Part shown: positions 1 through 64,000 of the stretch, piece after piece
Numbering within the stretch: position 1 is the first letter of the stretch
How the letters are laid out: each line of letters starts with the position of its first letter
Assembly (NCBI GenBank): GCA_049997815.1
Contig: JBEKVQ010000001.1
Coordinates: 20,642-84,641, forward strand
Source: Minisyncoccia bacterium
Lineage (GTDB): Bacteria; Patescibacteriota; Minisyncoccia; UBA6257; GWB1-50-10
Length of the DNA: 64,000 nt
Direction of reading: 5' to 3'
Translations under genes and position numbers: made by a program
Notes under the pieces: model-generated
Seen by the model: only the letters and a program-made list of their open reading frames with translations
What the model was told of the DNA's origin: nothing
The model's database searches: none

Positions 1-14
1 AGCAAGAGCGTGAT

Positions 15-1427
15 GTGGAGAATGTGCTGGCTAAATATAACGTTGCCATAGTGCATGCCCTTACGCCCCGGGGTGGGCCGGAGAGCAATTCGCTCATACG
101 AAGCGATATCCCTTGGGAAGAAAAACTCAAGATTGTCTTGGCTTTTGAACCGACCATCTCCACGTCAGCTATTTCTCCAGAACAGCAAGGAATGTGGGCG
201 GGCATGGGTGTTCTGTTGAATGGTGGCTCGGTAGAAGTCGCATCGCCTTCCGATGCTGCCACTATAGCGGAGGGTAGTAAGCGTATAGTGACGCACAGTA
301 GCGCGACGTATGATTTTTCTGAAGGACACACGAAGCCAATCGAACAGCAATTGCAGGAAACGATCAGTTATCACCACGAGGGCGACTTTATGAATTACAA
401 CGAGGTAATTGTTAGTAATCCTGAAGTTGCCGGATTTTTCGCGAGGGTGAAGGAAGATAATTCGTTGGATGTTGGTGTGTCGGCCGAAGAGATTTTTCCC
501 GTCGTCGAAAAAATCCATATGCCAGTCTTCGCGGTAAAGAAGGGTGAGGTCTATAGGATCGACCCTTCTCTGCGGGAAGAGGTGGTTGGAAAAGAGGTTT
601 TTGGAATAAAAACATACAAGACGGTGTTAAAACTTGGCGAAAAGGTTATGCCTAGAGAGCTAGCTAGTCTACCAGGCGCTATAAGTAAAGAGCAGAAAGA
701 GCAATTCGCCAACGAGCTTATGGAAGATTCTCCGTTTCTGCTTACTATGGCTGAAGCAAGGCTCGCTGATTCGCGGAACGCCGGGCGGGAAACGTATATT
801 GGGGTTAATTTCGCCAAGCTTAATGAAGCTGAAAATGTTCCTACTGAGGTATATCAGTCGAGTGGCAAGTACGAAAGCCATCCTAAATTTGTAGGAAAAG
901 AAGTGAAGGTACTCGGAGAAGTAAAAAGTCCCGTTGCTACCTATCGTTCACTTTCAATTGACGGCCGTCTATTTACTCAATTAATAAAAAGAAAAACAGG
1001 GGAAGTGGTAACCTACGACCGAGTTTCGAGGGCTTTGGAAAGAGGCGATTTTTATATAAATACCGATTACGGACAAACATTTGGAGGGGCCAAAGAGAAG
1101 CCGATGAACTCAACCAATGCTTATCTTGAGAAAATGCATCGGATTTTCAATGGCTATCGGAAATTAATCGAGGAAGCAAAACGGGGCAGTCGAGAAGACA
1201 CGGTCGCATTCTATGAACATCGGCTTCGCGAGTCCGCGTTCCACTTGTATGGTTTTGCTGATGAAGCAAGTGAACATGGAGATATGAAGTCCAAGGAAGC
1301 CACAGACCGTTTGGCATTTGAAATTATGCCACGCGGGGAATATGAGGAAATCGTCAAGCGCCGTGTGGGTCCCAACGGAGAATTTCGAATTTCCAGAGAA
1401 GATCTGAGAAAGCTTAAGGGGTACTAA
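15..1427 (+). CDS. hypothetical protein (reading frame stays open to the window edge, so likely 5'-partial)
   Basis: Long ORF with a GTG at position 15. There is no in-frame stop upstream as far as position 3. No recognisable motif. Confidence 0.45.
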   Translation: MENVLAKYNVAIVHALTPRGGPESNSLIRSDIPWEEKLKIVLAFEPTISTSAISPEQQGMWAGMGVLLNGGSVEVASPSDAATIAEGSKRIVTHSSATYDFSEGHTKPIEQQLQETISYHHEGDFMNYNEVIVSNPEVAGFFARVKEDNSLDVGVSAEEIFPVVEKIHMPVFAVKKGEVYRIDPSLREEVVGKEVFGIKTYKTVLKLGEKVMPRELASLPGAISKEQKEQFANELMEDSPFLLTMAEARLADSRNAGRETYIGVNFAKLNEAENVPTEVYQSSGKYESHPKFVGKEVKVLGEVKSPVATYRSLSIDGRLFTQLIKRKTGEVVTYDRVSRALERGDFYINTDYGQTFGGAKEKPMNSTNAYLEKMHRIFNGYRKLIEEAKRGSREDTVAFYEHRLRESAFHLYGFADEASEHGDMKSKEATDRLAFEIMPRGEYEEIVKRRVGPNGEFRISREDLRKLKGY

Positions 1428-1612
1428 AAAGCCCCCATAAAGTAGGTAATATAAGGATTTTTGACTCTGTCCCTGCATTTTTGGTCGGCAGTTCAACTGT
1501 TGACTTTATCGCTATTATAGGTTATAATCAAACTGTTCTAAGATGTAGAACGCTCATTAAAAAAGTAGGGAAAGCTGGCATTTAAGATCGAACAGAAAGA
1601 TCTCTCTATCCA

Positions 1613-2596
1613 ATGTCCGCTCCCGATTCCCATTCCATAAACTCGGCCGAACAGAAAGGCCGGCAAATTCGCGCCGAACACAAGGTGCGGAAGGAGAATG
1701 TCATGAAGAATCAAATCAATACCAGATCGTTGCTATCCCCAAGGGTAGCGTCGAAAACGATATTTTTCGTGTTTTCCGTGTTGTGTATAATTATCTCGTT
1801 GTATTTGGATATCATTCCGTATGAAAGATTTCTTCTTTTCGATTCGGCACTGGTGTTAGCACCGGTGATAGGAATGATCGGAATCATTTATGTTTCTATT
1901 TGGTTGGAGCGAACGGGAGATATATTTGGATTGGGATTCGGTTTCCACCCATCACCTAAGCTTTTATTTGGAGACCTTTTCAAGGGTGCCCAGGAAGAAC
2001 GGGAAAGAATCAACCCTTTCGTCCAGCAGGAATTAATCCGCGCGGCGGAGAGAATTCTTGAGAAAGATATAGAGTTGAAAAAGTTGCTCGCAATGAAGAG
2101 AACAGAAGAAAACAAGGCAGCGATAGATGGTTGTCGGCGGTGGATTAGTAATCTTCTGGAAAGATTCTATCAACTGAGAGATTGTGCCAGAGCGTATAGT
2201 TTCTGGGTGTACAAAAGCTGGAAACCGTACGTGGCCTTCAGCTCGGTACCGAGGATGTTGGAGCAGCGGAAGAGAGACAAGGAACAGCGTGAGGCAGAAC
2301 AGTATAGACTAACTTGCTTCCGTAGGACTCATCTTCGCGTAGAAGGACGGGCGCCTTTCGAGGGACGCTTGTACAGTCTAGTGTCCGTCGACGGGGGAAG
2401 AAATTGGTTCTTGGCAGAGGAGAATGGGACGGGTGTGGAGATCCTTGGGACGTCTTATCACCTAGGTTCAGAGGTTTTCGACAAGCTCTTTTCGGAGAGC
2501 AGGTTGTTGAAGTATATACAAGCCAGTGGACCCATCAACCAAGCCGATTCAGCGGTGGTACAAATGCTCACTGATGCTGGCTTGCTGGGGGGTTGA
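1613..2596 (+). CDS. hypothetical membrane protein
   Basis: ORF with two hydrophobic helices (IFFVFSVLCIIISLYL, LVLAPVIGMIGIIYVSIWL). No family motif. The true start may be an internal Met near 1703. Confidence 0.35.
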   Translation: MSAPDSHSINSAEQKGRQIRAEHKVRKENVMKNQINTRSLLSPRVASKTIFFVFSVLCIIISLYLDIIPYERFLLFDSALVLAPVIGMIGIIYVSIWLERTGDIFGLGFGFHPSPKLLFGDLFKGAQEERERINPFVQQELIRAAERILEKDIELKKLLAMKRTEENKAAIDGCRRWISNLLERFYQLRDCARAYSFWVYKSWKPYVAFSSVPRMLEQRKRDKEQREAEQYRLTCFRRTHLRVEGRAPFEGRLYSLVSVDGGRNWFLAEENGTGVEILGTSYHLGSEVFDKLFSESRLLKYIQASGPINQADSAVVQMLTDAGLLGG

Positions 2597-2658
2597 TTTG
2601 AGATGAGGGAAGCAGTCATTATTGGGAGCCATTCGAGAAATTCGAATGGCTTTTTTAT

Positions 2659-3198
2659 TTGACAAGCCCGTCCGCCGGGCTTATTTTGTTAGTAATGAAC
2701 CTGTTTTTCAACACTTCATATGGTTTGAAGATAGAAGCGAACGAAGTCGTCCGCGAGATTTTGGGATTTATAAAAGCTAAACCGAGTTCTCAGTATAAGG
2801 TTATTATCGGAAGCGACTCACTTCATTTGCAAGATAATGGTGCGGACTTCGTGACCGCAATTGTGGTGCATCGCGTGGGAAACGGCGGAAGATATTTCTG
2901 GCGACGGCTAGCTTTGGGTAAGTTCTATAACCTCCATGACAGAATCATTCAGGAGGTAATGCTCTCCATCGATACTGCGAAGGCGATTCTGACCGATCTG
3001 GAGAAAGCGACCAAGGAACATGAAGTAAGCGGCATGAAATTGAACTGGGATTTTGAGATTCACGTGGACGTGGGCGAGAACGGCCCGACCAAAAACCTCA
3101 TTCAGGAGGTGGTGGGAATGGTGCGGGCGCACAATTTTGAGGCCAAGACCAAGCCCGACAGCTATGCGGCATCGAAGGTGGCGGATAGGTACGTCTAA
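2659..3198 (+). CDS. YkuK/DUF458-family RNase H-like protein
   Basis: Strong resemblance to B. subtilis YkuK as I recall it: VIGSDS, RYFWRR, FEIHVDVG, VRAHNFEAKTKPD. The family assignment is from memory of its hallmarks. Confidence 0.55.
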   Translation: MTSPSAGLILLVMNLFFNTSYGLKIEANEVVREILGFIKAKPSSQYKVIIGSDSLHLQDNGADFVTAIVVHRVGNGGRYFWRRLALGKFYNLHDRIIQEVMLSIDTAKAILTDLEKATKEHEVSGMKLNWDFEIHVDVGENGPTKNLIQEVVGMVRAHNFEAKTKPDSYAASKVADRYV

Positions 3199-3380
3199 TT
3201 CGCCCATATTTTCTCGGTACCAGATGTCGCTTGGCTCCAGCGGCCAAGCGCATCCTACGCTCTCACGCCATCGTCCGCCGAAGGCGGAACCAAGCCGACG
3301 GTGTTCCGAGAGTTGCCTCGAAAACATAAGCGAATTAGACGTTACATTTTTTTGTGGTAAGATAAGTTTCATTCAATAAA

Positions 3381-3947
3381 ATGGATAAGATTGTTTTGGA
3401 TATCGAGACGAAGAATTTCTTTGACGACGTGGGCGGGCGCGATAACATCGGGAAGATAGATATCTCGGTGGTGGGCGTTTATTCCTTCGGCCAGGATAAG
3501 TACATCGCCTTTGACGAGAATGAGATGGACAAATTGGGTGAACTCCTCAAAAAGACCCACCTTATCATCACCTTTGCGGGCGCGCGTTTCGATTTACCGG
3601 TCCTCGAGAAATATTTCAGCTTCAACATCAATTCCATTGAGCATTTTGATATTTTGGAGGCGATAGAGAAAAATCTCGGGCGGAGGATAAGTTTGGGGAT
3701 CTTGGCTGAAGCGAATGTGGGTGCGGGTAAGTCCGGCTACGGCGGTGAAGCCATTGAGATGTACAAGCGGGGCGAGATCCAGAAGCTCAAGGACTATTGT
3801 TTGCAGGATGTGAAGATAACGAAAGACATCTTTGACCTCATTAAAAAGCAGGGGTATTTATGGATTCCCGAGCGCTACTCTTCCCGAATGACGAAACTGG
3901 CGATAGAATATAAGGAAGAGGTATCGCCCCAGAACCAACTAATTTAA
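3381..3947 (+). CDS. RNase H-like 3'-5' exonuclease domain protein (PolB-exonuclease-like)
   Basis: LDIETKNFF (an Exo-I-like DxE motif) plus ITFAGARFDLPVLEKY, typical of YprB/PolB-exo-like ribonuclease H-fold proteins. Confidence 0.45.
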   Translation: MDKIVLDIETKNFFDDVGGRDNIGKIDISVVGVYSFGQDKYIAFDENEMDKLGELLKKTHLIITFAGARFDLPVLEKYFSFNINSIEHFDILEAIEKNLGRRISLGILAEANVGAGKSGYGGEAIEMYKRGEIQKLKDYCLQDVKITKDIFDLIKKQGYLWIPERYSSRMTKLAIEYKEEVSPQNQLI

Positions 3948-3951
3948 CCAA

Positions 3952-4269
3952 ATGGGCAGTTTCAAAAATAACAGAGTTGTTCTTGCGGTCTTTGCCATTC
4001 TGATGGCGGTGGGTCTTATGGCGGCCTATATTCCGATGCTCTTCCCGCCGAGCGGGAGCCAGAATCTTCCGCCTGACAATGCGCCCGCGGCGGACAATAA
4101 TTATTCGGCCCAGTTGCCCCAGAATCCGGCGCCGGTAGCAACGACAACCGTCACAAGTACTCTTCCCGCGAAAGTCCTGCCTGCGCAGGCAGGCTCTCTG
4201 CCGGATAGCTTCTCGGGAATTCAAGATGAGCAGAAATCGCTGGATGACATAAATAATCTTTTGAAGTGA
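3952..4269 (+). CDS. small membrane-anchored proline-rich protein
   Basis: N-terminal TM helix (VVLAVFAILMAVGLMAAYIPMLF) followed by a low-complexity P/A-rich tail. Confidence 0.35.
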   Translation: MGSFKNNRVVLAVFAILMAVGLMAAYIPMLFPPSGSQNLPPDNAPAADNNYSAQLPQNPAPVATTTVTSTLPAKVLPAQAGSLPDSFSGIQDEQKSLDDINNLLK

Positions 4270-4286
4270 GTTTTTGAGAGAAAATT

Positions 4287-4319
4287 ATCCCGCCAGTCCA
4301 TGGACTGGCGGGATTTTTA
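4287..4319 (+). terminator. rho-independent terminator
   Basis: Hairpin atcccgccagtcca/tggactggcgggat followed by TTTTT. Confidence 0.6.
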
Positions 4320-4358
4320 CTGGCGTTTCTCACGATTTTAGCGTACAGTTAGATTCTA

Positions 4359-5579
4359 ATGCGCGACAAAATCGTTGAAAATTTGATAAATAAGGAGACC
4401 AGGCGGCAGGCGAATACCCTGGACCTGATTGCCTCCGAAAACTACGTTTCTAGCGACGTTTTGAGGGCCTTGGGCTCGGTTTTTACCAATAAATACGCGG
4501 AAGGATATGCCCACGCCCGCTATTATGCCGGAAACGACGTGGTGGACGAACTGGAAGACCTGACTAAGATTCGCGCCCTCAAACTCTTCAAACTTTCCCC
4601 GAAGGAATGGTCCGTGAACATTCAGCCCTACTCCGGTTCTCCCGCCAATCTCGCGGTCTATCTGGCCCTCGTCCCGATAGGAGAAAAAATAATGGGCTTG
4701 CGTTTGGATATGGGCGGGCATCTCACGCATGGACATAAGGTGAGTGCAACCGGGAAACTATGGAAAATAATTCCCTACGCGGTTAATAAAGGTAGCGGAC
4801 AGTTGGATTACGGCGAGGTATCCGGGCTCGCAAAGAAAGAAAGGCCCAAACTTATCATCGCCGGATACAGCGCCTACTCCCGTTCCATCGATTTCAAAAA
4901 ATTCCAGCGCATCGCGAAGTCCTCGGGAGCGATTTTCATGGTGGATATGTCTCATTTTGCCGGGCTCGTGGCGGCCGGCGCCTATCCCTCGCCCTTTGAT
5001 TCGGCCGACGTTGTAACGACCACGATGCACAAGACGCTCCGCGGTCCTCGGGCGGCTCTTATATTCTCAAGAAAGAAGTATTCCGAAGCGATAGACAAGT
5101 CCGTTTTTCCCGGACTTCAGGGGGGTCCGCATGCGAATCAAATCGCGGCAACGGCAGTAGCTTTGAAGGAAGCGAGCGAGGGAGCTTTCAGGAAATATGC
5201 GAGGCAAGTCGTGAAGAATGCGAAGGCGCTCGCGGAGACGCTCAAGAAAAATCACTGGAAGGTCATCTCAGGTGGAACCGATTCCCATCTTTTCCTCGTG
5301 GATACCTGGGCGCGCGGATTGAGTGGGCAGGAGGCCTGCGAACTTTTGGAGGAAGTAGGAATTGTCGCGAACAAAAATACTATTCCCTTCGATACGCGCA
5401 CGCCGATGAGTCCCTCCGGCATCCGGCTGGGCACTCCGGCCATCACGACCCGCGGACTGAAAGAACGGGACGTAAAAACCCTCGGTCGACTTATATCCGA
5501 GGTCCTTATGAAGGAAGGCAAAACCGATGTTATTAAGAAAGAAGTGGCCAGGATCTGCAAAAAGTTCCCAATACACTAG
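4359..5579 (+). CDS. glyA: serine hydroxymethyltransferase
   Basis: DLIASENYVS, TNKYAEGY, PLP-lysine region HKTLRGPR. Typical SHMT length (406 aa). Confidence 0.95.
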   Translation: MRDKIVENLINKETRRQANTLDLIASENYVSSDVLRALGSVFTNKYAEGYAHARYYAGNDVVDELEDLTKIRALKLFKLSPKEWSVNIQPYSGSPANLAVYLALVPIGEKIMGLRLDMGGHLTHGHKVSATGKLWKIIPYAVNKGSGQLDYGEVSGLAKKERPKLIIAGYSAYSRSIDFKKFQRIAKSSGAIFMVDMSHFAGLVAAGAYPSPFDSADVVTTTMHKTLRGPRAALIFSRKKYSEAIDKSVFPGLQGGPHANQIAATAVALKEASEGAFRKYARQVVKNAKALAETLKKNHWKVISGGTDSHLFLVDTWARGLSGQEACELLEEVGIVANKNTIPFDTRTPMSPSGIRLGTPAITTRGLKERDVKTLGRLISEVLMKEGKTDVIKKEVARICKKFPIH

Positions 5580-5815
5580 CGTTCTTGACGCGTTTTTACG
5601 GCATTGCTAGCATTTAATTAGATATGAAATTCAGTTCCCGCAACAACTTCTTTTTTGGATTCTTCTTTACCTCCCCCGAGGAAGGGATTTTTCTTGATTG
5701 AATAGGATGGACGCCAAGAAAAACCTCTTCCTCGGAAGAGGTTTTTCGTTCTTCCGGGGAAATGCAACTTGAAAAATCAATCATCACAGTCAACCCACTT
5801 ACCATAGGAGGAGAT

Positions 5816-5968
5816 ATGAAATCCAAAACATCGAGATTCTCGTCGAAATCACTGAAGAGAGAGAAGAAGGCTGCTCTCAGTAAACGTCAGCCGAAAAAGC
5901 AGGCGAGCTGCGCCCGAGTGGCAGATGGATTGCCGACACATCGCCGGTTATGGGGATATGCCATATAA
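5816..5968 (+). CDS. small, very basic hypothetical protein (51 aa)
   Basis: ATG preceded by a canonical SD (taggaggagat-ATG). Lys/Arg/Ser-rich product. No family recognised. Confidence 0.25.
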   Translation: MKSKTSRFSSKSLKREKKAALSKRQPKKQASCARVADGLPTHRRLWGYAI

Positions 5969-6043
5969 CACTTATCCCTGTTTGGTTCATCAAGGCCTTC
6001 GTTTGAACAACGAGGGTCTTTTATTTGTGTTTGACGGGTATGG

Positions 6044-6880
6044 TTGGTTATACTGGGTATTGAAATGGTCATAGACGGTAGGAAAATCGCCTCGGATATA
6101 TTGGAAAACCTGAAAAAACAGGGTGCACCCAAAGTGTTCTTGGCGGCATTTCTAGTCGGGAACGACCCGAACTCGGAGAGCTTTTTGAAGCAGAAAGAAA
6201 AATTCGCGAAGGAGCTGGGCGTGGATTTCCGGCTCTATAAATTTCCGGAAGAAATAACGCAGGACGAGTTGCGCAAGGAGATTTTGAAAATTGCCGAATA
6301 CAAGACCTGCGGCGGCGCTATCGTTCAGCTTCCGCTGCCGGCGCATATCAGCCAGCAGTACGTTTTGAATGCCATTCCGCGCGAAAAAGACACGGACGTT
6401 CTGGGCGAACGGGCGCTCGGCGCTTTCTATGCCGGCCGGAACCCGGTTTTGCCCCCGGCTGTCGGCGTGGTGGAAGAAATATTGAAAGTTTTGAATGTGG
6501 AATTAAAAATCAAAAGTGTTGCGGTTATTGGGAGAGGCGTATTGGTAGGAAAGCCGGTTGCCGTCTGGCTTATGGATAGGGCGGCCGAGCTCTCCGTTTT
6601 TACGAGCAAGACCGGAGATACGAAAGATAAGCTCAAGACCGCGGATATAATCGTATCCGGCGTCGGAAAGGCAAGCCTCTTCGGCGCGGAAGATGTTAAA
6701 AACGAGGCAATTGTCATCGATTTCGGGTATGACAAGAAAGACGATAAATTCTGCGGCGATTTTGATGCGGCAAATGTCCCGGATTCGGTCAATTACACTC
6801 CCACCCCGGGCGGTACCGGCCCGATTTTGGTGGCCAAGCTACTCGAGAATTTCTTCAAGCTGAACGGCTTGCAAAAGTAA
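6044..6880 (+). CDS. folD: bifunctional methylene-THF dehydrogenase/methenyl-THF cyclohydrolase
   Basis: GGAIVQLPLPAHI, VIGRGVLVGKPV, PTPGGTGP motifs. The start may be the internal Met at 6065. Confidence 0.9.
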   Translation: MVILGIEMVIDGRKIASDILENLKKQGAPKVFLAAFLVGNDPNSESFLKQKEKFAKELGVDFRLYKFPEEITQDELRKEILKIAEYKTCGGAIVQLPLPAHISQQYVLNAIPREKDTDVLGERALGAFYAGRNPVLPPAVGVVEEILKVLNVELKIKSVAVIGRGVLVGKPVAVWLMDRAAELSVFTSKTGDTKDKLKTADIIVSGVGKASLFGAEDVKNEAIVIDFGYDKKDDKFCGDFDAANVPDSVNYTPTPGGTGPILVAKLLENFFKLNGLQK

Positions 6881-6997
6881 GTTCTCGGCATTAATCTCCA
6901 GATAGCAATTCGCCCTCTATGGTTAGCTCAATTATCCAGTTTTGAGCGACTGCCGGAGGAATTTACAAAGCAACAAATAAAGAAAGAGAGGAACGCT

Positions 6998-7633
6998 ATG
7001 TCTGGCATAGTGCAACTTGGCAGGTCCCAATCGGACCAATTCTGTCTCGCGCTCGAGAAACAGGGCTTAAATCGCGAAATAGCCGATAAGATTATTGGCA
7101 ATGAACGATTGGCCGCAATCCAAGCAATAGCCCCGCTTTGCCCCAGAGTTATAGAGGGGGCGCTTGCTATAGAGGTGCCGAATGGGCTGCATCTGAGGGG
7201 GATAAAAGAAGTGTTCGAGAGAAAAACCCACGAAAGCGTGAAAATCATCAGCCACCTTAATGCGGACGAAACAAAGAGTCTTCTTGAGGACGAGACGACT
7301 GAATATGGTGTGTATAACACCGTGGACTTGATTATTATGGTTCGCAAAGCAAAATTGGGAATGCTTGAATATCCCGTTAGGGTTGGCAAAGCCGGTGCAA
7401 TTGCGTTAAATGTTGCCACCGCTGCCTTTTTACTTCTTTCTCTCTCTTTGAAGGATGTGAATCTGGTTCGCTACGTATTTTCATGCCGATCAAATGAGAG
7501 ATTCACCTTCGAGAGATACGCAGGTGAAAGATTATTGATTCTTGGGGAGGTTGTAGAAAACAAATTTACACTCCCCTTCTGTGTTGGGAAAGAGTTTTTC
7601 TTCCCAACAAATTCTCCCATAAGCATGTATTAG
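6998..7633 (+). CDS. hypothetical protein
   Basis: ORF with an upstream agagagga SD-like sequence. The antisense 163-aa ORF is Ser-rich and looks spurious. Confidence 0.3.
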   Translation: MSGIVQLGRSQSDQFCLALEKQGLNREIADKIIGNERLAAIQAIAPLCPRVIEGALAIEVPNGLHLRGIKEVFERKTHESVKIISHLNADETKSLLEDETTEYGVYNTVDLIIMVRKAKLGMLEYPVRVGKAGAIALNVATAAFLLLSLSLKDVNLVRYVFSCRSNERFTFERYAGERLLILGEVVENKFTLPFCVGKEFFFPTNSPISMY

Positions 7634-7640
7634 AGAGACG

Positions 7641-7669
7641 AATCCCGAAGTCGGCATGACTTCGGGATT
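7641..7669. terminator. bidirectional hairpin terminator
   Basis: aatcccgaagtc-ggcat-gacttcgggatt with T/A runs on both sides. Lies between convergent genes. Confidence 0.5.
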
Positions 7670-7671
7670 TC

Positions 7672-8712
7672 TTATTCTTCGTCCACCGGCGAGCTCGCTC
7701 CTATTACAATTTTCTTCTCTGCCGCCTCCTCCGTCTTTTTCTTAATGGCTTCCAATAATTTCTTGTCTTCTTTTAATTTCAGCCGGACGTTGTCAAAACC
7801 GACGCCCAGTTTTTCATCGCCGAACGAAAAGCTCGCGCCATTCTTCCTTACCACGCCGTACTTGATGGCCGTATTCATCACGTCCGCTTCGTAGGAGATT
7901 CCCTCGCCGAACATTATGTCGAATTCCGCTATCTTGAAAGGCGCCGCCACCTTATTTTTGACTATCTTCGCCTTCACGCGATTGCCGATGCTCTCCTCAC
8001 CTTTCTTCACCTGGGCGATGCGCCGGATGTCTATCCGGACGGAGGCGTAAAACTTGAGCGCCATTCCCCCGGTCGTCGTCTCCGGATTCCCGAAGACCAT
8101 GCCGATCTTCATTCTGGTCTGGTTTATGAAAATTATGATGGTGCCGGACTTGTCCGCAATGGCGGTGAGCTTGCGGAGCGCCTGGGACATAAGCCGGGCC
8201 TGAAGGCCCATGTGGGAAGCGCCCATTTCGCCCTCTATCTCCGCCTTCGGCGTGAGCGCGGCGACGGAGTCTATGACCACCACATCAATGATGCCGGAGC
8301 GCACCAAGCTCTCCAGAATGTTCAGCGCCTCCTCGCCGTTATCCGGCTGGGAGATTATCAGGTCCTTCACTTTTACCCCAATTCTTGCGGCATATTCCGG
8401 GTCCAGAGCGTGCTCGGCATCGATAAAGGCCGCTTTCCCGCCCCGTTTTTGGGCTTCTGCGACTGCGTGGAGCGCGAGCGTCGTCTTGCCGGAGCTCTCC
8501 GGGCCGAATATCTCGATGACGCGGCCCTTCGGCAATCCCCCGCCGAGCGCCAAGTCCAGCGAAAAAGAACCGGAGGGCACCACCGCCACTTTCGAATGGT
8601 GGTTTTCGCCCAACCTCATTATCGCTCCCTCGCCGAAGCGCGACTGGAGCGATTCGATGAGCGAATCCAGTTCCTCGCCGGGTTTTTCGTTAGTTTTTTT
8701 ATTGGGTGCCAT
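7672..8712 (-). CDS. recA: recombinase RecA
   Basis: GPESSGKTT Walker [19 protein letters not shown]. Full-length RecA (346 aa). Confidence 0.95.
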
Positions 8713-9382
8713 TGGTTTTATTTTCGGGTTTCGCCGGCTGGTAAAAGATTTGCTTGGTAATCGTATATGCCTTTCCCAGAAGTTTTTTAATTTGGAAGGT
8801 GACGTTATTAAAGCCCGACTGGAGCAGAATGTTCTTCTCGAAACTGCCGTCTTTTTGGGGATAGACCGCTTCGCCGTTAACCGTAAGTTCGTCGGATGGG
8901 TTCATTATACCATGGATAGTGAAGCTGGGATCCGAAGCGATTGTCGGGTTGGCGGTAAGGTTCGTAAGATTAAGCTCCGGCTGTCCGAAAAGTCCCGGTA
9001 AACGGATGGCGAGGTAGCCCAAAACGATAACGGCGATAACGGAAGCCACCACGATTTTCTTGTTGAGTTTCGGAATGGCGAAGCGATTGGGTGGAAGAAT
9101 GTCCTCTTCTCCAGACCGGCGGATTTCCTCGCGGTTCTTCAAAAATTCCTGCCAAAGTTTTTGTCCGTCCAGATTAAGGACCTCGGCAATTTTCAAGAGA
9201 TAGCCGTGGACGTACGGCGCGGGCGGAAGTTTGTCGAACCGCTCCTCCAAAATGAGTGCGAGCGCTCGCTCCGAGACCCCCGTGAGCTGGGAAAGTTTGT
9301 CTATCGTGAGCCCCTTCAATTTGAGGGATTCCAATATCAGATTGGTCAGGTTTTTATTCTCGTTCTCCATTTTCTTCTCCAT
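8699..9382 (-). CDS. rodZ: RodZ-like HTH/transmembrane cytoskeletal protein
   Basis: N-terminal XRE-type HTH with [14 protein letters not shown] (the RodZ signature), a central TM helix and a C-terminal beta-rich domain. Confidence 0.5.
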
Positions 9383-11435
9383 TATAGAACACCTCCCGGG
9401 GCTTCGCTCCGTCGCCCGGGCCGATAATGCCCTTCTCCTCCATTATGTCCAAAAGCCGCGCGGCCCTGGCGTAGCCTACCTTAAGCCGCCTTTGAAGGAG
9501 CGAGGCCGAGGCTTTCTTGGCGGCCCGGACAGTCTCAATCGCTTCCCCGAGGAGCTCGTCGCTCGAGCTATCCATATCGAAATCGTCGAAATTCAGATTC
9601 ACCAGTGATTCTTCGCCGGTGCCGTTACCATTCGCGATCGAGATTCCCTCATCCGAGCTTTCGTTGTTCTTCTTAATGAAGCCCGTCACTCTTTTTATCT
9701 CCTCCTCAGTAATGTAGGCGCCCTGAATGCGGAGCGGTTTCGAAATGTCGGCGGCAATAAAGAGCGCATCTCCGCTTCCCAGAAGTTTTTCGGCGCCGGC
9801 GGTGTCCAATATCGTCCGGGAATCAACTTGGCTCGCTACCTGGAGTGCAATTCTGGACGTGATGTTCGCTTTGATTAATCCGGTGATAACTTCGACCGAA
9901 GGGCGCTGAGTGGACACAATAAGATGGATGCCGGTCGCGCGGGCCATCTGGGCAAGGCGGATGATGGAACCCTCAACCTCCCGGCCGTACGAGGTCATTA
10001 GGTCGGCGAGTTCGTCTATAACTATCACAAGGTAGGGTAAACTCTTTCCGTTCTTGTTGTAGCTTTTAATGTCGCGCGAACCTTCGGCCAAAAGAAGCTG
10101 ATAACGCCGGTCCATTTCCTGAATGGCCCATCGGAGAACAGCAATAGATTTTTTATTCTCGGTGATAACGGGAGACAGGAGATGCGGAATGCCGTTATAG
10201 ACTGAGAGTTCCACGCGCTTGGGGTCGATCATGATGAATCGAAGCATCTCGGGGGAATTTCTGTAGAGCAGGGAGATGATTATGGAGTGAATCATTATGG
10301 ACTTGCCGGAGCCGGTCGCGCCTGCGACGAGCAAGTGAGGCATTCTCTCAACGTCCTTGAAGATTGGTTCCCCGGAGACATTCCGGCCCAGGGCGAAGGC
10401 GAGGTCGCCGGATTTTTTGGCTTCCGGATAGAGCAACAAACTTCCAAGGCGCACCACGGCTGCCGCCTTGTTCGGCACCTCGATGCCCACAAGCGACTTG
10501 CCTGGAATAGGCGCTTCAATCCTGATGGGATGAGCCGCGAGAGCAAGAGCCAGGTCCTGATGAAGAGCCGTAATTCTGGATAATTTGATGCCCTCGGCGG
10601 GCTTAAGCGTGTAGCGGGTAACGGTTGGGCCCACATTTATCTCCCCCATCTCAACCGGTATGCCGAAGCCGTCCAGGGTTCTTTTTATGACGTTCGCGTT
10701 CGCCCGTAGGTCGCCGATCGTGGGTTTTTCGGTTGTCGAGACGAGCAAGTCCAATGGCGGCGCCACATAGTTCCTTATGGGCCGGGCTGCCGTCGCTTTT
10801 GGAATTTCCATCTTCGACTCGATTGTGAAGTCGTCCTCGTTCTCCTCTTTCTTTTTCTTTTCTTCTTTCTTTTCTTCCTTGGTCTTTGCCGGCGGCTCTT
10901 CGGGAAGATTTATATCGAGCTCCTCCTCTTCTTCCTCCTCATCTTTCTTCTTGAATAAATTGAGATTGAACGGCCTGTTTACGATAACGAGGAACGAGAC
11001 GAGAATGGCGGTTACGGTAATGACTATTGAGGCCGGTATTCCGAAGGGTATTTTCAGATAACCGATAACGATGCCAACCCAGCCGCCGTTTCTGGGCGAG
11101 AGGATATCTATAAAGCCGAGAGAAGCCAGAATGAAGACGATGCTACCGGTGAGCGCCGGGCCCAGAAGTTTATTCTTGTCGGATGCGAGGAGAGTGAAGC
11201 CGATGAGGAGCGAAAGCGCCGGCAGAAGCCAGTAGCCCCAGCCGAAGAGCTTGTCGAAGAAACCGTAAAAAGCGGTGCCCATGGGGCCGGCCTGGCCGGT
11301 CGCCGCGAGCACGAAAATTATCGCGAGCCCGAAAAGCACGACGAACCAAATGCTTTTTTTGGTGTCCGGATGAAGAGGAGAAATTTTTTCTTCGCGTTCT
11401 CCGCGTTCCCTTTTTCTGGGTTTATCTTTAGCCAT
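9354..11435 (-). CDS. ftsK: DNA translocase FtsK/SpoIIIE
   Basis: N-terminal TM helices and an acidic/lysine-rich linker. GATGSGKS Walker A, VIVIDELADLM Walker B, and a C-terminal gamma winged-helix (SLLQRRLKVGYARAARLLD). Start taken at the MAKDKPRK Met (11433-11435). Confidence 0.9.
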   Translation of the reverse strand: MAKDKPRKRERGEREEKISPLHPDTKKSIWFVVLFGLAIIFVLAATGQAGPMGTAFYGFFDKLFGWGYWLLPALSLLIGFTLLASDKNKLLGPALTGSIVFILASLGFIDILSPRNGGWVGIVIGYLKIPFGIPASIVITVTAILVSFLVIVNRPFNLNLFKKKDEEEEEEELDINLPEEPPAKTKEEKKEEKKKKEENEDDFTIESKMEIPKATAARPIRNYVAPPLDLLVSTTEKPTIGDLRANANVIKRTLDGFGIPVEMGEINVGPTVTRYTLKPAEGIKLSRITALHQDLALALAAHPIRIEAPIPGKSLVGIEVPNKAAAVVRLGSLLLYPEAKKSGDLAFALGRNVSGEPIFKDVERMPHLLVAGATGSGKSIMIHSIIISLLYRNSPEMLRFIMIDPKRVELSVYNGIPHLLSPVITENKKSIAVLRWAIQEMDRRYQLLLAEGSRDIKSYNKNGKSLPYLVIVIDELADLMTSYGREVEGSIIRLAQMARATGIHLIVSTQRPSVEVITGLIKANITSRIALQVASQVDSRTILDTAGAEKLLGSGDALFIAADISKPLRIQGAYITEEEIKRVTGFIKKNNESSDEGISIANGNGTGEESLVNLNFDDFDMDSSSDELLGEAIETVRAAKKASASLLQRRLKVGYARAARLLDIMEEKGIIGPGDGAKPREVFYNGEENGERE

Positions 11436-11487
11436 CGGTTTGTAAGCTGATTCTATTAAAAGCGAAATTGGGGTAAAATTCAAATGA

Positions 11488-12243
11488 ATGAATAAGAACT
11501 CGGGAGAAAAAGACGTCATTGTTTTCGACCTGGACGGAACCCTGGTGAAAAGCAAGCTTCCGCTCGACCGGGAAATGGCCCGACTGCTTGCCGGACTGAC
11601 CCGAGAAAAGAAGGTGGCTATAATAGGCGGCGGCAAGTTCTCTCTCTTTAAGTGGCAACTCCTTGGGCCGATGAAAAAGGAACGCCCAAAACTGGGGAAT
11701 TTATTCTTGTTCCCCACCAGCGGAGCCGCTTTTTACCGGTACAAAAATGGGTGGAAAAAGATTTATGAGCTGAGAATGGCCGGAAGCGAAATTAAGAAGG
11801 TAAGAGAGGCCTTTAAAACAGCGCTTTCCAAGGCTGGTTTTGAAGATCCCAAAAAGATATATGGCGCTTTAATAGAGGATCGCGGAACCCAAGTGACCTT
11901 TTCGGCCGCGGGGCAGCTTGCTCCCCTTTCGGTGAAGAAAGAATGGAATCGCCATGATATCCGTCCGAAGATAATGATAGAACTGGCCAAACTCTTGCCG
12001 GACTTCGGGATACGAGCGGGCGGGCTTACCTCCATAGATGTGACAAAAAAAGGAGTTAACAAAGGAAGCACCATCAAAAAGTTCATAAAGATAATAGGCG
12101 CGCCCAAGAAAAGCATTCTTTTTGTCGGCGATGCCCTCTTCTCTGGTGGGAACGATTATGCCGCGTTTGAAGCCGGCTTTGAATGTCTCAAGGTAAAGAA
12201 TCCTAACGATACCAAGAAGCTCATAAGAAAAATTCTTCGGTAG
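11488..12243 (+). CDS. HAD-IIB hydrolase, phosphomannomutase-like
   Basis: FDLDGTL motif I and FVGDALFSGGNDYAAF motif IV, resembling eukaryote-type PMM/HAD-IIB. Confidence 0.55.
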   Translation: MNKNSGEKDVIVFDLDGTLVKSKLPLDREMARLLAGLTREKKVAIIGGGKFSLFKWQLLGPMKKERPKLGNLFLFPTSGAAFYRYKNGWKKIYELRMAGSEIKKVREAFKTALSKAGFEDPKKIYGALIEDRGTQVTFSAAGQLAPLSVKKEWNRHDIRPKIMIELAKLLPDFGIRAGGLTSIDVTKKGVNKGSTIKKFIKIIGAPKKSILFVGDALFSGGNDYAAFEAGFECLKVKNPNDTKKLIRKILR

Positions 12244-12329
12244 CCGTCGCTAAATTTGACAAAATCGCCTCTATTTGATTTAATAGAGGCGGTTTCTTGA
12301 CGTTCCCGATCATATTTTAAGGAAGAGAA

Positions 12330-12614
12330 ATGAAAAATCTATGGTTATCAAACCTGCTGGTGGTCATTATTACCGGCGCAAATCTCATTCTTTCCAAACT
12401 GCTGTTGGGGAATAACTTGGCCCACGTTTTCGGTCTCACGTTCTTGTTATCGTGTCTTTTGACCACGGCCTGGTTCTTCCTTACGAGAGAGACAAGAGAA
12501 AAGTATGGGTTTTTTGCCCTAGCCTTTTCTTCTTTGGCTATCCAGTTATACCTGATCTGGTTTTTGGGGGCTCGCAGACGTTGCTTGTTCCTATTGGTAT
12601 GGCTGTCTCCGTAA
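12330..12614 (+). CDS. small hydrophobic protein
   Basis: Good SD (taaggaagagaa-ATG) and two predicted TM helices. A second hydrophobic ORF in another frame (12452..12754) overlaps it, so a frameshift or a sequencing indel is possible. Confidence 0.3.
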   Translation: MKNLWLSNLLVVIITGANLILSKLLLGNNLAHVFGLTFLLSCLLTTAWFFLTRETREKYGFFALAFSSLAIQLYLIWFLGARRRCLFLLVWLSP

Positions 12615-12754
12615 TGTTTCCGCTGGCTATAGTCATTGTGATGGAGTTGAAGAAAATTAAGACGATAGCCATCCGCGTGCTTTTAGGAGGAGTGATAGAA
12701 ATGAGTTTCGTGTTTGGGATCCTCCGCTTTCTGGGGCGAGCCCGTCTTCCTTGA
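12452..12754 (+). CDS. small hydrophobic protein (alternative frame; may be the continuation of 12330..12614)
   Basis: Membrane-like composition. Overlaps the preceding ORF out of frame. Confidence 0.2.
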   Translation: MSFDHGLVLPYERDKRKVWVFCPSLFFFGYPVIPDLVFGGSQTLLVPIGMAVSVMFPLAIVIVMELKKIKTIAIRVLLGGVIEMSFVFGILRFLGRARLP

Positions 12755-12781
12755 ACCTCTTGTCCTTACCATACGTAAGCC

Positions 12782-12818
12782 CCGCCATGCACTTGTGCAT
12801 GCGCGGGGTTTGTCTTCA
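12782..12818 (+). terminator. rho-independent terminator
   Basis: GC-rich imperfect hairpin ccccgccatgcac..gcatgcgcgggg followed by TTTGTCTT. Confidence 0.5.
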
Positions 12819-12865
12819 GTAAACCTACAAAAGCAAGAAAAGCTGGAAAACCTGAAAAATAAAGA

Positions 12866-13012
12866 AAACCTGATAATACGATAAAACCTACACTTGTAGG
12901 TTTCATGCGGTTACCGGGTAATGCGATAAAACCTATACTATTTGACAAAAAGTGTAAAACAATGTGAAACACTATTTCTTTTGGACAACCTGATAATGCG
13001 ATAAAACCTACA
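12866..13012. repeat. three copies of a 17-bp motif taatRcgataaaaccta, plus an aaacctac-N3-gtaggttt palindrome, in an AT-rich intergenic region
   Basis: Copies at 12875-12891, 12918-12934 and 12994-13010. Additional aaacct half-sites at 12830-12870. Confidence 0.5.
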
Positions 13013-13122
13013 TTTTTCATTTTTTGATAAAAAAATTGTTTATCGATAAACATTTTTAAATCAGTTATTTTTGGATAATATGGAGATGATTTTTGCTATT
13101 TTGGAGATTATAATTTAAAAAA

Positions 13123-13482
13123 ATGACTCAAAGATCTGAACTTGGGATAGAGGGAGAAGAATTTGCGGCCGAATTTTTGAAGCGGAAGGGATATAAGATC
13201 CTTGGACGGAATAAGCGCGAGAAGTGGGGCGAGCTGGATATCGTGGCAAGAGCCCCGGATAAGACGCTGGTTTTTGTAGAGGTGAAGACCATGATGCCGG
13301 GTACGCTGAAACCCGAGGACCAGATGTCGGCCTCGAAGATGAAAAAGTTCCGCCGGACAGCGGAATTGTATGCCGGTTCGCATGAAGACCTGATAAAGGA
13401 TAAAAGGGGATGGCGGCTGGACCTAATCGCCCTGGAAAAAAATGATGGAGGATTTACGGTTCGCCATTATGAGAACGTTTAA
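13123..13482 (+). CDS. YraN/UPF0102-family endonuclease
   Basis: EFAAEFLKRKGYKILGRN ... ELDIVARAPDKTLVFVEVKT, the classic YraN (Holliday-junction-resolvase-like) pattern. Confidence 0.7.
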   Translation: MTQRSELGIEGEEFAAEFLKRKGYKILGRNKREKWGELDIVARAPDKTLVFVEVKTMMPGTLKPEDQMSASKMKKFRRTAELYAGSHEDLIKDKRGWRLDLIALEKNDGGFTVRHYENV

Positions 13483-13589
13483 ATTAATATCACAATCTAT
13501 TCTTTATATTGTCAATACTTGATTATTCTCTCCGAAGGAATATTATTGTTATGTAAATCCGCTCCACCGAGCGGTAAAATTTTAAGAAT

Positions 13590-14813
13590 ATGGATTTAAA
13601 ACAATTAGCCAACGCTGCGGAACAGATAGCGGCCGAAAAGGGAATTCCCGCCGAAAAGGTTCTGGGAGCCATCGAGGCCTCGATCGCCGCGGCCTATAAG
13701 AAGGAGTATCGGAAGCGCTCCGAAATTATCCGCGCCAAGTTCAACATGAAGAGCGGCGAGGTGGATTTCTCGCAGGTGAAGACGGTGGTTGACCCGTCGC
13801 AGGTGCGCGTCGTAAGCGAGACCGAGGAAGAGGAAATGAACCCGACCGCCTCGGAAGAGAAGGACGAACTGCCCCGCTACAATCCCGACCGGCACATTTT
13901 TTTGGACGAGGCCAAGAAAATAAAATCCGACGCTAAAGCGGACGAGGAGATAGAATTTCCGCTCGAGGCCCACGCCGATTTCGGTCGCATCGCGGCCCAG
14001 ACGGCCAAGCAGGTGATTTTGCAGAACCTTCGCGAGGCGGAACGCTCGTCCATTAAGGAGGAGTTTGCCGACAAGGAGGGGACCATCGTGAGCGGCGCGG
14101 TCCAGCGCTTTGACCACGGGAACGTTTTCGTGAATCTCGGTCGCGCGGTGGGTATAATGTATCCAAATGAGAGCATTCCCGGCGAGCACTATCGCTTGGG
14201 CGACCGGATGCGTTTCTACGTTCTGGCCGTCCAGGACGACGCCCGCCGTCCCGGCATCATTCTTTCCCGTTCCCACCCGAACTTCGTGGCTAAACTTTTT
14301 GAGCTTGAGGTGCCGGAGATTGCCGAAAAAACGGTGGAAATAAAAGAGATTGCGAGAGAAGCGGGCAGCCGCACGAAGATAGCGGTGGCTTCGAAAGAAG
14401 AGGGTGTTGACCCGGTGGGTTCGGCGGTCGGCCAGCGCGGAACGCGCGTAATGGCGGTTACGAATGAGCTCGGGAATGAAAAAATAGACATCATTGAATG
14501 GTCCGATGACCCCTCGAAATTCATCGGCAATTCCGTATCGCCGGCCAAGGCGAAATTGGTGGAGATTTTGGACCGGCGGGAGGCAAGGGTCTTGGTTTCC
14601 GAAGACCAATTGAGTTTGGCCATCGGTAAAGGCGGGCAGAACGTCCGTCTGGCGGCGAAACTGACCGGCTGGAAGATAGATGTGCGCTCGCAATCCAATC
14701 CGGAAGCGGTTCTGGAGGGCGGAGTGGCTTCGGCTGAAGAAGGAGAAGGAGGCGATGCCATCACTGATTTTGGCGACGGCGCGGAAACCGTGAAGGAAAC
14801 AAAATTAGACTAG
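13590..14813 (+). CDS. nusA: transcription termination/antitermination factor NusA
   Basis: N-terminal domain, S1 domain (GTIVSGAVQRFDHGNVFVNLG) and two KH domains (GSAVGQRGTRV; IGKGGQNVRLA). Confidence 0.9.
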   Translation: MDLKQLANAAEQIAAEKGIPAEKVLGAIEASIAAAYKKEYRKRSEIIRAKFNMKSGEVDFSQVKTVVDPSQVRVVSETEEEEMNPTASEEKDELPRYNPDRHIFLDEAKKIKSDAKADEEIEFPLEAHADFGRIAAQTAKQVILQNLREAERSSIKEEFADKEGTIVSGAVQRFDHGNVFVNLGRAVGIMYPNESIPGEHYRLGDRMRFYVLAVQDDARRPGIILSRSHPNFVAKLFELEVPEIAEKTVEIKEIAREAGSRTKIAVASKEEGVDPVGSAVGQRGTRVMAVTNELGNEKIDIIEWSDDPSKFIGNSVSPAKAKLVEILDRREARVLVSEDQLSLAIGKGGQNVRLAAKLTGWKIDVRSQSNPEAVLEGGVASAEEGEGGDAITDFGDGAETVKETKLD

Positions 14814-14877
14814 GAAGAAAAGGCAATATAGTCGATTAACATTTTTTATCCCTCCAAAACAGGGGCCTTAATCAGTT

Positions 14878-14908
14878 TTAAAACCCTCATTTTATGAGGG
14901 TTTTGAGT
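14878..14908 (+). terminator. rho-independent terminator
   Basis: Perfect hairpin aaaaccctca-tttta-tgagggtttt after nusA. Confidence 0.65.
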
Positions 14909-14911
14909 ACT

Positions 14912-14940
14912 TTGACAAATTACTATATTAGATGTATAAT
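14912..14940 (+). promoter_or_regulatory. consensus sigma-70-type promoter
   Basis: TTGACA (14912-14917), a 17-nt spacer, then TATAAT (14935-14940). Confidence 0.55.
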
Positions 14941-14974
14941 ATACTTAGATACTTGAGGAATTGAACGTGTGATT

Positions 14975-15120
14975 TTCCGCCCTGATCTCCATCAGAGGGC
15001 CTGTTCATTCTCACTAAGAGATGAACAAAAACCGAAACTGTTTTCTTCTCTGCCCTGATTTTCACCGAGGGATTAACACTCGCTAAGAGTGTGGAAGAAA
15101 AACAGTGTCTGTCCCCACGG
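14975..15120 (+). ncRNA. candidate cis-regulatory leader RNA made of two tandem ~70-nt structured units
   Basis: Two units share GCCCTGAT..CA..GAGGG, a hairpin with loop C(A/G)CTAAGAG, then AAAAAC...CTGT. They lie between the consensus promoter and the ORF at 15145. Confidence 0.35.
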
Positions 15121-15144
15121 ACGTAAAAATATGGGGAGGATAGT

Positions 15145-15609
15145 ATGGTAAAACCCGAGTTGGTAAGAATTCCGGAACGTTTCGCTAAATCAGTTGGCGA
15201 ATTAGATTTCGCTACTGTGGCGAGGGTTCTGGGTGGGGGGATGCACAACATGAGCTCCGATACCCAAAATGAAGCAGATTCATTCGTTTTGGATAATGGC
15301 CTTAAGCTTAAGGACGTTCCCCATGTTTTTATGGCCACCCATTCAATGGGCGGTAGGGAGTGGAAGGTGATAACTGGTCGCAAGCCAGGCTACATTTCGG
15401 AAGGATGCTTCAATGGGGGATGGTATATTTTTACGGATGAGGATGTGGACTATCTCCATTGTTCGTCAGCAACATCGGGTAGTAGTCTGACAGCCGAAAA
15501 GCTATCAGACGGTTCTTGGAATGTGACACTTGAGGTTCCGAGCGATGGTGGGCAACCCTACCAAGGATTTTACTGGGATTGTTTCCATAAAGCTCTCGGT
15601 CTTGAATAA
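15145..15609 (+). CDS. hypothetical protein
   Basis: ORF downstream of the structured leader with a GGGGAGGA SD. No recognised family. Confidence 0.4.
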   Translation: MVKPELVRIPERFAKSVGELDFATVARVLGGGMHNMSSDTQNEADSFVLDNGLKLKDVPHVFMATHSMGGREWKVITGRKPGYISEGCFNGGWYIFTDEDVDYLHCSSATSGSSLTAEKLSDGSWNVTLEVPSDGGQPYQGFYWDCFHKALGLE

Positions 15610-15630
15610 GTCACAAGAAACAGCATAGAG

Positions 15631-15667
15631 TCCAAAAGTCGAGTAGTTTCATTACTCGACTTTTTTA
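15631..15667 (+). terminator. rho-independent terminator
   Basis: agtcgagtag-tttcatt-actcgact hairpin followed by TTTTTTATT. Confidence 0.6.
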
Positions 15668-15713
15668 TTCCCCAAATTTGAGAGAAAAGAGATTTATCGG
15701 CATAATTAAGCCA

Positions 15714-17153
15714 ATGGAAAGTTTTCGGGGTAAAAAGGTTCTCGTAATGGGTCTGGGGACGCTCGGCGGGGGGATTGCGACGACGAGGTGGCTCGTGAAA
15801 CACGGGGCGAAGGTAACCGTGACCGATTCGCGTTCCGGAGAAAAGTTGAAAGACTCAGTAAAAAAGCTGGGAAGCGTCGCTAAAAGAGTAAAATTCATTC
15901 TCGGCGAACATCGCGAAGTGGATTTTAAGAAAAACGATGTTATTGTGGTAAACCCGGCCGTACCGCATGAGAGCAAGTATTTGGCAATCGCGAGAAAGCA
16001 CAAAAGAGTTCTTGTGAACGATGCCCGGCTCTTTTTTGATACGGTTGAGAATCCCATCGTCGCCGTGACGGGTACTCGGGGTAAGACCACGACGACGAAT
16101 TGGCTCGCGCATTTTTTGAAGAAGAAATATCCGCGGGCGGTGGCGGCCGGAAATTCATCGGATGTGGCTCTTCTCGCGCTCACTGATAAACTGAAGAATA
16201 AAAAGAATCCGGCGGTTGTCGAGCTTTCATCGTGGCAATTGGAGCTTTTGCCGGGTGCAAAGCACGCGCCAGATGTTGCCGTCATCACAAATATCTACCC
16301 GGATCATCTGAATCGTTACGAATCCATCGTGGATTATGCCCTAGCTAAAGCTAACATCTTCAAGGATCAGAAGAAAGACCAAAAACTCATATTGAATGCG
16401 GATAATGTTTGGACGAAGTTCTTTTTGAAACAGAAGCCGTATTCCGAAGTGCTCCTATTTTCCAAGAAAACGTTGAATGGAAAACGGAACGGGATATTCC
16501 TGAAGAATGGGGCCGTTTATTTTAGAAGCGACGGGGAGTTAGAGAAGGTCGTCTCCGAAAGGATAATCCGGGAATTCTCGTTCCGGGGTGAGCACAATCT
16601 GGAGAATCTGCTTGCGGCGCTTCTCGCGAGCCATCTTCTCGGAATAGATTGGGCCGTACTTGCGAGAAAAATCAGAACCCTCCCTGATGTTTTATACCGG
16701 GAGCAGGTAATAATAAGGAGAAAGAACCTGACCGTGGTGAACGACTCGGCGGGAACATCGCCCGATGCCACGATCGCCGCCATAAAGCGCTTCGCCCCGC
16801 AAGGGAACACTGTTTTGATAACGGGCGGAACGGATAAAAATCTGGACTTCAGCGACTTGGCGAAGACGATAAAAAAATATCTGAGACCTAGCGAGATTTA
16901 TTTCTTGGATGGCAGCGCGACAAAAAAAATGATTGGCGCTTTGAAAAGGATTGGCTATTTCGGGAAGAAATCGCCCCAAATTTACGAGGATTTGACTGAA
17001 ATTCTAGCGTTCGTAAAGGCGGCGGTAAATTCGAAAAGGAGGACAATGATTGTTTTTTCGCCCGGCGCGGCGAGCTTCGAAAAATTCAAGAACGAATTTG
17101 ATAGGGGGAAAAAATTCAATCTGTATTCCAAACAGATCCTCGGTAAAAGATGA
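15714..17153 (+). CDS. murD: UDP-N-acetylmuramoylalanine--D-glutamate ligase
   Basis: N-terminal Rossmann GLGTLGGG and the Mur ligase P-loop VAVTGTRGKTTTT. Overall MurD architecture. The ORF is open from 15678; the Met at 15714 is the more likely start. Confidence 0.8.
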   Translation: MESFRGKKVLVMGLGTLGGGIATTRWLVKHGAKVTVTDSRSGEKLKDSVKKLGSVAKRVKFILGEHREVDFKKNDVIVVNPAVPHESKYLAIARKHKRVLVNDARLFFDTVENPIVAVTGTRGKTTTTNWLAHFLKKKYPRAVAAGNSSDVALLALTDKLKNKKNPAVVELSSWQLELLPGAKHAPDVAVITNIYPDHLNRYESIVDYALAKANIFKDQKKDQKLILNADNVWTKFFLKQKPYSEVLLFSKKTLNGKRNGIFLKNGAVYFRSDGELEKVVSERIIREFSFRGEHNLENLLAALLASHLLGIDWAVLARKIRTLPDVLYREQVIIRRKNLTVVNDSAGTSPDATIAAIKRFAPQGNTVLITGGTDKNLDFSDLAKTIKKYLRPSEIYFLDGSATKKMIGALKRIGYFGKKSPQIYEDLTEILAFVKAAVNSKRRTMIVFSPGAASFEKFKNEFDRGKKFNLYSKQILGKR

Positions 17154-17155
17154 AA

Positions 17156-17179
17156 AATCCCGGACATGTCCGGGATTTC
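17156..17179. terminator. bidirectional hairpin terminator
   Basis: aaatcccggacatgtccgggattt palindrome between convergent murD and hsp20. Confidence 0.55.
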
Positions 17180-17181
17180 GT

Positions 17182-17637
17182 TTACTGATCCGATTTTATC
17201 TTGAGTTTTTTGGACCTACTCCGGCTCATTTTCGGCATTTTTATCGTAAGGATGCCGTTTTTCATCGTGGCAGTGGAATTGTCCGGGTCCACTTCCTGCG
17301 GGAGGATAATGGAGCGGGAAAAGTTTCCCCAAAAAAGTTCCTGATAGAAATAATCTTTCTCTTTTACTTCCTCTTTCCTTTCCCGTTCGCCGCGGATGGT
17401 CACTGATTCGTTCGTGATATTTATCTCGAGGTCATCTTCTTTCACTCCCGCCACGGTGGACTGGACCACGATATAGTCGCCTTCCTCGAAGACGTCAACC
17501 GTGAGTGTGCCCTCCTCGTCCTTGGCCGCTTTGGGTTTTTCCGTGGAAACCCTCAGGGATGGCGGCTCGGTCTTCAGTTTGGCTAGTTCAACGAAGATAT
17601 CCCGCTTCGGTTCGTCATTGTGATTCTCTTCGGACAT
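17182..17637 (-). CDS. Hsp20/alpha-crystallin-family small heat shock protein
   Basis: Alpha-crystallin domain pattern: TLTVDVFEEGDYIVVQSTVAGVKEDDLEINI...NGILTIKMPK. Confidence 0.8.
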   Translation of the reverse strand: MSEENHNDEPKRDIFVELAKLKTEPPSLRVSTEKPKAAKDEEGTLTVDVFEEGDYIVVQSTVAGVKEDDLEINITNESVTIRGERERKEEVKEKDYFYQELFWGNFSRSIILPQEVDPDNSTATMKNGILTIKMPKMSRSRSKKLKIKSDQ

Positions 17638-17701
17638 GTTCCGATTATACCCGGTACTACAACTTTGTTGTAGTACCGGGTTATATCACGGAAACAGTTC
17701 T

Positions 17702-18394
17702 TCAGTTTTTGGTCTTAAGTTTCGAAAAATCGTGGAAAACGAAGAAGGCCGCGAATATAAGGAAAAGCGAGGGATAGAACAAACTCACATCCTCGAATCG
17801 GTAAATGAGATAGTTGAAGACGAAATGGATCGCAGTGGCGATGCCTATACCCAAGATAATTTTGGGGCCGACCTTACCGATTCTCCGGCCGATAGCCCAG
17901 TAGAAACCGGCGAAAGCCGAGGCCAAACCATGAAGCAGGGTTGCGCCGATAAAGCGGAAACCCAGCGCGCTCAAGGTCGTAATGAAATTGGTCAAACTCA
18001 GATAATCCAGCTTATCGCCCATTATGAATATATTCTCGATGGTCGCGAAGCCCAGGGCGGCGGCGATGGTATAGATCATCGCGTCCACCGGCTCGTCGAA
18101 GGCCGGTTCATTCCAGACGCTCCAGTAGGCCGCAAAGAACTTGAATATTTCCTCGATAACCGCGAGTCCCAGAACGAGAACGAGGAAGACATTAATCGGT
18201 CCGGCGATGAATTTCTGAAAAATAACCTGAAGAACCAGTACCGGAATGCTCGCGAGCGCACCGGCGCAGAACGTGAAGAGAATAAGCCTCTTCGGTTCGG
18301 GATGGCGGTCCTCCTTCAGAAAGAAGATCATCCACAATATCGCCGGCAATAGAGCGAGAATGACGACGAAGAGGAAATTTAATGTCGCTACCAT
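17702..18394 (-). CDS. PrsW-family intramembrane metalloprotease
   Basis: Polytopic membrane protein carrying EEIFKF, FATIENIF and LLHGLASAFAGFYW, matching the PrsW EExxK / FxxxE / H motifs. Confidence 0.55.
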   Translation of the reverse strand: MVATLNFLFVVILALLPAILWMIFFLKEDRHPEPKRLILFTFCAGALASIPVLVLQVIFQKFIAGPINVFLVLVLGLAVIEEIFKFFAAYWSVWNEPAFDEPVDAMIYTIAAALGFATIENIFIMGDKLDYLSLTNFITTLSALGFRFIGATLLHGLASAFAGFYWAIGRRIGKVGPKIILGIGIATAIHFVFNYLIYRFEDVSLFYPSLFLIFAAFFVFHDFSKLKTKN

Positions 18395-20505
18395 TTTTCA
18401 ACCATCAGGAGTTTTTTATCTCCGACCGGAAGATGTTCGTAGACAGCTTCGGTGATGAAGGGCATGAAGGGATGGAGCATTTTCAGGGACTCTCTGAGCG
18501 TGTAGGCGAGGATTTTCTGGGTATTGGCCTTCAATTTTTCGTCCGAACACTGTTTCTTGGATTCCTCGATATACCTATCGCAGAACTCGTGCCAGAAAAA
18601 TTCGTAGAGGTCGTGGAGAGCCGGACTAAACTCGAAGGCCGCGATGTATTTTTCGGTCTTGAACTTGGCATTTTTCAGTTCCCTCATAATTTTTTTGTCC
18701 GCGACGGTTTCCGCTCCCGGTACTTTATCCAGCTCGGTGTTTTTGAATTTAACGTCCCCCAACTGTGTTAGAACGAAACGGCTGGCGTTCCAGATCTTGT
18801 TCGCGAATTTCCGGCCGGCCATTACCGCCGCCTCGTCCCAATGAATGTCTTGTCCCGAGGCCTGCCAGATGACCGCGAACCGGGTCGCATCGGCTCCGTA
18901 ACGTTCCACATATTCCAATGGGTCAATGCCGGTACCCAAGCTTTTGGACATCCGCTTCCCCTCCTTGGCCAGTATTGTGCCGTTGATGAAGACGTCCGTG
19001 AAGGGAGCTTTCTTATGGAATTCCATACCGGAAAAAACCATCCGTGCAACCCAGAGATTCAGAATATCGCGGGCTGTGATAAGCGCACTGCCGGGGTAGT
19101 ATTTTTTAAGGTCCTCTTTGGAAAGCCCGGCGAAGGGCCATAGGGCGGATGAAAACCATGTGTCCAGAACGTCTTGGCTCCGCTCCATCCCGCATTTCTT
19201 GCAGAACGGGCAATCCCCCGGTTTCTCGAGAGACACGGCGAATTTTTCTTTGTCATTCTTGCAGAAATAGACCGGCAACTGGTGCCCCCACCAGATTTGG
19301 CGGGAGACGGACCAGTCGCGGACATTCTCGAGCCAGCTTAAATACGTCTTTTCGAAATTTTTTGGCTGAATTTTGACTTTCTTGGACTTCACGGCGGTTT
19401 TCGCGAGCACGCCCAGCTTATCCATTTTGAGGAACCACTGAATGGAGGGGATTGGTTCTATCGTCGCTCCGCAGCGATAGCATCTTGCGACCCGGTTTTG
19501 ATAAGGCTCTTCTTTTACCAAAAGCCTCATCTCTTTTAAGTCGCTTACTATTTTTTCTCTGGCTTCAACGGTTTTGAGTCCGGCGTACTTTCCCGCTACC
19601 GGCGTCATCTTGGCCCGTTCGTCTATCACCTGAATCATATCCAATTTATGCCGCTGGCCAATTTCGAAGTCCAGAATGTCGTGGGCGGGCGTCACCTTGA
19701 CCGCGCCCGTGCCGAACTTCGGGTCTATTACAGTGTCGCCAATTATCGGGATTTCCCGGTTTTGGATGGGAAGCATCACTTTTTTCCCGATGAGAGATTT
19801 GTATCTCTTGTCGGTGGGATTTACGGCGATTGCGGTGTCGCCCAGCATCGTTTCGGGGCGCGTGGTCGCGACCGTGACCTCGGGAGAGTATTTAATGTAC
19901 CAAAGTTTTGTCTCGCTACCCTCGTATTCCAATTCCAGCTCGGATAAACTCGTGCCGTCCTTAGGGCACCAGTTCACCGTGCGGAGCCCGCGGTAGAGCC
20001 ACCCCTTTTCGTAGTAATGGATGAAGGCCTTCAAAACGTCGCGGCTGTAATTCTCGTCCATCGTGAAGCGGACGCGGGACCAATCGGCCGAGACACCCAA
20101 TCTTCTCAATTGGGAAAGAATTATGTCGCCGTATTTTTTCTTCCACTCCCAGACCTTCTCTATGAACTTCTCGCGACCGAGATCCCATCTTGAAATATTT
20201 TCTTTCCGCAATTCTTTTTCCACCTTGTACTGCGTGGCGATGCCAGCATGGTCGGTTCCCGGGAGCCAGAGAGCTTTGAACCCCTTCATCCGGTGATATC
20301 TAATGAGAATATCCTGAATGGTATTATTCAGGGCGTGGCCCATATGAAGCGTGCCCGTCACATTCGGAAGAGGCATATAGACGATGTATTTTTTCTTACG
20401 ATTTTTTTGGTCAGGGAGACCATCGGGATTAAAATAGCCCGAATTGAGCCAGGTTTCGTATATCTTGTCTTCAACGAGCTTGGGGTCGTATTGGGGATTC
20501 AGCAT
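18388..20505 (-). CDS. valS: valine--tRNA ligase (short form, 705 aa)
   Basis: PNVTGTLHMGHA (HIGH region), KMSKSLGTGIDP (KMSKS), CP1 editing domain and anticodon-binding domain. Lacks the usual long C-terminal coiled coil. Confidence 0.9.
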   Translation of the reverse strand: MLNPQYDPKLVEDKIYETWLNSGYFNPDGLPDQKNRKKKYIVYMPLPNVTGTLHMGHALNNTIQDILIRYHRMKGFKALWLPGTDHAGIATQYKVEKELRKENISRWDLGREKFIEKVWEWKKKYGDIILSQLRRLGVSADWSRVRFTMDENYSRDVLKAFIHYYEKGWLYRGLRTVNWCPKDGTSLSELELEYEGSETKLWYIKYSPEVTVATTRPETMLGDTAIAVNPTDKRYKSLIGKKVMLPIQNREIPIIGDTVIDPKFGTGAVKVTPAHDILDFEIGQRHKLDMIQVIDERAKMTPVAGKYAGLKTVEAREKIVSDLKEMRLLVKEEPYQNRVARCYRCGATIEPIPSIQWFLKMDKLGVLAKTAVKSKKVKIQPKNFEKTYLSWLENVRDWSVSRQIWWGHQLPVYFCKNDKEKFAVSLEKPGDCPFCKKCGMERSQDVLDTWFSSALWPFAGLSKEDLKKYYPGSALITARDILNLWVARMVFSGMEFHKKAPFTDVFINGTILAKEGKRMSKSLGTGIDPLEYVERYGADATRFAVIWQASGQDIHWDEAAVMAGRKFANKIWNASRFVLTQLGDVKFKNTELDKVPGAETVADKKIMRELKNAKFKTEKYIAAFEFSPALHDLYEFFWHEFCDRYIEESKKQCSDEKLKANTQKILAYTLRESLKMLHPFMPFITEAVYEHLPVGDKKLLMVEKW

Positions 20506-20512
20506 GATCCAA

Positions 20513-21523
20513 TTATAAATTCAAATTCGCTTGGGCGCGAATGGCGTGCTTCTTTTTTCTCAAGCTCTGGATGTAGGCCGCGACCGCTATCATTACAGCA
20601 TTATCGGTGTTAAAACTCATCGGCGGCACGAGAAAATTCCGGCTAATCTCCCTCACTGCATTCCCGAGCGTCTCCCGCAGGAACGAATTAGCCGCGACCC
20701 CGCCAGAAAGGATTACCGACCTGGTTTCGTATTCCTTGGCCGCCCGGATGGCTTTCGCGACCAGCACATCCACGGCCGCTTTTTGGAAACTCGCAGCCAC
20801 GTCGGCTTCATTCACTCTCGGATTATCCCTCAAATAATAGAGCACCGAAGTTTTTAATCCGGAAAAGCTGAAATCGTAATTTTTGTCGTGGAGCATCGGA
20901 CGCGGAAAAACTATCGCGCCGGAATCTCCGCGGGAGGCGAGTTTTTGTATCTCCGGTCCGCCTGGATAGGGAAGACCGAGCATCTTCGCCACCTTATCGA
21001 AGGCCTCGCCCACGGCGTCGTCCCGCGTCTCACCCAATTTTTTCCATTTGGTGAGTGATTCAACTCTCAGTAGTATCGTGTGTCCACCACTAACAATGAT
21101 GGCAATGGCCGGAAATATTTTTGAAAGAGCGAGTTTATTACCCAAAAGCACGCTGTATAAATGACCTTCCAGATGATTTGCTCCGATGAGCGGTGTTTCC
21201 TTGAAAATATTTTTTTTGAGTTCTTTGGCGAACTCTACACCAGTCCAGAGAGCCGGTTCCAGTCCAGGCCCGACCGTGACGGCAAGGAGGTCGGGTTTGA
21301 TTTTCTTGTTTTCGGTGAGTTTTCCGAAAACCACCGGCAGATTTTTGATGTGTTCCCGCTTCGCGAGATTTGGCACGACGCCACCCCAGGGCCGATGAAT
21401 GGCAATTTGGGAAGAAACGATGCTCTTCAGGACCTTGAACGCCGGTTTTTTAAGCCCACCCTTTGCGTCGAGGAGCGCAAGCGCAGTTTCGTCGCAGGAG
21501 GTTTCGATGGCGAGTATCCTCAT
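20513..21523 (-). CDS. tsaD: tRNA N6-adenosine threonylcarbamoyltransferase TsaD
   Basis: MRILAIETSCDETALAL..., GGVAANS and a metal-binding HxxxH region. Kae1/TsaD family. Confidence 0.9.
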   Translation of the reverse strand: MRILAIETSCDETALALLDAKGGLKKPAFKVLKSIVSSQIAIHRPWGGVVPNLAKREHIKNLPVVFGKLTENKKIKPDLLAVTVGPGLEPALWTGVEFAKELKKNIFKETPLIGANHLEGHLYSVLLGNKLALSKIFPAIAIIVSGGHTILLRVESLTKWKKLGETRDDAVGEAFDKVAKMLGLPYPGGPEIQKLASRGDSGAIVFPRPMLHDKNYDFSFSGLKTSVLYYLRDNPRVNEADVAASFQKAAVDVLVAKAIRAAKEYETRSVILSGGVAANSFLRETLGNAVREISRNFLVPPMSFNTDNAVMIAVAAYIQSLRKKKHAIRAQANLNL

Positions 21524-21591
21524 TTACGGCATTTTACCCGATATCTCATCATTTTACGAGGATTAATCGATGTTTTATACTTATCATACAT

Positions 21592-21993
21592 ATGATTCAA
21601 CCATTTTTAGTTTTCGGCGATCTCGGTATCGCCATATTAAGGGTCATACTGGCCTTGATACTCATAGCGCACGGCTGGCCGAAGATAAAAGATATAAAAG
21701 GTACGGCGGCGTGGATGGGTCAGACGTTCAAGCCGGGATTTTTCTGGGCAACCGTCGTTGCGCTCACCGAATTCGTCGGCGGGATATTCCTCCTGTTCGG
21801 GTTTTTGGCTCAACTTGTTGCCCTTCTTGTTGCTGTTGAGTTTCTGGTCATCGTGTTCACGGTGAAACGCGGCAAGGGTTTCGTCGGCGGAAATGAGTTC
21901 GAACTTTTGATACTCGCCGCGGCCCTGGCGCTCTTGACCCTCGGCTCCGGCCACTACGGTCTGGACTACTACTGGGGCGTTCTGCTTTACTAG
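21592..21993 (+). CDS. DoxX-family membrane protein
   Basis: Four TM helices with the LRVILALILIAHGWPK pattern typical of DoxX. The longer upstream extension overlaps tsaD and was trimmed. Confidence 0.55.
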   Translation: MIQPFLVFGDLGIAILRVILALILIAHGWPKIKDIKGTAAWMGQTFKPGFFWATVVALTEFVGGIFLLFGFLAQLVALLVAVEFLVIVFTVKRGKGFVGGNEFELLILAAALALLTLGSGHYGLDYYWGVLLY

Positions 21994-22002
21994 AGAGGCA
22001 CT

Positions 22003-23493
22003 ATGCCTATACGTTTTTGGGAAATAATTCCGGGCGCGCTCGCTTGGACGACGCTTTTGGGATTTCTCCTTTTATCTTGGCGCGTGCCGGAGGCGGTCGT
22101 TTATATAATCATCCTCTATGACCTCTACTGGCTTTTAAAGGTACTTTATCTTTTCTCCCATCTCCGCCCGGCGTTCGTGAGAATGCGAGATAATATGAAG
22201 GTGGATTGGCTCCAGAAATTAAAGTCGGAGAAGCCGGGTGAATGGGGAAAGATCCACCATTTGGTGATATTCCCCTTCGTCCACGAGCCACACGAGGTCC
22301 TGAGAAAGAGTTTCTCGAATCTCGCGGAATCGAATTATCCGAAGGAGAAGTTCTTTGCGGTGCTTGCGATGGAAGGAAGGAGCGGAGAAGAGAGCCGGAA
22401 GACCGCAGAGAAGATAAAAGAAGAATTTGAAGGCAAATTCAGGGGCTTCCTGATTGCCGTTCATCCGAATGGCATTCCGGGGGAGATAATTGGCAAGGGT
22501 TCAAATGAAGCGTGGGCGGCGAAGGAAGCGAAGGAAAAGATCATCGACCCGTCCGGCGTCCCCTATGAAGATATTTTGATATCGGTTTTGGATTCGGATA
22601 CCCGCACCGGTCCGGATTATTACGGGATCCTTACCCACACATTTTTAAGCGCCCCGCATCCGCACCGCTCGAGTTATCAGCCCATCCCCATTTACATGAA
22701 TAACATCCATGAGGTGCCGTTCATCGCCAGAATGATGAGTTTCTCATCTACCTTCTGGCAATTGATGCAAGAGGCTCGTCCGGAACAACTGGTGACCTTT
22801 TCCTCCCACAGCATGCCCTGGAAAGCGCTCGTCGAGGTCGGTTTTTGGGAAAAGGACCTGGTTTCGGAGGATTCGAGGATTTTTTTTCAGTGCCTCGCCC
22901 ATTACAAAGGTGATTGGCGGTGCGAACCGGTTTTTTATCCCATCTACCTTGATGCAGTTGCCGGAGAAAATTTTTGGGCGGTGGTGAAGAGTTTGTATAA
23001 GCAGCAGCGGCGTTGGGCCTGGGGGGCGGAAAATTTGGCCCGGCTGGCCAACGATTTCTCGCGCGATAAGGAAATATCCGGAAGGGTAAAAAGATTTTGG
23101 TTTCGAGTTCTCTTCGACGGTTTCTATTCCTGGTCCACAAGCTCGTTCATAATATTTTTCTTTGGCTGGCTGCCGAATGTTTTGGGAAACGAAACATTCC
23201 GCGCCTCGGTCCTCTCGTACAATTTGCCGCGGGTTACCGGTTGGATGTTGAATCTTGGTTCGGTGGGCATCTTGGCTTCCGCTTTTCTGAGCATCGTGAT
23301 ACTGAAGCCGACAATGAAGGGATTCAAAAAAAGATTCTATGTATATTACGTTCTGCAGTGGTTACTCACGCCAGCCGTTTTCATCATTTTCAGCGCCTTG
23401 CCGGCGCTGGATGCCCAAACCCGGCTGATGCTCTCAGGACGCTTACGTCTGGGTTTTTGGAACACGCCGAAACCGAAGACAGACCCCGTTTAG
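22003..23493 (+). CDS. family-2 glycosyltransferase, membrane-embedded, with a processive-synthase QxxRW motif
   Basis: VLDSDT (DxD) and QQRRWAWG (QxxRW), with flanking TM helices. Confidence 0.55.
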   Translation: MPIRFWEIIPGALAWTTLLGFLLLSWRVPEAVVYIIILYDLYWLLKVLYLFSHLRPAFVRMRDNMKVDWLQKLKSEKPGEWGKIHHLVIFPFVHEPHEVLRKSFSNLAESNYPKEKFFAVLAMEGRSGEESRKTAEKIKEEFEGKFRGFLIAVHPNGIPGEIIGKGSNEAWAAKEAKEKIIDPSGVPYEDILISVLDSDTRTGPDYYGILTHTFLSAPHPHRSSYQPIPIYMNNIHEVPFIARMMSFSSTFWQLMQEARPEQLVTFSSHSMPWKALVEVGFWEKDLVSEDSRIFFQCLAHYKGDWRCEPVFYPIYLDAVAGENFWAVVKSLYKQQRRWAWGAENLARLANDFSRDKEISGRVKRFWFRVLFDGFYSWSTSSFIIFFFGWLPNVLGNETFRASVLSYNLPRVTGWMLNLGSVGILASAFLSIVILKPTMKGFKKRFYVYYVLQWLLTPAVFIIFSALPALDAQTRLMLSGRLRLGFWNTPKPKTDPV

Positions 23494-23494
23494 C

Positions 23495-24028
23495 ATGACG
23501 GAATATCTTACCCAAGCCGTGGTTTTGGGTTACCGGCCGCAGAAAGAAAATGACCGGTTGGTGGATTTGTACACCAAGGATTTTGGGCGTTTGGAAGTAA
23601 GGGTCATCGGCGGCCGACGCATACTCTCGAAACTTTCGCCGCATTTGGATTTGTTCAATCTGGCCACGGTGCGCTTGGTCGAAAAGAAAAGCGTAACACT
23701 AACCGACGTTCTTTCCGATGATGATTTTGGGAAGGAAAGGCGGAGTCCTGATTTTTATCCCAAGTTTTTGAAAATTCTTTCGCTCGTGCGGGCGCTCACC
23801 CCCAAGGCGATGCCCGATACGCATCTCTGGCATTATCTCGTGAAAGGTCTGAAAACCGGGAATGGCGACGTCAGAACCCTACTCAAGGTTTTGGGCTATG
23901 ACCCGCAACATGCGGCCTGCGATTCCTGCAATCGGAGCCCGGTCTCGGTCTTTCGCATCAAAGACCAATCGTTTTTTTGCCGGAGCTGCAGTTTAAAAGA
24001 TTCTCCGGATGGGATAATATATTTCTAG
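23495..24028 (+). CDS. recO: DNA repair protein RecO (short form)
   Basis: N-terminal OB fold (AVVLGYRPQKENDRLVDLYT..GRLEV) and a C-terminal Cys4 zinc motif (CDSC...CRSC). Confidence 0.6.
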   Translation: MTEYLTQAVVLGYRPQKENDRLVDLYTKDFGRLEVRVIGGRRILSKLSPHLDLFNLATVRLVEKKSVTLTDVLSDDDFGKERRSPDFYPKFLKILSLVRALTPKAMPDTHLWHYLVKGLKTGNGDVRTLLKVLGYDPQHAACDSCNRSPVSVFRIKDQSFFCRSCSLKDSPDGIIYF

Positions 24029-24049
24029 TCGCGTTTACGGCGGCTTTTT

Positions 24050-25918
24050 ATGTCTCTCGAAAGTTTGGAAAAAAGATTGAAAAGTTCCCGGATAAAAACA
24101 TCCGGCAAAACTTCCGCTCGGAAAAAGGGGGCGGAAGAAAAGATGCCGGAACCTCTCTCGGAAAAAATTCTTGAGTTCGAAGAAGAACTCGAAGATAGCC
24201 ATCATTGGTTGAAAAGGACCCTTTTGTTTGGGAGCGGATTGGCATTTCTAATTCTCGCTCTGGGGCTTTTTTTCATCTTCTCATACAGCACGAGTTCGCG
24301 GGACGTGACGCTTGAAATATCTCCTTCGTCCGATGTCTCCCGGGGAGCGCCCTTCTCGGTCGAGGTGAGCGTTACGAATAACTCCGGCGGTCTCATTAAG
24401 GGCGGGATAATCACGCTCAACCTGCCCCAGGGTGTGATTGAGCCGGGTTCCGGGCGTGATCGCAGCGTGGTGATGGAGAACATCGGAGACCTCACGTCGG
24501 GCAACCTCGTAAAGAGGACGTACTCCCTCGTGCCGGTGGACCCAGTCGGTTCGAAAGAGACCGTAACCGCAGTCCTGTCATATGCGATATCTACGGGCGC
24601 CCGGTTTGAGGTGCGCCAAACAATGGATATAGAAGTAAAAACCGCGGCCATTGAGATGGAATTGAAACGGCCCGATCAAATATTGAGCGGCTCCACCTTC
24701 GCCGTGAAGGTCAATTACATGAATAAGAGCGATTTTAATTTTCCGGCGCTCACTCTCGAAGCCGACTATCCGAGTGCCTTCAAATTCGATTCGGCGAGCG
24801 TTCCGCCGGCTTCAATGAATAATTACTGGCAGCTCGGAGGATTGAGCGGTAATGCGAGCGGAACGGTTTCCATCTCCGGCCATCTGGACCTAAGTTCGGG
24901 CGCGAACGTCTCTTTGCCGGTCAAAATCTCCGCCAATTTCGGCGGCCAGGATTATCCCGTTGCGGATGGCGTTGTCTCTCTCACTCCCGCGTCCTCGCCC
25001 ATAACCCTCCAGGTTTTTGTTAATAACCAGAATAATTATCTAGCCAGCGCGGGGGATGTTCTGAAATACTCGATTCAGTATCAAAATTCGAGCGGTATCG
25101 CTCTGTCCGATGCGAAAATAACGGCGACCGTTGCGGGAGAAATGTTGGACTGGAGTTCACTGAAGACCGATGGGGTATTTGATCCGAACGCCCAGACAAT
25201 AAGCTGGAGCTCCGCGAATATGCCGGCTCTTAAAATGCTTGACCCGGGCGCGGGCAGTCAGGCGGATTTTCAGGTGAAATTAAAAAGCACATTTAATTTG
25301 GATCGCTTGAATGACAGGAACTTCTCCGTCCGCGTGAATGTGGTCATGAGCTCCCCGTCCGTTCCGTACTACCTTTCCTCCAAAAACACTTCGGTGCAGG
25401 CGGTTTCGGATACTAAGATATCCGGTTTGGTGATGGTTACGACGCAGGGGTATTTTGAAGAGGCAGCGAGTGGGACATCGAGTGGCGGAAGCTTGCCGCC
25501 GCAGGTAAATCACACCAACAGTTATTCCATCCACTGGCTCATTAGGAATTTTGCGACCGATTTAAACAATGTGGAGGTGAGGGCGGCGCTTGCGCCTGGC
25601 GTGAAGTGGGTGACGGCTGTGAGCGCAAATCTCGGTAACCCAGTTATTTATAACCCCGGCGATAATTCGGTTACCTGGAACATCGACCGCGTGGCGGCAA
25701 CCAAGGGAATTTTAAGCGACCCTGCTGAAGCGATTTTCCAGGTCGAAGCGACACCGGACGCATCAATGGTCGGTGCGCCCGAGCTGCTCGTTGGCACGAC
25801 TTATCTTAAGGGCACCGATAATTTTACAGGTCAGGAATTAACGAGCCAATTCGTTCCGATGACAACCAAGACGCTCAGTGGCGGAGTAGGCCAATTTGAG
25901 ACCATTGTTGTTTGGTAG
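24050..25918 (+). CDS. large membrane-anchored extracellular protein of unknown function
   Basis: N-terminal charged region, then one TM helix (LLFGSGLAFLILALGLFFIF). The remainder is beta-rich and Ser/Thr/Asn-rich, resembling CARDB/DUF11-like surface repeats. Confidence 0.45.
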   Translation: MSLESLEKRLKSSRIKTSGKTSARKKGAEEKMPEPLSEKILEFEEELEDSHHWLKRTLLFGSGLAFLILALGLFFIFSYSTSSRDVTLEISPSSDVSRGAPFSVEVSVTNNSGGLIKGGIITLNLPQGVIEPGSGRDRSVVMENIGDLTSGNLVKRTYSLVPVDPVGSKETVTAVLSYAISTGARFEVRQTMDIEVKTAAIEMELKRPDQILSGSTFAVKVNYMNKSDFNFPALTLEADYPSAFKFDSASVPPASMNNYWQLGGLSGNASGTVSISGHLDLSSGANVSLPVKISANFGGQDYPVADGVVSLTPASSPITLQVFVNNQNNYLASAGDVLKYSIQYQNSSGIALSDAKITATVAGEMLDWSSLKTDGVFDPNAQTISWSSANMPALKMLDPGAGSQADFQVKLKSTFNLDRLNDRNFSVRVNVVMSSPSVPYYLSSKNTSVQAVSDTKISGLVMVTTQGYFEEAASGTSSGGSLPPQVNHTNSYSIHWLIRNFATDLNNVEVRAALAPGVKWVTAVSANLGNPVIYNPGDNSVTWNIDRVAATKGILSDPAEAIFQVEATPDASMVGAPELLVGTTYLKGTDNFTGQELTSQFVPMTTKTLSGGVGQFETIVVW

Positions 25919-25963
25919 CCGATTTACAACTCGGAATTTACAAATTACAGTTGAAGAGTAGCT

Positions 25964-27262
25964 ATGAAAGGAAATATCTCCAAAATCGGTTTATTCGAAA
26001 AAATCGCGAGCTTGGCGAAGCGGCGCGGTTTTATCTATCCCGGCTCCGAAATTTACGGCGGCCTGGGCGGTTTTTACGATTGGGGCCATTTGGGAGTGAA
26101 GCTGAAGTGGAATATCGAATCGTCCTGGTGGCGCGAGATGGTCCAGCTTCGGGACGACGTTGTGGGAATCGATGCCGCCTTGATTATGAATCCGAAAGTT
26201 TGGGAGGCCTCGGGGCACGTTTCCGGTTTTTCCGACCCGCTTGTGGAGTGTAAGAAGTGCCATCATCGCTTCAAAGACGATCAGATTGAGGACAACAAAT
26301 GCCCCGATTGCGGAGGCGCGCTTACCGAATCCCGCCAGTTCAATATGATGTTCAAAACATTCGTTGGTCCGGCGGAAGATAGCGCTTCCGTGGCCTATCT
26401 CCGGCCCGAGACCGCCGGCGGAATTTTCGTGAATTTTAAGAACGTACTCTCGACGAACCGGCTTAAGATTCCCTTTGGTGTCGCCCAGATGGGCAAGGCC
26501 TTCCGTAACGAGATAAATCCCAGGGACTTCGTCTTTCGTACGCGCGAGTTCAAGCAGATGGAATTGGAATATTTCGTGAAGCCCGGCGAGGATGAAAAAT
26601 ATTTCGACGAGTGGGTAGAAAGACGCTTCGCTTGGTACAAATCCATCGGCCTCAAGAATGTGCGAAAACGGGAGCAAGCCAAAGAGGAGCGGGCGCATTA
26701 TTCCAAGGCGACGACGGACATCGAGTATGAATTTCCTTTCGGCTGGCAGGAGATAGAAGGAATCGCGAATCGGGGCGATTTCGACCTTAGCGCGCATACG
26801 AAAGCATCGGGCCAGGACCTTTCATATGTGGATGAGGAAACGAAGGAGCGCTTTGTTCCGTACGTGATAGAACCCTCCGCCGGAGTGGAGCGCATTGCGC
26901 TCGCGCTCCTTTGCGAAGCCTACTATGAAGAGAAGGACCGGGTGGTTTTGAAATTCAATCCCAAGATGGCACCGATAAAAGTAGCGGTTTTTCCGCTTCT
27001 CGCGAATAAGCCGGAGCTCGTGAAGCTCGCCCGTAAAATCTATGAAGAATTAAGGCGGGAGTATACGGTGGCCTGGGATGCCCGGGGAAACATCGGCAAG
27101 CGCTACTACTCGCAGGATGAGATTGGCACGCCTTTCTGCATTACGGTGGACTTCGACAGTTTGGAGAAGGACGATGTGACGGTGCGAGAGAGAGACACAA
27201 CGAAACAAGAAAGGGTGAAGATAAAAGAGCTTAAAGAATATCTAAAAGAGCGCCTCGGATGA
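25964..27262 (+). CDS. glyQS: glycine--tRNA ligase (alpha2 type)
   Basis: GFIYPGSEIYGG, FRNEI, FKQMELEYF class II motifs. Insertion domain with a Cys cluster. Confidence 0.9.
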   Translation: MKGNISKIGLFEKIASLAKRRGFIYPGSEIYGGLGGFYDWGHLGVKLKWNIESSWWREMVQLRDDVVGIDAALIMNPKVWEASGHVSGFSDPLVECKKCHHRFKDDQIEDNKCPDCGGALTESRQFNMMFKTFVGPAEDSASVAYLRPETAGGIFVNFKNVLSTNRLKIPFGVAQMGKAFRNEINPRDFVFRTREFKQMELEYFVKPGEDEKYFDEWVERRFAWYKSIGLKNVRKREQAKEERAHYSKATTDIEYEFPFGWQEIEGIANRGDFDLSAHTKASGQDLSYVDEETKERFVPYVIEPSAGVERIALALLCEAYYEEKDRVVLKFNPKMAPIKVAVFPLLANKPELVKLARKIYEELRREYTVAWDARGNIGKRYYSQDEIGTPFCITVDFDSLEKDDVTVRERDTTKQERVKIKELKEYLKERLG

Positions 27263-27273
27263 GGCGCTTTTTT
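27249..27273 (+). terminator. rho-independent terminator overlapping the glyQS stop
   Basis: agcgcctc-ggat-gaggcgct followed by TTTTTT. Confidence 0.55.
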
Positions 27274-27311
27274 GTTGTGGTTTCAAGATAATTAAATTAT
27301 CATTTCTCTAT

Positions 27312-28580
27312 ATGATAAAAGCCGAAAAAATAAAATTAAGGAACGGACTGCGGATAATTTTGGTGCCCCAGTCGGGAAGTTTGGCGACGACCGTAATGGT
27401 ATCGGTCGAGGCCGGCTCCAAATACGAGACGAAAGAAATAAACGGTATCTCCCATTTTTTGGAACATATGTGCTTCAAGGGCACGACTAAGCGCCCCGAC
27501 CCGATAAACATCTCGGCGGAGCTGGACGGCCTGGGAGCACAGTACAACGCCTTCACTGGTCAGGAATCCACGGCCTATTACGCCAAAGCCAAGAACGAGA
27601 ACTTCAACGAAATTCTGGATGTGATGGCCGATATGTATTTGGACCCGATATTCGACGCGAAGGAGATAGAAAAAGAAAAAGGAGTCATCATCCAGGAGCT
27701 CAATATGTACGAAGACACGCCGGCGCGGCGCGTGGGCGAACTTTTCATGCGTCTCGTCTATGGTGACCAGCCGGCGGGTTGGGACGTTGGTGGCCGAAAA
27801 GAAGTGATAAGGAAGATAAAGCGGAATAATTTCATAAAATACCGGAGTAAACATTACGTGCCTCAGGCGACCATTGTTACCGTTTCGGGCGGGTTCAAAG
27901 AAAATGGTCTAGTGGAAAAGATAGGGAGGTATTTTTCCGCGTTAAAGCCGGGGCCCAAAAGCAAAAAATTGAAAGTTAGAGAAGTTCAATCCAGGCCGCG
28001 GGAGAAAATATATTTCAAGGATTCCGACCAGACGCATATGGTTATGGGTTTCCGAGCTTTCGGGGTTCACGACAAGCGGCGTTTGGCTCTTCAGGTTGCC
28101 TCGGAAGTATTGGGCGGCGGAATGAGTTCGCGTCTTTTTAGAAAGGTCCGGGATGAGCTGGGCGCGGCCTATTACGTGCGGGCGGAAGCCGACCTCTATT
28201 CTGACCACGGCCTTTTCATGATGTCAGCGGGCGTTGATCACGCCAAGATAGAGAAAGTGATAAAAGCGGGTCTCGATGAATTTACTCGCCTTCGGGACGA
28301 GCTCGTGAGCGAGAAAGAATTGAAGAAAGCCAAAGAGCACCTTATCGGCAATCTCTATCTGTCGCTTGAGACGTCGGATGAATTGGCTTATTTCTACGGC
28401 GGCCAGGAGGTGATGGGATTGAAGTTGACCTCGCCGCAGAAAATCGCGAAGCAAGTCGGCAAAATAACGGCCAATGATATAAGAAAGGTGATGCGGCAGG
28501 TGATAAAAAAAGACCGCCTGAACCTTACCATCATCGGGCCCTTCAAGAAGAAGAGTTTCCTTGATATAGTGAAGGTGTAA
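27312..28580 (+). CDS. M16-family zinc peptidase (insulinase-like)
   Basis: Inverted zinc motif HFLEHMCFKGT (HxxEH) and the downstream E. Typical ~420-aa M16B. Confidence 0.85.
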   Translation: MIKAEKIKLRNGLRIILVPQSGSLATTVMVSVEAGSKYETKEINGISHFLEHMCFKGTTKRPDPINISAELDGLGAQYNAFTGQESTAYYAKAKNENFNEILDVMADMYLDPIFDAKEIEKEKGVIIQELNMYEDTPARRVGELFMRLVYGDQPAGWDVGGRKEVIRKIKRNNFIKYRSKHYVPQATIVTVSGGFKENGLVEKIGRYFSALKPGPKSKKLKVREVQSRPREKIYFKDSDQTHMVMGFRAFGVHDKRRLALQVASEVLGGGMSSRLFRKVRDELGAAYYVRAEADLYSDHGLFMMSAGVDHAKIEKVIKAGLDEFTRLRDELVSEKELKKAKEHLIGNLYLSLETSDELAYFYGGQEVMGLKLTSPQKIAKQVGKITANDIRKVMRQVIKKDRLNLTIIGPFKKKSFLDIVKV

Positions 28581-28586
28581 GGAATT

Positions 28587-29609
28587 ATGGGTACCCAGAT
28601 ACAAAAAATCGAGATAACTTGGACATCCATCTGGAGGGTTTTTATTTTCTGCGCCGGCTTGGCGGCGGTATATTTTGCCTGGAATTCATTTTCCGTTCTT
28701 CTCGTGGGTGTGGTGGTCTCTCTGGGGATAGAACCACTCGTAGGATTTCTCGCGGAAAAAATGAAGCTCGGAAGGGTTTTTGCCGCTATCCTAGTCGTCC
28801 TCTTTCTTTTTTTCATCTTCGTCGGGGCGTTTTATATGATAATGCCGGTCGTCTTCGACGAACTGGCCGGGTTCCTAACCCACTTTACGCAATCCATCTC
28901 TTCCATTTTTCAGATAAGTCTACCCGCCGCCAATCTTCAAAATCTCGGATTGGACCAGATCTTGAGTTTTGTGGCGGGTGCGGGTACCTCGGTGCCAGGC
29001 GCGATTTCCCAGATCTTCGGGAACATCGTTTTGATTTTTTCGGCCATCATTATAACCCTGTATCTAGGCACCGAAAAAGAAGGGGCATGGAAGATGCTCG
29101 GGGTTATCTTGCCCGAAAGCTACGAGCGGCCGGTGTCGGCTATTTTCACCGCTTTTGAAACGAAGATGCGCCGCTGGCTGGGCGCCCAGTTGATCATCAG
29201 TTTATCCATCGGATTGATGGTCGGAATCGGAATGTGGCTTATAGGTGTGCGTTATGCCCTCATTCTGGGGGTCATTGCCGCAATTTTTGAGATCGTTCCG
29301 ATTATCGGTCCCGTGATGACTGGAATCGTGGCATTTTTGGTCGCAATGGCCGATTCGACGATGCTCGCGGTTTACGCCGTGATTTTCTTTTTCGTAATCC
29401 AGCAGTTCGAGGGTTATGTTTTGATACCGCTCGTGATAGGAAAAAGCATGCGGGTTCACCCCGTAATCGCCGTGGTTTCTCTTTTGGTTGGCGGTCAGTT
29501 GGCGGGTTTCGTGGGAATAATTTTGGGTGTACCGATCGCGGTTTTAGTCCAAGAGGTATTCAATTATCTGGCGGAAAGGAGAAAGCGCCGTCCGGGTTTG
29601 AACATGTGA
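28587..29609 (+). CDS. AI-2E family transporter (PerM/UPF0118)
   Basis: ~8 TM helices with the pattern characteristic of PerM-like permeases. Confidence 0.65.
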   Translation: MGTQIQKIEITWTSIWRVFIFCAGLAAVYFAWNSFSVLLVGVVVSLGIEPLVGFLAEKMKLGRVFAAILVVLFLFFIFVGAFYMIMPVVFDELAGFLTHFTQSISSIFQISLPAANLQNLGLDQILSFVAGAGTSVPGAISQIFGNIVLIFSAIIITLYLGTEKEGAWKMLGVILPESYERPVSAIFTAFETKMRRWLGAQLIISLSIGLMVGIGMWLIGVRYALILGVIAAIFEIVPIIGPVMTGIVAFLVAMADSTMLAVYAVIFFFVIQQFEGYVLIPLVIGKSMRVHPVIAVVSLLVGGQLAGFVGIILGVPIAVLVQEVFNYLAERRKRRPGLNM

Positions 29610-29655
29610 GGTCGTGTCTCAAGAGGTTTTTTCTTTCGCTCATAAAATCTCTCTG

Positions 29656-29679
29656 CCCCGACATAAAGTCGGGGTTTTT
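29656..29679 (+). terminator. rho-independent terminator
   Basis: ccccgac-ataaa-gtcgggg followed by TTTTT. Confidence 0.6.
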
Positions 29680-29720
29680 CTTTCGGAATTGATTGGGCTA
29701 TTGATCTATGGCTTAATTAA

Positions 29721-31199
29721 ATGGCGATGAATAAGAAGTTCTATATTACGACAACCCTCCCGTACGTGAACGCGGAGCCGCATATTGGTTTCGCGCTCGA
29801 GATTGTCCAGGCGGACATAATCGCCCGCCATCACAAATCCCTCGGCGAGGAGGTGGTTTTCAATACCGGCACAGATGAACATGGCCTGAAGATCTATAGG
29901 AATGCTCAGGAGGAGGGGAAAGACGTTCAAAAGTACGCAGACGAGAATGCCGCGAAGTTCAATGAGTTGAAGAAAGCGCTGAACGTCGATTTTACGAATT
30001 TCATCCGCACTACCGACCCGCATCACATCTCGGCGGCTCAGGAGTTCTGGAAGCGGTGCGACAAGAATGGCGATATTTACAAAAAGAACTATCAGATCAA
30101 ATACTGCGTCGGCTGCGAACTTGAAAAGACCGAATCCGAACTCCAAGACGGCATTTGTCCCATTCACCCCAATCTGGAGTTGGAGCTCATCGATGAGGAA
30201 AATTATTTCTTCCGTTTTTCCAAATATCAAAAGCCGCTTCTGGAACTTTACGAAAAATATCCGGATTTCGTGGTACCGGCCCACCGGCTCACGGAAATAA
30301 GTAATTTCGTGGCGGCGGGACTCCAGGATTTCAGCATCTCGCGGCTCAAAAGCAAGATGCCTTGGGGCGTGCCGGTGCCGGGAGACGAAGCTCAAGTGAT
30401 GTACGTTTGGTTCGATGCGCTCGTGAATTACGTTTCCACTCTTGGCTGGCCCGAGAACACGAAGAATTTTGAAGATTTTTGGGGCACGAAAGATAGTCCC
30501 AATGCTCTTCAGATCGCCGGCAAGGATAATCTGCGCCAGCAATCGGCAATGTGGCAGGCAATGCTCTTATCGGCCGGACTCCCGACCTCGCGGCAGATAA
30601 TCATCCACGGTTTCATTACGAGCGGGGGAGAAAAGATGTCCAAGAGCTTGGGGAATGTGGTGAATCCTTACGAGATTGTTGAGAAATACGGAACGGATGC
30701 GCTCCGGTTTTGGCTCGCCAATGACCTCAATCCTTTCGAGGATGGCGATTTTACCTGGGATAAATTCAAGGAAAGCTATAACGCGAATCTGGCGAACGGT
30801 CTGGGAAACTTTGCGGCGCGGGTACTCACGCTGGGAAGTTCTCTCGGGCAATTCGAGGCGCCGGCGGTTTCAGGAACGATAACGGAGAAGATAGAAGCCG
30901 CGAAGAAGACCGTTCGGGAAAAGTTGAAAGAATTCAAATTCCACGAAGCGCTTGGTGCCGTTCGGGAACTTATCGGTTTCGGCGACGGATATGTGAATGA
31001 GAACAAGCCCTGGGCGGAAAAAGACGGTGAGAAAAAGAAAGAATTGGTTTTCAATCTGATAGTGATTCTGGATAACGTTGCGGCTCTGCTCGCGCCCTTT
31101 ATTCCGGGCACGGCCTCGAAGATCACCGGGAATATTGTTTGGTCCGGCTCTAAATTGGAAACGAAGAAAGGTGAAGCATTGTTTCCTAGGGTTTCTTAG
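29721..31199 (+). CDS. metG: methionine--tRNA ligase (core form, no C-terminal tRNA-binding extension)
   Basis: PYVNAEPHIGFA (HIGH), KMSKSLGN (KMSKS) and a zinc knuckle (CVGC...CPIH). Confidence 0.9.
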   Translation: MAMNKKFYITTTLPYVNAEPHIGFALEIVQADIIARHHKSLGEEVVFNTGTDEHGLKIYRNAQEEGKDVQKYADENAAKFNELKKALNVDFTNFIRTTDPHHISAAQEFWKRCDKNGDIYKKNYQIKYCVGCELEKTESELQDGICPIHPNLELELIDEENYFFRFSKYQKPLLELYEKYPDFVVPAHRLTEISNFVAAGLQDFSISRLKSKMPWGVPVPGDEAQVMYVWFDALVNYVSTLGWPENTKNFEDFWGTKDSPNALQIAGKDNLRQQSAMWQAMLLSAGLPTSRQIIIHGFITSGGEKMSKSLGNVVNPYEIVEKYGTDALRFWLANDLNPFEDGDFTWDKFKESYNANLANGLGNFAARVLTLGSSLGQFEAPAVSGTITEKIEAAKKTVREKLKEFKFHEALGAVRELIGFGDGYVNENKPWAEKDGEKKKELVFNLIVILDNVAALLAPFIPGTASKITGNIVWSGSKLETKKGEALFPRVS

Positions 31200-31200
31200 T

Positions 31201-32040
31201 ATGCAGCCGAAGTTTTTTGACGCCCATACGCACGCGAACCTAGCGGCGTTCAGTGGCGACTATAAAGAAACGATAAACCGCGCTCTTTCGTCCGGTGTCG
31301 GTCTCGTGAACATCGGAACACAGAAAGACACCTCGCTACGGGCGGTTGAGATTGCGCGCGAATTCACGCGTGAGCCCGTCTTTGCGACAATCGGTTTGCA
31401 TCCGACGCATACTCACGAGGATGATTTTCACGACGAGCATGAACTGGCCGTCTCCACTGGCGCTTCAGAGGAGTTCGATCACGATCTCTACAAAAAAATG
31501 GCGTTGGATCCCAAAGTGGTCGCGATAGGCGAGTGCGGATTGGATTACTTCCGTTTAAGCGGAGATACCGAAGAAAAGAAGGAGAAGCAGAAAAAAGTTT
31601 TTGTGGAACAGATCAAATTGGCCCACGAGATAAAAAAGCCGCTCATGATCCATTGCCGTTCCGCGTTTCCGGAGCTGATAGAAGCATTGGAAGAAAATAA
31701 GGGCTTGCTGAATGAAAAACCCGGCATAATCCACTTTATGAGCGGCACTAAAGATGAGGCGAAAAAATTGGCGGATTTGGGATTCTATTTCACCTTCGGC
31801 GGAGTAATCACATTCGCCCGCGATTACGACGAAATCATCAGGTTCCTGCCTATGGAGAGAATTTTGAGCGAAACCGACGCGCCATATGTATCCCCAGCGC
31901 CCTATCGGGGAAAACGGAACGAGCCGGCCTACGTGATTGAAGTCGTCAAGAGGTTAGCGGAGGTAAGGGGAGTGCCGTTCGGGGAAATATGCGGTAAAAT
32001 CGTCCAAAATACAGCCAGAGCGCTTAATATTGACTTTTAG
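31201..32040 (+). CDS. tatD: TatD-family metal-dependent DNase/hydrolase
   Basis: FFDAHTHAN, IGECGLDY, MIHCR, ETDAPY. Start taken at the Met immediately after the metG stop. Confidence 0.85.
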   Translation: MQPKFFDAHTHANLAAFSGDYKETINRALSSGVGLVNIGTQKDTSLRAVEIAREFTREPVFATIGLHPTHTHEDDFHDEHELAVSTGASEEFDHDLYKKMALDPKVVAIGECGLDYFRLSGDTEEKKEKQKKVFVEQIKLAHEIKKPLMIHCRSAFPELIEALEENKGLLNEKPGIIHFMSGTKDEAKKLADLGFYFTFGGVITFARDYDEIIRFLPMERILSETDAPYVSPAPYRGKRNEPAYVIEVVKRLAEVRGVPFGEICGKIVQNTARALNIDF

Positions 32041-32238
32041 CTCTTTATATGGTACTCTAAGCGAGTAAAATACCGAGGTTTTGATTGCGGTAATTTGGTC
32101 TTTGCCGATGAGAATTCGCCGGTAAGGACCAGGTTGGCACAAAAAATAAGAAGCACTTTCAAAACGTTTTTCGCTGGGGCGGTCAAAAAGCCGATCTGGT
32201 AGCCCAAACAGCGGAAAACTCATTAAGGAGGTTCATTT

Positions 32239-33402
32239 ATGAACCAGGTCCGTTTTTTTCTTCTGGCACTGGTGCTCGCGATCGTCGCGATTCCAGCGTC
32301 GGCTCAGATGATGCATCCCCTCTTGTCCACGGATAGCTCCTACTTGGAGCAGTTCCGGAACAAGACCCCCGATGAAGTTCAGGGGAAGGTTTGGGGGAGT
32401 ATATGCGCCATGAACCGGATGCAATATCCGGATTCGAATAAGGTGATGCCGGGCGATTTCATCGCTATGCCGTTGGGTGAGTACTATCAAGCCACGGCGG
32501 GCGGGACGAGTCACATGTGGGATGCCGCAAGGTGTTTCACGAATAAGATAGTATTACCTTATCTGAACGGCACTCTGGAGACGAGGGTCCAGCAACAATC
32601 AAAGTCGATTGTTGAGGATTCTACAAAAGCCAGTTCCAGGCCCTATCCCGAGTGGCTAGTATTCTTCCCGATAGTAATCATAGTATTGGCAGCGTTGTAC
32701 TTTCTCGCCAGATCAAAGAAGTGGAACAAGAAACCGGTTAACCCGCCGTTCATCTCATCGGAAAAAATACCTAATCCCAAAACAGCAACCCCCGAACAGG
32801 TTCGGCCGCTGGTACAGGAAGCATTGGGGGGAACGTTCGGCGAGAAGAATTTCAAGTTAATCGGCGATACTGAAGATGTCCTCATCGAGAAAGGTACCCT
32901 GGTGTCTTTCTTTAAGGATGGCTCCCATACCGTAAAGGAGTATAAGAATCAGGATGGGTACCGAGCTCTCGTTGAGTTCTTGAGGAGTGGGAAGAGGTCG
33001 CTGGTCGTCCTTGATGCGGCATGCTTCAATCCACTTTGGACAGCGGAGTATGCCGAATTTTCTGGCACCGTCATTCCGAAAGGGAAGACCCAGCCAGAAG
33101 TGATTGAGCGGATCACGATGGACCAGGTCGGTGACATCGGCGAAAACATCCGCCGCATCAACCGGGGCGAGGAAGTAGCCGTCGAGCCGGTTGTCGAGCA
33201 GCCGCCCGCAGCTCCAGCTCAGGAGTCACCCACTGCCCAGGAACCGCCAACTTCCGAAGAGAAGGAGCCGGAAGTTTCTGTGGAGGAAATACAAATCAGT
33301 GAGGGGAGACTCACATTAAAGGGGGGTCGGGTTAAGCTGAGTTTCGATCAGCTTAAGGAACTGATACACGAAGTTGTTCCGAAAGGTGGAGCATCATCGT
33401 AG
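32239..33402 (+). CDS. hypothetical secreted/membrane protein
   Basis: AGGAGG SD, a signal peptide (LLALVLAIVAIPASA), an internal TM helix and a P/E-rich C-terminal region. Confidence 0.4.
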   Translation: MNQVRFFLLALVLAIVAIPASAQMMHPLLSTDSSYLEQFRNKTPDEVQGKVWGSICAMNRMQYPDSNKVMPGDFIAMPLGEYYQATAGGTSHMWDAARCFTNKIVLPYLNGTLETRVQQQSKSIVEDSTKASSRPYPEWLVFFPIVIIVLAALYFLARSKKWNKKPVNPPFISSEKIPNPKTATPEQVRPLVQEALGGTFGEKNFKLIGDTEDVLIEKGTLVSFFKDGSHTVKEYKNQDGYRALVEFLRSGKRSLVVLDAACFNPLWTAEYAEFSGTVIPKGKTQPEVIERITMDQVGDIGENIRRINRGEEVAVEPVVEQPPAAPAQESPTAQEPPTSEEKEPEVSVEEIQISEGRLTLKGGRVKLSFDQLKELIHEVVPKGGASS

Positions 33403-33454
33403 GTCAAGAAGGGCTAGTATTCTCCAGAAGCACATTTGTTCTTTTATCATCGGG

Positions 33455-33486
33455 GCCCGTTGGAATCTCAACGGGCTCTTTTTATT
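33455..33486 (+). terminator. rho-independent terminator
   Basis: gcccgttg-gaatct-caacgggc followed by TCTTTTT. Confidence 0.6.
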
Positions 33487-33524
33487 TTCAAAACCCGGCA
33501 AATCAATTAGAATGAGCCAATAAG

Positions 33525-36500
33525 ATGAAGGAATACGATTTCCAAAAGATCGAGAAAAAATGGCAGAAAAGGTGGCTTGAAGACGGCACCTACGAACCGG
33601 ATTTGGTGAAGGCCAAAAATCCCTTCTATAACCTGATGATGTTCCCGTACCCGTCGGCCGAAGGGCTGCACGTCGGGAATATGTATGCTTTCACGGGCGC
33701 GGACATCTACGGCCGGATGAAGCGGATGCGGGGCTACGACGTTTTCGAGCCTATCGGGCTGGACGGCTTCGGGATTCATTCGGAAAACTATGCCCTGAAA
33801 ATCGGCGCGCACCCAATGGACCAGGCAAAAATATCGGAAAAACGTTTTTACGAACAGCTCCGGATGATCGGGAATGGCTTTGCCTGGAACGAAAAGGTGG
33901 AGACCTATAACCCGGATTATTACAAATGGACCCAATGGGTTTTCACGGAGATGTGGAGGCGCGGCCTGGCCTATCGCAAAAAACAATCGGTGAACTGGTG
34001 CCCGAAAGACAAAACGGTCTTGGCTGATGAGCAGGTAATCGCCGGAAAATGCGAAAGGTGCTCCGCGGTCGTCGTCAAAAAAGATATGGAGCAGTGGTTT
34101 TTCAGGATTACTAAATATGCCGAAAAACTCTTAAAGAACCTGGATAAGATAGATTGGTCGGAAAGAGTGAAAATAGCCCAGCGGAATTGGATTGGGAAAT
34201 CCGAGGGCGCGCTGCTGGATTTCGAAATCAAGGGCGGTGTCGCGCCGTCCTATGTTTTGCTCCACGGATATACCGGCTCGCCCAAGAAACATTTTTTCCC
34301 CTGGCTCAAGAAGGAATTGGAAAAGCGCGGAGCGAAAGTTTACGCGCCGGAACTGCCGGATGCCGAAGATCCTAAGGTTTATGACCAAGCGGCCGAAGTC
34401 CTGAAATCCGTGCCGTTCGGCGAGGACACGGTGCTCGTGGGGCATAGTTTGGGCGGAGTGGTGGCACTTAAGGTTCTCGAGAAACTGAATAAGCCGGTAA
34501 GAAAGACCGTGCTCGTCACAAGTTACAACGAAAACAAGTTTTTTAACGACCCCTTTGAACCTCATACCTTTGACTGGAAATTCGACGTAAAGAAAATAAA
34601 AGCCAATGCCGGGAACATCCATATTTTGAGGGATATGACCGATGACGTTGTCCCTTCGTACCAGGCAGACAATCTAAAGGACGTTTTTGGGGGAGAAATA
34701 TTCGATTTCAGCGCAGCGACGCCCCATGCTTGGGGAAAGAAGGAGAAAGAGGAACCCGAGATTTTGGGTCATTGTATTGATTCTCTCCGGGTTTTCACGA
34801 CCCGCCCCGACACGCTCTTCGGCGCGACCTATATGGTCGTGGCACCGGAACACGGAATGGTAGGGGAACTCAAAGAGAAAATAACGAACTACAAGGAGGT
34901 TGAGGCCTATGTGAAGAAAACGAGCAACAAGTCGGAGGAAGAAAGAATAGAAGAAGGGAAGGAAAAGACCGGGGTGGAACTCAAGGGGATTAAGGCGGTG
35001 AATCCCGTAAATAATGAAGAAATCCCGGTTTTCATCGCCGATTACGTGCTCGCCTCATACGGGACGGGCGCCATTATGGCGGTGCCGGCGCATGACGAAC
35101 GGGATTATGAGTTTGCAAAGAAATATAAATTGCCGATCCGGGAAGTGGTTATCAGGAAATTTGGTGAAACAAAGAGTGGAGCGCAAGAAAGAAAAACAGT
35201 GTATGCCGTTGTTAAACACAAAGATAAGATTCTCCTGGTATTCAATAAAAAACTCAACGAGCATCAGTTACCAGGAGGGAAAATTGAAGATGGCGAGAAT
35301 GACTCTGATACGCTGCGTAGGGAAATCGCGGAAGAAACTGGGTACGATCACGTGACGCCGCAGACATATCTCGGCCAGATTGATTTCAATTATTTCTTCC
35401 GTCACTACAAGTTCGATAGCCATTTGCGGGCGAAAGGATATCTTGTAGAACTGAATGACGAGCATAAAATTCCGGTTCGTAATTCCACCGGGGAAAACAT
35501 GCAGTCATCCGAATGGATGGAGGCAGACAGAGCGATCGAATGTATGAAGAACGGAACATGGAGTGGGATTGAGGGATTTATCAAGCGTGCAACAGGACAA
35601 GAATCACTCTGCTTCTCCGGCGATGGTGTATTAGTGGACTCTGATAATTTTGACGGAACGGATTCCGAAAAAGCCAAGTGGGAAATCACAAAGCTCGTGG
35701 GCGGAGAAAGAAAAATCCAATACCGCTTACGCGACTGGCTTATCTCGCGCCAGCGCTACTGGGGTGCGCCGATACCAATGATCCACTGCGAGGCCTGCGC
35801 CTCGAAGGGCGATGGCGAACAGAAAGAAATGCTTGGCTGGTATGCCGTACCAGAAAAAAATCTGCCGGTGGAACTTCCTTACGTCAAAGATTTCCGTCCG
35901 CAGGGCAAGGGCGAATCTCCGCTCGCTTCGGTCAAAGAATTTTATGAAGCGAAGTGCCCCCACTGCGGCGGGAAGGCGCGCCGGGAGACCGACGTCTCGG
36001 ACACTTTCCTGGACTCGGCCTGGTATTATCTCCGCTACCCGAGTGCAAAAGAAAAAAATAAGGCCTGGGATTTGGAAATGACGAAAAAATGGTTCCCGGT
36101 GAATCTCTATACCGGCGGAGCGGAACACTCCGTTCTCCATCTTCTCTACGTTCGCTTCGTGGCCATGGCTTTTCATGATGCCGGCTGGCTTGATTTCGAA
36201 GAGCCGTTCCCGAAGTTCCGCGCGCACGGGCTGCTCATAAAAGAGGGAGCGAAGATGTCCAAGTCCAAGGGGAATGTGATAAATCCGGACGAGTACATAA
36301 AAAAATTCGGCGCCGATTCCCTCCGAATGTATCTGATGTTCCTCGCGCCCTTCGAGCAGGGCGGCGATTTCCGGGACGAAGCGGTTCTGGGTATTGTGCG
36401 TTTTTTGGACCGAGTTTGGAATTTGTACATGAAAGAACCCGGCGTTTCCGGCTGGGCGGACGAAAATGTTCTTCGTCTCACACATCGCACGATAAAAAAG

Positions 36501-36920
36501 ATAACGGACGATATCGAATCTCTTCATTACAATACCGCCATTAGCGCTTTAATGATTCTCCTGAACGAACTTGAGAAGGCAAATCCCGACAGAGAGAATA
36601 AAGAAGTGTTTTTGAAACTTCTCGCTCCCTTTGCCCCCCATATAACCGAGGAGCTTTGGCATGAATTGGGCAATCCGGCGTCGATTCATAGAGAATCCTG
36701 GCCAGTCGCCAATCCAAAATTATTGAAAGAGGAGGATTTCGACATGGTGGTTCAGGTGAACGGAAAACTGCGAGCAACCGTCAAAATGCCGAGGGGCATT
36801 GCCCAGAAAGATGCCGAGAAAGCAGCATTGAGCAATGAAAATGTGAGGAATTCCCTTGCCGGGCAGAAACCGAAGAAAATCATTTTCGTCCCCGACCGCT
36901 TAATTAATTTCGTGGTTTGA
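33525..36920 (+). CDS. leuS: leucine--tRNA ligase with two inserted hydrolase domains (alpha/beta serine hydrolase; Nudix)
   Basis: Canonical LeuRS blocks: PYPSAEGLHVGN (HIGH), NWIGKSEG, TTRPDTLFGATY (CP1), RLRDWLISRQRYWG and KMSKSKGN. Insert 1 (aa ~236-415) carries LLHGYTGS and GHSLGG. Insert 2 (aa ~555-690) carries a perfect Nudix box GGKIEDGENDSDTLRREIAEETGY. Confidence 0.9.
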   Translation: MKEYDFQKIEKKWQKRWLEDGTYEPDLVKAKNPFYNLMMFPYPSAEGLHVGNMYAFTGADIYGRMKRMRGYDVFEPIGLDGFGIHSENYALKIGAHPMDQAKISEKRFYEQLRMIGNGFAWNEKVETYNPDYYKWTQWVFTEMWRRGLAYRKKQSVNWCPKDKTVLADEQVIAGKCERCSAVVVKKDMEQWFFRITKYAEKLLKNLDKIDWSERVKIAQRNWIGKSEGALLDFEIKGGVAPSYVLLHGYTGSPKKHFFPWLKKELEKRGAKVYAPELPDAEDPKVYDQAAEVLKSVPFGEDTVLVGHSLGGVVALKVLEKLNKPVRKTVLVTSYNENKFFNDPFEPHTFDWKFDVKKIKANAGNIHILRDMTDDVVPSYQADNLKDVFGGEIFDFSAATPHAWGKKEKEEPEILGHCIDSLRVFTTRPDTLFGATYMVVAPEHGMVGELKEKITNYKEVEAYVKKTSNKSEEERIEEGKEKTGVELKGIKAVNPVNNEEIPVFIADYVLASYGTGAIMAVPAHDERDYEFAKKYKLPIREVVIRKFGETKSGAQERKTVYAVVKHKDKILLVFNKKLNEHQLPGGKIEDGENDSDTLRREIAEETGYDHVTPQTYLGQIDFNYFFRHYKFDSHLRAKGYLVELNDEHKIPVRNSTGENMQSSEWMEADRAIECMKNGTWSGIEGFIKRATGQESLCFSGDGVLVDSDNFDGTDSEKAKWEITKLVGGERKIQYRLRDWLISRQRYWGAPIPMIHCEACASKGDGEQKEMLGWYAVPEKNLPVELPYVKDFRPQGKGESPLASVKEFYEAKCPHCGGKARRETDVSDTFLDSAWYYLRYPSAKEKNKAWDLEMTKKWFPVNLYTGGAEHSVLHLLYVRFVAMAFHDAGWLDFEEPFPKFRAHGLLIKEGAKMSKSKGNVINPDEYIKKFGADSLRMYLMFLAPFEQGGDFRDEAVLGIVRFLDRVWNLYMKEPGVSGWADENVLRLTHRTIKKITDDIESLHYNTAISALMILLNELEKANPDRENKEVFLKLLAPFAPHITEELWHELGNPASIHRESWPVANPKLLKEEDFDMVVQVNGKLRATVKMPRGIAQKDAEKAALSNENVRNSLAGQKPKKIIFVPDRLINFVV

Positions 36921-36937
36921 TTTACCATTAACTAGAA

Positions 36938-37855
36938 ATGAGCAAGATTCTCTGGATAATCGTCATTATAATCGTCTTGGTGGCGCTTTATAACACTTTC
37001 GCTAAGTTGAGTGCCAATGTGAAATTCGAAAGTCTTTCCGGGTTGTTCCGTATTCCCTCCGGTCTTTACCACAGCACCTCCTCCACGGTCGTGTCTGTTT
37101 CCGTTGGGGGAGATACTTATGGTGGCGCGGTGCAGCCGTCCAGAAGCTCACCGGTTCCGCCAAGTGTTGGGACCCAGCCCACCGTGGTTCCGCCAACCGG
37201 TTTCACCACTGGCCAACTTTCCCCCCATTACGGGCAAGTGAAAATAAGTTCCGTCTCCGCCGGGAATTTTCCTAACTCCAATCAGTTTTCTTTATCGGCG
37301 AACTCCCTTAGCGCGCCACTAGATATTACCGGATGGCGCTTGAAATCGAACAACAGGGACATAATGATCCCGAAAGCCGTTTCGAACTACGACCCATCCG
37401 GTTTTTCTCTCGCCTCCGACATTGTCATGGGGAATAACCAGCGCGTTAGTTTTTATAATGCGACCAGCCCGATACTAGTGAATTTAAGATTGAATGAATG
37501 CACCGGTTACCTGAACAATGCGTACAACTTCACCCCCACCCTGCCGAACAATTGCCCTTCCTCATACGACCAATCGGAGATAATATCTTTTTCGGGGTCT
37601 TGCCAAGATATGATACTTTCTCTTTGGGGTTGTTCGGAGCCGACGAAGGGGCAACTAAGTAGCGATCAGTCCTGCAGAACCTTTTTGACCGACCGTTTCA
37701 ATTACAGCGGTTGTTATAAATATCATCGCGGCGATGCGAATTTCTTGAGCAACGAATGGAGCATTTGGCTAAACGGTTCGATGTATTTCGATAACCACGA
37801 CCTCCTGCTCCTTTTCGACAGGGAAGGTCTATTGGTTGATAGATATTCTTCCTGA
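36938..37855 (+). CDS. hypothetical membrane-anchored extracellular protein
   Basis: N-terminal TM helix (ILWIIVIIIVLVALY), a Ser/Thr/Pro-rich linker and a Cys-containing C-terminal domain. Confidence 0.4.
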   Translation: MSKILWIIVIIIVLVALYNTFAKLSANVKFESLSGLFRIPSGLYHSTSSTVVSVSVGGDTYGGAVQPSRSSPVPPSVGTQPTVVPPTGFTTGQLSPHYGQVKISSVSAGNFPNSNQFSLSANSLSAPLDITGWRLKSNNRDIMIPKAVSNYDPSGFSLASDIVMGNNQRVSFYNATSPILVNLRLNECTGYLNNAYNFTPTLPNNCPSSYDQSEIISFSGSCQDMILSLWGCSEPTKGQLSSDQSCRTFLTDRFNYSGCYKYHRGDANFLSNEWSIWLNGSMYFDNHDLLLLFDREGLLVDRYSS

Positions 37856-37875
37856 CCGGCCAGACAATAGCGGGA

Positions 37876-38916
37876 TTATTTTCTTTCGATCAGTGTAACC
37901 ATGACCTCGCGCTCCTTGCCGGCGCGAAGGATTTTTAGTTTCACCTCTTCTCCCACCTTGCAATCGTCCAAAAAATCCTGAAGGGTAGTGTCGGACGTTA
38001 TTTTTTCCCCGTTCCATTCGAGAACAATATCCTGTTCCAGTATGCCCGCCTTATCGGCCGGGCTTTTGGGGATAACGGCGGTTTCGGTCGAATTCTGCCG
38101 GGTAATGTAAGCACCGTATTCGGCAGGCAGGCCCATCTTTTCGCTCAGGTCGTGATTCAACACCAGGTAACGCAGCCCCAGAAGGGGTCGGCGGATGCGC
38201 CCGTACCTTTTGAGGTCGCTCAAATCCCTCTCGGCGGCCTTAATGGGGATGGCAAAACTGATGTTTTGGGCGCCTACAACGACTGCGGCATTAATGCCCA
38301 CGGCGCATCCGCAAATATCCACGAGCGGCCCCCCGGAGTTGCCTGGGTTTATCGCGGCATCCGTTTGGATAAGTCCTCGAAGTTCCTGGACGGGTGCCCG
38401 GGAATCGGATTTTGCCTGAACTGAACGGGAAAGGCCGGAAACAATTCCCCTGGAGACGGTATTTTTGAAGATCCCCAGGGCATTTCCGATAGCGAGCACG
38501 GTTTGGCCCAATTCCAGATTTTCTGAATTGCCCAATTTTACGACCGGCAATGTTTTTCCTGTTTTTATCTTAAGAATCGCCACATCGTTTATAGGATCAC
38601 GGGCTAGAACCTCGGCTTCGTAACTCTCGTCGTCATTCAGGAAGACCGTGTAACTCACGCCGGATTCGGCGATGACGTGCTTGTTGGTCAAGATTATTCC
38701 GCTCTTGTCCACGATGAAGCCGGAGCCGCCGCCGACTTGGACCATACCGTGGGCATCTATTTTGTCTGGCGGAATTTGAAAAGCGGTTGCCTTATTCTTA
38801 TTCGAGGCCGGCAGCTCTTTTTTTAGAGCTTCCAAACTTTTTGATAGAATAATGGAGACCACTGCCGGCATTGTCCGGCGGATGGTTTTGATTATTTTTT
38901 TATCCTTTCCCAGCAT
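37876..38916 (-). CDS. htrA: HtrA/DegP-family serine protease with PDZ domain
   Basis: Catalytic triad context TNKHVI (His), D, GNSGGPLVD (Ser) and a C-terminal PDZ domain. Confidence 0.85.
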   Translation of the reverse strand: MLGKDKKIIKTIRRTMPAVVSIILSKSLEALKKELPASNKNKATAFQIPPDKIDAHGMVQVGGGSGFIVDKSGIILTNKHVIAESGVSYTVFLNDDESYEAEVLARDPINDVAILKIKTGKTLPVVKLGNSENLELGQTVLAIGNALGIFKNTVSRGIVSGLSRSVQAKSDSRAPVQELRGLIQTDAAINPGNSGGPLVDICGCAVGINAAVVVGAQNISFAIPIKAAERDLSDLKRYGRIRRPLLGLRYLVLNHDLSEKMGLPAEYGAYITRQNSTETAVIPKSPADKAGILEQDIVLEWNGEKITSDTTLQDFLDDCKVGEEVKLKILRAGKEREVMVTLIERK

Positions 38917-38917
38917 T

Positions 38918-39400
38918 TTATTGAACGATTATTTTCCCCGTGAGTTGAGCATGCAAATGGTCATGATAATCCCAGCTCCCGATTTTTTCGAATTTGAACG
39001 ACCATGATGAACCCGGCGGAATGCCGCCACAAGCATCAAAAGCAACGCCGGCATTATCCGGACAATGTTCCTGAAGCGTTGTGCCGCTATAAACCGCGTG
39101 GGTCGGATGTACTCCCGAGGCCGGCCAAAAATCGAACGAACTCGAATTTTTAAAAATTACCGTCGCGCCTTTCTGAACCGTTAGAACATTTGGGCTGAAA
39201 CCGTTGTCATTGAAATTGATTATGGGGCTGGAATCCTGATTCGTTCCCCGGGGGACGGTATTCACGGTTACCGGATTGGAATCCAGGGGCGGATTCAGGG
39301 GTGGTGTTAGTCCTGTATTTTTTTCGCTCCGGCTCAATAGGATAAAGCCAAGCGCCAAGACGACGATAACTATGGCTGAGATTGCATATTTTTTAGGCAT
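38918..39400 (-). CDS. membrane-anchored small beta-sandwich protein, possibly cupredoxin-like
   Basis: N-terminal TM helix. Conserved His/Cys positions (HPTH, C, HDHLH) hint at metal binding, but this is tentative. Confidence 0.35.
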   Translation of the reverse strand: MPKKYAISAIVIVVLALGFILLSRSEKNTGLTPPLNPPLDSNPVTVNTVPRGTNQDSSPIINFNDNGFSPNVLTVQKGATVIFKNSSSFDFWPASGVHPTHAVYSGTTLQEHCPDNAGVAFDACGGIPPGSSWSFKFEKIGSWDYHDHLHAQLTGKIIVQ

Positions 39401-39776
39401 AATTTATTTTGTTTCCTGTTATTTTATTCTACCATTTTTAGGGGCATTTCCGAATTACATTGGTGCCTAGGGCCTAGCCAAAACGAAACCACCCCCAAGG
39501 GGGTGGTTGGTCACAAAGTTATACTCTGCGGCTCTTCCTTCTCTTCGGCTTGGCCGCCTTTCTTTTCTTTGCCATTTTAGTTTTATTTTTTGGGCTAACG
39601 CCTTTATTTTCGGAGCTGATGTTGGATTGTCGACCACCAACCACGTCAGTTCCATAGCAACCTGCTATTCTAAGTTAATTATACACTAAAAAATTTTTAA
39701 AAACTGTGGATAACTCTGATTTTCCGATTCATCGCGAAAATTTTTCTGAAAATGAGGAAAGAATACATTATTGCGT

Positions 39777-39795
39777 TCGTTTTTATTGCGGAGGG
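39777..39795. repeat. 19-bp direct repeat tgcggagggtagaggattc (island-distal att-like copy)
   Basis: Identical to 58088-58106, which is the 3' end of tRNA-Ser(CGA). Degenerate similarity to the tRNA continues for a few more bases. Confidence 0.6.
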
Positions 39796-39915
39796 TAGAG
39801 GATTCTCCCTCGCCTCTCGGCTTCGCCTCGGGCTGGGCACCGCCTCGCGTGCCTTCGGCACATGCTCCGGCGTTCTAATCATCACGCGAGCCGAGCAGTC
39901 GGCTCACTTACCCTC
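39777..39915 (-). other. GC-rich tRNA-Ser-like structured remnant at the island junction
   Basis: The ends (gcggagggtag ... ttaccctctcgca) mimic the acceptor arm of tRNA-Ser(CGA). The interior holds GNRA/UUCG-type hairpins (gtgccttcggcac; gagccgagcagtcggctc). A terminator-like hairpin gacgccg-ttta-cg-cggcgtc follows at 39931-39950. Confidence 0.3.
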
Positions 39916-40403
39916 TCGCAAAATTAAGACGCCGTTTACGCGGCGTCATTTTGCGGTGTGTCTCGGTTTAGGACCAAGACCGCTTGAATCAGTATAAGGC
40001 TTCTTTGGGGGTCGTTCAATTTCTGGGAATTGAGGCGTCAAGGTCTGGGGTTAAAACCAGACTCCGAACAGACGGAAAGATGACCAAACACCTAAGGAGA
40101 TAAGAGTGGCTGCAGTGAGGACATATGCAATCCCGAATTCAATTTTTGGATGGATATATATGCCCAATTTTTCACAAATAGCTCTAATCAACGCACGATA
40201 GGTCCAATGTGTGATGCTTCCGATCAAGCTGTTAATCAGAGAAAATATGTTTCTTGTTCGCCTCATTTGAGGAGAATATGACCAAATTAGGTCAGGGTCA
40301 AATGAGACAAATGGGACACCGAAAGGGTATTTCGCGCCCTATCTCATTTCGCTTGGTTGTATCCAAAAAGCCAAAAAATGCCAATTTTTTACGCCCCTCT
40401 ATA

Positions 40404-40880
40404 TTATATAATCCTGCACTCCATGAGGTGACGACAGAGCGCCTCCCGGCTCACAATATATTTTGTTGAGAGTTTATCGAGGTCGGGTTCTTTTTTATAA
40501 TCCGCCCGAAGGAACGCAAGCGGCATCAGGAGTTCGGCGGCGAATTGACTGGCTTCCGCTTCCGGATTGTCCTCGATATTTGGGCCACCGCAGGTGTGCC
40601 CCAGCATGAGGTGGCCGATCTCGTGCGCGATCGTGAATCGCCTCCTCACCCACGCCGTGTCGGGATTGAAGCCGATCGTCGGATAGCCATTAATCATCAC
40701 CAAAAGCCCGTCCACGGCCTTCAACGGAAAACGCAGCACTTCCAAATCGTGCCGCGCTTTCAAATACCGGATAATCTTCGGCAAGAAAATCGGGATTTCC
40801 CCGGCCCGGGCATCCTTGAGAAGCTTCCGGGCGATGTTCCGTATCACGCCTACGCTAGCCCTGACCTCTGTCCTTTCCAT
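40404..40880 (-). CDS. ImmA/IrrE-family zinc metallopeptidase (DUF955)
   Basis: HEIGHLMLGH HExxH motif. Immediately downstream of, and overlapping, an XRE HTH gene, the ImmR-ImmA arrangement of mobile elements. Confidence 0.7.
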   Translation of the reverse strand: MERTEVRASVGVIRNIARKLLKDARAGEIPIFLPKIIRYLKARHDLEVLRFPLKAVDGLLVMINGYPTIGFNPDTAWVRRRFTIAHEIGHLMLGHTCGGPNIEDNPEAEASQFAAELLMPLAFLRADYKKEPDLDKLSTKYIVSREALCRHLMECRII

Positions 40881-41208
40881 GGCGTTTTTCGGCGAGCTCG
40901 ATGAAATGGAGGACCGCCGCCTTATCCTCGTCGGTCAAATTCTTGCTCGCCCGGAGAGCCACTTTTAAATCCATCTTTTTACCCTCCTGACCGAGAAAAT
41001 ATCCGATGTTCTGGTGGAGAACCTCGGCTGCTTTCTGCAAATCTTCGGCCTTGAATCGGCGTTCTCCGGCCTCGATCAAGGACACGGCGGTCGCCGATTC
41101 ATATCCCAATTCCTTGGCGAATTGGGCTTGGGAAAGCCCGGCTTTCTCCCGAGCCTCCCGCAGGCGCTTGCCGATCTCGACGTTCAAGTCCTCACCTTTC
41201 ATAGGCAT
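40855..41208 (-). CDS. XRE-family HTH transcriptional regulator (ImmR-like)
   Basis: IGKRLREAREKAGLSQAQFAKELGYESATAVSLIEAGER is a canonical HTH_3. Confidence 0.75.
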   Translation of the reverse strand: MPMKGEDLNVEIGKRLREAREKAGLSQAQFAKELGYESATAVSLIEAGERRFKAEDLQKAAEVLHQNIGYFLGQEGKKMDLKVALRASKNLTDEDKAAVLHFIELAEKRHGKDRGQG

Positions 41209-41252
41209 GATTATATATTAGCACATTGATATGTTATCCCCATCAGATTGAT

Positions 41253-41281
41253 TTGACAACGGATTAGCATTTTGGTAAACT
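41253..41281 (+). promoter_or_regulatory. putative sigma-70 promoter in the divergent immR / ParB-MTase intergenic region
   Basis: TTGACA (41253-41258), a 17-nt spacer ending in TGG, then TAAACT (41276-41281). Confidence 0.35.
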
Positions 41282-41305
41282 TATATTACCATAACGATAA
41301 ATACC

Positions 41306-42586
41306 ATGTTGCCCAAAAACATTAAAATAGAGCAGGTGCCAGTGAAGGACCTAAAACCCGCCGCGTATAACCCGAGGAAATGGGATGAAAAGGCCCTCGC
41401 TGACATGAAAGAGAGCATTTCCCGCTTCGGCCTCTGCGACCCCCTGATCGTGAACGGGGCTCCGGCACGGAAGAACGTCGTGATCGGCGGCCATCTCCGG
41501 CTGAAGGTCGCGACGCTTCTAGGACACGCCGAGGTGCCCGTCGTCTATCTGAACATTCCGGAGATCGAGCGGGAGAAAGAGCTGAATCTGAGATTGAACA
41601 AAAATGTCGGCGCGTGGGACGAAGAACTCTTGAAGGCGTTTGACACGGATCTCCTCCTCGATGTTGGGTTCACGCCGGACGAACTGAATTCGTTCTTCGA
41701 CGACGTGCTTGAGATTTCTGACGATGGCTTTGATGTTGAAGAAGAGCTCGCAAAAATCACCAAGCCGGAGACGAAGCCCGGCGACTTGTACCAACTGGGC
41801 GGCCATCGCCTGCTCTGCGGCGATGCGCTCGACCCCGCGCAGGTCGCGAAGCTCATGGATACGGAACGCGCTCACATGATATTTTCCGATCCGCCGTACA
41901 ATATCGCCCTCGACTACAGGAAGGGCATCGGCACCAAAGGCAAATACACGACGGAGAAATTGGTCAACGATAGCAAGGGAACAAAAGAATATGAAACGTT
42001 TCTCGGGGACGCGCTCAGGAACGCACTCACCGCGAGCCGGCCCGACGCGCACATCTTCTTCTGGTGCGATGAAAAGTACGTGTGGCTGCTCCAGACGCTC
42101 TATGAGAAGTACGGCGTGGCGAACCGGCGGCTTTGCCTCTGGGTCAAAAACAACTTCGACCCCACGCCGCAGGTGGCGTTCAACAAAGTGATTGAACTGT
42201 GCGTATACGGCACGAAAGGCAGCCCCGCGCTCAATCCGAGCATCCGGAATCTTTCCGAGGTGCTGAACAAGGAAGCGAACTCCGTCGGCCTCTACGACGA
42301 CCTCATGTCAATCGTCCAGCTCTGGCTCGTGAAGCGGGACACGACGACCGACTACGAGCACCCCACCCAGAAGCCGATCACGCTCTGCGAAAAGCCAATC
42401 AAGCGGTGCAGTGCGCCGGGCGACATAATCCTCGACCTCTTCGGCGGGTCGGGCAGCACTCTGATCGCCGCAGAACAATTGAAGCGCCGGGCATTCCTCG
42501 TCGAGATCGACCCGACCTTCTGCGACCTCATCGTCCGCCGATGGGAGCATTCCACCGGAAGCCATGCCAAACTCATCAAAAAATAA
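41306..42586 (+). CDS. ParB-like nuclease domain fused to an N6-adenine/N4-cytosine DNA methyltransferase
   Basis: N-terminal ParB/Srx region (LKPAAYNPRKW...LIVN...GGHLRLKVA). MTase motif IV FSDPPYNI and motif I DLFGGSGSTLIAAEQ (beta-class order). Confidence 0.8.
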   Translation: MLPKNIKIEQVPVKDLKPAAYNPRKWDEKALADMKESISRFGLCDPLIVNGAPARKNVVIGGHLRLKVATLLGHAEVPVVYLNIPEIEREKELNLRLNKNVGAWDEELLKAFDTDLLLDVGFTPDELNSFFDDVLEISDDGFDVEEELAKITKPETKPGDLYQLGGHRLLCGDALDPAQVAKLMDTERAHMIFSDPPYNIALDYRKGIGTKGKYTTEKLVNDSKGTKEYETFLGDALRNALTASRPDAHIFFWCDEKYVWLLQTLYEKYGVANRRLCLWVKNNFDPTPQVAFNKVIELCVYGTKGSPALNPSIRNLSEVLNKEANSVGLYDDLMSIVQLWLVKRDTTTDYEHPTQKPITLCEKPIKRCSAPGDIILDLFGGSGSTLIAAEQLKRRAFLVEIDPTFCDLIVRRWEHSTGSHAKLIKK

Positions 42587-43328
42587 AATATGGAAACTGG
42601 GAAATCATCGGTTGCTCCTCGGAGATGCCGCAAAGCAAGAGGATATTGCCCGGGTTTTGGGTAAAGAAAAGGCATCTCTCTTGCTCACCGACCCGCCCTA
42701 CGGCGTGGGCTACGTCGAAGGCAAACAGGAATTTCTGGCGATCATCCACAAAGGAAGCGGCGGCGCAAAGTTTTCCGCCATTGCGGGCGATTCCCCCGAA
42801 GATGACTACTACAACTTTTCCCTCCGGTGGCTCGAGGCCGTGCGGCCGCACCTCGCGGAGAAAAACAGCTTCTATATCTTCAATGGCGACACGAAGCTGC
42901 GGGAACTTTTAAACGCCCTTTATGATGCCCGCTATGTAAAGTCCGCGCTGCTCATCTGGATCAAAAACCATCTCGTCATCGGCCGCAAGGATTACCATCC
43001 CCAGCACGAACTTATCGTCTACGGCTGGTACGGCAGGCATGCTTTCTTCGGACAAAAAGACAAAAGCGCCCTCTTTTATCCCAAGCCGCAAAAGAGCACG
43101 CTCCATCCCACCATGAAACCGCCCGCCCTCCTGCGGCGGCTCATCTACCATTCAAGCCAGCCGGGAGACGCGGTGCTCGATCCCTTCGGCGGGTCGGGTT
43201 CCACCCTGATCGCCTGCGAGCATCTCAGCCGAAGGTGCTTCATGATCGAGCGCGATGAGGGATATTGCCGGACCATCATCGACCGGTGGCAGAAGCTTAC
43301 CAAACAAAAGGCCAAATCACTCGCATGA
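42564..43328 (+). CDS. DNA methyltransferase (beta-class N6A/N4C), paralogue of the preceding MTase domain
   Basis: LGNHRLLLGDA (compare LGGHRLLCGDA in the previous gene), LTDPPYGVGY, DPFGGSGSTLIACE. Overlaps the upstream gene by 23 bp. Confidence 0.8.
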   Translation: MPNSSKNKIWKLGNHRLLLGDAAKQEDIARVLGKEKASLLLTDPPYGVGYVEGKQEFLAIIHKGSGGAKFSAIAGDSPEDDYYNFSLRWLEAVRPHLAEKNSFYIFNGDTKLRELLNALYDARYVKSALLIWIKNHLVIGRKDYHPQHELIVYGWYGRHAFFGQKDKSALFYPKPQKSTLHPTMKPPALLRRLIYHSSQPGDAVLDPFGGSGSTLIACEHLSRRCFMIERDEGYCRTIIDRWQKLTKQKAKSLA

Positions 43329-43717
43329 ACACGGATAGCGATGACAATACCAAAACGCCGAACGTCTACAAGAAGCGCGAATTCGAATCGTATGTCTTGT
43401 GGCGGTCGATGCCTTCGATCCTGCGCGGCCAGCCGCGGCACGTTATCGAAAGGCTGGGCATCGACGACGAGCTCGCCATATCGCTCCTCGATATCAAGAA
43501 CCAGACCGAATTCGCCCAGCGCTTCGGAATCAAGGACTTGGGGACCTTGACCGAGTGGAACAAGAAGATCGAGGAGGCGGGCGGCCTCATGAAGAGCATC
43601 CACCTCTGGGCGAAGCGGCTCACCCCGAATGTGGTCTCGGCCCTCTACCGCGAGGCCACGAAAACCGGGCGGGCAGCCGAAGTCAAAGCGTGGATGGAAA
43701 TAGTCGAAGGAATGTAA
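43325..43717 (+). CDS. hypothetical protein (130 aa)
   Basis: ATGA start/stop overlap with the MTase gene. Predicted helical. No motif recognised. Confidence 0.4.
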   Translation: MNTDSDDNTKTPNVYKKREFESYVLWRSMPSILRGQPRHVIERLGIDDELAISLLDIKNQTEFAQRFGIKDLGTLTEWNKKIEEAGGLMKSIHLWAKRLTPNVVSALYREATKTGRAAEVKAWMEIVEGM

Positions 43718-43725
43718 CCAACACC

Positions 43726-43938
43726 ATGGATCAAGCAAACAAAAACAAAGTGCTGACGATCGACGAGGCGGCGGCCATTCTTTCCGAGACGCTCGAAGAG
43801 GTGACTCAGCGGAAAACCTCCCTGCGCCGGGCGATGACGATCTCGCGCCTCGCGCTTGCGCTCGCGAAGGTCGCAGAGATCAAAGACCTCAAGGACCGGG
43901 TCGAGTTTCTTGAGCAGGCGTTAAAGAAAAGGAAATGA
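43726..43938 (+). CDS. hypothetical small coiled-coil protein (70 aa)
   Basis: Tightly packed in the operon. Heptad-like helical sequence. Confidence 0.35.
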   Translation: MDQANKNKVLTIDEAAAILSETLEEVTQRKTSLRRAMTISRLALALAKVAEIKDLKDRVEFLEQALKKRK

Positions 43939-43939
43939 C

Positions 43940-45787
43940 ATGAAAAACATTTTGAACATATTGAGCCGGGAGAACAATCTCACGCCGCGGGAAAAGTTTC
44001 TCCTCTTGGTCAAAAACGACACCCAAAAAGCCAAAACCGGCAAAGACATGCTGACCGAGGCCGACAAAGAAGCGCTCGAAAACTGGCATGCCAAGACGAG
44101 CGAGGAAGCCCGAGAATGGAACCAGTTAAACGAGGGCTGGAAATACGGCGGCCGCATGGACATCGAGGCCGAGTTTGCCTATAAAGACGCCCAGGTGGCC
44201 TACCTGTCTCAGCTGCCCATCATCGTCGACCTTTTATATTACCCGGGAGATCGGCGGATGGGCTCCTGCATCGATGGCCTCAAGCGCCTCAAAAAAGTGA
44301 CGATAGACGAGGCGGTCGCGATCGCCCAAAAGCAGAAAGCGGCAAAACTCAGCGAAGGCTTGGATTTTGAATATGCCGTCTATCAACTAGCCTTTGAACT
44401 TTTGAGCGATGATGACAAAAAAAGCATGAAAGCGCTTTACGAGGACGTAGAGTTCGATCATCAGTATCTCGATCAGGAGGAAATCATCGCCCACCTCTAC
44501 CACGGCCGAAAAACACTGAGCCGGGAAGCGAAGGAAAAACTGGCTGAGCTCGTAGCCGAGCAGAGTTACAACGGGTTTGCTAAGGAGTACCAGCTGTTCC
44601 ACTATTTCGCCTGCATTCCCGTCCTTGAGGTGGCGAGATACTATCTCAAGCACCACGGAATCGAAATTGCGGGCGCACCCATGCCAAAAAATCAAGAAGC
44701 GCAGGATGGGGATGAAGACACCCACAATGCGGTAATGAAAGCTATGCAAAAATACGCCGAGGAGCATGGCATCACCATCAAGGCCATGCTACGCGAAGCC
44801 TGCCTCCGGTGGATTGACGAAGACCTCCTTGAGGAATATCTGCCCCTTGCGGCAAGCAACAGCGCGGACCTTTTGGAGAGGTGGTTTGGGAGCAAGGGCG
44901 AGGCCCGGAAAATCTTGCTCAAGCACGTTCAATCGGGCGAACTCGCCTTTAGAGACCGGACGGATAAGGAAACTAGGAAGGAAAAATTGTATAGCAAGGG
45001 TCTTGGCGACCGCGAGGCTGAATCGGCCCGGATGGCTCTGGAGAACTTCAACCTCAAGCCCATCCTCAAGGGGGAGCTTGACGAGAAAGTCGCCTTTGAG
45101 ACATTCAGTGATAGAGTCATTACTGGTGAAAGCCTCTATGCGTTCACCGGAAATTATCGGTTTGTTAAGGAATTCAAAAAACGGGTCGATACCTACGATG
45201 CCAACCTGGGTCTCGTCTACGCCGAGAGCGACCCCGAACAAAAAGGCGAACACCTCGACCAGGAGCTTCTGATCTGCGACCTGACCGATAAAGGCGAGGC
45301 CGCCCCTTTCAGCTTCTACGGCATCAATATGACGCTGCTCTCGAGCATCTTCCGAGGACACTCCTTATTCGAAGAATTCCGGAAAAACGGCAAACTCTGG
45401 ATCAGATTCAAGAATGCGGAGATACAAAAGACGTTTATGGAACGGAGGCAAACGCTCATGGATGGGTACGCAAATCTGCTTGCGATCGAGGGTGTTTTCA
45501 AAAAACTCTCCCCGATGTACGAGATCGATATGGCCGAGCATGTCTCCGGCCGGCTCGCCACGGTACGGGAGTTCATCGAACAGTACAACCAGGCGGTGCG
45601 CACAGCGACGAACACCGACGACAAATCGCGGAAATCAAAAAACACTTTCCTTCAAGAGAAAGAGGAAATGCTGTTTGAAGACGACATAGTGATCGATATC
45701 GACGCTATAGAACCGAACCACGACATCGTGGGGGAACATGAAGCGAAACTGAGAGGGATTTTCCCCGTCTTCGGCGACGGTCGGTAA
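43940..45787 (+). CDS. hypothetical protein (615 aa), no recognisable domain
   Basis: Long uninterrupted ORF, translationally coupled to the preceding small genes. Acidic and helical-rich. Confidence 0.5.
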   Translation: MKNILNILSRENNLTPREKFLLLVKNDTQKAKTGKDMLTEADKEALENWHAKTSEEAREWNQLNEGWKYGGRMDIEAEFAYKDAQVAYLSQLPIIVDLLYYPGDRRMGSCIDGLKRLKKVTIDEAVAIAQKQKAAKLSEGLDFEYAVYQLAFELLSDDDKKSMKALYEDVEFDHQYLDQEEIIAHLYHGRKTLSREAKEKLAELVAEQSYNGFAKEYQLFHYFACIPVLEVARYYLKHHGIEIAGAPMPKNQEAQDGDEDTHNAVMKAMQKYAEEHGITIKAMLREACLRWIDEDLLEEYLPLAASNSADLLERWFGSKGEARKILLKHVQSGELAFRDRTDKETRKEKLYSKGLGDREAESARMALENFNLKPILKGELDEKVAFETFSDRVITGESLYAFTGNYRFVKEFKKRVDTYDANLGLVYAESDPEQKGEHLDQELLICDLTDKGEAAPFSFYGINMTLLSSIFRGHSLFEEFRKNGKLWIRFKNAEIQKTFMERRQTLMDGYANLLAIEGVFKKLSPMYEIDMAEHVSGRLATVREFIEQYNQAVRTATNTDDKSRKSKNTFLQEKEEMLFEDDIVIDIDAIEPNHDIVGEHEAKLRGIFPVFGDGR

Positions 45788-45840
45788 CGCAGAAATCCCA
45801 GCCAACGACCCCTTGCGGTACCCGAACTGGATCGAGTGGT

Positions 45841-46905
45841 TTAGGGCGATTCTAACCGAGAGTCATTCCAGTAATCGTGAGACTGAAACCAAAACTCGTT
45901 TTTCAGCCTCTCGCTCAATCTTCGTGTGTTGGCGTGAGACAGAACGCCGAGATATGACTGAATGGACTGCTCGAAACTCAGCTTAGAGATTTTTCTAGTC
46001 TCGTATTTTTTCATCCTTTCTTCCATTTTTTTAAACATCCTATGTTTGGTTTTTGACCGGATGAGTCTGTGGTGAGGGAAAATAACATAGCCAAGGAAAT
46101 CCACTCCTTGACATACTGAACGAAGTATGCTTTTATTAGGATGTAACTTAAGTGCGAGTTCATTTTCAAGAAATTCAGAGATCGGATTCAGAAGCTTTTC
46201 CAATTCTTCGGGGCTTTCCGAGACCAGGGCGAAATCATCGGTGTAGCGGACGTAGTGTTTTACTTTCAACCTATGCTTCACAAACTGATCAAGTTCGTTC
46301 ATATAGACATTGGCAAAGAGCTGGGAGGTCAGATTCCCTATGGGGATGCCCTTCCCCGGTGCACTCTCGTAACTCCTCACAATAGACTCCAAAAGCCACA
46401 GCGCATCAACGTCTTTGATGCGTTTTTTGATTATGGAAAGCAGGATTTCGTGGCTAACGGAGTCAAAGAACTTCCGGACATCACATTTCAGTACAAAACA
46501 GGGATGAGTGTTGTTCCGGCTTACTTCCCTCATAATCTTCTCCAAAACTTCCACCCCTTTATGAGTGCCAAAACCCACCCGACACGAAAACGAAGTTGGA
46601 ATGAAGGTCGGCTCGAAGACCGGGTTCACGACCGAGAAGACTGCGTGATGGAGAATCCGATCCCGAACCGTGGCCTTGTGGATATGACGCAGTTTTGGGT
46701 CAGTGATGTAAAAGCCTTTATACGGACCATGCTTATAGGTCTTACTTTTCAAATCCCGGTGAAGTTGAAAAATATTTCGCTCAAGATTCCATTCGAAACT
46801 CTGGACATCCGGCTTACCCCGCTTATCGCTCTTGAACGAATCCCAGGCCGAGAAGAGGTTCTCCGGCGAGATAATTCTTTCAAAAATGTTTTTATAGATC
46901 TTCAT
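45841..46905 (-). CDS. diversity-generating retroelement reverse transcriptase
   Basis: RT motifs including GIPIGNLTSQLFANVYM (the DGR-specific I/LGxxxSQ in place of the group II QG...) and YVRYTDDFAL (YxDD). Only 354 aa, with no maturase or endonuclease domain. Confidence 0.8.
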   Translation of the reverse strand: MKIYKNIFERIISPENLFSAWDSFKSDKRGKPDVQSFEWNLERNIFQLHRDLKSKTYKHGPYKGFYITDPKLRHIHKATVRDRILHHAVFSVVNPVFEPTFIPTSFSCRVGFGTHKGVEVLEKIMREVSRNNTHPCFVLKCDVRKFFDSVSHEILLSIIKKRIKDVDALWLLESIVRSYESAPGKGIPIGNLTSQLFANVYMNELDQFVKHRLKVKHYVRYTDDFALVSESPEELEKLLNPISEFLENELALKLHPNKSILRSVCQGVDFLGYVIFPHHRLIRSKTKHRMFKKMEERMKKYETRKISKLSFEQSIQSYLGVLSHANTRRLSERLKNEFWFQSHDYWNDSRLESP

Positions 46906-46924
46906 AAAAGGTATTCAATAACCT

Positions 46925-47275
46925 ATGGATGATTTCGACATTCCGATATTCAAAAAATCATACGAACTTTACAAAACGTTCTATGGATACCGTACCATTA
47001 TTGCCAAGCAGGACAGATACGCCATATGGCAGAGATCCGAGGATACAACCTTGGAGATTCTCGAAGGGATCCTTGCAGCCAGTCAGGCGTATAAAACGGA
47101 CAAACTACCAGCCCTTGAGAAAGTCAGTCTCAAACTGAACATTCTGCGCGTCTTTCTTCGGCTCATGAAAGAGGTAAAAACGCTGGATAATAAGAAGTAC
47201 ATCGCGCTCCAGTCGCTCGTGGATGAGATCGGGAGAATGCTCGGCGGATGGATTAAATCCACCAAAGAAAGATAG
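46925..47275 (+). CDS. avd: DGR accessory variability determinant (Avd; four-helix-bundle / 23S rRNA IVS-protein family)
   Basis: C-terminus EIGRMLGGWIKSTKER closely parallels BPP-1 Avd EVGRILGSWIARVNRK. Length is 116 aa. A hairpin cccgct-atttt-agcggg follows the stop. Confidence 0.7.
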   Translation: MDDFDIPIFKKSYELYKTFYGYRTIIAKQDRYAIWQRSEDTTLEILEGILAASQAYKTDKLPALEKVSLKLNILRVFLRLMKEVKTLDNKKYIALQSLVDEIGRMLGGWIKSTKER

Positions 47276-47327
47276 GGAGAATGCCCGCTATTTTAGCGGG
47301 TATTCCACCTTCATTGAGGAGTGACTT

Positions 47328-47452
47328 CGAGACGAAGCCGGAAGCCGAACCATAGTTGTCGTTAGCATTGCTGACCCAGTTCGTGTTGAACTTGACCTTG
47401 TCGTCGTTGAACTTGAAGTTCGGGGCGTTGTCGAAATCGCCATCGGCCTCAG
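47328..47452 (-). repeat. DGR template repeat (TR)
   Basis: 125 bp. On the minus strand it reads GAC AAC GCC CCG AAC TTC AAG TTC AAC ..., with 8 AAC codons. Matches the VR except at its adenines. Confidence 0.8.
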
Positions 47453-47722
47453 AAATCATTGCCCTCGTCCATCCACGTCACTGGAAATCAAGGTTTACCG
47501 CTCAATAAGAGCTTATATCCTCTCAATCCTGTATTTTATCCGGCAGCATCTCTAAAAAGAAAACCTGCACCAGACAAGAGCAAGCAGTAATCTCCTCAAT
47601 ACAATACGCTCTTGGAAACCTTGACCTCCAAGATTCTGATTGTTTTTCTCTTCCTTGAAGAGAGAGTTCGGTGACGGCAATCCGTGAACTACCGTTCATG
47701 AACCTAATCTCATTCTGAATTA

Positions 47723-47764
47723 TACAAAAATAAAGAGGTTATCCACAATGAAGTGAATAACCTC
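47723..47764 (-). terminator. rho-independent terminator of the DGR target gene
   Basis: gaggttat...ataacctc hairpin with a U-run on the minus strand, downstream of the target-gene stop. Confidence 0.5.
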
Positions 47765-47840
47765 TCAAAAATATGACGCGGACGAAAGGATCAAACGACA
47801 AAACGTCAAAAGGTCCAAGGGTCCAAGGTACAATGTTCGA

Positions 47841-48755
47841 TTACTGCGAGACGAAGCCGGAAGCCGAACCACAGGCGTCGCCAGCAGCGCCGACCCAGCG
47901 CGCGCCGAACCGGACCCGGCCGTCGTCGAACCCGAAGCGCGGGGCGCGGCCGAAAACGCCATCGGCCCCAGGAGAGAATTCGTCGCCGGCACAGTCGATC
48001 CAAAGATCGTCATAGTTCTGTAGACGTTCCGGATGAGTAAGAATCATTATCCCTACTGCGAAAGCACCAAGACCGAACTGGTTGTCTTTCATGACTTCCA
48101 GTGCCCGACGGACTGAACGGCCTCTGTGAAGGATGCCGAATTGCGCGGCCACGACGAGAATGTCGTGATCCTTCTGTTCTTCGCCAAGCTTCTGGAAAAT
48201 CTTCGCCGATTTCTCGGACTGACGGAGATTCTTCGGACCAAGCTGACCTTCACGGTAGTTGTAGAACTTGCCGTCGCGGGTCTTCTTGATCAGATCCAGA
48301 ACCTTCTGGACTGCTTCTCCGTAGGTCGGAGCAACACTCTGCCACTTCGGGATAGCAAACCATCCTTCGGCGTTTGCGGGAAGCGGCTGTTCGGCCAGTT
48401 TCTCGTCGGCGAATCCGATGCCGGGGATGAGCTGGCGCAGGATGTTGGTCTGCTCGGTGATACCCTTCGGTTTGTATCCGGAGAGGTATCCGTATTTCGA
48501 CGATACTTCTTCACTGGCGAACTGATTCGAAACGGAAAGTTCTTTTACTTTCGCAATCGAGAATTCCAACATCGCGGAGCGATATTCATCTCCCCGCCCG
48601 AGAAAACACTGGAGACTGTCTTTGTTGAAACCAGCCTTTTCAACGGCTATTTCGGCCACTTCTTCATTCAAGTCTTGAATGAATCGTTTGACCTGCTTTT
48701 TCTGACCGGGAGTGATCCCGTTAGATGTGATCGATGTATTTTTCATCGTCATCAC
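47841..48755 (-). CDS. DGR variable (target) protein
   Basis: 304-aa ORF whose last ~41 codons are the VR (…GADGVFGRAPRFGFDDGRVRFGARWVGAAGDACGSASGFVSQ). The C-terminal Gly/Trp-rich region is compatible with a C-type-lectin/FGE-like variable fold, but this is inferred. Confidence 0.7.
   Translation of the reverse strand: MMTMKNTSITSNGITPGQKKQVKRFIQDLNEEVAEIAVEKAGFNKDSLQCFLGRGDEYRSAMLEFSIAKVKELSVSNQFASEEVSSKYGYLSGYKPKGITEQTNILRQLIPGIGFADEKLAEQPLPANAEGWFAIPKWQSVAPTYGEAVQKVLDLIKKTRDGKFYNYREGQLGPKNLRQSEKSAKIFQKLGEEQKDHDILVVAAQFGILHRGRSVRRALEVMKDNQFGLGAFAVGIMILTHPERLQNYDDLWIDCAGDEFSPGADGVFGRAPRFGFDDGRVRFGARWVGAAGDACGSASGFVSQ
47847..47971 (-). repeat. DGR variable repeat (VR) at the 3' end of the target gene
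   Basis: 125 bp aligned to the TR with 28 mismatches, every one at a TR adenine. The shared A-free 3' end GGTTCGGCTTCCGGCTTCGTCTCG is IMH-like. Lies 3 bp from the target-gene stop. Confidence 0.8.
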
Positions 48756-48994
48756 CCTTTCAATTAGTGAATGTATGGGTTATTTAAATGAGCGTTCCTG
48801 AGATTCAAGAACGGTTTGATATTACCATATTATGGTATAAAAGTCAAATCAATAAATAGCTCTGTTTATAGAGGTATTCTTTAAAATAGTCTGGATTCTC
48901 AATGTTCAGCCTTATACTGAATTTTTGAGTAAGCTTTCAGTGGGCTCTTGGGACGCTCTGGATTCCTCCGGGGCTTCGCGTCATCTCTTGTGGT

Positions 48995-50341
48995 ATGAAT
49001 ACCCAAACCATGGGGGCGAACGGGACGGGAGCCTCCACAACAATCCCGGCCCAAGTAAAGGTCAAATACCTGCTCTATGCGAGGAAAAGCACGGAATCGG
49101 AGGAGCGGCAGATACTCTCCATTGATTCGCAGGTGAAGGAGATGCTTCAGCTGGCCGAGCGCGAGGGGTTGGAAATCTCCGAGATTCGGCGCGAAAGCCA
49201 CTCGGCCAAAGCGACCGGACAACGTCCGGTGTTCAACGAGATTATCAATGATATTCGCCTCGGCAAGTTCAACGGCATTCTCACCTGGGCGGCGGATCGG
49301 TTATCGAGAAATGCCGGGGATCTGGGCAAGCTCGTGGATCTGATGGATGAGAAACTCCTTGTTGATATCCGGACGTACGGCCAGCGATTCAGTAATTCGC
49401 CGAACGAGAAGTTTCTTCTCATGATCCTCGGGTCACAGGCGAAGCTCGAGAACGATAATCGGGGCGTGAACGTGAAGCGCGGACTGCGAACGCGATGCGA
49501 GATGGGATTGCGGCCGGGCGTAGCGCCCACTGGCTATCTCAACGAGAAAAGAATGGATAGAAAATGCCAAGTGCTCATCGACCCCGATCGCGCCCATATC
49601 ATCAAAAAGATTTTTGAGAAGGTAGCTAATGAACATTGGAGCGGAAGGAAGGTCTATCACTGGCTACGCTTCGATCTGAACTTCCGCACGAAGAGCAACC
49701 ACCACCTCTCGCTCGGAAACATCTATTTAATGATTCAGAATCACTTCTATTACGGAAGATTCGAGTATCCGGAAAAGAGCGGCATGTGGTATGACGGCAA
49801 GCACCAGCCGATTATAAGCAAAGAGTTGTTCGATAAAGTGCAGGAGCAACTGAAACGGGACCAGATCGTGCGGTCGGAAATAAAAGAATTCGCATTTACG
49901 AAGCTCATGACCTGCGGGCTCTGCGGATCGGGCGTGAGCGCCGAGGAGAAATATAAGAAGCTCAAAGATGGCACGTCGGCGCGATATGTCTACTATGGCT
50001 GCAGCCGGGCGCGGGACAAGAACTGCAAAGCCGGATATATACGCGAAGAGGATCTCATTGAACAGCTCGTGAAGGTTATGGACAAGCTCGATATAAGTGA
50101 GATCGGTATGCAGCATAAATTTGAAGAGGAAGTAGCAAGATTCAATAAATTCCAAAAGGGCATCCTCGGGATGCAGGGTATAAAAACCAATGCGAAAGAC
50201 GTAGATCTGCGTACCTACGCGAAGTATCTTCTCCGGGAAGGGAGTGCCATCGAAAAGCGTGAGCTACTGGCGTGTGTGAAGAGTAAATTTATATTCAAAA
50301 ACAAGCTTGTGCATCTAGAAAAAGCACTAACTGAGCAATAA
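48995..50341 (+). CDS. large serine recombinase
   Basis: Resolvase catalytic domain (YARKSTESEERQ with the nucleophilic Ser), a recombinase domain and a C-terminal zinc ribbon (CGLCGS...YYGCS). Confidence 0.8.
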   Translation: MNTQTMGANGTGASTTIPAQVKVKYLLYARKSTESEERQILSIDSQVKEMLQLAEREGLEISEIRRESHSAKATGQRPVFNEIINDIRLGKFNGILTWAADRLSRNAGDLGKLVDLMDEKLLVDIRTYGQRFSNSPNEKFLLMILGSQAKLENDNRGVNVKRGLRTRCEMGLRPGVAPTGYLNEKRMDRKCQVLIDPDRAHIIKKIFEKVANEHWSGRKVYHWLRFDLNFRTKSNHHLSLGNIYLMIQNHFYYGRFEYPEKSGMWYDGKHQPIISKELFDKVQEQLKRDQIVRSEIKEFAFTKLMTCGLCGSGVSAEEKYKKLKDGTSARYVYYGCSRARDKNCKAGYIREEDLIEQLVKVMDKLDISEIGMQHKFEEEVARFNKFQKGILGMQGIKTNAKDVDLRTYAKYLLREGSAIEKRELLACVKSKFIFKNKLVHLEKALTEQ

Positions 50342-50378
50342 AACCCTTATTTTATAAGGATTTTTATCAATTTAACCT

Positions 50379-52121
50379 ATGAAAACCTATGAACACTTGA
50401 CTTTATATTTGCAGTCTGATAGACTTGAATTACAAGCTATGAGAAAGGATATACAAGCAAAACTTAATGGAATGCCGGAATTGCTCTCTATCAGCCAGGT
50501 AGCTGAGATTTTCAATATTCACCCCGACACCCTCCGAAACTGGGAGAAGGAAGGCATTTTAGTGCCTCTACGGGCCGGTAAGCGCGGAGACCGCAAATAC
50601 CGCCCCCAGGACATTCAAACCATTGTGGACAAAATGGGCAGTAAGCTCACCCTGCCACAACTTGAGCAGTTCCTTTGGAAAAGCGCCGATATTCTCCGCG
50701 GCAAGATCGACAGCTCCGATTACAAGAAATATATATTCGGACTCCTCTTTTACAAACGAATCAGTGACGTTTGGGACGAGGAATATAAGCGAGTGATGGA
50801 AGAATATAAAGATGAGACGGTCGCGCGAGCTGATTACAACCACCGTTTTCAAGTACCTCAGGATTGCCGGTGGTCAGTTATTGAGGAGCAGGCGGAAAAT
50901 ATCGGCCCCAAGCTTAATGGAATCTTTGATAAGCTCACGAACGCCAACAGCCCGAAGCTGGACAAAATTTTTGACGACCTCGATTTTGCACACAAAGATA
51001 AATTTCCGAATGAAACCACTCAGCGTTTAATAAATCACTTTTCGCAATACAACTTTAGCGATACGTATATCAACTCCGATCTTCTTGGGGACGCATACGA
51101 GTATCTCATTAAGCAGTTTGCGGCTGATGCCGGGAAGAAGGGTGGGGAATTTTATACCCCGCGAGAAGTTGAGCGCGTTATCATCCAAATTCTGAAGCCA
51201 CACAAGAAAGATCACATATATGATCCTACCGTTGGATCAGGCGGTTTTCTTCTTGAAGCGTATCACCACCTAAAGGAAACAGATGGCGAAAAAATTGCAC
51301 GGACACTTTATCTCTATGGGCAAGAAATAAACATCGGAACATTTGCGATCGCGAAGATTAATATGTTTCTCCACGGACTTGACGCTGCAGATGTCCAGCG
51401 CGGTGACACACTCGCGAATCCTCAATTCTTGAACCCGAACGGAACGCTAAAAACATTCGACATCTGCGTAGCAAATCCTCCCTACTCAATTAACGACTGG
51501 GAAAGCGAGCTGTTTAAAGAAAGATATGGCCGAATTGAAGGTTACGAAATACCGCCGAAGAGTAATGCGGACTATGCTTTCGTACTCCATATCATAAAGT
51601 CAATGAATTCAAATGGCCGCGCAGGTATCGTATTGCCTCACGGTGTTTTATTTCGCGGTGGTGCTGAAGGACGTATCCGTGAACAGATTCTCAAGAACGA
51701 CCTTATTGAGGCGGTGATTGCGCTCCCACCTAAGCTTTTTTATGGTACCGGCATACCGGCGGCGATTCTCATTTTCAACAGAAATAAGTCGGAGGACCAT
51801 AAAAATAAAGTCTTCATCATTGATGCCGAGAAGGACTTTTCCGAAGGCAAAAACCAGAACTCACTACGCGTGCAGGATATCCAAAAGATTGTGAGGGCAT
51901 ATGAAAACTACACAGACATTGAGGGCTATGCTCGAGTCGTTGGCCTTAAAGAGATTGAGGAGAACGAGTACAGCCTCGGTGCGCGCAGATATATTGAAAA
52001 CGACGACAAGGAAGAGACTATAGATGTTTCTGCCGTTCGAAAGGAACTCCTCGCGATTCAAAAGGAACGCGCGGATATAGATAAAAAGGTTGAGGGATTT
52101 CTCTCGGATCTTAAATATTGA
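50379..52121 (+). CDS. hsdM: Type I restriction-modification methyltransferase subunit HsdM with an N-terminal MerR/Xis-type HTH extension
   Basis: HsdM N-domain, FYTPREV, and VANPPYSI (motif IV NPPY). The first ~85 aa form a HTH_17-like domain (LLSISQVAEIFNIHPDTLRNWEKEGIL). Confidence 0.9.
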   Translation: MKTYEHLTLYLQSDRLELQAMRKDIQAKLNGMPELLSISQVAEIFNIHPDTLRNWEKEGILVPLRAGKRGDRKYRPQDIQTIVDKMGSKLTLPQLEQFLWKSADILRGKIDSSDYKKYIFGLLFYKRISDVWDEEYKRVMEEYKDETVARADYNHRFQVPQDCRWSVIEEQAENIGPKLNGIFDKLTNANSPKLDKIFDDLDFAHKDKFPNETTQRLINHFSQYNFSDTYINSDLLGDAYEYLIKQFAADAGKKGGEFYTPREVERVIIQILKPHKKDHIYDPTVGSGGFLLEAYHHLKETDGEKIARTLYLYGQEINIGTFAIAKINMFLHGLDAADVQRGDTLANPQFLNPNGTLKTFDICVANPPYSINDWESELFKERYGRIEGYEIPPKSNADYAFVLHIIKSMNSNGRAGIVLPHGVLFRGGAEGRIREQILKNDLIEAVIALPPKLFYGTGIPAAILIFNRNKSEDHKNKVFIIDAEKDFSEGKNQNSLRVQDIQKIVRAYENYTDIEGYARVVGLKEIEENEYSLGARRYIENDDKEETIDVSAVRKELLAIQKERADIDKKVEGFLSDLKY

Positions 52122-52122
52122 T

Positions 52123-53412
52123 ATGAAAACGGCACAGACGACAATTCCGAATGGGTGGCAACAAGCAAAGCTTGGTGACATTGCTAAGTTACGTAAGGGA
52201 TTAACTTACAAAAGTTCACACTATTCAAATAAGCAGGATGGTTTAATTTTTCTTACTCTCAAGTCCATCCTAAGAGGGGGTGGTTTTAATACCGATGGGA
52301 TAAAGTTCTATTCTGGAGATTATGATCCTTCTGCTGTTGTAAATGAAGATGATTTGGTGATCGCAAATACTGATATAACACGGGATGCTGAAGTTGTTGG
52401 AGCACCGATGCTGCTCCCGGGTTTTCCAAAGAAACCCGTCTTAATCTCAATGGATCTTTCTGTTTTAGATATCAACGAAAGAGGTGCAAATAAACACTTT
52501 ATATATTATCTTTTACAAGCTCCAATGGCCCGTAATTTTATGAGAGACCACTCAAATGGCTCTACCGTCCTCCATCTCAAGACCAAAGACGTTCCTAGAT
52601 TCAGTTTTTTAATGCCAACTATTACGGAACAGAAAAAGATTGCGGAGATTTTGGGGACAGTAGATGCAGAAATTAAAAAAACCGACGAGATTATTATTGC
52701 TACAGAGAAGCTCAAAAATGGGCTAGTACGACAGTTGTTTACCCGAGGTATTGGACACACAAAATTTAAGAAAACTAAATTCGGTGATATTCCGGCAGAA
52801 TGGACTACAGAAAGTTTCAAAGATTCGTCAATTGAAATTATTGATGGCGACCGCGGAGTTAATTATCCAAAGCAAACCGACTTCTCTGATGACGGCTACT
52901 GCTTGTTTTTGAATAATAAAAATATAAAGAACGATGCTTTTCTTTTTGAAGATTGCAGCTTTATCACAAAAGAAAAAGATGGGACCTTGCGCAAGGGAAA
53001 GCTGAAGCGCTTTGATGTTGTGCTTACCACAAGAGGAACTGTAGGAAATATTGCGTTTTATGACAGTACCGTCCCATTTGAAAACATTCGAATAAACTCC
53101 GGAATGTTGATCCTCCGCGTTTCGAGAGGTTATGAGCCAGAGTTCCTGTACCGACTAATGAGAAATGAGTATATGAAAAGGAAATATACCGAAACGGCTT
53201 CAGGGTCTGCTCAACCGCAGCTACCCATTCGTAGTCTGGAAAATATTCTTATAGTTAAGCCAGATATTTCCGAACAAAAAGAAATAGTCGCAATCGCAAA
53301 ATCGGTTGACGAAAAAATTTCTGTGAACAAAAAATTGAGAGAGAAGCTCATTCTTCTCAAAAAGGGACTTATGCAAGATCTTTTGAGCGGCAAGGTAAGA
53401 GTAGTTACATAA
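52123..53412 (+). CDS. hsdS: Type I RM specificity subunit HsdS
   Basis: Two target-recognition domains separated by the conserved central region (LVRQLFTRGIGHTKFKKTKFGDIP) and the C-terminal conserved helix (LKKGLMQDLLSGKVRV). Start taken 1 nt after the hsdM stop. Confidence 0.8.
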   Translation: MKTAQTTIPNGWQQAKLGDIAKLRKGLTYKSSHYSNKQDGLIFLTLKSILRGGGFNTDGIKFYSGDYDPSAVVNEDDLVIANTDITRDAEVVGAPMLLPGFPKKPVLISMDLSVLDINERGANKHFIYYLLQAPMARNFMRDHSNGSTVLHLKTKDVPRFSFLMPTITEQKKIAEILGTVDAEIKKTDEIIIATEKLKNGLVRQLFTRGIGHTKFKKTKFGDIPAEWTTESFKDSSIEIIDGDRGVNYPKQTDFSDDGYCLFLNNKNIKNDAFLFEDCSFITKEKDGTLRKGKLKRFDVVLTTRGTVGNIAFYDSTVPFENIRINSGMLILRVSRGYEPEFLYRLMRNEYMKRKYTETASGSAQPQLPIRSLENILIVKPDISEQKEIVAIAKSVDEKISVNKKLREKLILLKKGLMQDLLSGKVRVVT

Positions 53413-53418
53413 ATTATT

Positions 53419-54507
53419 ATGCGATTCATAGACATATTTAAAACTGATGCAGCATCTATTCTCCAGAATCGAAAGAATGGGGTTATTTATACTGCGGACT
53501 TTGGAAGTGGCGAAGGGAAATATATTAGTTCCGCATTTGATAGTACTGATCCCGTTGATTTGAGTATTCAGATTTCTCCAAAAGTCGAAGTGAGAATCGC
53601 ATATATTTTTAACGGTGAACAAATCAGTGGGTTACAGATATCGAAAGTTAATAATAAGGGTGAGCTGGAAAAGATTCATCTTTCGACCTTGGATTGGGAG
53701 GGAGTGCTTGGTTTACTCCAGATATTCTCGGAGATGGATATTAAGGCATTAGCGCGCAAAAATTTGATTTTGAATGAAAAAATTACAGAGAATCCTCAGG
53801 AGTTGGAAGCATTCTTAAAAACTATTAGCACTGATCCGGAGGGAAAAGAGAAAATGACGGAAATCGTGAAAAACTTTGGTCTTATTAAGCGTGGCGATAT
53901 TGATGAAATCGCTGAACGTAGAGAGTCATCAGCTCTATTTGATAGATTACTCAATAATTCCACCGAGTTTGCTGCAAAGAAAACAGAATGGGGTGTCGGT
54001 AAAAATGAAGAGGTTTGGCAAAGATTTTTTAAAGAAAATGTATGGATTCTTGGTGCAGAGTTTATTGAGATTCTTAATGAACGGGTGCTCGATACAGAAA
54101 ACATAACAGACTATATTGTGAAATCGTATGACGGTTTTGCGGATATTATTGAATTAAAACTTCCGAGTGTACAATTTTGGAACGCAGATCTAACACCAAA
54201 TAGTGACTTAGCAAAAGCACTCATGCAGTGTATGCGTTATATTTCGGCAATTGAAAGAAGGATCAACGACCTTGAGCTTAATAAAAAACTTGGTCGAACA
54301 GCTATTGTGAAACCTAGAATCACATTGATTTTTGGCCGGTCGAATAATTGGACAGATGAACAGAGGGAAACATACAGAATTTTAAATGCCAATTTTCATT
54401 CCATAAGTATTTTGACTTACGATCATGTTTTTGAGAGGGCAAAAAGGATGACTGCTAATAATATGCGTGACGTTGATGATATAAAACCGGAAGTTATCAC
54501 ATTTTAA
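53419..54507 (+). CDS. uncharacterised protein with a PD-(D/E)xK nuclease-like motif (possibly DUF4263/Shedu-like), embedded in the Type I RM operon
   Basis: ITDYIVKSYDGFADIIELKLP gives a D...ExK arrangement, followed by QCMRY. Sits between hsdS and hsdR with 6-bp and 3-bp gaps. Confidence 0.45.
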   Translation: MRFIDIFKTDAASILQNRKNGVIYTADFGSGEGKYISSAFDSTDPVDLSIQISPKVEVRIAYIFNGEQISGLQISKVNNKGELEKIHLSTLDWEGVLGLLQIFSEMDIKALARKNLILNEKITENPQELEAFLKTISTDPEGKEKMTEIVKNFGLIKRGDIDEIAERRESSALFDRLLNNSTEFAAKKTEWGVGKNEEVWQRFFKENVWILGAEFIEILNERVLDTENITDYIVKSYDGFADIIELKLPSVQFWNADLTPNSDLAKALMQCMRYISAIERRINDLELNKKLGRTAIVKPRITLIFGRSNNWTDEQRETYRILNANFHSISILTYDHVFERAKRMTANNMRDVDDIKPEVITF

Positions 54508-54510
54508 TTT

Positions 54511-57423
54511 ATGAAATTCAACGAACAACATACAATTGAAAATCACATCATCAAGTTTCTCAAGGAGGAACTTGGTTATGAATATATAAAACCGCAAGAG
54601 TTTGCGAAGCTGCGCGAATTTGAGAACGAATACATTATCGCCCCGCTCCTTACTGTGGCAATAAAGAAAATCAACGAGATTACTGATGAGACAGAAGCTC
54701 AAGTAGTAGTGCGTGAGGTTAAAAAGCTTGATTCAAACGAGGCATTCTTAAATGTTCTCCGAAACGGCCTCAACTTAAAAGATCCCGAAACCGGTAAGAT
54801 GCGTGATTATTTTATCGTTGATTTTGATAGGCCGGAAAACAATCATTTTGTTGTCACAAATCAATTTTATTTTGAAGGTAACTCCGAAAATATTCGCCCA
54901 GACGTGATGGTATTTCTAAACGGTCTGCCGGTGGTTGATATTGAGGCTAAGAGCCCAACTGCCTCAAGCAGTATTGATTACTCCAATGCCGTAGGTCAGA
55001 TAAAACGATACGAACGCAATGCCTTTAAACTTTTCTGGCCTAACTGTTTCAATATCGCCTCCGACGGCCTGAAGACCGTGTATGGCGCCACCTATGCTTC
55101 GGCAGAGTATTTCCTACAATGGCGCGAGGAGGAACTGGCGAAGAAATATGGTGAGGAGCTCGAAGTGACGCTTGCCGCACTTATCTCACGCGATCGCCTG
55201 CTTGATATCATCGGAAACTTTATTCTCTTTGAGAAAGAGCAAGAAGGAACCATAAAAAAGATCACCCGCTACATGCAGTATCGGGCCACCAATAAGATCG
55301 TTGAGCGTGTTCAAAGTGGAAAAACAAAGCGCGGCCTCGTTTGGCATACACAAGGGTCTGGAAAATCCTTCACTATGTTTTTTACCGCATGGAAGTTGCG
55401 TTTCGACAAGAAACTAAAAAACCCAAAGGTCTTCGTTTTGGTTGACCGGATTGATCTTGATGATCAGCTCTACAACACGTTTCTTAATTGTGGCGGGCAA
55501 AATGTGATCCGGGTAGAATCCCGTCGCGATCTTGAACGAAAAATCCAATCTCCAGAACGTGGCATTTTTATCTCTACAATTCAGAAATTCTCCGAGCTGG
55601 GCGATGAGGTAAAAAATCTCGACGAGAACATTATTGTTCTTTCTGACGAAGCGCACCGGGATAACGAGGGCATCTCCGCAATCAATTTGCGAAGCGCTAT
55701 GACGAACGCTTTTTTCTTCGGTTTTACTGGCACCCCGATTGATCGACTAACTCTCAATACCCACAGAAATTTCGGCGAGGAGGGAGAACGCTATCTTGAT
55801 TACTACTCTATTCAGCAAGCCGTTGATGATGGAGCGACGCTGCCGGTTACCTATGAAGCGCGGCTTTCTAAATTCTTCATTAACGAAGAGGAGCTTGATA
55901 AGCAATTCGACGAGCTCACAGTGGATCTGAACGAAAAAGAGAAGGACCAGATTTCAAAGAAATATGGTAAAAAGGAAGCAATCGTAAAGCTCGATAGGCG
56001 TATGGAGGCAATCGCCCGGGATATCGTTGAGCACTTCAAACTCTATGTTGAGCCAGCTGGGTTCAAGGCACAGATTGTTTGTTATGACCGCGAGACTACG
56101 GCCAAGTATAAAAAACTACTTGATCAACTTGTACCAAAAAACTGGTCTGAAGTTGTTTACTCTCCCGGAGATGCCAATACCGATTCAGAAGAGTTGCGGA
56201 CATATAACACGACGAAGGCAAAACGGGAGAAGATCATCAACGAGTTCAAAGATCCGAACAGTTCTCTGAAGTTCTTGCTCGTTTGCGATATGCTCTTGAC
56301 CGGCTTTGACGCGCCTGTTGAGCAAGTTATGTATCTTGATAAGCCACTATGGGATCACAATCTCCTGCAAGCAATCGCGCGGACGAACCGTATTTATCCA
56401 AATAAGGGGGCCGGAAAGGTTATTGATTACTATGGCATCACACGAAGTCTCTACAAATCGTTGAACTTCGACGAGAGTATTGTTGATTCCGCGATGATTA
56501 ATATTGACAAGCTCAAAGAGGAATTCGAGGAGGTTTTGGACGAATTGAAAAATCTCTTTGTCGGTATTAACACCGAAGACCCTTCTATCGAAAATCTCCG
56601 CCGGTGCTTAAAGATTTTTGCGGACAATATAGAAAAACAGAAGTTCTATCAGGAGAAGTACGCTCGTCTGAAGCTTCTTTTTGAAGTTCTGTCCCCGGAC
56701 CCATTTCTAAAAAAACATATTCGTATCTTCGAATGGTTTACAAGCGTATTCATCGCTTTTGAAAAAGAGTATGGTATGAAAGTATCCGATACGGAGCTTC
56801 TTGCAAAATACGGCGAGAAAGTGAAACAGCTCATCCAACAGCGAGTTGACTATGAGGGCATCACCAAGAATTTCCGCGAGCTTAATGTAAATGATCTTTA
56901 TGTAATGGAGCGGCTTAATAAGATGGATGACGAAGAAAAAGCGCTCAATCTTGAAAAGATGCTTAAGCAGGAAATTTCTATCAATGTTGATACGAATCCG
57001 GCATACAAGAAATTCAGCGAGCGGCTCTTGGCAATACGAAAAGAATTTGAGCAGCACCAAATTGATCTTGCGGAGCGAATTAAACGCTACCAAGAGCTTT
57101 TGTCGGATATAAAGAAAAAAGGAGACGAGGCAAAAGAGCTTGGCTTCACACTCAAGGAGTATGGTTTATTCGTTATCTCGGAAGAATTCATCGTTGATAG
57201 TGACAAAGCCACGGTGCATGAATTTATTAAGGAAATGACGAACCGGCTGGAAGAGGTGCTTGATGAAGGGTGGCAAGAATCCTCTAAGCGGGAAGAGTTT
57301 TTGAAGGAGGCCAAGAGGATCATTCAGGAGCTTGTGCTCAAGGAGTACAAGGGAAAGATAAGGGTCAACGACTTCCATAAGTATTTGAATCGGCTCATCG
57401 ACATCGTAATTAAGAAATTCTGA
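54511..57423 (+). CDS. hsdR: Type I RM restriction subunit HsdR (helicase/endonuclease)
   Basis: N-terminal nuclease region (VDIEAK), helicase motif I HTQGSGKS, DEAH box VLSDEAHRD, motif VI. 970 aa. Confidence 0.9.
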   Translation: MKFNEQHTIENHIIKFLKEELGYEYIKPQEFAKLREFENEYIIAPLLTVAIKKINEITDETEAQVVVREVKKLDSNEAFLNVLRNGLNLKDPETGKMRDYFIVDFDRPENNHFVVTNQFYFEGNSENIRPDVMVFLNGLPVVDIEAKSPTASSSIDYSNAVGQIKRYERNAFKLFWPNCFNIASDGLKTVYGATYASAEYFLQWREEELAKKYGEELEVTLAALISRDRLLDIIGNFILFEKEQEGTIKKITRYMQYRATNKIVERVQSGKTKRGLVWHTQGSGKSFTMFFTAWKLRFDKKLKNPKVFVLVDRIDLDDQLYNTFLNCGGQNVIRVESRRDLERKIQSPERGIFISTIQKFSELGDEVKNLDENIIVLSDEAHRDNEGISAINLRSAMTNAFFFGFTGTPIDRLTLNTHRNFGEEGERYLDYYSIQQAVDDGATLPVTYEARLSKFFINEEELDKQFDELTVDLNEKEKDQISKKYGKKEAIVKLDRRMEAIARDIVEHFKLYVEPAGFKAQIVCYDRETTAKYKKLLDQLVPKNWSEVVYSPGDANTDSEELRTYNTTKAKREKIINEFKDPNSSLKFLLVCDMLLTGFDAPVEQVMYLDKPLWDHNLLQAIARTNRIYPNKGAGKVIDYYGITRSLYKSLNFDESIVDSAMINIDKLKEEFEEVLDELKNLFVGINTEDPSIENLRRCLKIFADNIEKQKFYQEKYARLKLLFEVLSPDPFLKKHIRIFEWFTSVFIAFEKEYGMKVSDTELLAKYGEKVKQLIQQRVDYEGITKNFRELNVNDLYVMERLNKMDDEEKALNLEKMLKQEISINVDTNPAYKKFSERLLAIRKEFEQHQIDLAERIKRYQELLSDIKKKGDEAKELGFTLKEYGLFVISEEFIVDSDKATVHEFIKEMTNRLEEVLDEGWQESSKREEFLKEAKRIIQELVLKEYKGKIRVNDFHKYLNRLIDIVIKKF

Positions 57424-57424
57424 T

Positions 57425-57994
57425 ATGGAAAAGCAGATCACATTACAAAACAAAAAAGTCACTTACACTCTCCGAAAAAGCACACGGGCAAGAAGGATGC
57501 GCCTTGCTGTATATTGTGATGGGTCTGTCGTGGTGACGACGCCGCACGATTTACAAGAAACCACCGCCGAGAAGTTCATAAAGGAAAAGACGACTTGGTT
57601 ATTTTCAAAACTTGCATTCTTTAGGCAATTCAAAGGAAGATCGATTGCGCGACATAGCCATCAGGATTACTTAAATCGTAAAGAGGAAGCACTTGCTATT
57701 GTTCAGCAAAAAGTTGAAATCCTCGCGAAACGATACGGATTCCGATTCAATAGGATCAACATCAAAAATCAAAGGACCCGCTGGGGGAGCTGCTCGAAAA
57801 AGGGCAATCTGAATTTCAATTACAAGGTGATGTTTTTACCGGCAAATGCCCAAGAATACATTATTGCTCATGAACTTTGTCACCTGAAGGAATTCAACCA
57901 TTCGAAAAGGTTCTGGGGGCTGGTTTCAAAAATAGTATCGAATTACTCGAAAATTAAAAGTGAATTAAAAAAGAGTGGTTTATCTTTTTACTAA
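57425..57994 (+). CDS. DUF45/M48-family (YgjP-like) zinc metallohydrolase
   Basis: HELCHLKEFNHSKRFW HExxH motif. 2-bp gap after hsdR. This family frequently accompanies Type I RM operons. Confidence 0.7.
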   Translation: MEKQITLQNKKVTYTLRKSTRARRMRLAVYCDGSVVVTTPHDLQETTAEKFIKEKTTWLFSKLAFFRQFKGRSIARHSHQDYLNRKEEALAIVQQKVEILAKRYGFRFNRINIKNQRTRWGSCSKKGNLNFNYKVMFLPANAQEYIIAHELCHLKEFNHSKRFWGLVSKIVSNYSKIKSELKKSGLSFY

Positions 57995-58087
57995 AATAAA
58001 ATCACCCATACTGGGTGATTTTATTCAAGTAACTCGGTCGCACTAGTGCCTCGGCTGAGGCCATCGGTACGATAACAACGCCTTGTC

Positions 58088-58106
58088 TGCGGAGGGTAGA
58101 GGATTC
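58088..58106. repeat. 19-bp direct repeat tgcggagggtagaggattc (tRNA-proximal att-like copy)
   Basis: Forms the 3' end (T-loop to discriminator) of tRNA-Ser(CGA). Identical to 39777-39795. Confidence 0.6.
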
Positions 58107-58176
58107 GAACCTCTGAGGGGATTTCTCCCCAACCGCATTTCGAGTGCGGCGCGTTAGACCACTCTGCCAACCCTCC
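58090..58176 (-). tRNA. tRNA-Ser (anticodon CGA)
   Basis: Reverse complement GGAGGGTTGGCAGAGTGGTCTAACGCGCCGCA-CTCGAAA-TGCGG...GGTTCGAATCCTCTACCCTCCG. Long variable arm. Anticodon loop CTCGAAA. Confidence 0.85.
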
Positions 58177-58184
58177 TTCGCACG

Positions 58185-58256
58185 TGCCCCCGAGAGGAAT
58201 CGAACTTCTATCTTATCCTTAGGACGGATCCGCTCTATCCATTGAGCTACGGGGGC
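58185..58256 (-). tRNA. tRNA-Arg (anticodon CCT)
   Basis: Reverse complement GCCCCCG TA GCTC AATGGATA GAGC G GATCC GTCCTAA GGATA ... GTTCGATTC ... CGGGGGC A. Anticodon stem is 4 bp plus a 27:43 G-A mismatch. Confidence 0.7.
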
Positions 58257-58326
58257 GATGCTATGTATTTATATGATAAGTTGAAGCTCATGTAAAGTTT
58301 TGTTATGATGTTCTCGCAACAAATAA

Positions 58327-58398
58327 GGGCGATTAGCTCAGTGGTAGAGCGTTTCATTGACATTGAAAAGGTCAGAGGTTCGATACCTCTATCGCCCA
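58327..58398 (+). tRNA. tRNA-Val (anticodon GAC)
   Basis: GGGCGAT TA GCTC AGTGGTA GAGC G TTTCA TTGACAT TGAAA AGGTC AGAGG TTCGATA CCTCT ATCGCCC A. Confidence 0.85.
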
Positions 58399-58406
58399 CA
58401 GGCAGG

Positions 58407-58477
58407 GGGCCTATAGTAAAACGGTATTACGCGGCCATGGCATGGCTGAGGTCGGGGTTCGATTCCCCGTAGGTCCA
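58407..58477 (+). tRNA. tRNA-Ala (anticodon GGC)
   Basis: GGGCCTA ... CGGCC ATGGCAT GGCTG ... CGGGG TTCGATT CCCCG TAGGTCC A. Has the G3:U70 wobble pair characteristic of tRNA-Ala. Confidence 0.8.
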
Positions 58478-58489
58478 CGGGATTTATTC

Positions 58490-58576
58490 GGAGGCGTGCG
58501 CGAGTGGTTGAAACGGACGGTCTTGAAAACCGTTATGTCCGCAAGGGCATCGAAGGTTCGAATCCTTCCGCCTCCG
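58490..58576 (+). tRNA. tRNA-Ser (anticodon TGA)
   Basis: GGAGGCG ... ACGGT CTTGAAA ACCGT, a long variable arm, AAGG TTCGAAT CCTT, CGCCTCC G. Confidence 0.85.
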
Positions 58577-58613
58577 CAAAATAGATTTTCTTGATTTTAT
58601 CCGTTAAAGTTTA

Positions 58614-59165
58614 GTGATGGATTCGGATGAGCATATTATTAAACTTTATTTGGAGGGCCAGAGAGATTTCTTGGGAGTCCTCATAAACAGATACATAGAC
58701 CATATCTATAATTTTATCTTCAGATTCGTGCGGGACCGCGGACGAGCAGAAGATTTAACTCAAGAAACCTTTATAAAGGTTTGGAAAAATCTCCATAGAT
58801 TTGACCCAGAGAGAAAATTCAAAACGTGGCTCTTCCAGATAGCGAGAAATACCACGCTCGATTTCTTGAGGAAAAAGAAGAGCATTAACTTTTCCGAGCT
58901 GGAGGGAGAAGACGGGGAGATTTTCGAGGTTGCCGATTCGGGGCCCACGCCTCATGAAATTTTTGAGAAAAAAGAGGCGGGAATCATGATTCAAGAAATC
59001 TTGGATGAATTGCCGCCGAAATACAGTTCAGTTCTGGTTCTGTATTATCAGAATCAGTTGAATTTTAGGGAGATTGCCGAGTTGAGCAATGAGTCCGTGG
59101 ATACCATAAAAAGTCGCCACCGGCGAGCCATCTCTCTTGTGAAAAAGAAAATTCCTCATGATTAA
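58614..59165 (+). CDS. ECF-type RNA polymerase sigma factor
   Basis: Region 2 (AEDLTQETFIKVWKNLHRF) and region 4 (LPPKYSSVLVLYYQNQLNFREIAELSNESVDTIKSRHRRA). Confidence 0.8.
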   Translation: MMDSDEHIIKLYLEGQRDFLGVLINRYIDHIYNFIFRFVRDRGRAEDLTQETFIKVWKNLHRFDPERKFKTWLFQIARNTTLDFLRKKKSINFSELEGEDGEIFEVADSGPTPHEIFEKKEAGIMIQEILDELPPKYSSVLVLYYQNQLNFREIAELSNESVDTIKSRHRRAISLVKKKIPHD

Positions 59166-59203
59166 ATGCACCCAAAACGTCGCATCATCCGTATTAGGAA
59201 CTA

Positions 59204-59632
59204 ATGGACGAATCTGATGGATTCGGGAAGATTGTTTTGGAATCGGAGCTCCAGGCCCCAGTAGGGCTTTTGGAGAAAATTTTGTTTTCTATCGCAAGGC
59301 GTGAACGCCGTTCGGCTACTCTGAAATTCGCGGCTTATTCCTGTGCATCGGCGCTTGTCGCGATCCTGCTCTTTTTCTCCTGGAGTGCGGCGAATGCGGC
59401 CTTCTACCGAAACGGCACCTCTCAGCTATTCTCTCTAGTTTTTTCCGACTTCCAGTCGATTTTGGCTAACTGGAATTATTTTATCTTGTCCGTAATTGAA
59501 TCGTTGCCAGTTTTAGAGATAATATATCTGCTTCTTTCCGTCGCAGTGCTCTCGGTTCTGATATCGCTTGCGGCGGCGAACGTCAGAAATATCGGTCGCA
59601 TAAGAAATTTCGGATTAAAACATGCTCGATAA
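59204..59632 (+). CDS. putative membrane anti-sigma factor
   Basis: Immediately downstream of the ECF sigma gene. Cytoplasmic N-region followed by two TM helices. The function is inferred from position. Confidence 0.35.
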   Translation: MDESDGFGKIVLESELQAPVGLLEKILFSIARRERRSATLKFAAYSCASALVAILLFFSWSAANAAFYRNGTSQLFSLVFSDFQSILANWNYFILSVIESLPVLEIIYLLLSVAVLSVLISLAAANVRNIGRIRNFGLKHAR

Positions 59633-60095
59633 CGTTTTGAGATCCAGGTGGCTCCGAATTTCAGTTTTTACTCTCTTGGCACTCATTATTCTTCTTGCGG
59701 TCTTTTGGTTTGGTATGGTCATAGGAGAAAAGAGGGCGGATTTCAAGAACAATTGGGGGCAGAACTATGGACGATTTTTCGGCGAACCGCGGCACGGATT
59801 TTTCGGTGAGTTGCCCAGCGGCGGTCCCGGAAATCCATTTGGGAACGCCGGCACGGTTCTGAGCGTCCAAGGGGACACGATAGTAACCAAGAGCAGCGAT
59901 AACAGCGAAAAAACCATATTAGTCACTTCGAGCACGGTTATCAGGGAACAGTCGGAAGCGGAGGCCTTGAGTGAAATAAAGCCGGGTGATCTTATTGTGG
60001 CCATAGGCGCGCCGAACGCGAGCGGCCAGATTGAAGCCAGTTTCATAAGGATATTCCCGGCGCCGCCGAACGGCTCTCTTCCTCCGAAGCAATAA
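59622..60095 (+). CDS. membrane-anchored hypothetical protein
   Basis: N-terminal TM helix. Gly/Pro-rich segment, then a beta-rich C-terminal domain. Overlaps the upstream gene by 11 bp. Confidence 0.35.
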   Translation: MLDNVLRSRWLRISVFTLLALIILLAVFWFGMVIGEKRADFKNNWGQNYGRFFGEPRHGFFGELPSGGPGNPFGNAGTVLSVQGDTIVTKSSDNSEKTILVTSSTVIREQSEAEALSEIKPGDLIVAIGAPNASGQIEASFIRIFPAPPNGSLPPKQ

Positions 60096-60109
60096 TCCGA
60101 ATTTTAAAA

Positions 60110-61921
60110 ATGAAAACTTTTTTTAGCGGCCTCAAAAAGAGGGTATCGGAACACAAATTCATAGCTGCCGTAGTTATCGTTTTGGTCGCCTGGGGCGGTT
60201 ATTATGCTTATGGAAAACTGAGCACGACTGCCACCGAAACGCGCTACGTTCTGGCCGCCGTAGAGAAGGGTACGCTCGTCTCTTCGGTCTCCGGCACCGG
60301 CCAAGTTTCGGTTCTGGACCAGATGGACATAAAGCCAAAAGTTTCCGGGGACGTAACCTCCATTTTGGTAAAAGAAGGGGACACGGTTAAATCCGGAGCG
60401 TTGCTCATAAAACTCGACTCAACCGACGCCCAAAAAGCCGTTCGGGATGCCCAAGCCAATCTCGACAGCGCAAAACTGGCTCTGCAGAAACTCGTGGAGC
60501 CGGCCGATGCTCTGTCTCTAATCCAGGCTCAGGATGCTCTTTCTCAAGCCCAGCAGTCCAAACAGGATGCGGAAGCAAATTTTTCCAAGTCCTATGATGA
60601 CGGTTTTAATTCCATCTCGAATGCTTTTACGGATTTGCCCGCTGTTGTAACCGGATTGGATAATCTCTTGCATGGAACGTCGGTAAACGGCATTCAAACC
60701 AACATAGATGCTTACTACAACATGGCTAATGGATATAAACCCAACGTGTCCCAGTTCCGGGATGCGGCTGCGGCCAGCTATCAAGCGGCGCGGACGGCCT
60801 ACGACCAGAATGTTCAGGACTATAAGAATGCCGGCCGGACATCGGACCATCCGACGATCGATTCTCTACTCAGTGAGACGTACAACACCACTATTTTGAT
60901 ATCCGATGCCCTGAAGGATACTAAGAACCTTATTGATCTGGCCTATGACTCCCTGAATTCTCAGAATGGTAAGATTCCGGCCATTCTAACTACCCATGAA
61001 AACAATCTTCAGAGCTACACCGCCACTACGAATTCTCATCTAACCGACCTTTTAAACATTCAAAACTCGATAAAAAATTATAGCGATGCAATCACGAATG
61101 CGAATCAATCCATTTCGGAGAAGACCCAAGCGCTTACCGACCTTAAGAACGGCGCAAATCCATTGGACATTCAATCTCAGCAACTTGCAGTTACACAGAG
61201 GGGAAACGCCCTTCTGGATGCCCAAGAAACGCTCGCAGACTATTCTATCCGAGCGCCGTTTGACGGCGTCGTGGCCAAGATAGATGTCAATAAGGGAGAT
61301 CCAGCTTCTTCGGGTGCTGTGGTGACCACAATGATTTCTAACCAGAGCATCGCCAACGTCTCCTTAAATGAGGTGGATGTCGCCAAGGTCAAAGTTGGCC
61401 AGAAAGCGACAATGACCTTCGATGCTTTCTCGGGGCTCACGATTGCCGGCCAGGTTTCCCAGGTTGATACGATAGGAACCGTGAGCCAAGGAGTGGTGAA
61501 TTACAATATTCAGATACTCTTTGGCACTCAAGACGACAGGATTAAACCGTCAATGAGCGTTTCGGCCTCGATAATCACGGATGTAAAACAAGATGTCCTC
61601 CTCGTACCCAACTCGGCCGTTAAGACGCAAAACGGAAATTCTTATGTTCAAGTGTTGATCAATGTTCCACAGAATGCTTCGTCTACAAGCAGTCAGGGAA
61701 TCGTTTCAAGCATACCCCCGAGCCAGGTCCAGATAACGACGGGGATTTCGAACGGTTCGAAGACGGAAGTGGCAAGCGGATTGAATGAAGGTGACCTCAT
61801 CGTGACGCGGACCATAACCGGAACGACCGCAGCATCGGCATCTCCGACAGCGCAAAGTTCTTCGCTCGGCGGACTGAGAATTCCCGGATTGGGTGGAGGC
61901 GGCGCACCGGCCGGTCGTTAG
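60110..61921 (+). CDS. HlyD/MacA-type periplasmic adaptor (membrane-fusion protein) with an extended coiled coil
   Basis: N-terminal TM anchor, biotinyl-lipoyl-like half-motifs flanking a very long alpha-helical hairpin, then beta-barrel and MP domains. Precedes the ABC ATPase and FtsX permease genes. Confidence 0.7.
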   Translation: MKTFFSGLKKRVSEHKFIAAVVIVLVAWGGYYAYGKLSTTATETRYVLAAVEKGTLVSSVSGTGQVSVLDQMDIKPKVSGDVTSILVKEGDTVKSGALLIKLDSTDAQKAVRDAQANLDSAKLALQKLVEPADALSLIQAQDALSQAQQSKQDAEANFSKSYDDGFNSISNAFTDLPAVVTGLDNLLHGTSVNGIQTNIDAYYNMANGYKPNVSQFRDAAAASYQAARTAYDQNVQDYKNAGRTSDHPTIDSLLSETYNTTILISDALKDTKNLIDLAYDSLNSQNGKIPAILTTHENNLQSYTATTNSHLTDLLNIQNSIKNYSDAITNANQSISEKTQALTDLKNGANPLDIQSQQLAVTQRGNALLDAQETLADYSIRAPFDGVVAKIDVNKGDPASSGAVVTTMISNQSIANVSLNEVDVAKVKVGQKATMTFDAFSGLTIAGQVSQVDTIGTVSQGVVNYNIQILFGTQDDRIKPSMSVSASIITDVKQDVLLVPNSAVKTQNGNSYVQVLINVPQNASSTSSQGIVSSIPPSQVQITTGISNGSKTEVASGLNEGDLIVTRTITGTTAASASPTAQSSSLGGLRIPGLGGGGAPAGR

Positions 61922-61927
61922 TTCCCT

Positions 61928-62650
61928 ATGATTGAGTGCAAGAATATCGTTAAGATCTACAGGACCGGGGATATTGAAACCTTGGCGCTTAAGGATGTTT
62001 CTTTCCACATTCGGGAGGGGGAGTTCGTGGCTATTATGGGTCCGTCCGGTTCCGGCAAATCCACTCTTATGCATATCTTGGGCGCGCTCGATACTCCCAC
62101 TTCAGGAACCTATAAATTGGATGGGCACGATGTTTCGAAACTATCGGACGACGAACTGGCTGACATCAGGAAAAATAAAATAGGTTTCGTCTTTCAATCG
62201 TTCAATCTTCTTCCCCGGGCCACCGTTTTAAGGAATGTTACACTCCCGCTCATCTACGCCAATGTCGCCAAGGATAAACGGGAGGAGCAGGCCGAGCATG
62301 CACTTGATGCCGCCGGCCTTGACCGTGATCACTGGAATCACCTCTCGAATCAGCTTTCGGGCGGACAGATGCAGCGCGTCGCGATAGCGCGGGCGCTCGT
62401 AAACAATCCGTCCATCATTCTTGCCGATGAGCCGACTGGTAACTTGGATTCCAAGACCGGCGAAGTTGTGCTTGGCACCTTTCAGGAACTGAATAAGAGC
62501 GGCCATCACACAATCATTCTAATCACCCACGAGCTTTATGTGGCGGAACACGCCGATAGAATTATTCACATTCAAGATGGCTCCATCGTGGAAGACAAGA
62601 GGAACCTGAGTAAGAGGGAGGCCCATAGTCATCATAAGGCGCAAATATGA
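61928..62650 (+). CDS. ABC transporter ATP-binding protein (MacB/LolD-like)
   Basis: GPSGSGKST Walker [16 protein letters not shown] signature, [11 protein letters not shown] Walker B. Confidence 0.9.
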
Positions 62651-63888
62651 ATATTCCCGATATCTTTGAAGAAACATATTCGTCGCTTGCGGCGAACAAG
62701 GTAAGAACCGGCCTCACGATGCTCGGCATCGTGATTGGCATCGGCTCCGTGATAGCGATGGTCTCCATAGGTCAGGGCGCTCAGGGCTCTATAGAATCCA
62801 GAATCCAATCGATCGGTTCCAATCTGATAATCGTGACGCCGGGAGCGGCAAGAAGTTTCGGCTACGGTGCGAGCGCCGGCCGGGGCGGTGCTCAAACCCT
62901 CACTCTTGACGATGCGAGCGCCATCTCCCAATTGGATGGCGTAGCCGCGATATCGCCTGAGGTAAGCGGCAGGTACCAGGTTATTTCGCGCGGCACGAAT
63001 ACGAACACGAGCGTTTGGGGCGTGACTGCGTCGTATCCTCAAGTGCGGAACGTGGAAGTTGACCAGGGCGTATTCGTGACTGACGCCGATGTAAATGATA
63101 CGGCTAAAATCGCGGTAATCGGCCCGACCGTGCTTCAAGATCTTTTTGGTTCCACCGACACGACAGCGACCCCCGACCAGGCCATCGGCCAAATCGTCAG
63201 GATAAAGAGTACGGAGTTCAAAATAGTGGGTGTCACGAAGTCCAAGGGAGGCACCGGTTTTGGAAATCAGGACGATATGATATACGTTCCTCTCTCGACC
63301 GCTCAGCTTCTCTTGGTCGGCAGTAAGTCGTACGTTACGGAGTTAGATGTCCAGGCCCAGGACCAGCAATCCTTGGCGAATGTTCAGACAAGCATCACGA
63401 ATCTTCTCCTGCAGCGGCATAATATTTCGGACCCGACCCAAGCGGATTTCAGTGTATTGAACCAAGCCGACATTGTGGCAACGGCATCCTCGATCACGAA
63501 CACTCTTACCATTCTTCTCGGGGCCATTGCCGGAATTTCGCTTATCGTGGGTGGCATCGGTATCATGAACATGATGCTTACGACTGTGACGGAGCGCACG
63601 CGGGAGATAGGCCTTCGCAAAGCCATTGGGGCGAAGAATAAAGACATTAGCACCCAATTCCTTTCGGAGTCGGTGATGCTGACTTTCTCGGGAGGAGTTT
63701 TTGGCGTAGTTTTCGGGTGGCTCGCAGCATCGGCCGTGACGCAGTTCGCCGGAATCGCGACCTCGATCGCTTGGTCATCGGTGCTACTCGCTTTCGGGGT
63801 TTCGGCGGCCATCGGCATTGTTTTCGGTTATTATCCGGCTCGACGTGCGGCATCACTGAACCCGATAGAAGCGTTGAGATACGAATAA
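62647..63888 (+). CDS. ABC transporter permease, FtsX/MacB family
   Basis: N-terminal TM helix, a large periplasmic domain, and a C-terminal FtsX 3-TM bundle (GGIGIMNMMLTTVTERTREIGLRKAIGA). 4-bp overlap with the ATPase gene. Confidence 0.85.
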   Translation: MNIPDIFEETYSSLAANKVRTGLTMLGIVIGIGSVIAMVSIGQGAQGSIESRIQSIGSNLIIVTPGAARSFGYGASAGRGGAQTLTLDDASAISQLDGVAAISPEVSGRYQVISRGTNTNTSVWGVTASYPQVRNVEVDQGVFVTDADVNDTAKIAVIGPTVLQDLFGSTDTTATPDQAIGQIVRIKSTEFKIVGVTKSKGGTGFGNQDDMIYVPLSTAQLLLVGSKSYVTELDVQAQDQQSLANVQTSITNLLLQRHNISDPTQADFSVLNQADIVATASSITNTLTILLGAIAGISLIVGGIGIMNMMLTTVTERTREIGLRKAIGAKNKDISTQFLSESVMLTFSGGVFGVVFGWLAASAVTQFAGIATSIAWSSVLLAFGVSAAIGIVFGYYPARRAASLNPIEALRYE

Positions 63889-63946
63889 AAACAAAACCCG
63901 CCATTCGGCGGTTCCAGAATAAAAGTCGACTAATTAAAATAAAAAA

Positions 63947-64000
63947 ATGAAGAAATATTTACCAATCATCGTAACGGCAGTAATTGTCGGAGTAGTTTGC
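63947..64000 (+). CDS. start of an ORF with a signal-peptide-like N-terminus (3'-partial)
   Basis: ATG at 63947 encodes MKKYLPIIVTAVIVGVV and runs off the window. Confidence 0.2.
   Translation, partial: MKKYLPIIVTAVIVGVVC

Follow-up and report, generated by a model that had tools for sequence, protein, structure and literature searches.

The cassette described here is very probably an intact diversity-generating retroelement (DGR) of the Patescibacteria (CPR) clade, found in a Minisyncoccia MAG and laid out as target gene, structured RNA, template repeat (TR), reversed avd and reverse transcriptase (RT). Positions refer to the window, which is the whole 64-kb stretch of DNA that was analysed, and the features are as follows.

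48819-48847, minus strand: promoter-like site ahead of the target gene (TTGACT and TAATAT 17 nt apart, with TG before the second hexamer)
47841-48755, minus strand: DGR target gene, encoding the variable protein, 304 aa when read from the GTG at 48755, without signal peptide or transmembrane helix
47847-47971, minus strand: variable repeat (VR), the last 42 codons but one of the target gene, a 125-nt ungapped match to the TR
47847-47870, minus strand: A-free, GC-rich 3' end of the VR (IMH-like element), 24 nt, 67% GC, identical to TR 47328-47351
47733-47766, minus strand: terminator-like hairpin of the target gene, 14 pairs followed by TATTTTTGT
47719-47724, minus strand: TATAAT box, conserved and at constant spacing from the structured RNA that follows it, presumed to be the TR RNA promoter
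47459-47712, minus strand: structured non-coding RNA domain directly 5' of the TR, ~255 nt, 8 helices, with covariation
47328-47452, minus strand: TR, ungapped match to the VR, 32 adenines, outside any real gene
47318-47327, minus strand: conserved linker after the TR, AAGUCACUCC (family consensus GAAGUCUCUCC)
47278-47306, minus strand: covarying stem-loop in the gap that separates the TR from the end of avd, 8/10 pairs compensatory, -14.8 kcal/mol
46925-47275, plus strand: avd (accessory variability determinant), 116 aa, PF22296 bAvd at 58.9 bits (cut-off 40)
45841-46905, minus strand: DGR RT, 354 aa, PF00078, phrog_1423 at 3e-125

Exact ungapped comparison of the TR (47452-47328) with the VR (47971-47847) on the minus strand gave 125 nt without gaps and 28 mismatches, every one of which falls on a TR adenine, as the first-pass annotation had claimed. 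These changes affect 28 of the 32 TR adenines and comprise 19 A>G, 8 A>C and one A>T substitutions; if 28 mismatches are placed among 125 positions, the chance of every one hitting the 32 A sites is 5.6e-24. The 93 non-A positions are identical in the two repeats, and all ORFs of the cassette are intact. All 32 TR adenines occupy codon positions 1 or 2, and 21 codons within the repeat pair are variable. Eight Asn codons are present in the TR, the number given before, but these are seven AAC and one AAT rather than eight AAC, and they are accompanied by three conserved AAG codons, which are able to mutate to TAG stops and were counted against the main explanation.

A repeat search of the window recovered this pair at a length of 129 nt and 78% identity, with all 29 differences at A. 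The 29th (47327 A, 47846 C) lies within the final Gln codon, which is nearly invariant in the family, so that it more likely represents a fixed boundary difference than mutagenesis. No further VR-like copies were found in the 64 kb, in which the best background score was 78/129. The adenine pattern extends to the related loci (~40), where 852 of 1487 A sites differ between TR and VR compared with 105 of 4707 non-A sites, and the variable columns of the target-family protein alignment are the TR A codons. The TR is 96% identical to that of related locus L001 and the two VRs are 86% identical. The VR of the present locus is the most heavily substituted among those compared (29/34, against 0.30-0.78). 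Logan contig L085 ends 21 nt 5' of the VR, a one-sided break that is suggestive of an assembly break at the variable region and is uninterpretable.

Both repeats terminate in GGTTCGGCTTCCGGCTTCGTCTCG; the comparison confirmed this A-free GC-rich stretch, which had been proposed as an IMH-like 3' end. TR/VR homology stops directly past this element and divergence begins only downstream. IMH and IMH* are identical over the 24 nt, which was counted against the main explanation; cases of such identity were noted by Wu et al. (PMC5758913). A GC-rich inverted repeat was sought directly after the VR and none was present, the nearest hairpin being the terminator-like one 75 nt downstream. This type of repeat downstream of the IMH is needed for efficient BPP-1 homing and occurs in 34% of DGRs, so it is not universal (PMC5758913).

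The RT carries both IGNLTSQ and YTDD, as reported from the first reading. The IGxxxSQ palm motif is diagnostic for DGR RTs. The best solved relative of the RT is 8ub7_A (E 1.2e-49), while group II RTs (2.6e-25), RTs of the retron type (about 1e-23) and Drt RTs come behind it, and 8ub7 appears to be the BPP-1 bRT, judging by residue numbering that matches the bRT cryo-EM preprint; the grouping check suggested by the first-pass annotation thus favoured a DGR RT. IGNLTSQ aligns with bRT I181-Q187, and K29, F66, R74, I76, D138, I181, G182, Q187, D215 and D216 of bRT are all conserved, so that the RT retains the full set of bRT residues to which roles in catalysis and adenine mutagenesis have been assigned. 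Among NCBIfam matches the best was a group II RT/maturase model, at 158 bits below its cut-off of 300, and these matches included no DGR-RT model. No phage RT exceeds about 38% identity to this RT.

The adjacent 116-aa protein, previously called Avd-like, passes the Pfam bAvd gathering score and matches phrog_3206 'Avd protein of DGR' (1.7e-19), and it falls 3 bits short of NCBIfam NF033474 DivGenRetAVD (76.8 bits, cut-off 80). Its C-terminus, said to parallel that of the BPP-1 Avd, does align with Bbp7 4dwl. Its strand had to be corrected to plus: avd is opposite to the RT, TR and target, and its start lies 19 nt from that of the RT gene on the other strand.

The VR had been described as ending 3 bp before the stop of a 304-aa ORF, and it does end 3 nt before the TAA, but the target gene likely starts at the ATG at 48746, giving the 301 aa of the NCBI record, rather than at the GTG at 48755. 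The promoter-like site at 48819-48847 is the sole sigma-70-like match in 45500-49100 and, by consensus match, may serve as the target promoter. The target has no Pfam or PHROG match, and a search of PDB sequences with the target-family profile returned nothing. Structure prediction, which had been proposed for the C-terminus with a C-type-lectin or FGE fold as the expectation, gave a helical region for residues 1-85 and a C-type-lectin/FGE-like model for residues 86-304 (pLDDT 97.8), which are predicted with high model confidence to adopt a divergent C-type-lectin fold. In this model the VR makes up the C-terminal strands of the domain. The protein is probably cytoplasmic, since it lacks a signal peptide and a membrane helix. 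Its homologues number more than 2,400, in 225 species genomes, and form about 1,700 clusters at 50% identity.

The sequence between the target gene and the TR (47712-47459) had been read as a spacer, which the comparative data do not bear out, since it forms a covarying structured RNA domain. In related loci its conservation exceeds that of the coding parts. RNAalifold gave 53 pairs, 40 of them with compensatory changes, and 95.5% of cells are paired compared with 32-53% when partners are slid, values that none of 500 shuffles reached. The domain includes a 12-bp long-range helix (47583-47572 with 47470-47459) and a hairpin at 47640-47604. An nhmmer profile of the domain matched once in the window, and it matched 42 of 43 loci with RT/Avd but 7 of 40 without. 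A 58-aa ORF within the domain (47699-47523) was rejected as coding on account of near-invariance at all three codon positions and the covarying helices. The TATAAT box is kept in those related loci whose alignment extends that far and is presumed, from its sequence and position, to be the promoter of the TR RNA.

Across the family, 86-91% of cells in the stem-loop at 47306-47278 are paired, and this element is a candidate Avd-binding stem-loop, bidirectional terminator or both. Stem-loops just downstream of the TR have been predicted in 207 of 278 Avd-type DGRs (bioRxiv 10.1101/2023.10.23.563531). A candidate cPRT-stop duplex, AGUGAC/GUCACU, is perfect in the window, but family-wide its pairing is 78% and 28 of 37 sequences break the central pair, and an alternative register of the duplex is 71% paired; a BPP-1-like cPRT-stop duplex upstream/downstream of the TR therefore does not appear to be supported across the family. 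The pairing of ACUAYGG in the TR with YCGAAGU, given by RNAalifold, was rejected as a priming duplex because the VR is mutated at the adenines of ACUAYGG, which means that these positions have to be copied. GCCGAAC in the leader and GTTCGGC in the TR are complementary and, assessed by eye, showed no consistent covariation. No priming site could be located.

The hairpin at 47640-47604 resembles the RT-7 RNA of Rfam (RF03028), matching the first ~40 model positions (CCAGAGUC-stem-UCAAGG-stem-GAGnGUG) with an E value of 1.5e-4, and both RNAs adjoin RT genes. RT-7 is one of the motifs RT-1 to RT-19 that Weinberg et al. 2017 reportedly found beside RT genes. The match scores 26.6 bits against a gathering score of 116.8 and skips 143 model positions, and 7 related loci gave no RT-7 match at E<=0.01; by the Rfam criterion the domain is not an RT-7 member. 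It is a real possibility, falling a little short of probable, that the RNA scaffold which places RT-Avd on the template in this clade is a dedicated ~255-nt multi-helix domain 5' of the TR, the counterpart of the 3' spacer in BPP-1, that the TR RNA is its own ~435-nt promoter-to-hairpin unit separate from the RT and avd messages, and that it represents a distinct, permuted DGR RNA class distantly related to RT-7.

Among the closest known systems are the Bordetella phage BPP-1 DGR (mtd-avd-TR-brt) and Treponema denticola TvpA with other DGR variable proteins of the CLec fold. As in BPP-1, the TR-to-VR differences of the present cassette are adenine-specific, its VR stands at the C-terminus of a protein predicted to have a C-type-lectin fold, its RT has IGxxxSQ together with matching catalytic and fingertip residues, the C-terminus of its Avd carries GRxLGxWI, its repeats have in common a 3' end that is GC-rich and free of A, and a stem-loop follows the TR. 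The cassette differs in having its large structured RNA 5' of the TR, where BPP-1 has a spacer 3' of the TR, in the identity of IMH and IMH* over the GC-rich element with no inverted repeat after the VR, and in a target without phage tail-fibre context or secretion signal.

CPR DGRs are a further group of close counterparts. A CPR clade with domain-less targets was described by Roux et al. 2021 (clade 2, PMC8144416), and both a 'CPR set' and the TR-(avd)-RT architecture, termed B3, come from Wu et al. 2018 (PMC5758913). The host phylum, chromosomal location, TR-(avd)-RT core and target lacking a recognisable domain or membrane anchor are all common to these systems, and the only difference found is the heavily substituted VR. 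About 40 related loci keep the TR-(avd)-RT core, and the module occurs in them in either orientation relative to the target. The cassette is a further example of this already described clade. No description of the target-family fold or of the 5' RNA domain was found in the papers covered by the analysis, Paul et al. 2017 lying outside that coverage.

By analogy with BPP-1, an RNA would start just past the TATAAT box (about 47713) and carry the 5' domain, the TR and the 3' stem-loop. RT-Avd would bind this RNA and copy the TR to cDNA, placing random bases opposite the 32 adenines. The cDNA would then replace the VR, with the common A-free GC-rich 3' end as the homing boundary, recoding 21 codons and allowing up to about 10^18.8 protein variants.

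The cassette lies within a roughly 10-kb island (40.4-50.3 kb) containing DNA methylases and a large serine recombinase, a combination that recurs around related cassettes. It has some plausibility, though we consider it unlikely, that the DGR is cargo of a CPR integrative mobile element or prophage and that the target serves this element, for instance in host/receptor recognition or counter-defence, rather than the cell. Consistent with mobility, the flanks of the cassette in the window carry genes for an IrrE/M78 peptidase, a ParB-methylase and a methylase, three genes without known function and the large serine recombinase; at least 8 related loci have the methylase/P130/P615 module together with the cassette, and 5 have the recombinase. 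The cassette also occurs on four IMG/VR viral contigs, two of them with methylase and recombinase, and its position differs between syntenic genomes. A scan of viral contigs with a 14-nt motif was swamped by chance matches. Against mobile cargo, related locus L002 is a bare four-part cassette that lacks a recombinase and has an aminoacyl-tRNA synthetase gene on one side and tsaD on the other. No gene could be recognised as encoding a capsid, tail or terminase protein, the target lacks a PHROG match, and the four viral contigs compare with 225 species genomes. The CPR clade was also classed as cellular by Roux et al. (PMC8144416).

The number of substitutions had been taken to suggest recent or ongoing diversification. 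This is not borne out: in public data the strain is otherwise represented only by JGI 3300038451 and Logan SRR13021960, both with an identical VR, and, since the VR is rewritten in full at each homing event, the substitution number is uninformative on recency. The identity of all three copies would fit a DGR that was recently silenced or is very rarely active, its VR being the frozen product of one past homing event kept by ordinary selection, although the copies are probably not independent samples and may share one sample. Cellular DGRs are described as less active than phage DGRs in the passage of PMC8632793 that cites Roux et al., and for about half of the related target genes neither a TR nor an Avd nor an RT lies within 4 kb, indicating that the protein family can exist without an adjacent DGR. 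This reading nevertheless appears improbable, since the RT, Avd, TR, 5' RNA domain and 3' hairpin are without exception intact and conserved, and a silenced element would acquire non-A differences between TR and VR by drift, of which there are none.

That the repeats arose by ordinary duplication, or that the RT comes from a group II intron, retron or defence system and the A-bias is coincidental, is already refuted: the group II model heading the NCBIfam matches and the lack of a DGR-RT model among them are outweighed by the A-only pattern with the probability given above and its recurrence in about 40 related loci, by an RT closer to bRT than to group II RTs with IGxxxSQ kept, by the adjoining Avd, and by an Rfam search that gave no intron or retron RNA.

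As an intact DGR, the locus provides a clean, complete reference case for a clade already catalogued by large surveys. Beyond those surveys, structure modelling makes an abundant, annotation-free CPR target family assignable to a divergent C-type-lectin fold. The position of the TR within a large covarying RNA offers a concrete construct for CPR DGR reconstitution, which would test whether the BPP-1 RNP architecture is conserved or permuted, and a permuted DGR RNA class, if true, would give the orphan Rfam motif RT-7 a function. The absence of an export signal from the target family sharpens the question of what role a cytoplasmic hypervariable binder may have in reduced, host-dependent bacteria.

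The cassette in the window is a genuine, complete diversity-generating retroelement (DGR), as the first-pass annotation had held, with the following parts:

47841-48755, minus strand, target gene encoding the 304-aa variable protein
47971-47847, minus strand, variable repeat (VR), within the target gene
47766-47733, minus strand, target terminator
47712-47459, minus strand, structured RNA of about 255 nt between the target terminator and the template repeat, found as a sequence-profile match
47452-47328, minus strand, template repeat (TR)
47306-47278, minus strand, stem-loop following a conserved linker 3' of TR
46925-47275, plus strand, avd, a 116-aa ORF on the strand opposite to the rest of the cassette
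45841-46905, minus strand, reverse transcriptase (RT), matching PF00078

Exact pairwise comparison of the two repeats gave a gapless alignment of 125 nt with 28 mismatches (19 A>G, 8 A>C and 1 A>T, TR to VR), all 28 at TR adenines as originally claimed (p = 5.6e-24 for 28 of 28 landing on 32 A sites by chance); 28 of the 32 TR adenines are altered in VR. A repeat finder also recovered the pair, and no third copy turned up when the whole window was scanned on both strands with tolerance for changes at A. VR, the A-poor copy, lies in frame at the end of the target ORF and stops 3 bp, or one codon, short of its TAA, again as annotated, while TR, the A-rich copy, is outside any real gene. All 32 TR adenines occupy positions 1 and 2 of target-frame codons. 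Eight AAC codons had been counted in TR; it does carry eight Asn codons, but seven are AAC and one is AAT. Its 21 variable codons allow up to ~10^18.8 protein variants. At 47327/47846 a further A-to-C change would bring the count to 29, but the final Gln codon that it falls in hardly varies across the family, and it more likely marks where homology ends. Three AAG codons (47413-47415, 47398-47400 and 47392-47394, minus strand), two of them conserved across the family, can mutate to TAG, and some homing events should therefore truncate the target, an unusual property in a TR dominated by stop-proof AAC codons.

The nearest solved relative of the RT is 8ub7_A (E 1.2e-49). Group II intron RTs (2.6e-25), retron-type RTs and Drt3a rank behind it, which supports the proposed DGR-type enzyme. 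The residue numbers K29, F66, R74, I76, D138, I181, G182, Q187, D215 and D216 of 8ub7_A are those named in a cryo-EM preprint for bRT, the RT of the Bordetella phage BPP-1 DGR, and the window RT keeps all ten, including IGNLTSQ and YTDD. Its phage relatives include known DGR phages, at identities of up to 38.5%. The 116-aa protein, suggested to be Avd-like, scored 58.9 bits with Pfam bAvd, whose cut-off is 40, and matches the PHROG "Avd protein of DGR", falling 3 bits short of the NCBIfam equivalog cut-off; its C-terminus is alignable with Bbp7/4dwl. The avd and RT start codons (46925 and 46905) lie 19 nt apart on opposite strands, and 4 nt apart in the related locus L001. Each gene must then have its promoter within the other, unless the RT is translated off a TR read-through transcript antisense to avd.

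Both the target and the RT are 100% identical to proteins of Minisyncoccia (Patescibacteria) MAGs, the target to a hypothetical protein, and the remaining window is an ordinary CPR chromosome encoding SHMT, FolD, RecA, FtsK, NusA, several aminoacyl-tRNA synthetases and TsaD. An unusual fusion is encoded at 33525-36920 (plus strand), a 1131-aa leucyl-tRNA-synthetase-like protein with inserted alpha/beta-hydrolase and NUDIX domains. The target family is very large, with more than 2,400 matches, 1,677 clusters at 50% identity and 225 species-level genomes containing relatives; of the 80 loci kept, the majority are in records titled Patescibacteria/CPR, and a few are under other names. The window locus belongs to an already described kind, since a CPR-restricted DGR clade, with targets lacking recognisable domains or membrane anchors, was reported by Roux et al. 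(PMC8144416), and the TR-(avd)-RT architecture is the B3 layout of Wu et al. (PMC5758913).

Comparison with these 80 genome loci and several metagenome loci identified the full cassette in about 40. The internal order TR-(avd)-RT is constant, and the module lies either downstream of the target, as in the window, or upstream and divergent. Across the related full cassettes TR differs from VR at 852 of 1487 A sites and 105 of 4707 non-A sites, the latter figure being too high because some ends are over-extended and two matches pair VR with VR; G is favoured among the substitutions (59%). Roughly half of the homologues of the target (L006, L011, L012, L014, L015 and some 30 others) lack any TR, Avd, RT and leader RNA within 4 kb, indicating that members of the target family are often found with no DGR beside them, whether they are remote targets or have lost their DGR.

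The window VR is indeed heavily diversified, its 29 of 34 substituted A sites being the highest fraction seen (0.30-0.78 in other loci). The first-pass annotation had taken this as a sign of recent or ongoing diversification, a step that fails because each homing event rewrites VR. The complete lack of non-A differences between TR and VR argues against a long silence. However, the only other public copies of the strain, JGI 3300038451 and Logan SRR13021960, both have the identical VR and may be from the same sample. Logan contig L085, from an independent assembly, ends at window position 47992, 21 nt upstream of VR, a break that may stem from VR heterogeneity among the reads or simply from low coverage.

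The supposed spacer between target and TR holds the conserved structured RNA, which is nearly invariant in 39 related loci and begins right after a conserved TATAAT. Compared with L001, this stretch has 91-95% identity and the genes have 83-89%. RNAalifold predicted eight helices with 53 pairs, and compensatory changes occur at 40 of these; the share of cells paired is 95.5%, falling to 32-53% with partners slid, and none of 500 shuffles reached the observed values. Pairing of 47583-47572 with 47470-47459 forms a long-range helix of 12 bp that closes the domain, which ends 6 nt before TR, and in inverted modules the RNA stays with TR and not with the target. The sequence profile of the RNA has one match in the window; among related loci it matches 42 of the 43 that have RT/Avd but 7 of the 40 that do not, and it also matches all four viral contigs. 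It has been reported by Weinberg et al. that RT-10 belongs to the BPP-1 spacer, with other RT motifs speculated to serve DGRs. Only the hairpin at 47640-47604 resembles the RT-associated Rfam motif RT-7, weakly and below threshold (26.6 bits, gathering score 116.8), and no related locus tested reached E 0.01 against this motif.

The stem-loop downstream of TR shows covariation at 8 of its 10 pairs and is a candidate for Avd binding, for bidirectional termination or for both roles. Stem-loops in the same place, just 3' of TR, were predicted in 207 of 278 Avd-type DGRs by Handa et al. (bioRxiv 10.1101/2023.10.23.563531); with TR and avd converging on it and runs of A and U on its flanks, it may terminate both the TR RNA and avd. 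An upstream/downstream duplex, AGUGAC/GUCACU, is perfect in the window but is not supported by the family-wide comparison, and the priming site was not located.

The best-supported reading is standard mutagenic retrohoming, in which, by analogy with BPP-1, TR RNA would be copied into cDNA that would replace VR. In BPP-1 the RNA wrapping RT-Avd is the 3' spacer, whereas in this clade most of the conserved RNA lies 5' of the template and only about 50 nt follow TR before antisense avd begins. A tentative proposal, falling just short of an even chance when its two parts are taken jointly, is that the 5' domain serves as scaffold for RT-Avd and that the TR RNA is a separate transcript of ~435 nt.

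The cassette sits in an island of ~40.4-50.3 kb with an IrrE/M78 peptidase and, at 41306-45787 and 48995-50341 (both plus strand), a ParB-methylase, a methylase, 130-aa, 70-aa and 615-aa proteins that match no family, and a large serine recombinase. The methylase/P130/P615 module accompanies related cassettes in at least eight loci and the recombinase in five, and two of the four IMG/VR contigs with the cassette also carry methylase and recombinase; module and recombinase together may represent an integrative element of CPR bacteria. In the syntenic relative L002 a bare four-part cassette (5974-8886) separates tsaD from a class I aminoacyl-tRNA synthetase gene, two genes that adjoin each other in the window (20505/20513), and the cassettes are 76% identical, against 66-71% for the syntenic flanks, which points to movement as a compact ~2.9-kb unit. 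The different sites, the recurring module and recombinase, and the viral contigs suggest that the cassette moves, sometimes on a recombinase-bearing element. The island adjoins five tRNAs and a type I R-M operon (50379-57423); the operon, with a Shedu SduA C-terminal domain gene (53419-54507, plus strand) embedded between hsdS and hsdR, forms a small defence island beside the DGR. Of 16 related loci, 5 have the LOOT RNA (RF03000), which is absent from the window, at no more than a few hundred bases from the target gene (73-84 bits, gathering threshold 46.4):

L001, 3044-3162, LOOT RNA
L004, 5048-5167, LOOT RNA
L009, 3564-3693, minus strand, LOOT RNA
L013, 5053-5181, LOOT RNA
L070, 5062-5185, LOOT RNA

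The target protein has no match in Pfam, NCBIfam, PHROG or PDB sequences, and a first, poor full-length model gave no fold matches. When the input alignment consisted of 128 diverse representatives of the family, residues 86-304 were modelled to pLDDT 97.8 as a divergent C-type-lectin fold, with residues 1-85 helical; Roux et al. (PMC8144416) had predicted that targets of the CPR clade would turn out to be new C-Lec variants. The protein is probably cytoplasmic, since its sequence has no hydrophobic N-terminus and no 19-residue window above 1.18 hydropathy. Two points merit follow-up: the assignment of the target family to this fold, and the structured RNA linked to TR.

Follow-up and report, generated by a model that had tools for sequence, protein, structure and literature searches.

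The window, the whole 64,000-nucleotide stretch of contig JBEKVQ010000001.1 of a Minisyncoccia bacterium that was analysed, carries a compact same-strand cluster composed of hsdM, hsdS, sduA, hsdR and a ygjP-like (DUF45) gene. Coordinates and domain matches are shown in Table 1. The sduA gene is a 362-aa open reading frame that a previous sequence-only reading had placed between hsdS and hsdR, and this position was confirmed with an ATG start and with the neighbouring genes identified by Pfam and PADLOC. Computed gaps, with the junction sequences read, were 1 bp from the hsdM stop to the hsdS ATG, 6 bp from hsdS to sduA, 3 bp from sduA to hsdR and 1 bp from hsdR to the ygjP-like gene. Gene calls made independently by JGI for the source contig gave the same boundaries for sduA and its neighbours, including the hsdS ATG at 52123, and a second, independent assembly holds an identical sduA operon.

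Table 1. Position and characteristics of the genes and features of the window (position 1 is the first nucleotide of the window; DGR, diversity-generating retroelement).
Feature	Position	Strand	Characteristics
DGR, complete	45841–48755
DGR RT	45841–46905	−
DGR bAvd accessory gene	46925–47275	+
DGR template repeat (TR)	47324–47452
DGR target gene	47841–48755	−	304 aa; no Pfam match
DGR variable repeat (VR)	47843–47971		at the 3' end of the target gene
Large serine recombinase gene	48995–50341	+ (same as hsdM)	Resolvase, Recombinase and Zn_ribbon_recom; ends 37 bp upstream of hsdM
hsdM, Type I methyltransferase subunit	50379–52121	+	Pfam N6_Mtase 5.9e-107, HsdM_N 2.4e-26; PADLOC MTase_I 5.4e-142
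MerR-type HTH region of HsdM	50379–50630	+	HsdM residues 1–84; MerR_1 1.7e-11 at residues 37–82
hsdS, Type I specificity subunit, two target-recognition domains	52123–53412	+	Pfam Methylase_S 7.3e-25 (two stretches); PADLOC Specificity_I 1.5e-60
sduA, Shedu immune nuclease	53419–54507	+	362 aa, full length
SduA N-terminal beta-rich domain, putative sPC4/Whirly-like sensor	53419–53733	+	residues 1–105; strands 23–27, 34–38, 47–53, 56–65, 68–77, 83–88; helix 93–105
SduA helical linker	53734–53994	+	residues 106–192; AF2 helices 108–191, pLDDT up to 97 at 170–192
SduA PD-(D/E)xK nuclease domain	53995–54456	+	residues 193–346; motif I E197, II D231, III E245/K247, IV Q270
hsdR, Type I restriction/translocase subunit	54511–57423	+	Pfam HSDR_N 4.9e-35, SWI2_SNF2 1.9e-71, T1R_D3-like 2e-19; PADLOC REase_I 3.7e-143
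ygjP-like (DUF45) metallopeptidase gene, last of cluster	57425–57994	+	Pfam YgjP-like 6.2e-44
Strong hairpin	57988–58032		overlaps the ygjP-like stop codon
Hairpin and five tRNA genes	57988–58577		Ser, Arg, Val, Ala, Ser

Promoter-like and terminator-like sites within the operon were not commoner than in shuffled sequence, and the scan yielded a sole strong hairpin, at the end of the ygjP-like gene. The tight packing and the scan are consistent with co-transcription of sduA with hsdMSR, which the sequence-only reading had considered nearly certain; the gaps of 1 to 6 bp on which that reading relied are correct, but they fit co-transcription without proving it. The HsdM protein bears a MerR-type HTH at its N-terminus, before the HsdM_N and N6_Mtase domains, which could act as a built-in regulator of the operon. 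The same fusion was seen in a related operon (L055) and is suggested by the alignment starts in four further loci (L002, L003, L005 and L008). At the other end of the cluster, the recurrence of a YgjP-like/DUF45 gene as the next gene after hsdR in seven or more related loci (L001–L003, L008, L009, L019 and L055) suggests that this gene is a conserved accessory of this Type I restriction-modification (RM) lineage.

The cluster is probably a mobile island, on account of the large serine recombinase gene upstream of hsdM, the 21-nt hairpin followed by tRNA genes at the cluster end and the low G+C content, taken together. The G+C content is 0.366 for sduA, the lowest of the cluster, 0.43–0.45 for hsdM and hsdR, and 0.49 for the window. 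Searches for att-like direct repeats on either side of the recombinase-RM island, and for inverted repeats in hsdS indicative of phase variation, gave nothing beyond short repeats at chance level. Recombinases 65–66% identical to that of the window flank the hsd-Shedu operon in two other loci (L008 and L021). Additionally, a complete diversity-generating retroelement is located just upstream of the cluster, and all mismatches between its template and variable repeats are at T of the + strand, that is, at A of the coding strand.

The product of sduA is an ordinary member, and judging from its sequence apparently an intact one, of the known Shedu (SduA/DUF4263) family of anti-phage nucleases. 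The Pfam family SduA_C (PF14082, formerly DUF4263) matched residues 195–336 with 69.5 bits against a gathering cut-off of 27, over profile positions 2–157 of 159, and was also found in the precomputed annotation of all 95 sequences of alignment A1. A total of 21 PADLOC SduA models matched the protein. The best of them was PDLC00385 (1.2e-59, model positions 155–315 of 319), and PDLC00392 matched almost over the full length (residues 6–348, model positions 9–392 of 396, 6.3e-24). Under the PADLOC single-gene rule for Shedu, an SduA HMM with E ≤ 1e-25 and coverage ≥ 50% (Payne et al. 2021), the open reading frame is classified as Shedu, with a borderline coverage of about 50% on the best model. 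The likeness to PD-(D/E)xK nucleases and to DUF4263/Shedu, which the sequence-only reading had suggested, is thus now backed by computed matches. On the other hand, its description of the gene as uncharacterised does not hold, since NCBI already lists the same protein under the name [quoted passage not shown], and for the family structures have been solved and a mechanism published. About 90 full-length homologues with 46–84% identity were retrieved, mainly from metagenome-assembled genomes of Patescibacteria/CPR.

Profile and structure searches against DUF4263/Shedu, Cap4 and NucS gave Shedu as by far the best family. With the single SduA sequence, a search of the PDB matched SduA of Bacillus cereus at 1.4e-6, in the nuclease domain only. 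A 43-sequence profile matched the same protein (PDB 8ti8) at 1.3e-36 over linker and nuclease, profile positions 122–369 corresponding to chain residues 143–378, and matched SduA of Escherichia coli at 2.8e-16. The predicted structure is an elaborated restriction-endonuclease-like fold closest to the solved Shedu structures. A housekeeping family was rejected, since NCBIfam gave no meaningful match and no competing family (best TYW1, E 0.078, far below its cut-off). NucS/EndoMS, Cap4 and Type II restriction enzymes were also rejected, as Shedu scores far higher; Pfam recognises SduA_C rather than NucS_C, and the NucS N-terminal domain is absent.

The stretch ITDYIVKSYDGFADIIELKLP includes D231, E245 and K247, and Q270 falls in QCMRY, the arrangement to which the previous reading had drawn attention. 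In a phmmer alignment to 8ti8, E197 corresponds to E204 of B. cereus SduA, D231 to D249, E245/K247 to E264/K266 and Q270 to Q295 (chain numbering, which equals that of the paper plus 2; motifs as defined by Gu et al.), and the arrangement thus maps to the B. cereus active site. All five residues are invariant in the 43-sequence alignment (A5), which reaches down to 21% identity, and in a 96-sequence alignment (A7), and therefore SduA is predicted to be catalytically competent. The AF2 pLDDT was 85–97 across the nuclease core. A decayed remnant carried as a passenger, with no current role in defence, might be expected from the low G+C content of sduA, which suggests foreign origin, but this explanation is highly improbable: the gene is full length when compared with homologues of 350–377 aa, its reading frame is unbroken and closely fitted into the operon, all the catalytic residues and many positions of the N-terminal domain are kept, and the operon is identical in the second assembly.

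The sequence-only reading had recognised nothing in the N-terminal 230 residues. The non-nuclease part is shorter, about 192 residues, as E197 of motif I opens the catalytic domain, and it was found to recur in other proteins. When residues 1–193 alone were compared with 1.84 billion representative proteins, 51 clusters were matched, always at the N-terminus of proteins of about 335–411 aa or of fragments. A profile of this region retrieved 116 proteins, including proteins of cultured Flavobacterium, Pseudocolwellia and Aliivibrio already named as Shedu. Every match longer than about 270 aa carries PF14082, while the shorter ones without it look like fragments. From these sequence matches, the region is a recurring, Shedu-specific module and not an orphan. 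The match of the 43-sequence profile to B. cereus SduA begins in the linker and leaves the N-terminal domain outside. AF2 was run twice on the monomer, first with 95 sequences and then with 96 (relatives at 20–25% identity being added the second time); this domain was modelled with low confidence both times, and these low-confidence models hint at a nucleic-acid-binding Whirly-like fold. Type 1A Shedu proteins have an sPC4/Whirly N-terminal domain, with a beta-beta-beta-beta-alpha topology, modelled as a homodimer (Gu et al.).

To describe the genomic context of this clade, one genome per GTDB species was scanned, which yielded 49 loci. Full-length homologues, with the N-terminal module, were present in 25 loci, and same-strand hsdM and/or hsdR genes were detected by tblastn in 20 of them. 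Two apparent exceptions (L018 and L022) have Dam-like/DPPY methyltransferase genes of Type II directly upstream, another (L020) is cut by the contig end, and only L028 and L039 were without any RM gene. Linkage to hsd genes, for which the previous reading had proposed a survey, is therefore recurrent. It was found in 5 of 24 loci of nuclease-only relatives (Fisher p = 5e-5 against 20 of 25, a value that overstates independence because the loci are related by descent). An unbiased Pfam census of two open reading frames per side in 24 full-length loci counted 15 neighbours with N6_Mtase, 21 with Methylase_S (7 upstream and 14 downstream) and 9 to 11 with HsdR domains; N6_Mtase and Methylase_S were each found four times among 75 neighbours of the nuclease-only relatives.

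The association is not bound to one RM lineage or position. Identity to the window proteins across the loci ranges from 24 to 74% for HsdM, from 25 to 72% for HsdR and from 47 to 55% for SduA. The gene immediately before sduA is hsdM in 10 loci and hsdS in 4, as well as in the window and L055; in most surveyed loci the same-strand gaps lie between −32 and +42 bp. Other cargo found in the same slot (L001–L023, L051 and L055) comprises RhuM, Bro-N, Fic/DOC, AbiEii with RloB, AAA_13, KAP NTPase, SLFN-type helicase, GIY-YIG, SieB, YhcG and Mrr. The slot of CPR genomes also holds several open reading frames of 110–450 aa without Pfam match, which could be embedded defence candidates.

Moreover, the linkage is not obligate. 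Type I operons also house a 72%-identical homologue and a protein of F. algoritolerans, but a 69%-identical homologue stands alone beside rpoD/dnaG, with no RM gene within 8 kb, and more remote members that share this N-terminal module are free-standing, either next to housekeeping genes or in island-like surroundings of another kind. In Flavobacteriia (Flavobacterium arcticum, L050; L049 and others), distant members occupy a conserved non-RM site, flanked on one side by DUF3822/RsmD-like methyltransferase genes and on the other by the DNA polymerase III delta' gene, which suggests a lineage-specific insertion hotspot.

These data bear on how far the function of SduA depends on its neighbours. 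It could be a second-strike nuclease whose N-terminal domain senses the ends or single-stranded DNA made by HsdR on unmethylated phage DNA, so that SduA amplifies the degradation and depends on the hsd genes. The frequent location in Type I operons, the two loci beside Type II methyltransferases and the tight same-strand packing agree with this role, as do the recognition of free DNA ends by E. coli SduA (Loeff et al.) and the complementation of RM by Shedu suggested by Gu et al. It is nevertheless unlikely, because of the free-standing homologues, some of them with the same N-terminal module, and of the diversity of partner hsd families and gene orders; besides, Shedu proteins that have been characterised give heterologous hosts protection as single genes.

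The same two observations weaken a dependence of the PrrC kind, in which SduA would be held latent on the Hsd complex through its N-terminal domain and freed once the Type I enzyme is knocked out by an Ocr- or ArdA-like anti-restriction protein of the phage. The order hsdM-hsdS-X-hsdR is that of the classical E. coli prr locus and no ligand is confidently assigned to the N-terminal domain; PrrC itself is almost exclusively embedded in Type I RM systems (Payne et al.). However, this clade is found with Hsd proteins sharing 24–30% identity, beside Type II methyltransferases or alone, which is hard to fit with a specific interface, its N-terminal module is also present in the free-standing genes of Flavobacteriia, and the fold hints are of a domain that binds nucleic acids. 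SduA does not show the obligate embedding and dependence on Type I RM that define the PrrC type, its homologues occurring without hsd genes and with varying partner families and positions, and a guard of this sort is very improbable.

Taken more broadly, the CPR-centred clade could be a dedicated RM accessory, its N-terminal domain reading a restriction product (HsdR ends or single-stranded DNA) or the integrity of Hsd; Shedu and Type I RM would then constitute a single integrated two-layer system and not two neighbours. The embedding rate of about 80–88% of the 25 loci, against about 11% for Shedu overall (counts that are non-independent), is compatible with such integration, but the free-standing homologues and the diverse hsd partners disfavour it, and we give it little credence.

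In our opinion, the gene most probably encodes a catalytically competent, three-part Shedu protein, an autoinhibited homotetramer that cuts DNA when triggered by nucleic acid, carried as self-contained, co-transcribed cargo within a Type I RM operon that lies on a probable mobile island. [quoted passage not shown] The N-terminal domain may detect a nucleic-acid feature linked to infection, such as single-stranded DNA, the trigger of Whirly-type Shedu domains according to Gu et al., or free DNA ends; upon sensing, the nuclease would be released and DNA cut. As self-contained cargo of a variable slot, sduA would allow the cell to field two DNA-targeting defences together, restriction based on sequence and methylation and a structure-sensing Shedu. 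The free-standing homologue at 69% identity lends indirect support to a defence conferred by sduA on its own. The simplest sense of its placement in the hsd operon would be co-expression and co-mobility of two complementary defences.

Among the closest known systems is Shedu of B. cereus B4264 (PDB 8ti8 and 8ti9; Type 1A, Gu et al.), with nuclease-domain identity of only about 20% to the SduA of the window. Sequence similarity is not detectable over the N-terminal approximately 120 residues, the linker is of about 87 residues in the latter versus 53, and B. cereus Shedu stands alone, whereas the SduA of the window is encoded inside a Type I RM operon of a CPR/Patescibacteria host. The match to E. 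coli SduA (PDB 8ps4/8ps5; Loeff et al.) is limited to the nuclease core; its N-terminal clamp, which reads DNA ends, is not detectably related to the N-terminal domain of the window protein, and thus end-sensing is not confidently transferable. EndoMS/NucS and Type IIS/nicking restriction endonucleases have the PD-(D/E)xK fold in common with SduA, with scores far weaker than those of Shedu.

The tiny genomes of Patescibacteria/CPR had been considered poor in defences other than RM. The phylum is missing from the main Shedu hosts named by Gu et al., and a Shedu clade documented in it is a modest addition. Both the identity of the gene and its genomic arrangement are already described, pipelines already recognise sduA, and Shedu in RM operons is already published, so that little changes for the field. 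The sequence-only reading was right, as far as the computed Shedu matches indicate, in proposing that the gene is an anti-phage effector housed within a Type I RM operon, but a new Type I RM-associated defence component, as it suggested, is unlikely: Gu et al. placed 602 of 5,499 Shedu genes inside Type I–IV RM systems and proposed complementarity, Payne et al. described embedded defence genes as frequent in Type I RM, BREX and DISARM ("guilt-by-embedding"), and TgvAB of Vibrio cholerae VPI-2 is an experimentally tested case of a Type I RM-embedded defence. Like PrrC, TgvAB, the cassettes of Payne et al. and the loci of Gu et al., the locus of the window has a same-strand defence gene inside the hsd operon, here in the hsdS-hsdR slot. 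It differs from PrrC in that a physical or regulatory dependence on the Hsd complex is not in evidence, and from the Shedu-in-RM loci of Gu et al. in that its clade is embedded far more often, an unusually high rate which makes it a reasonable test case, again a modest addition, for the synergy of co-embedded defences.
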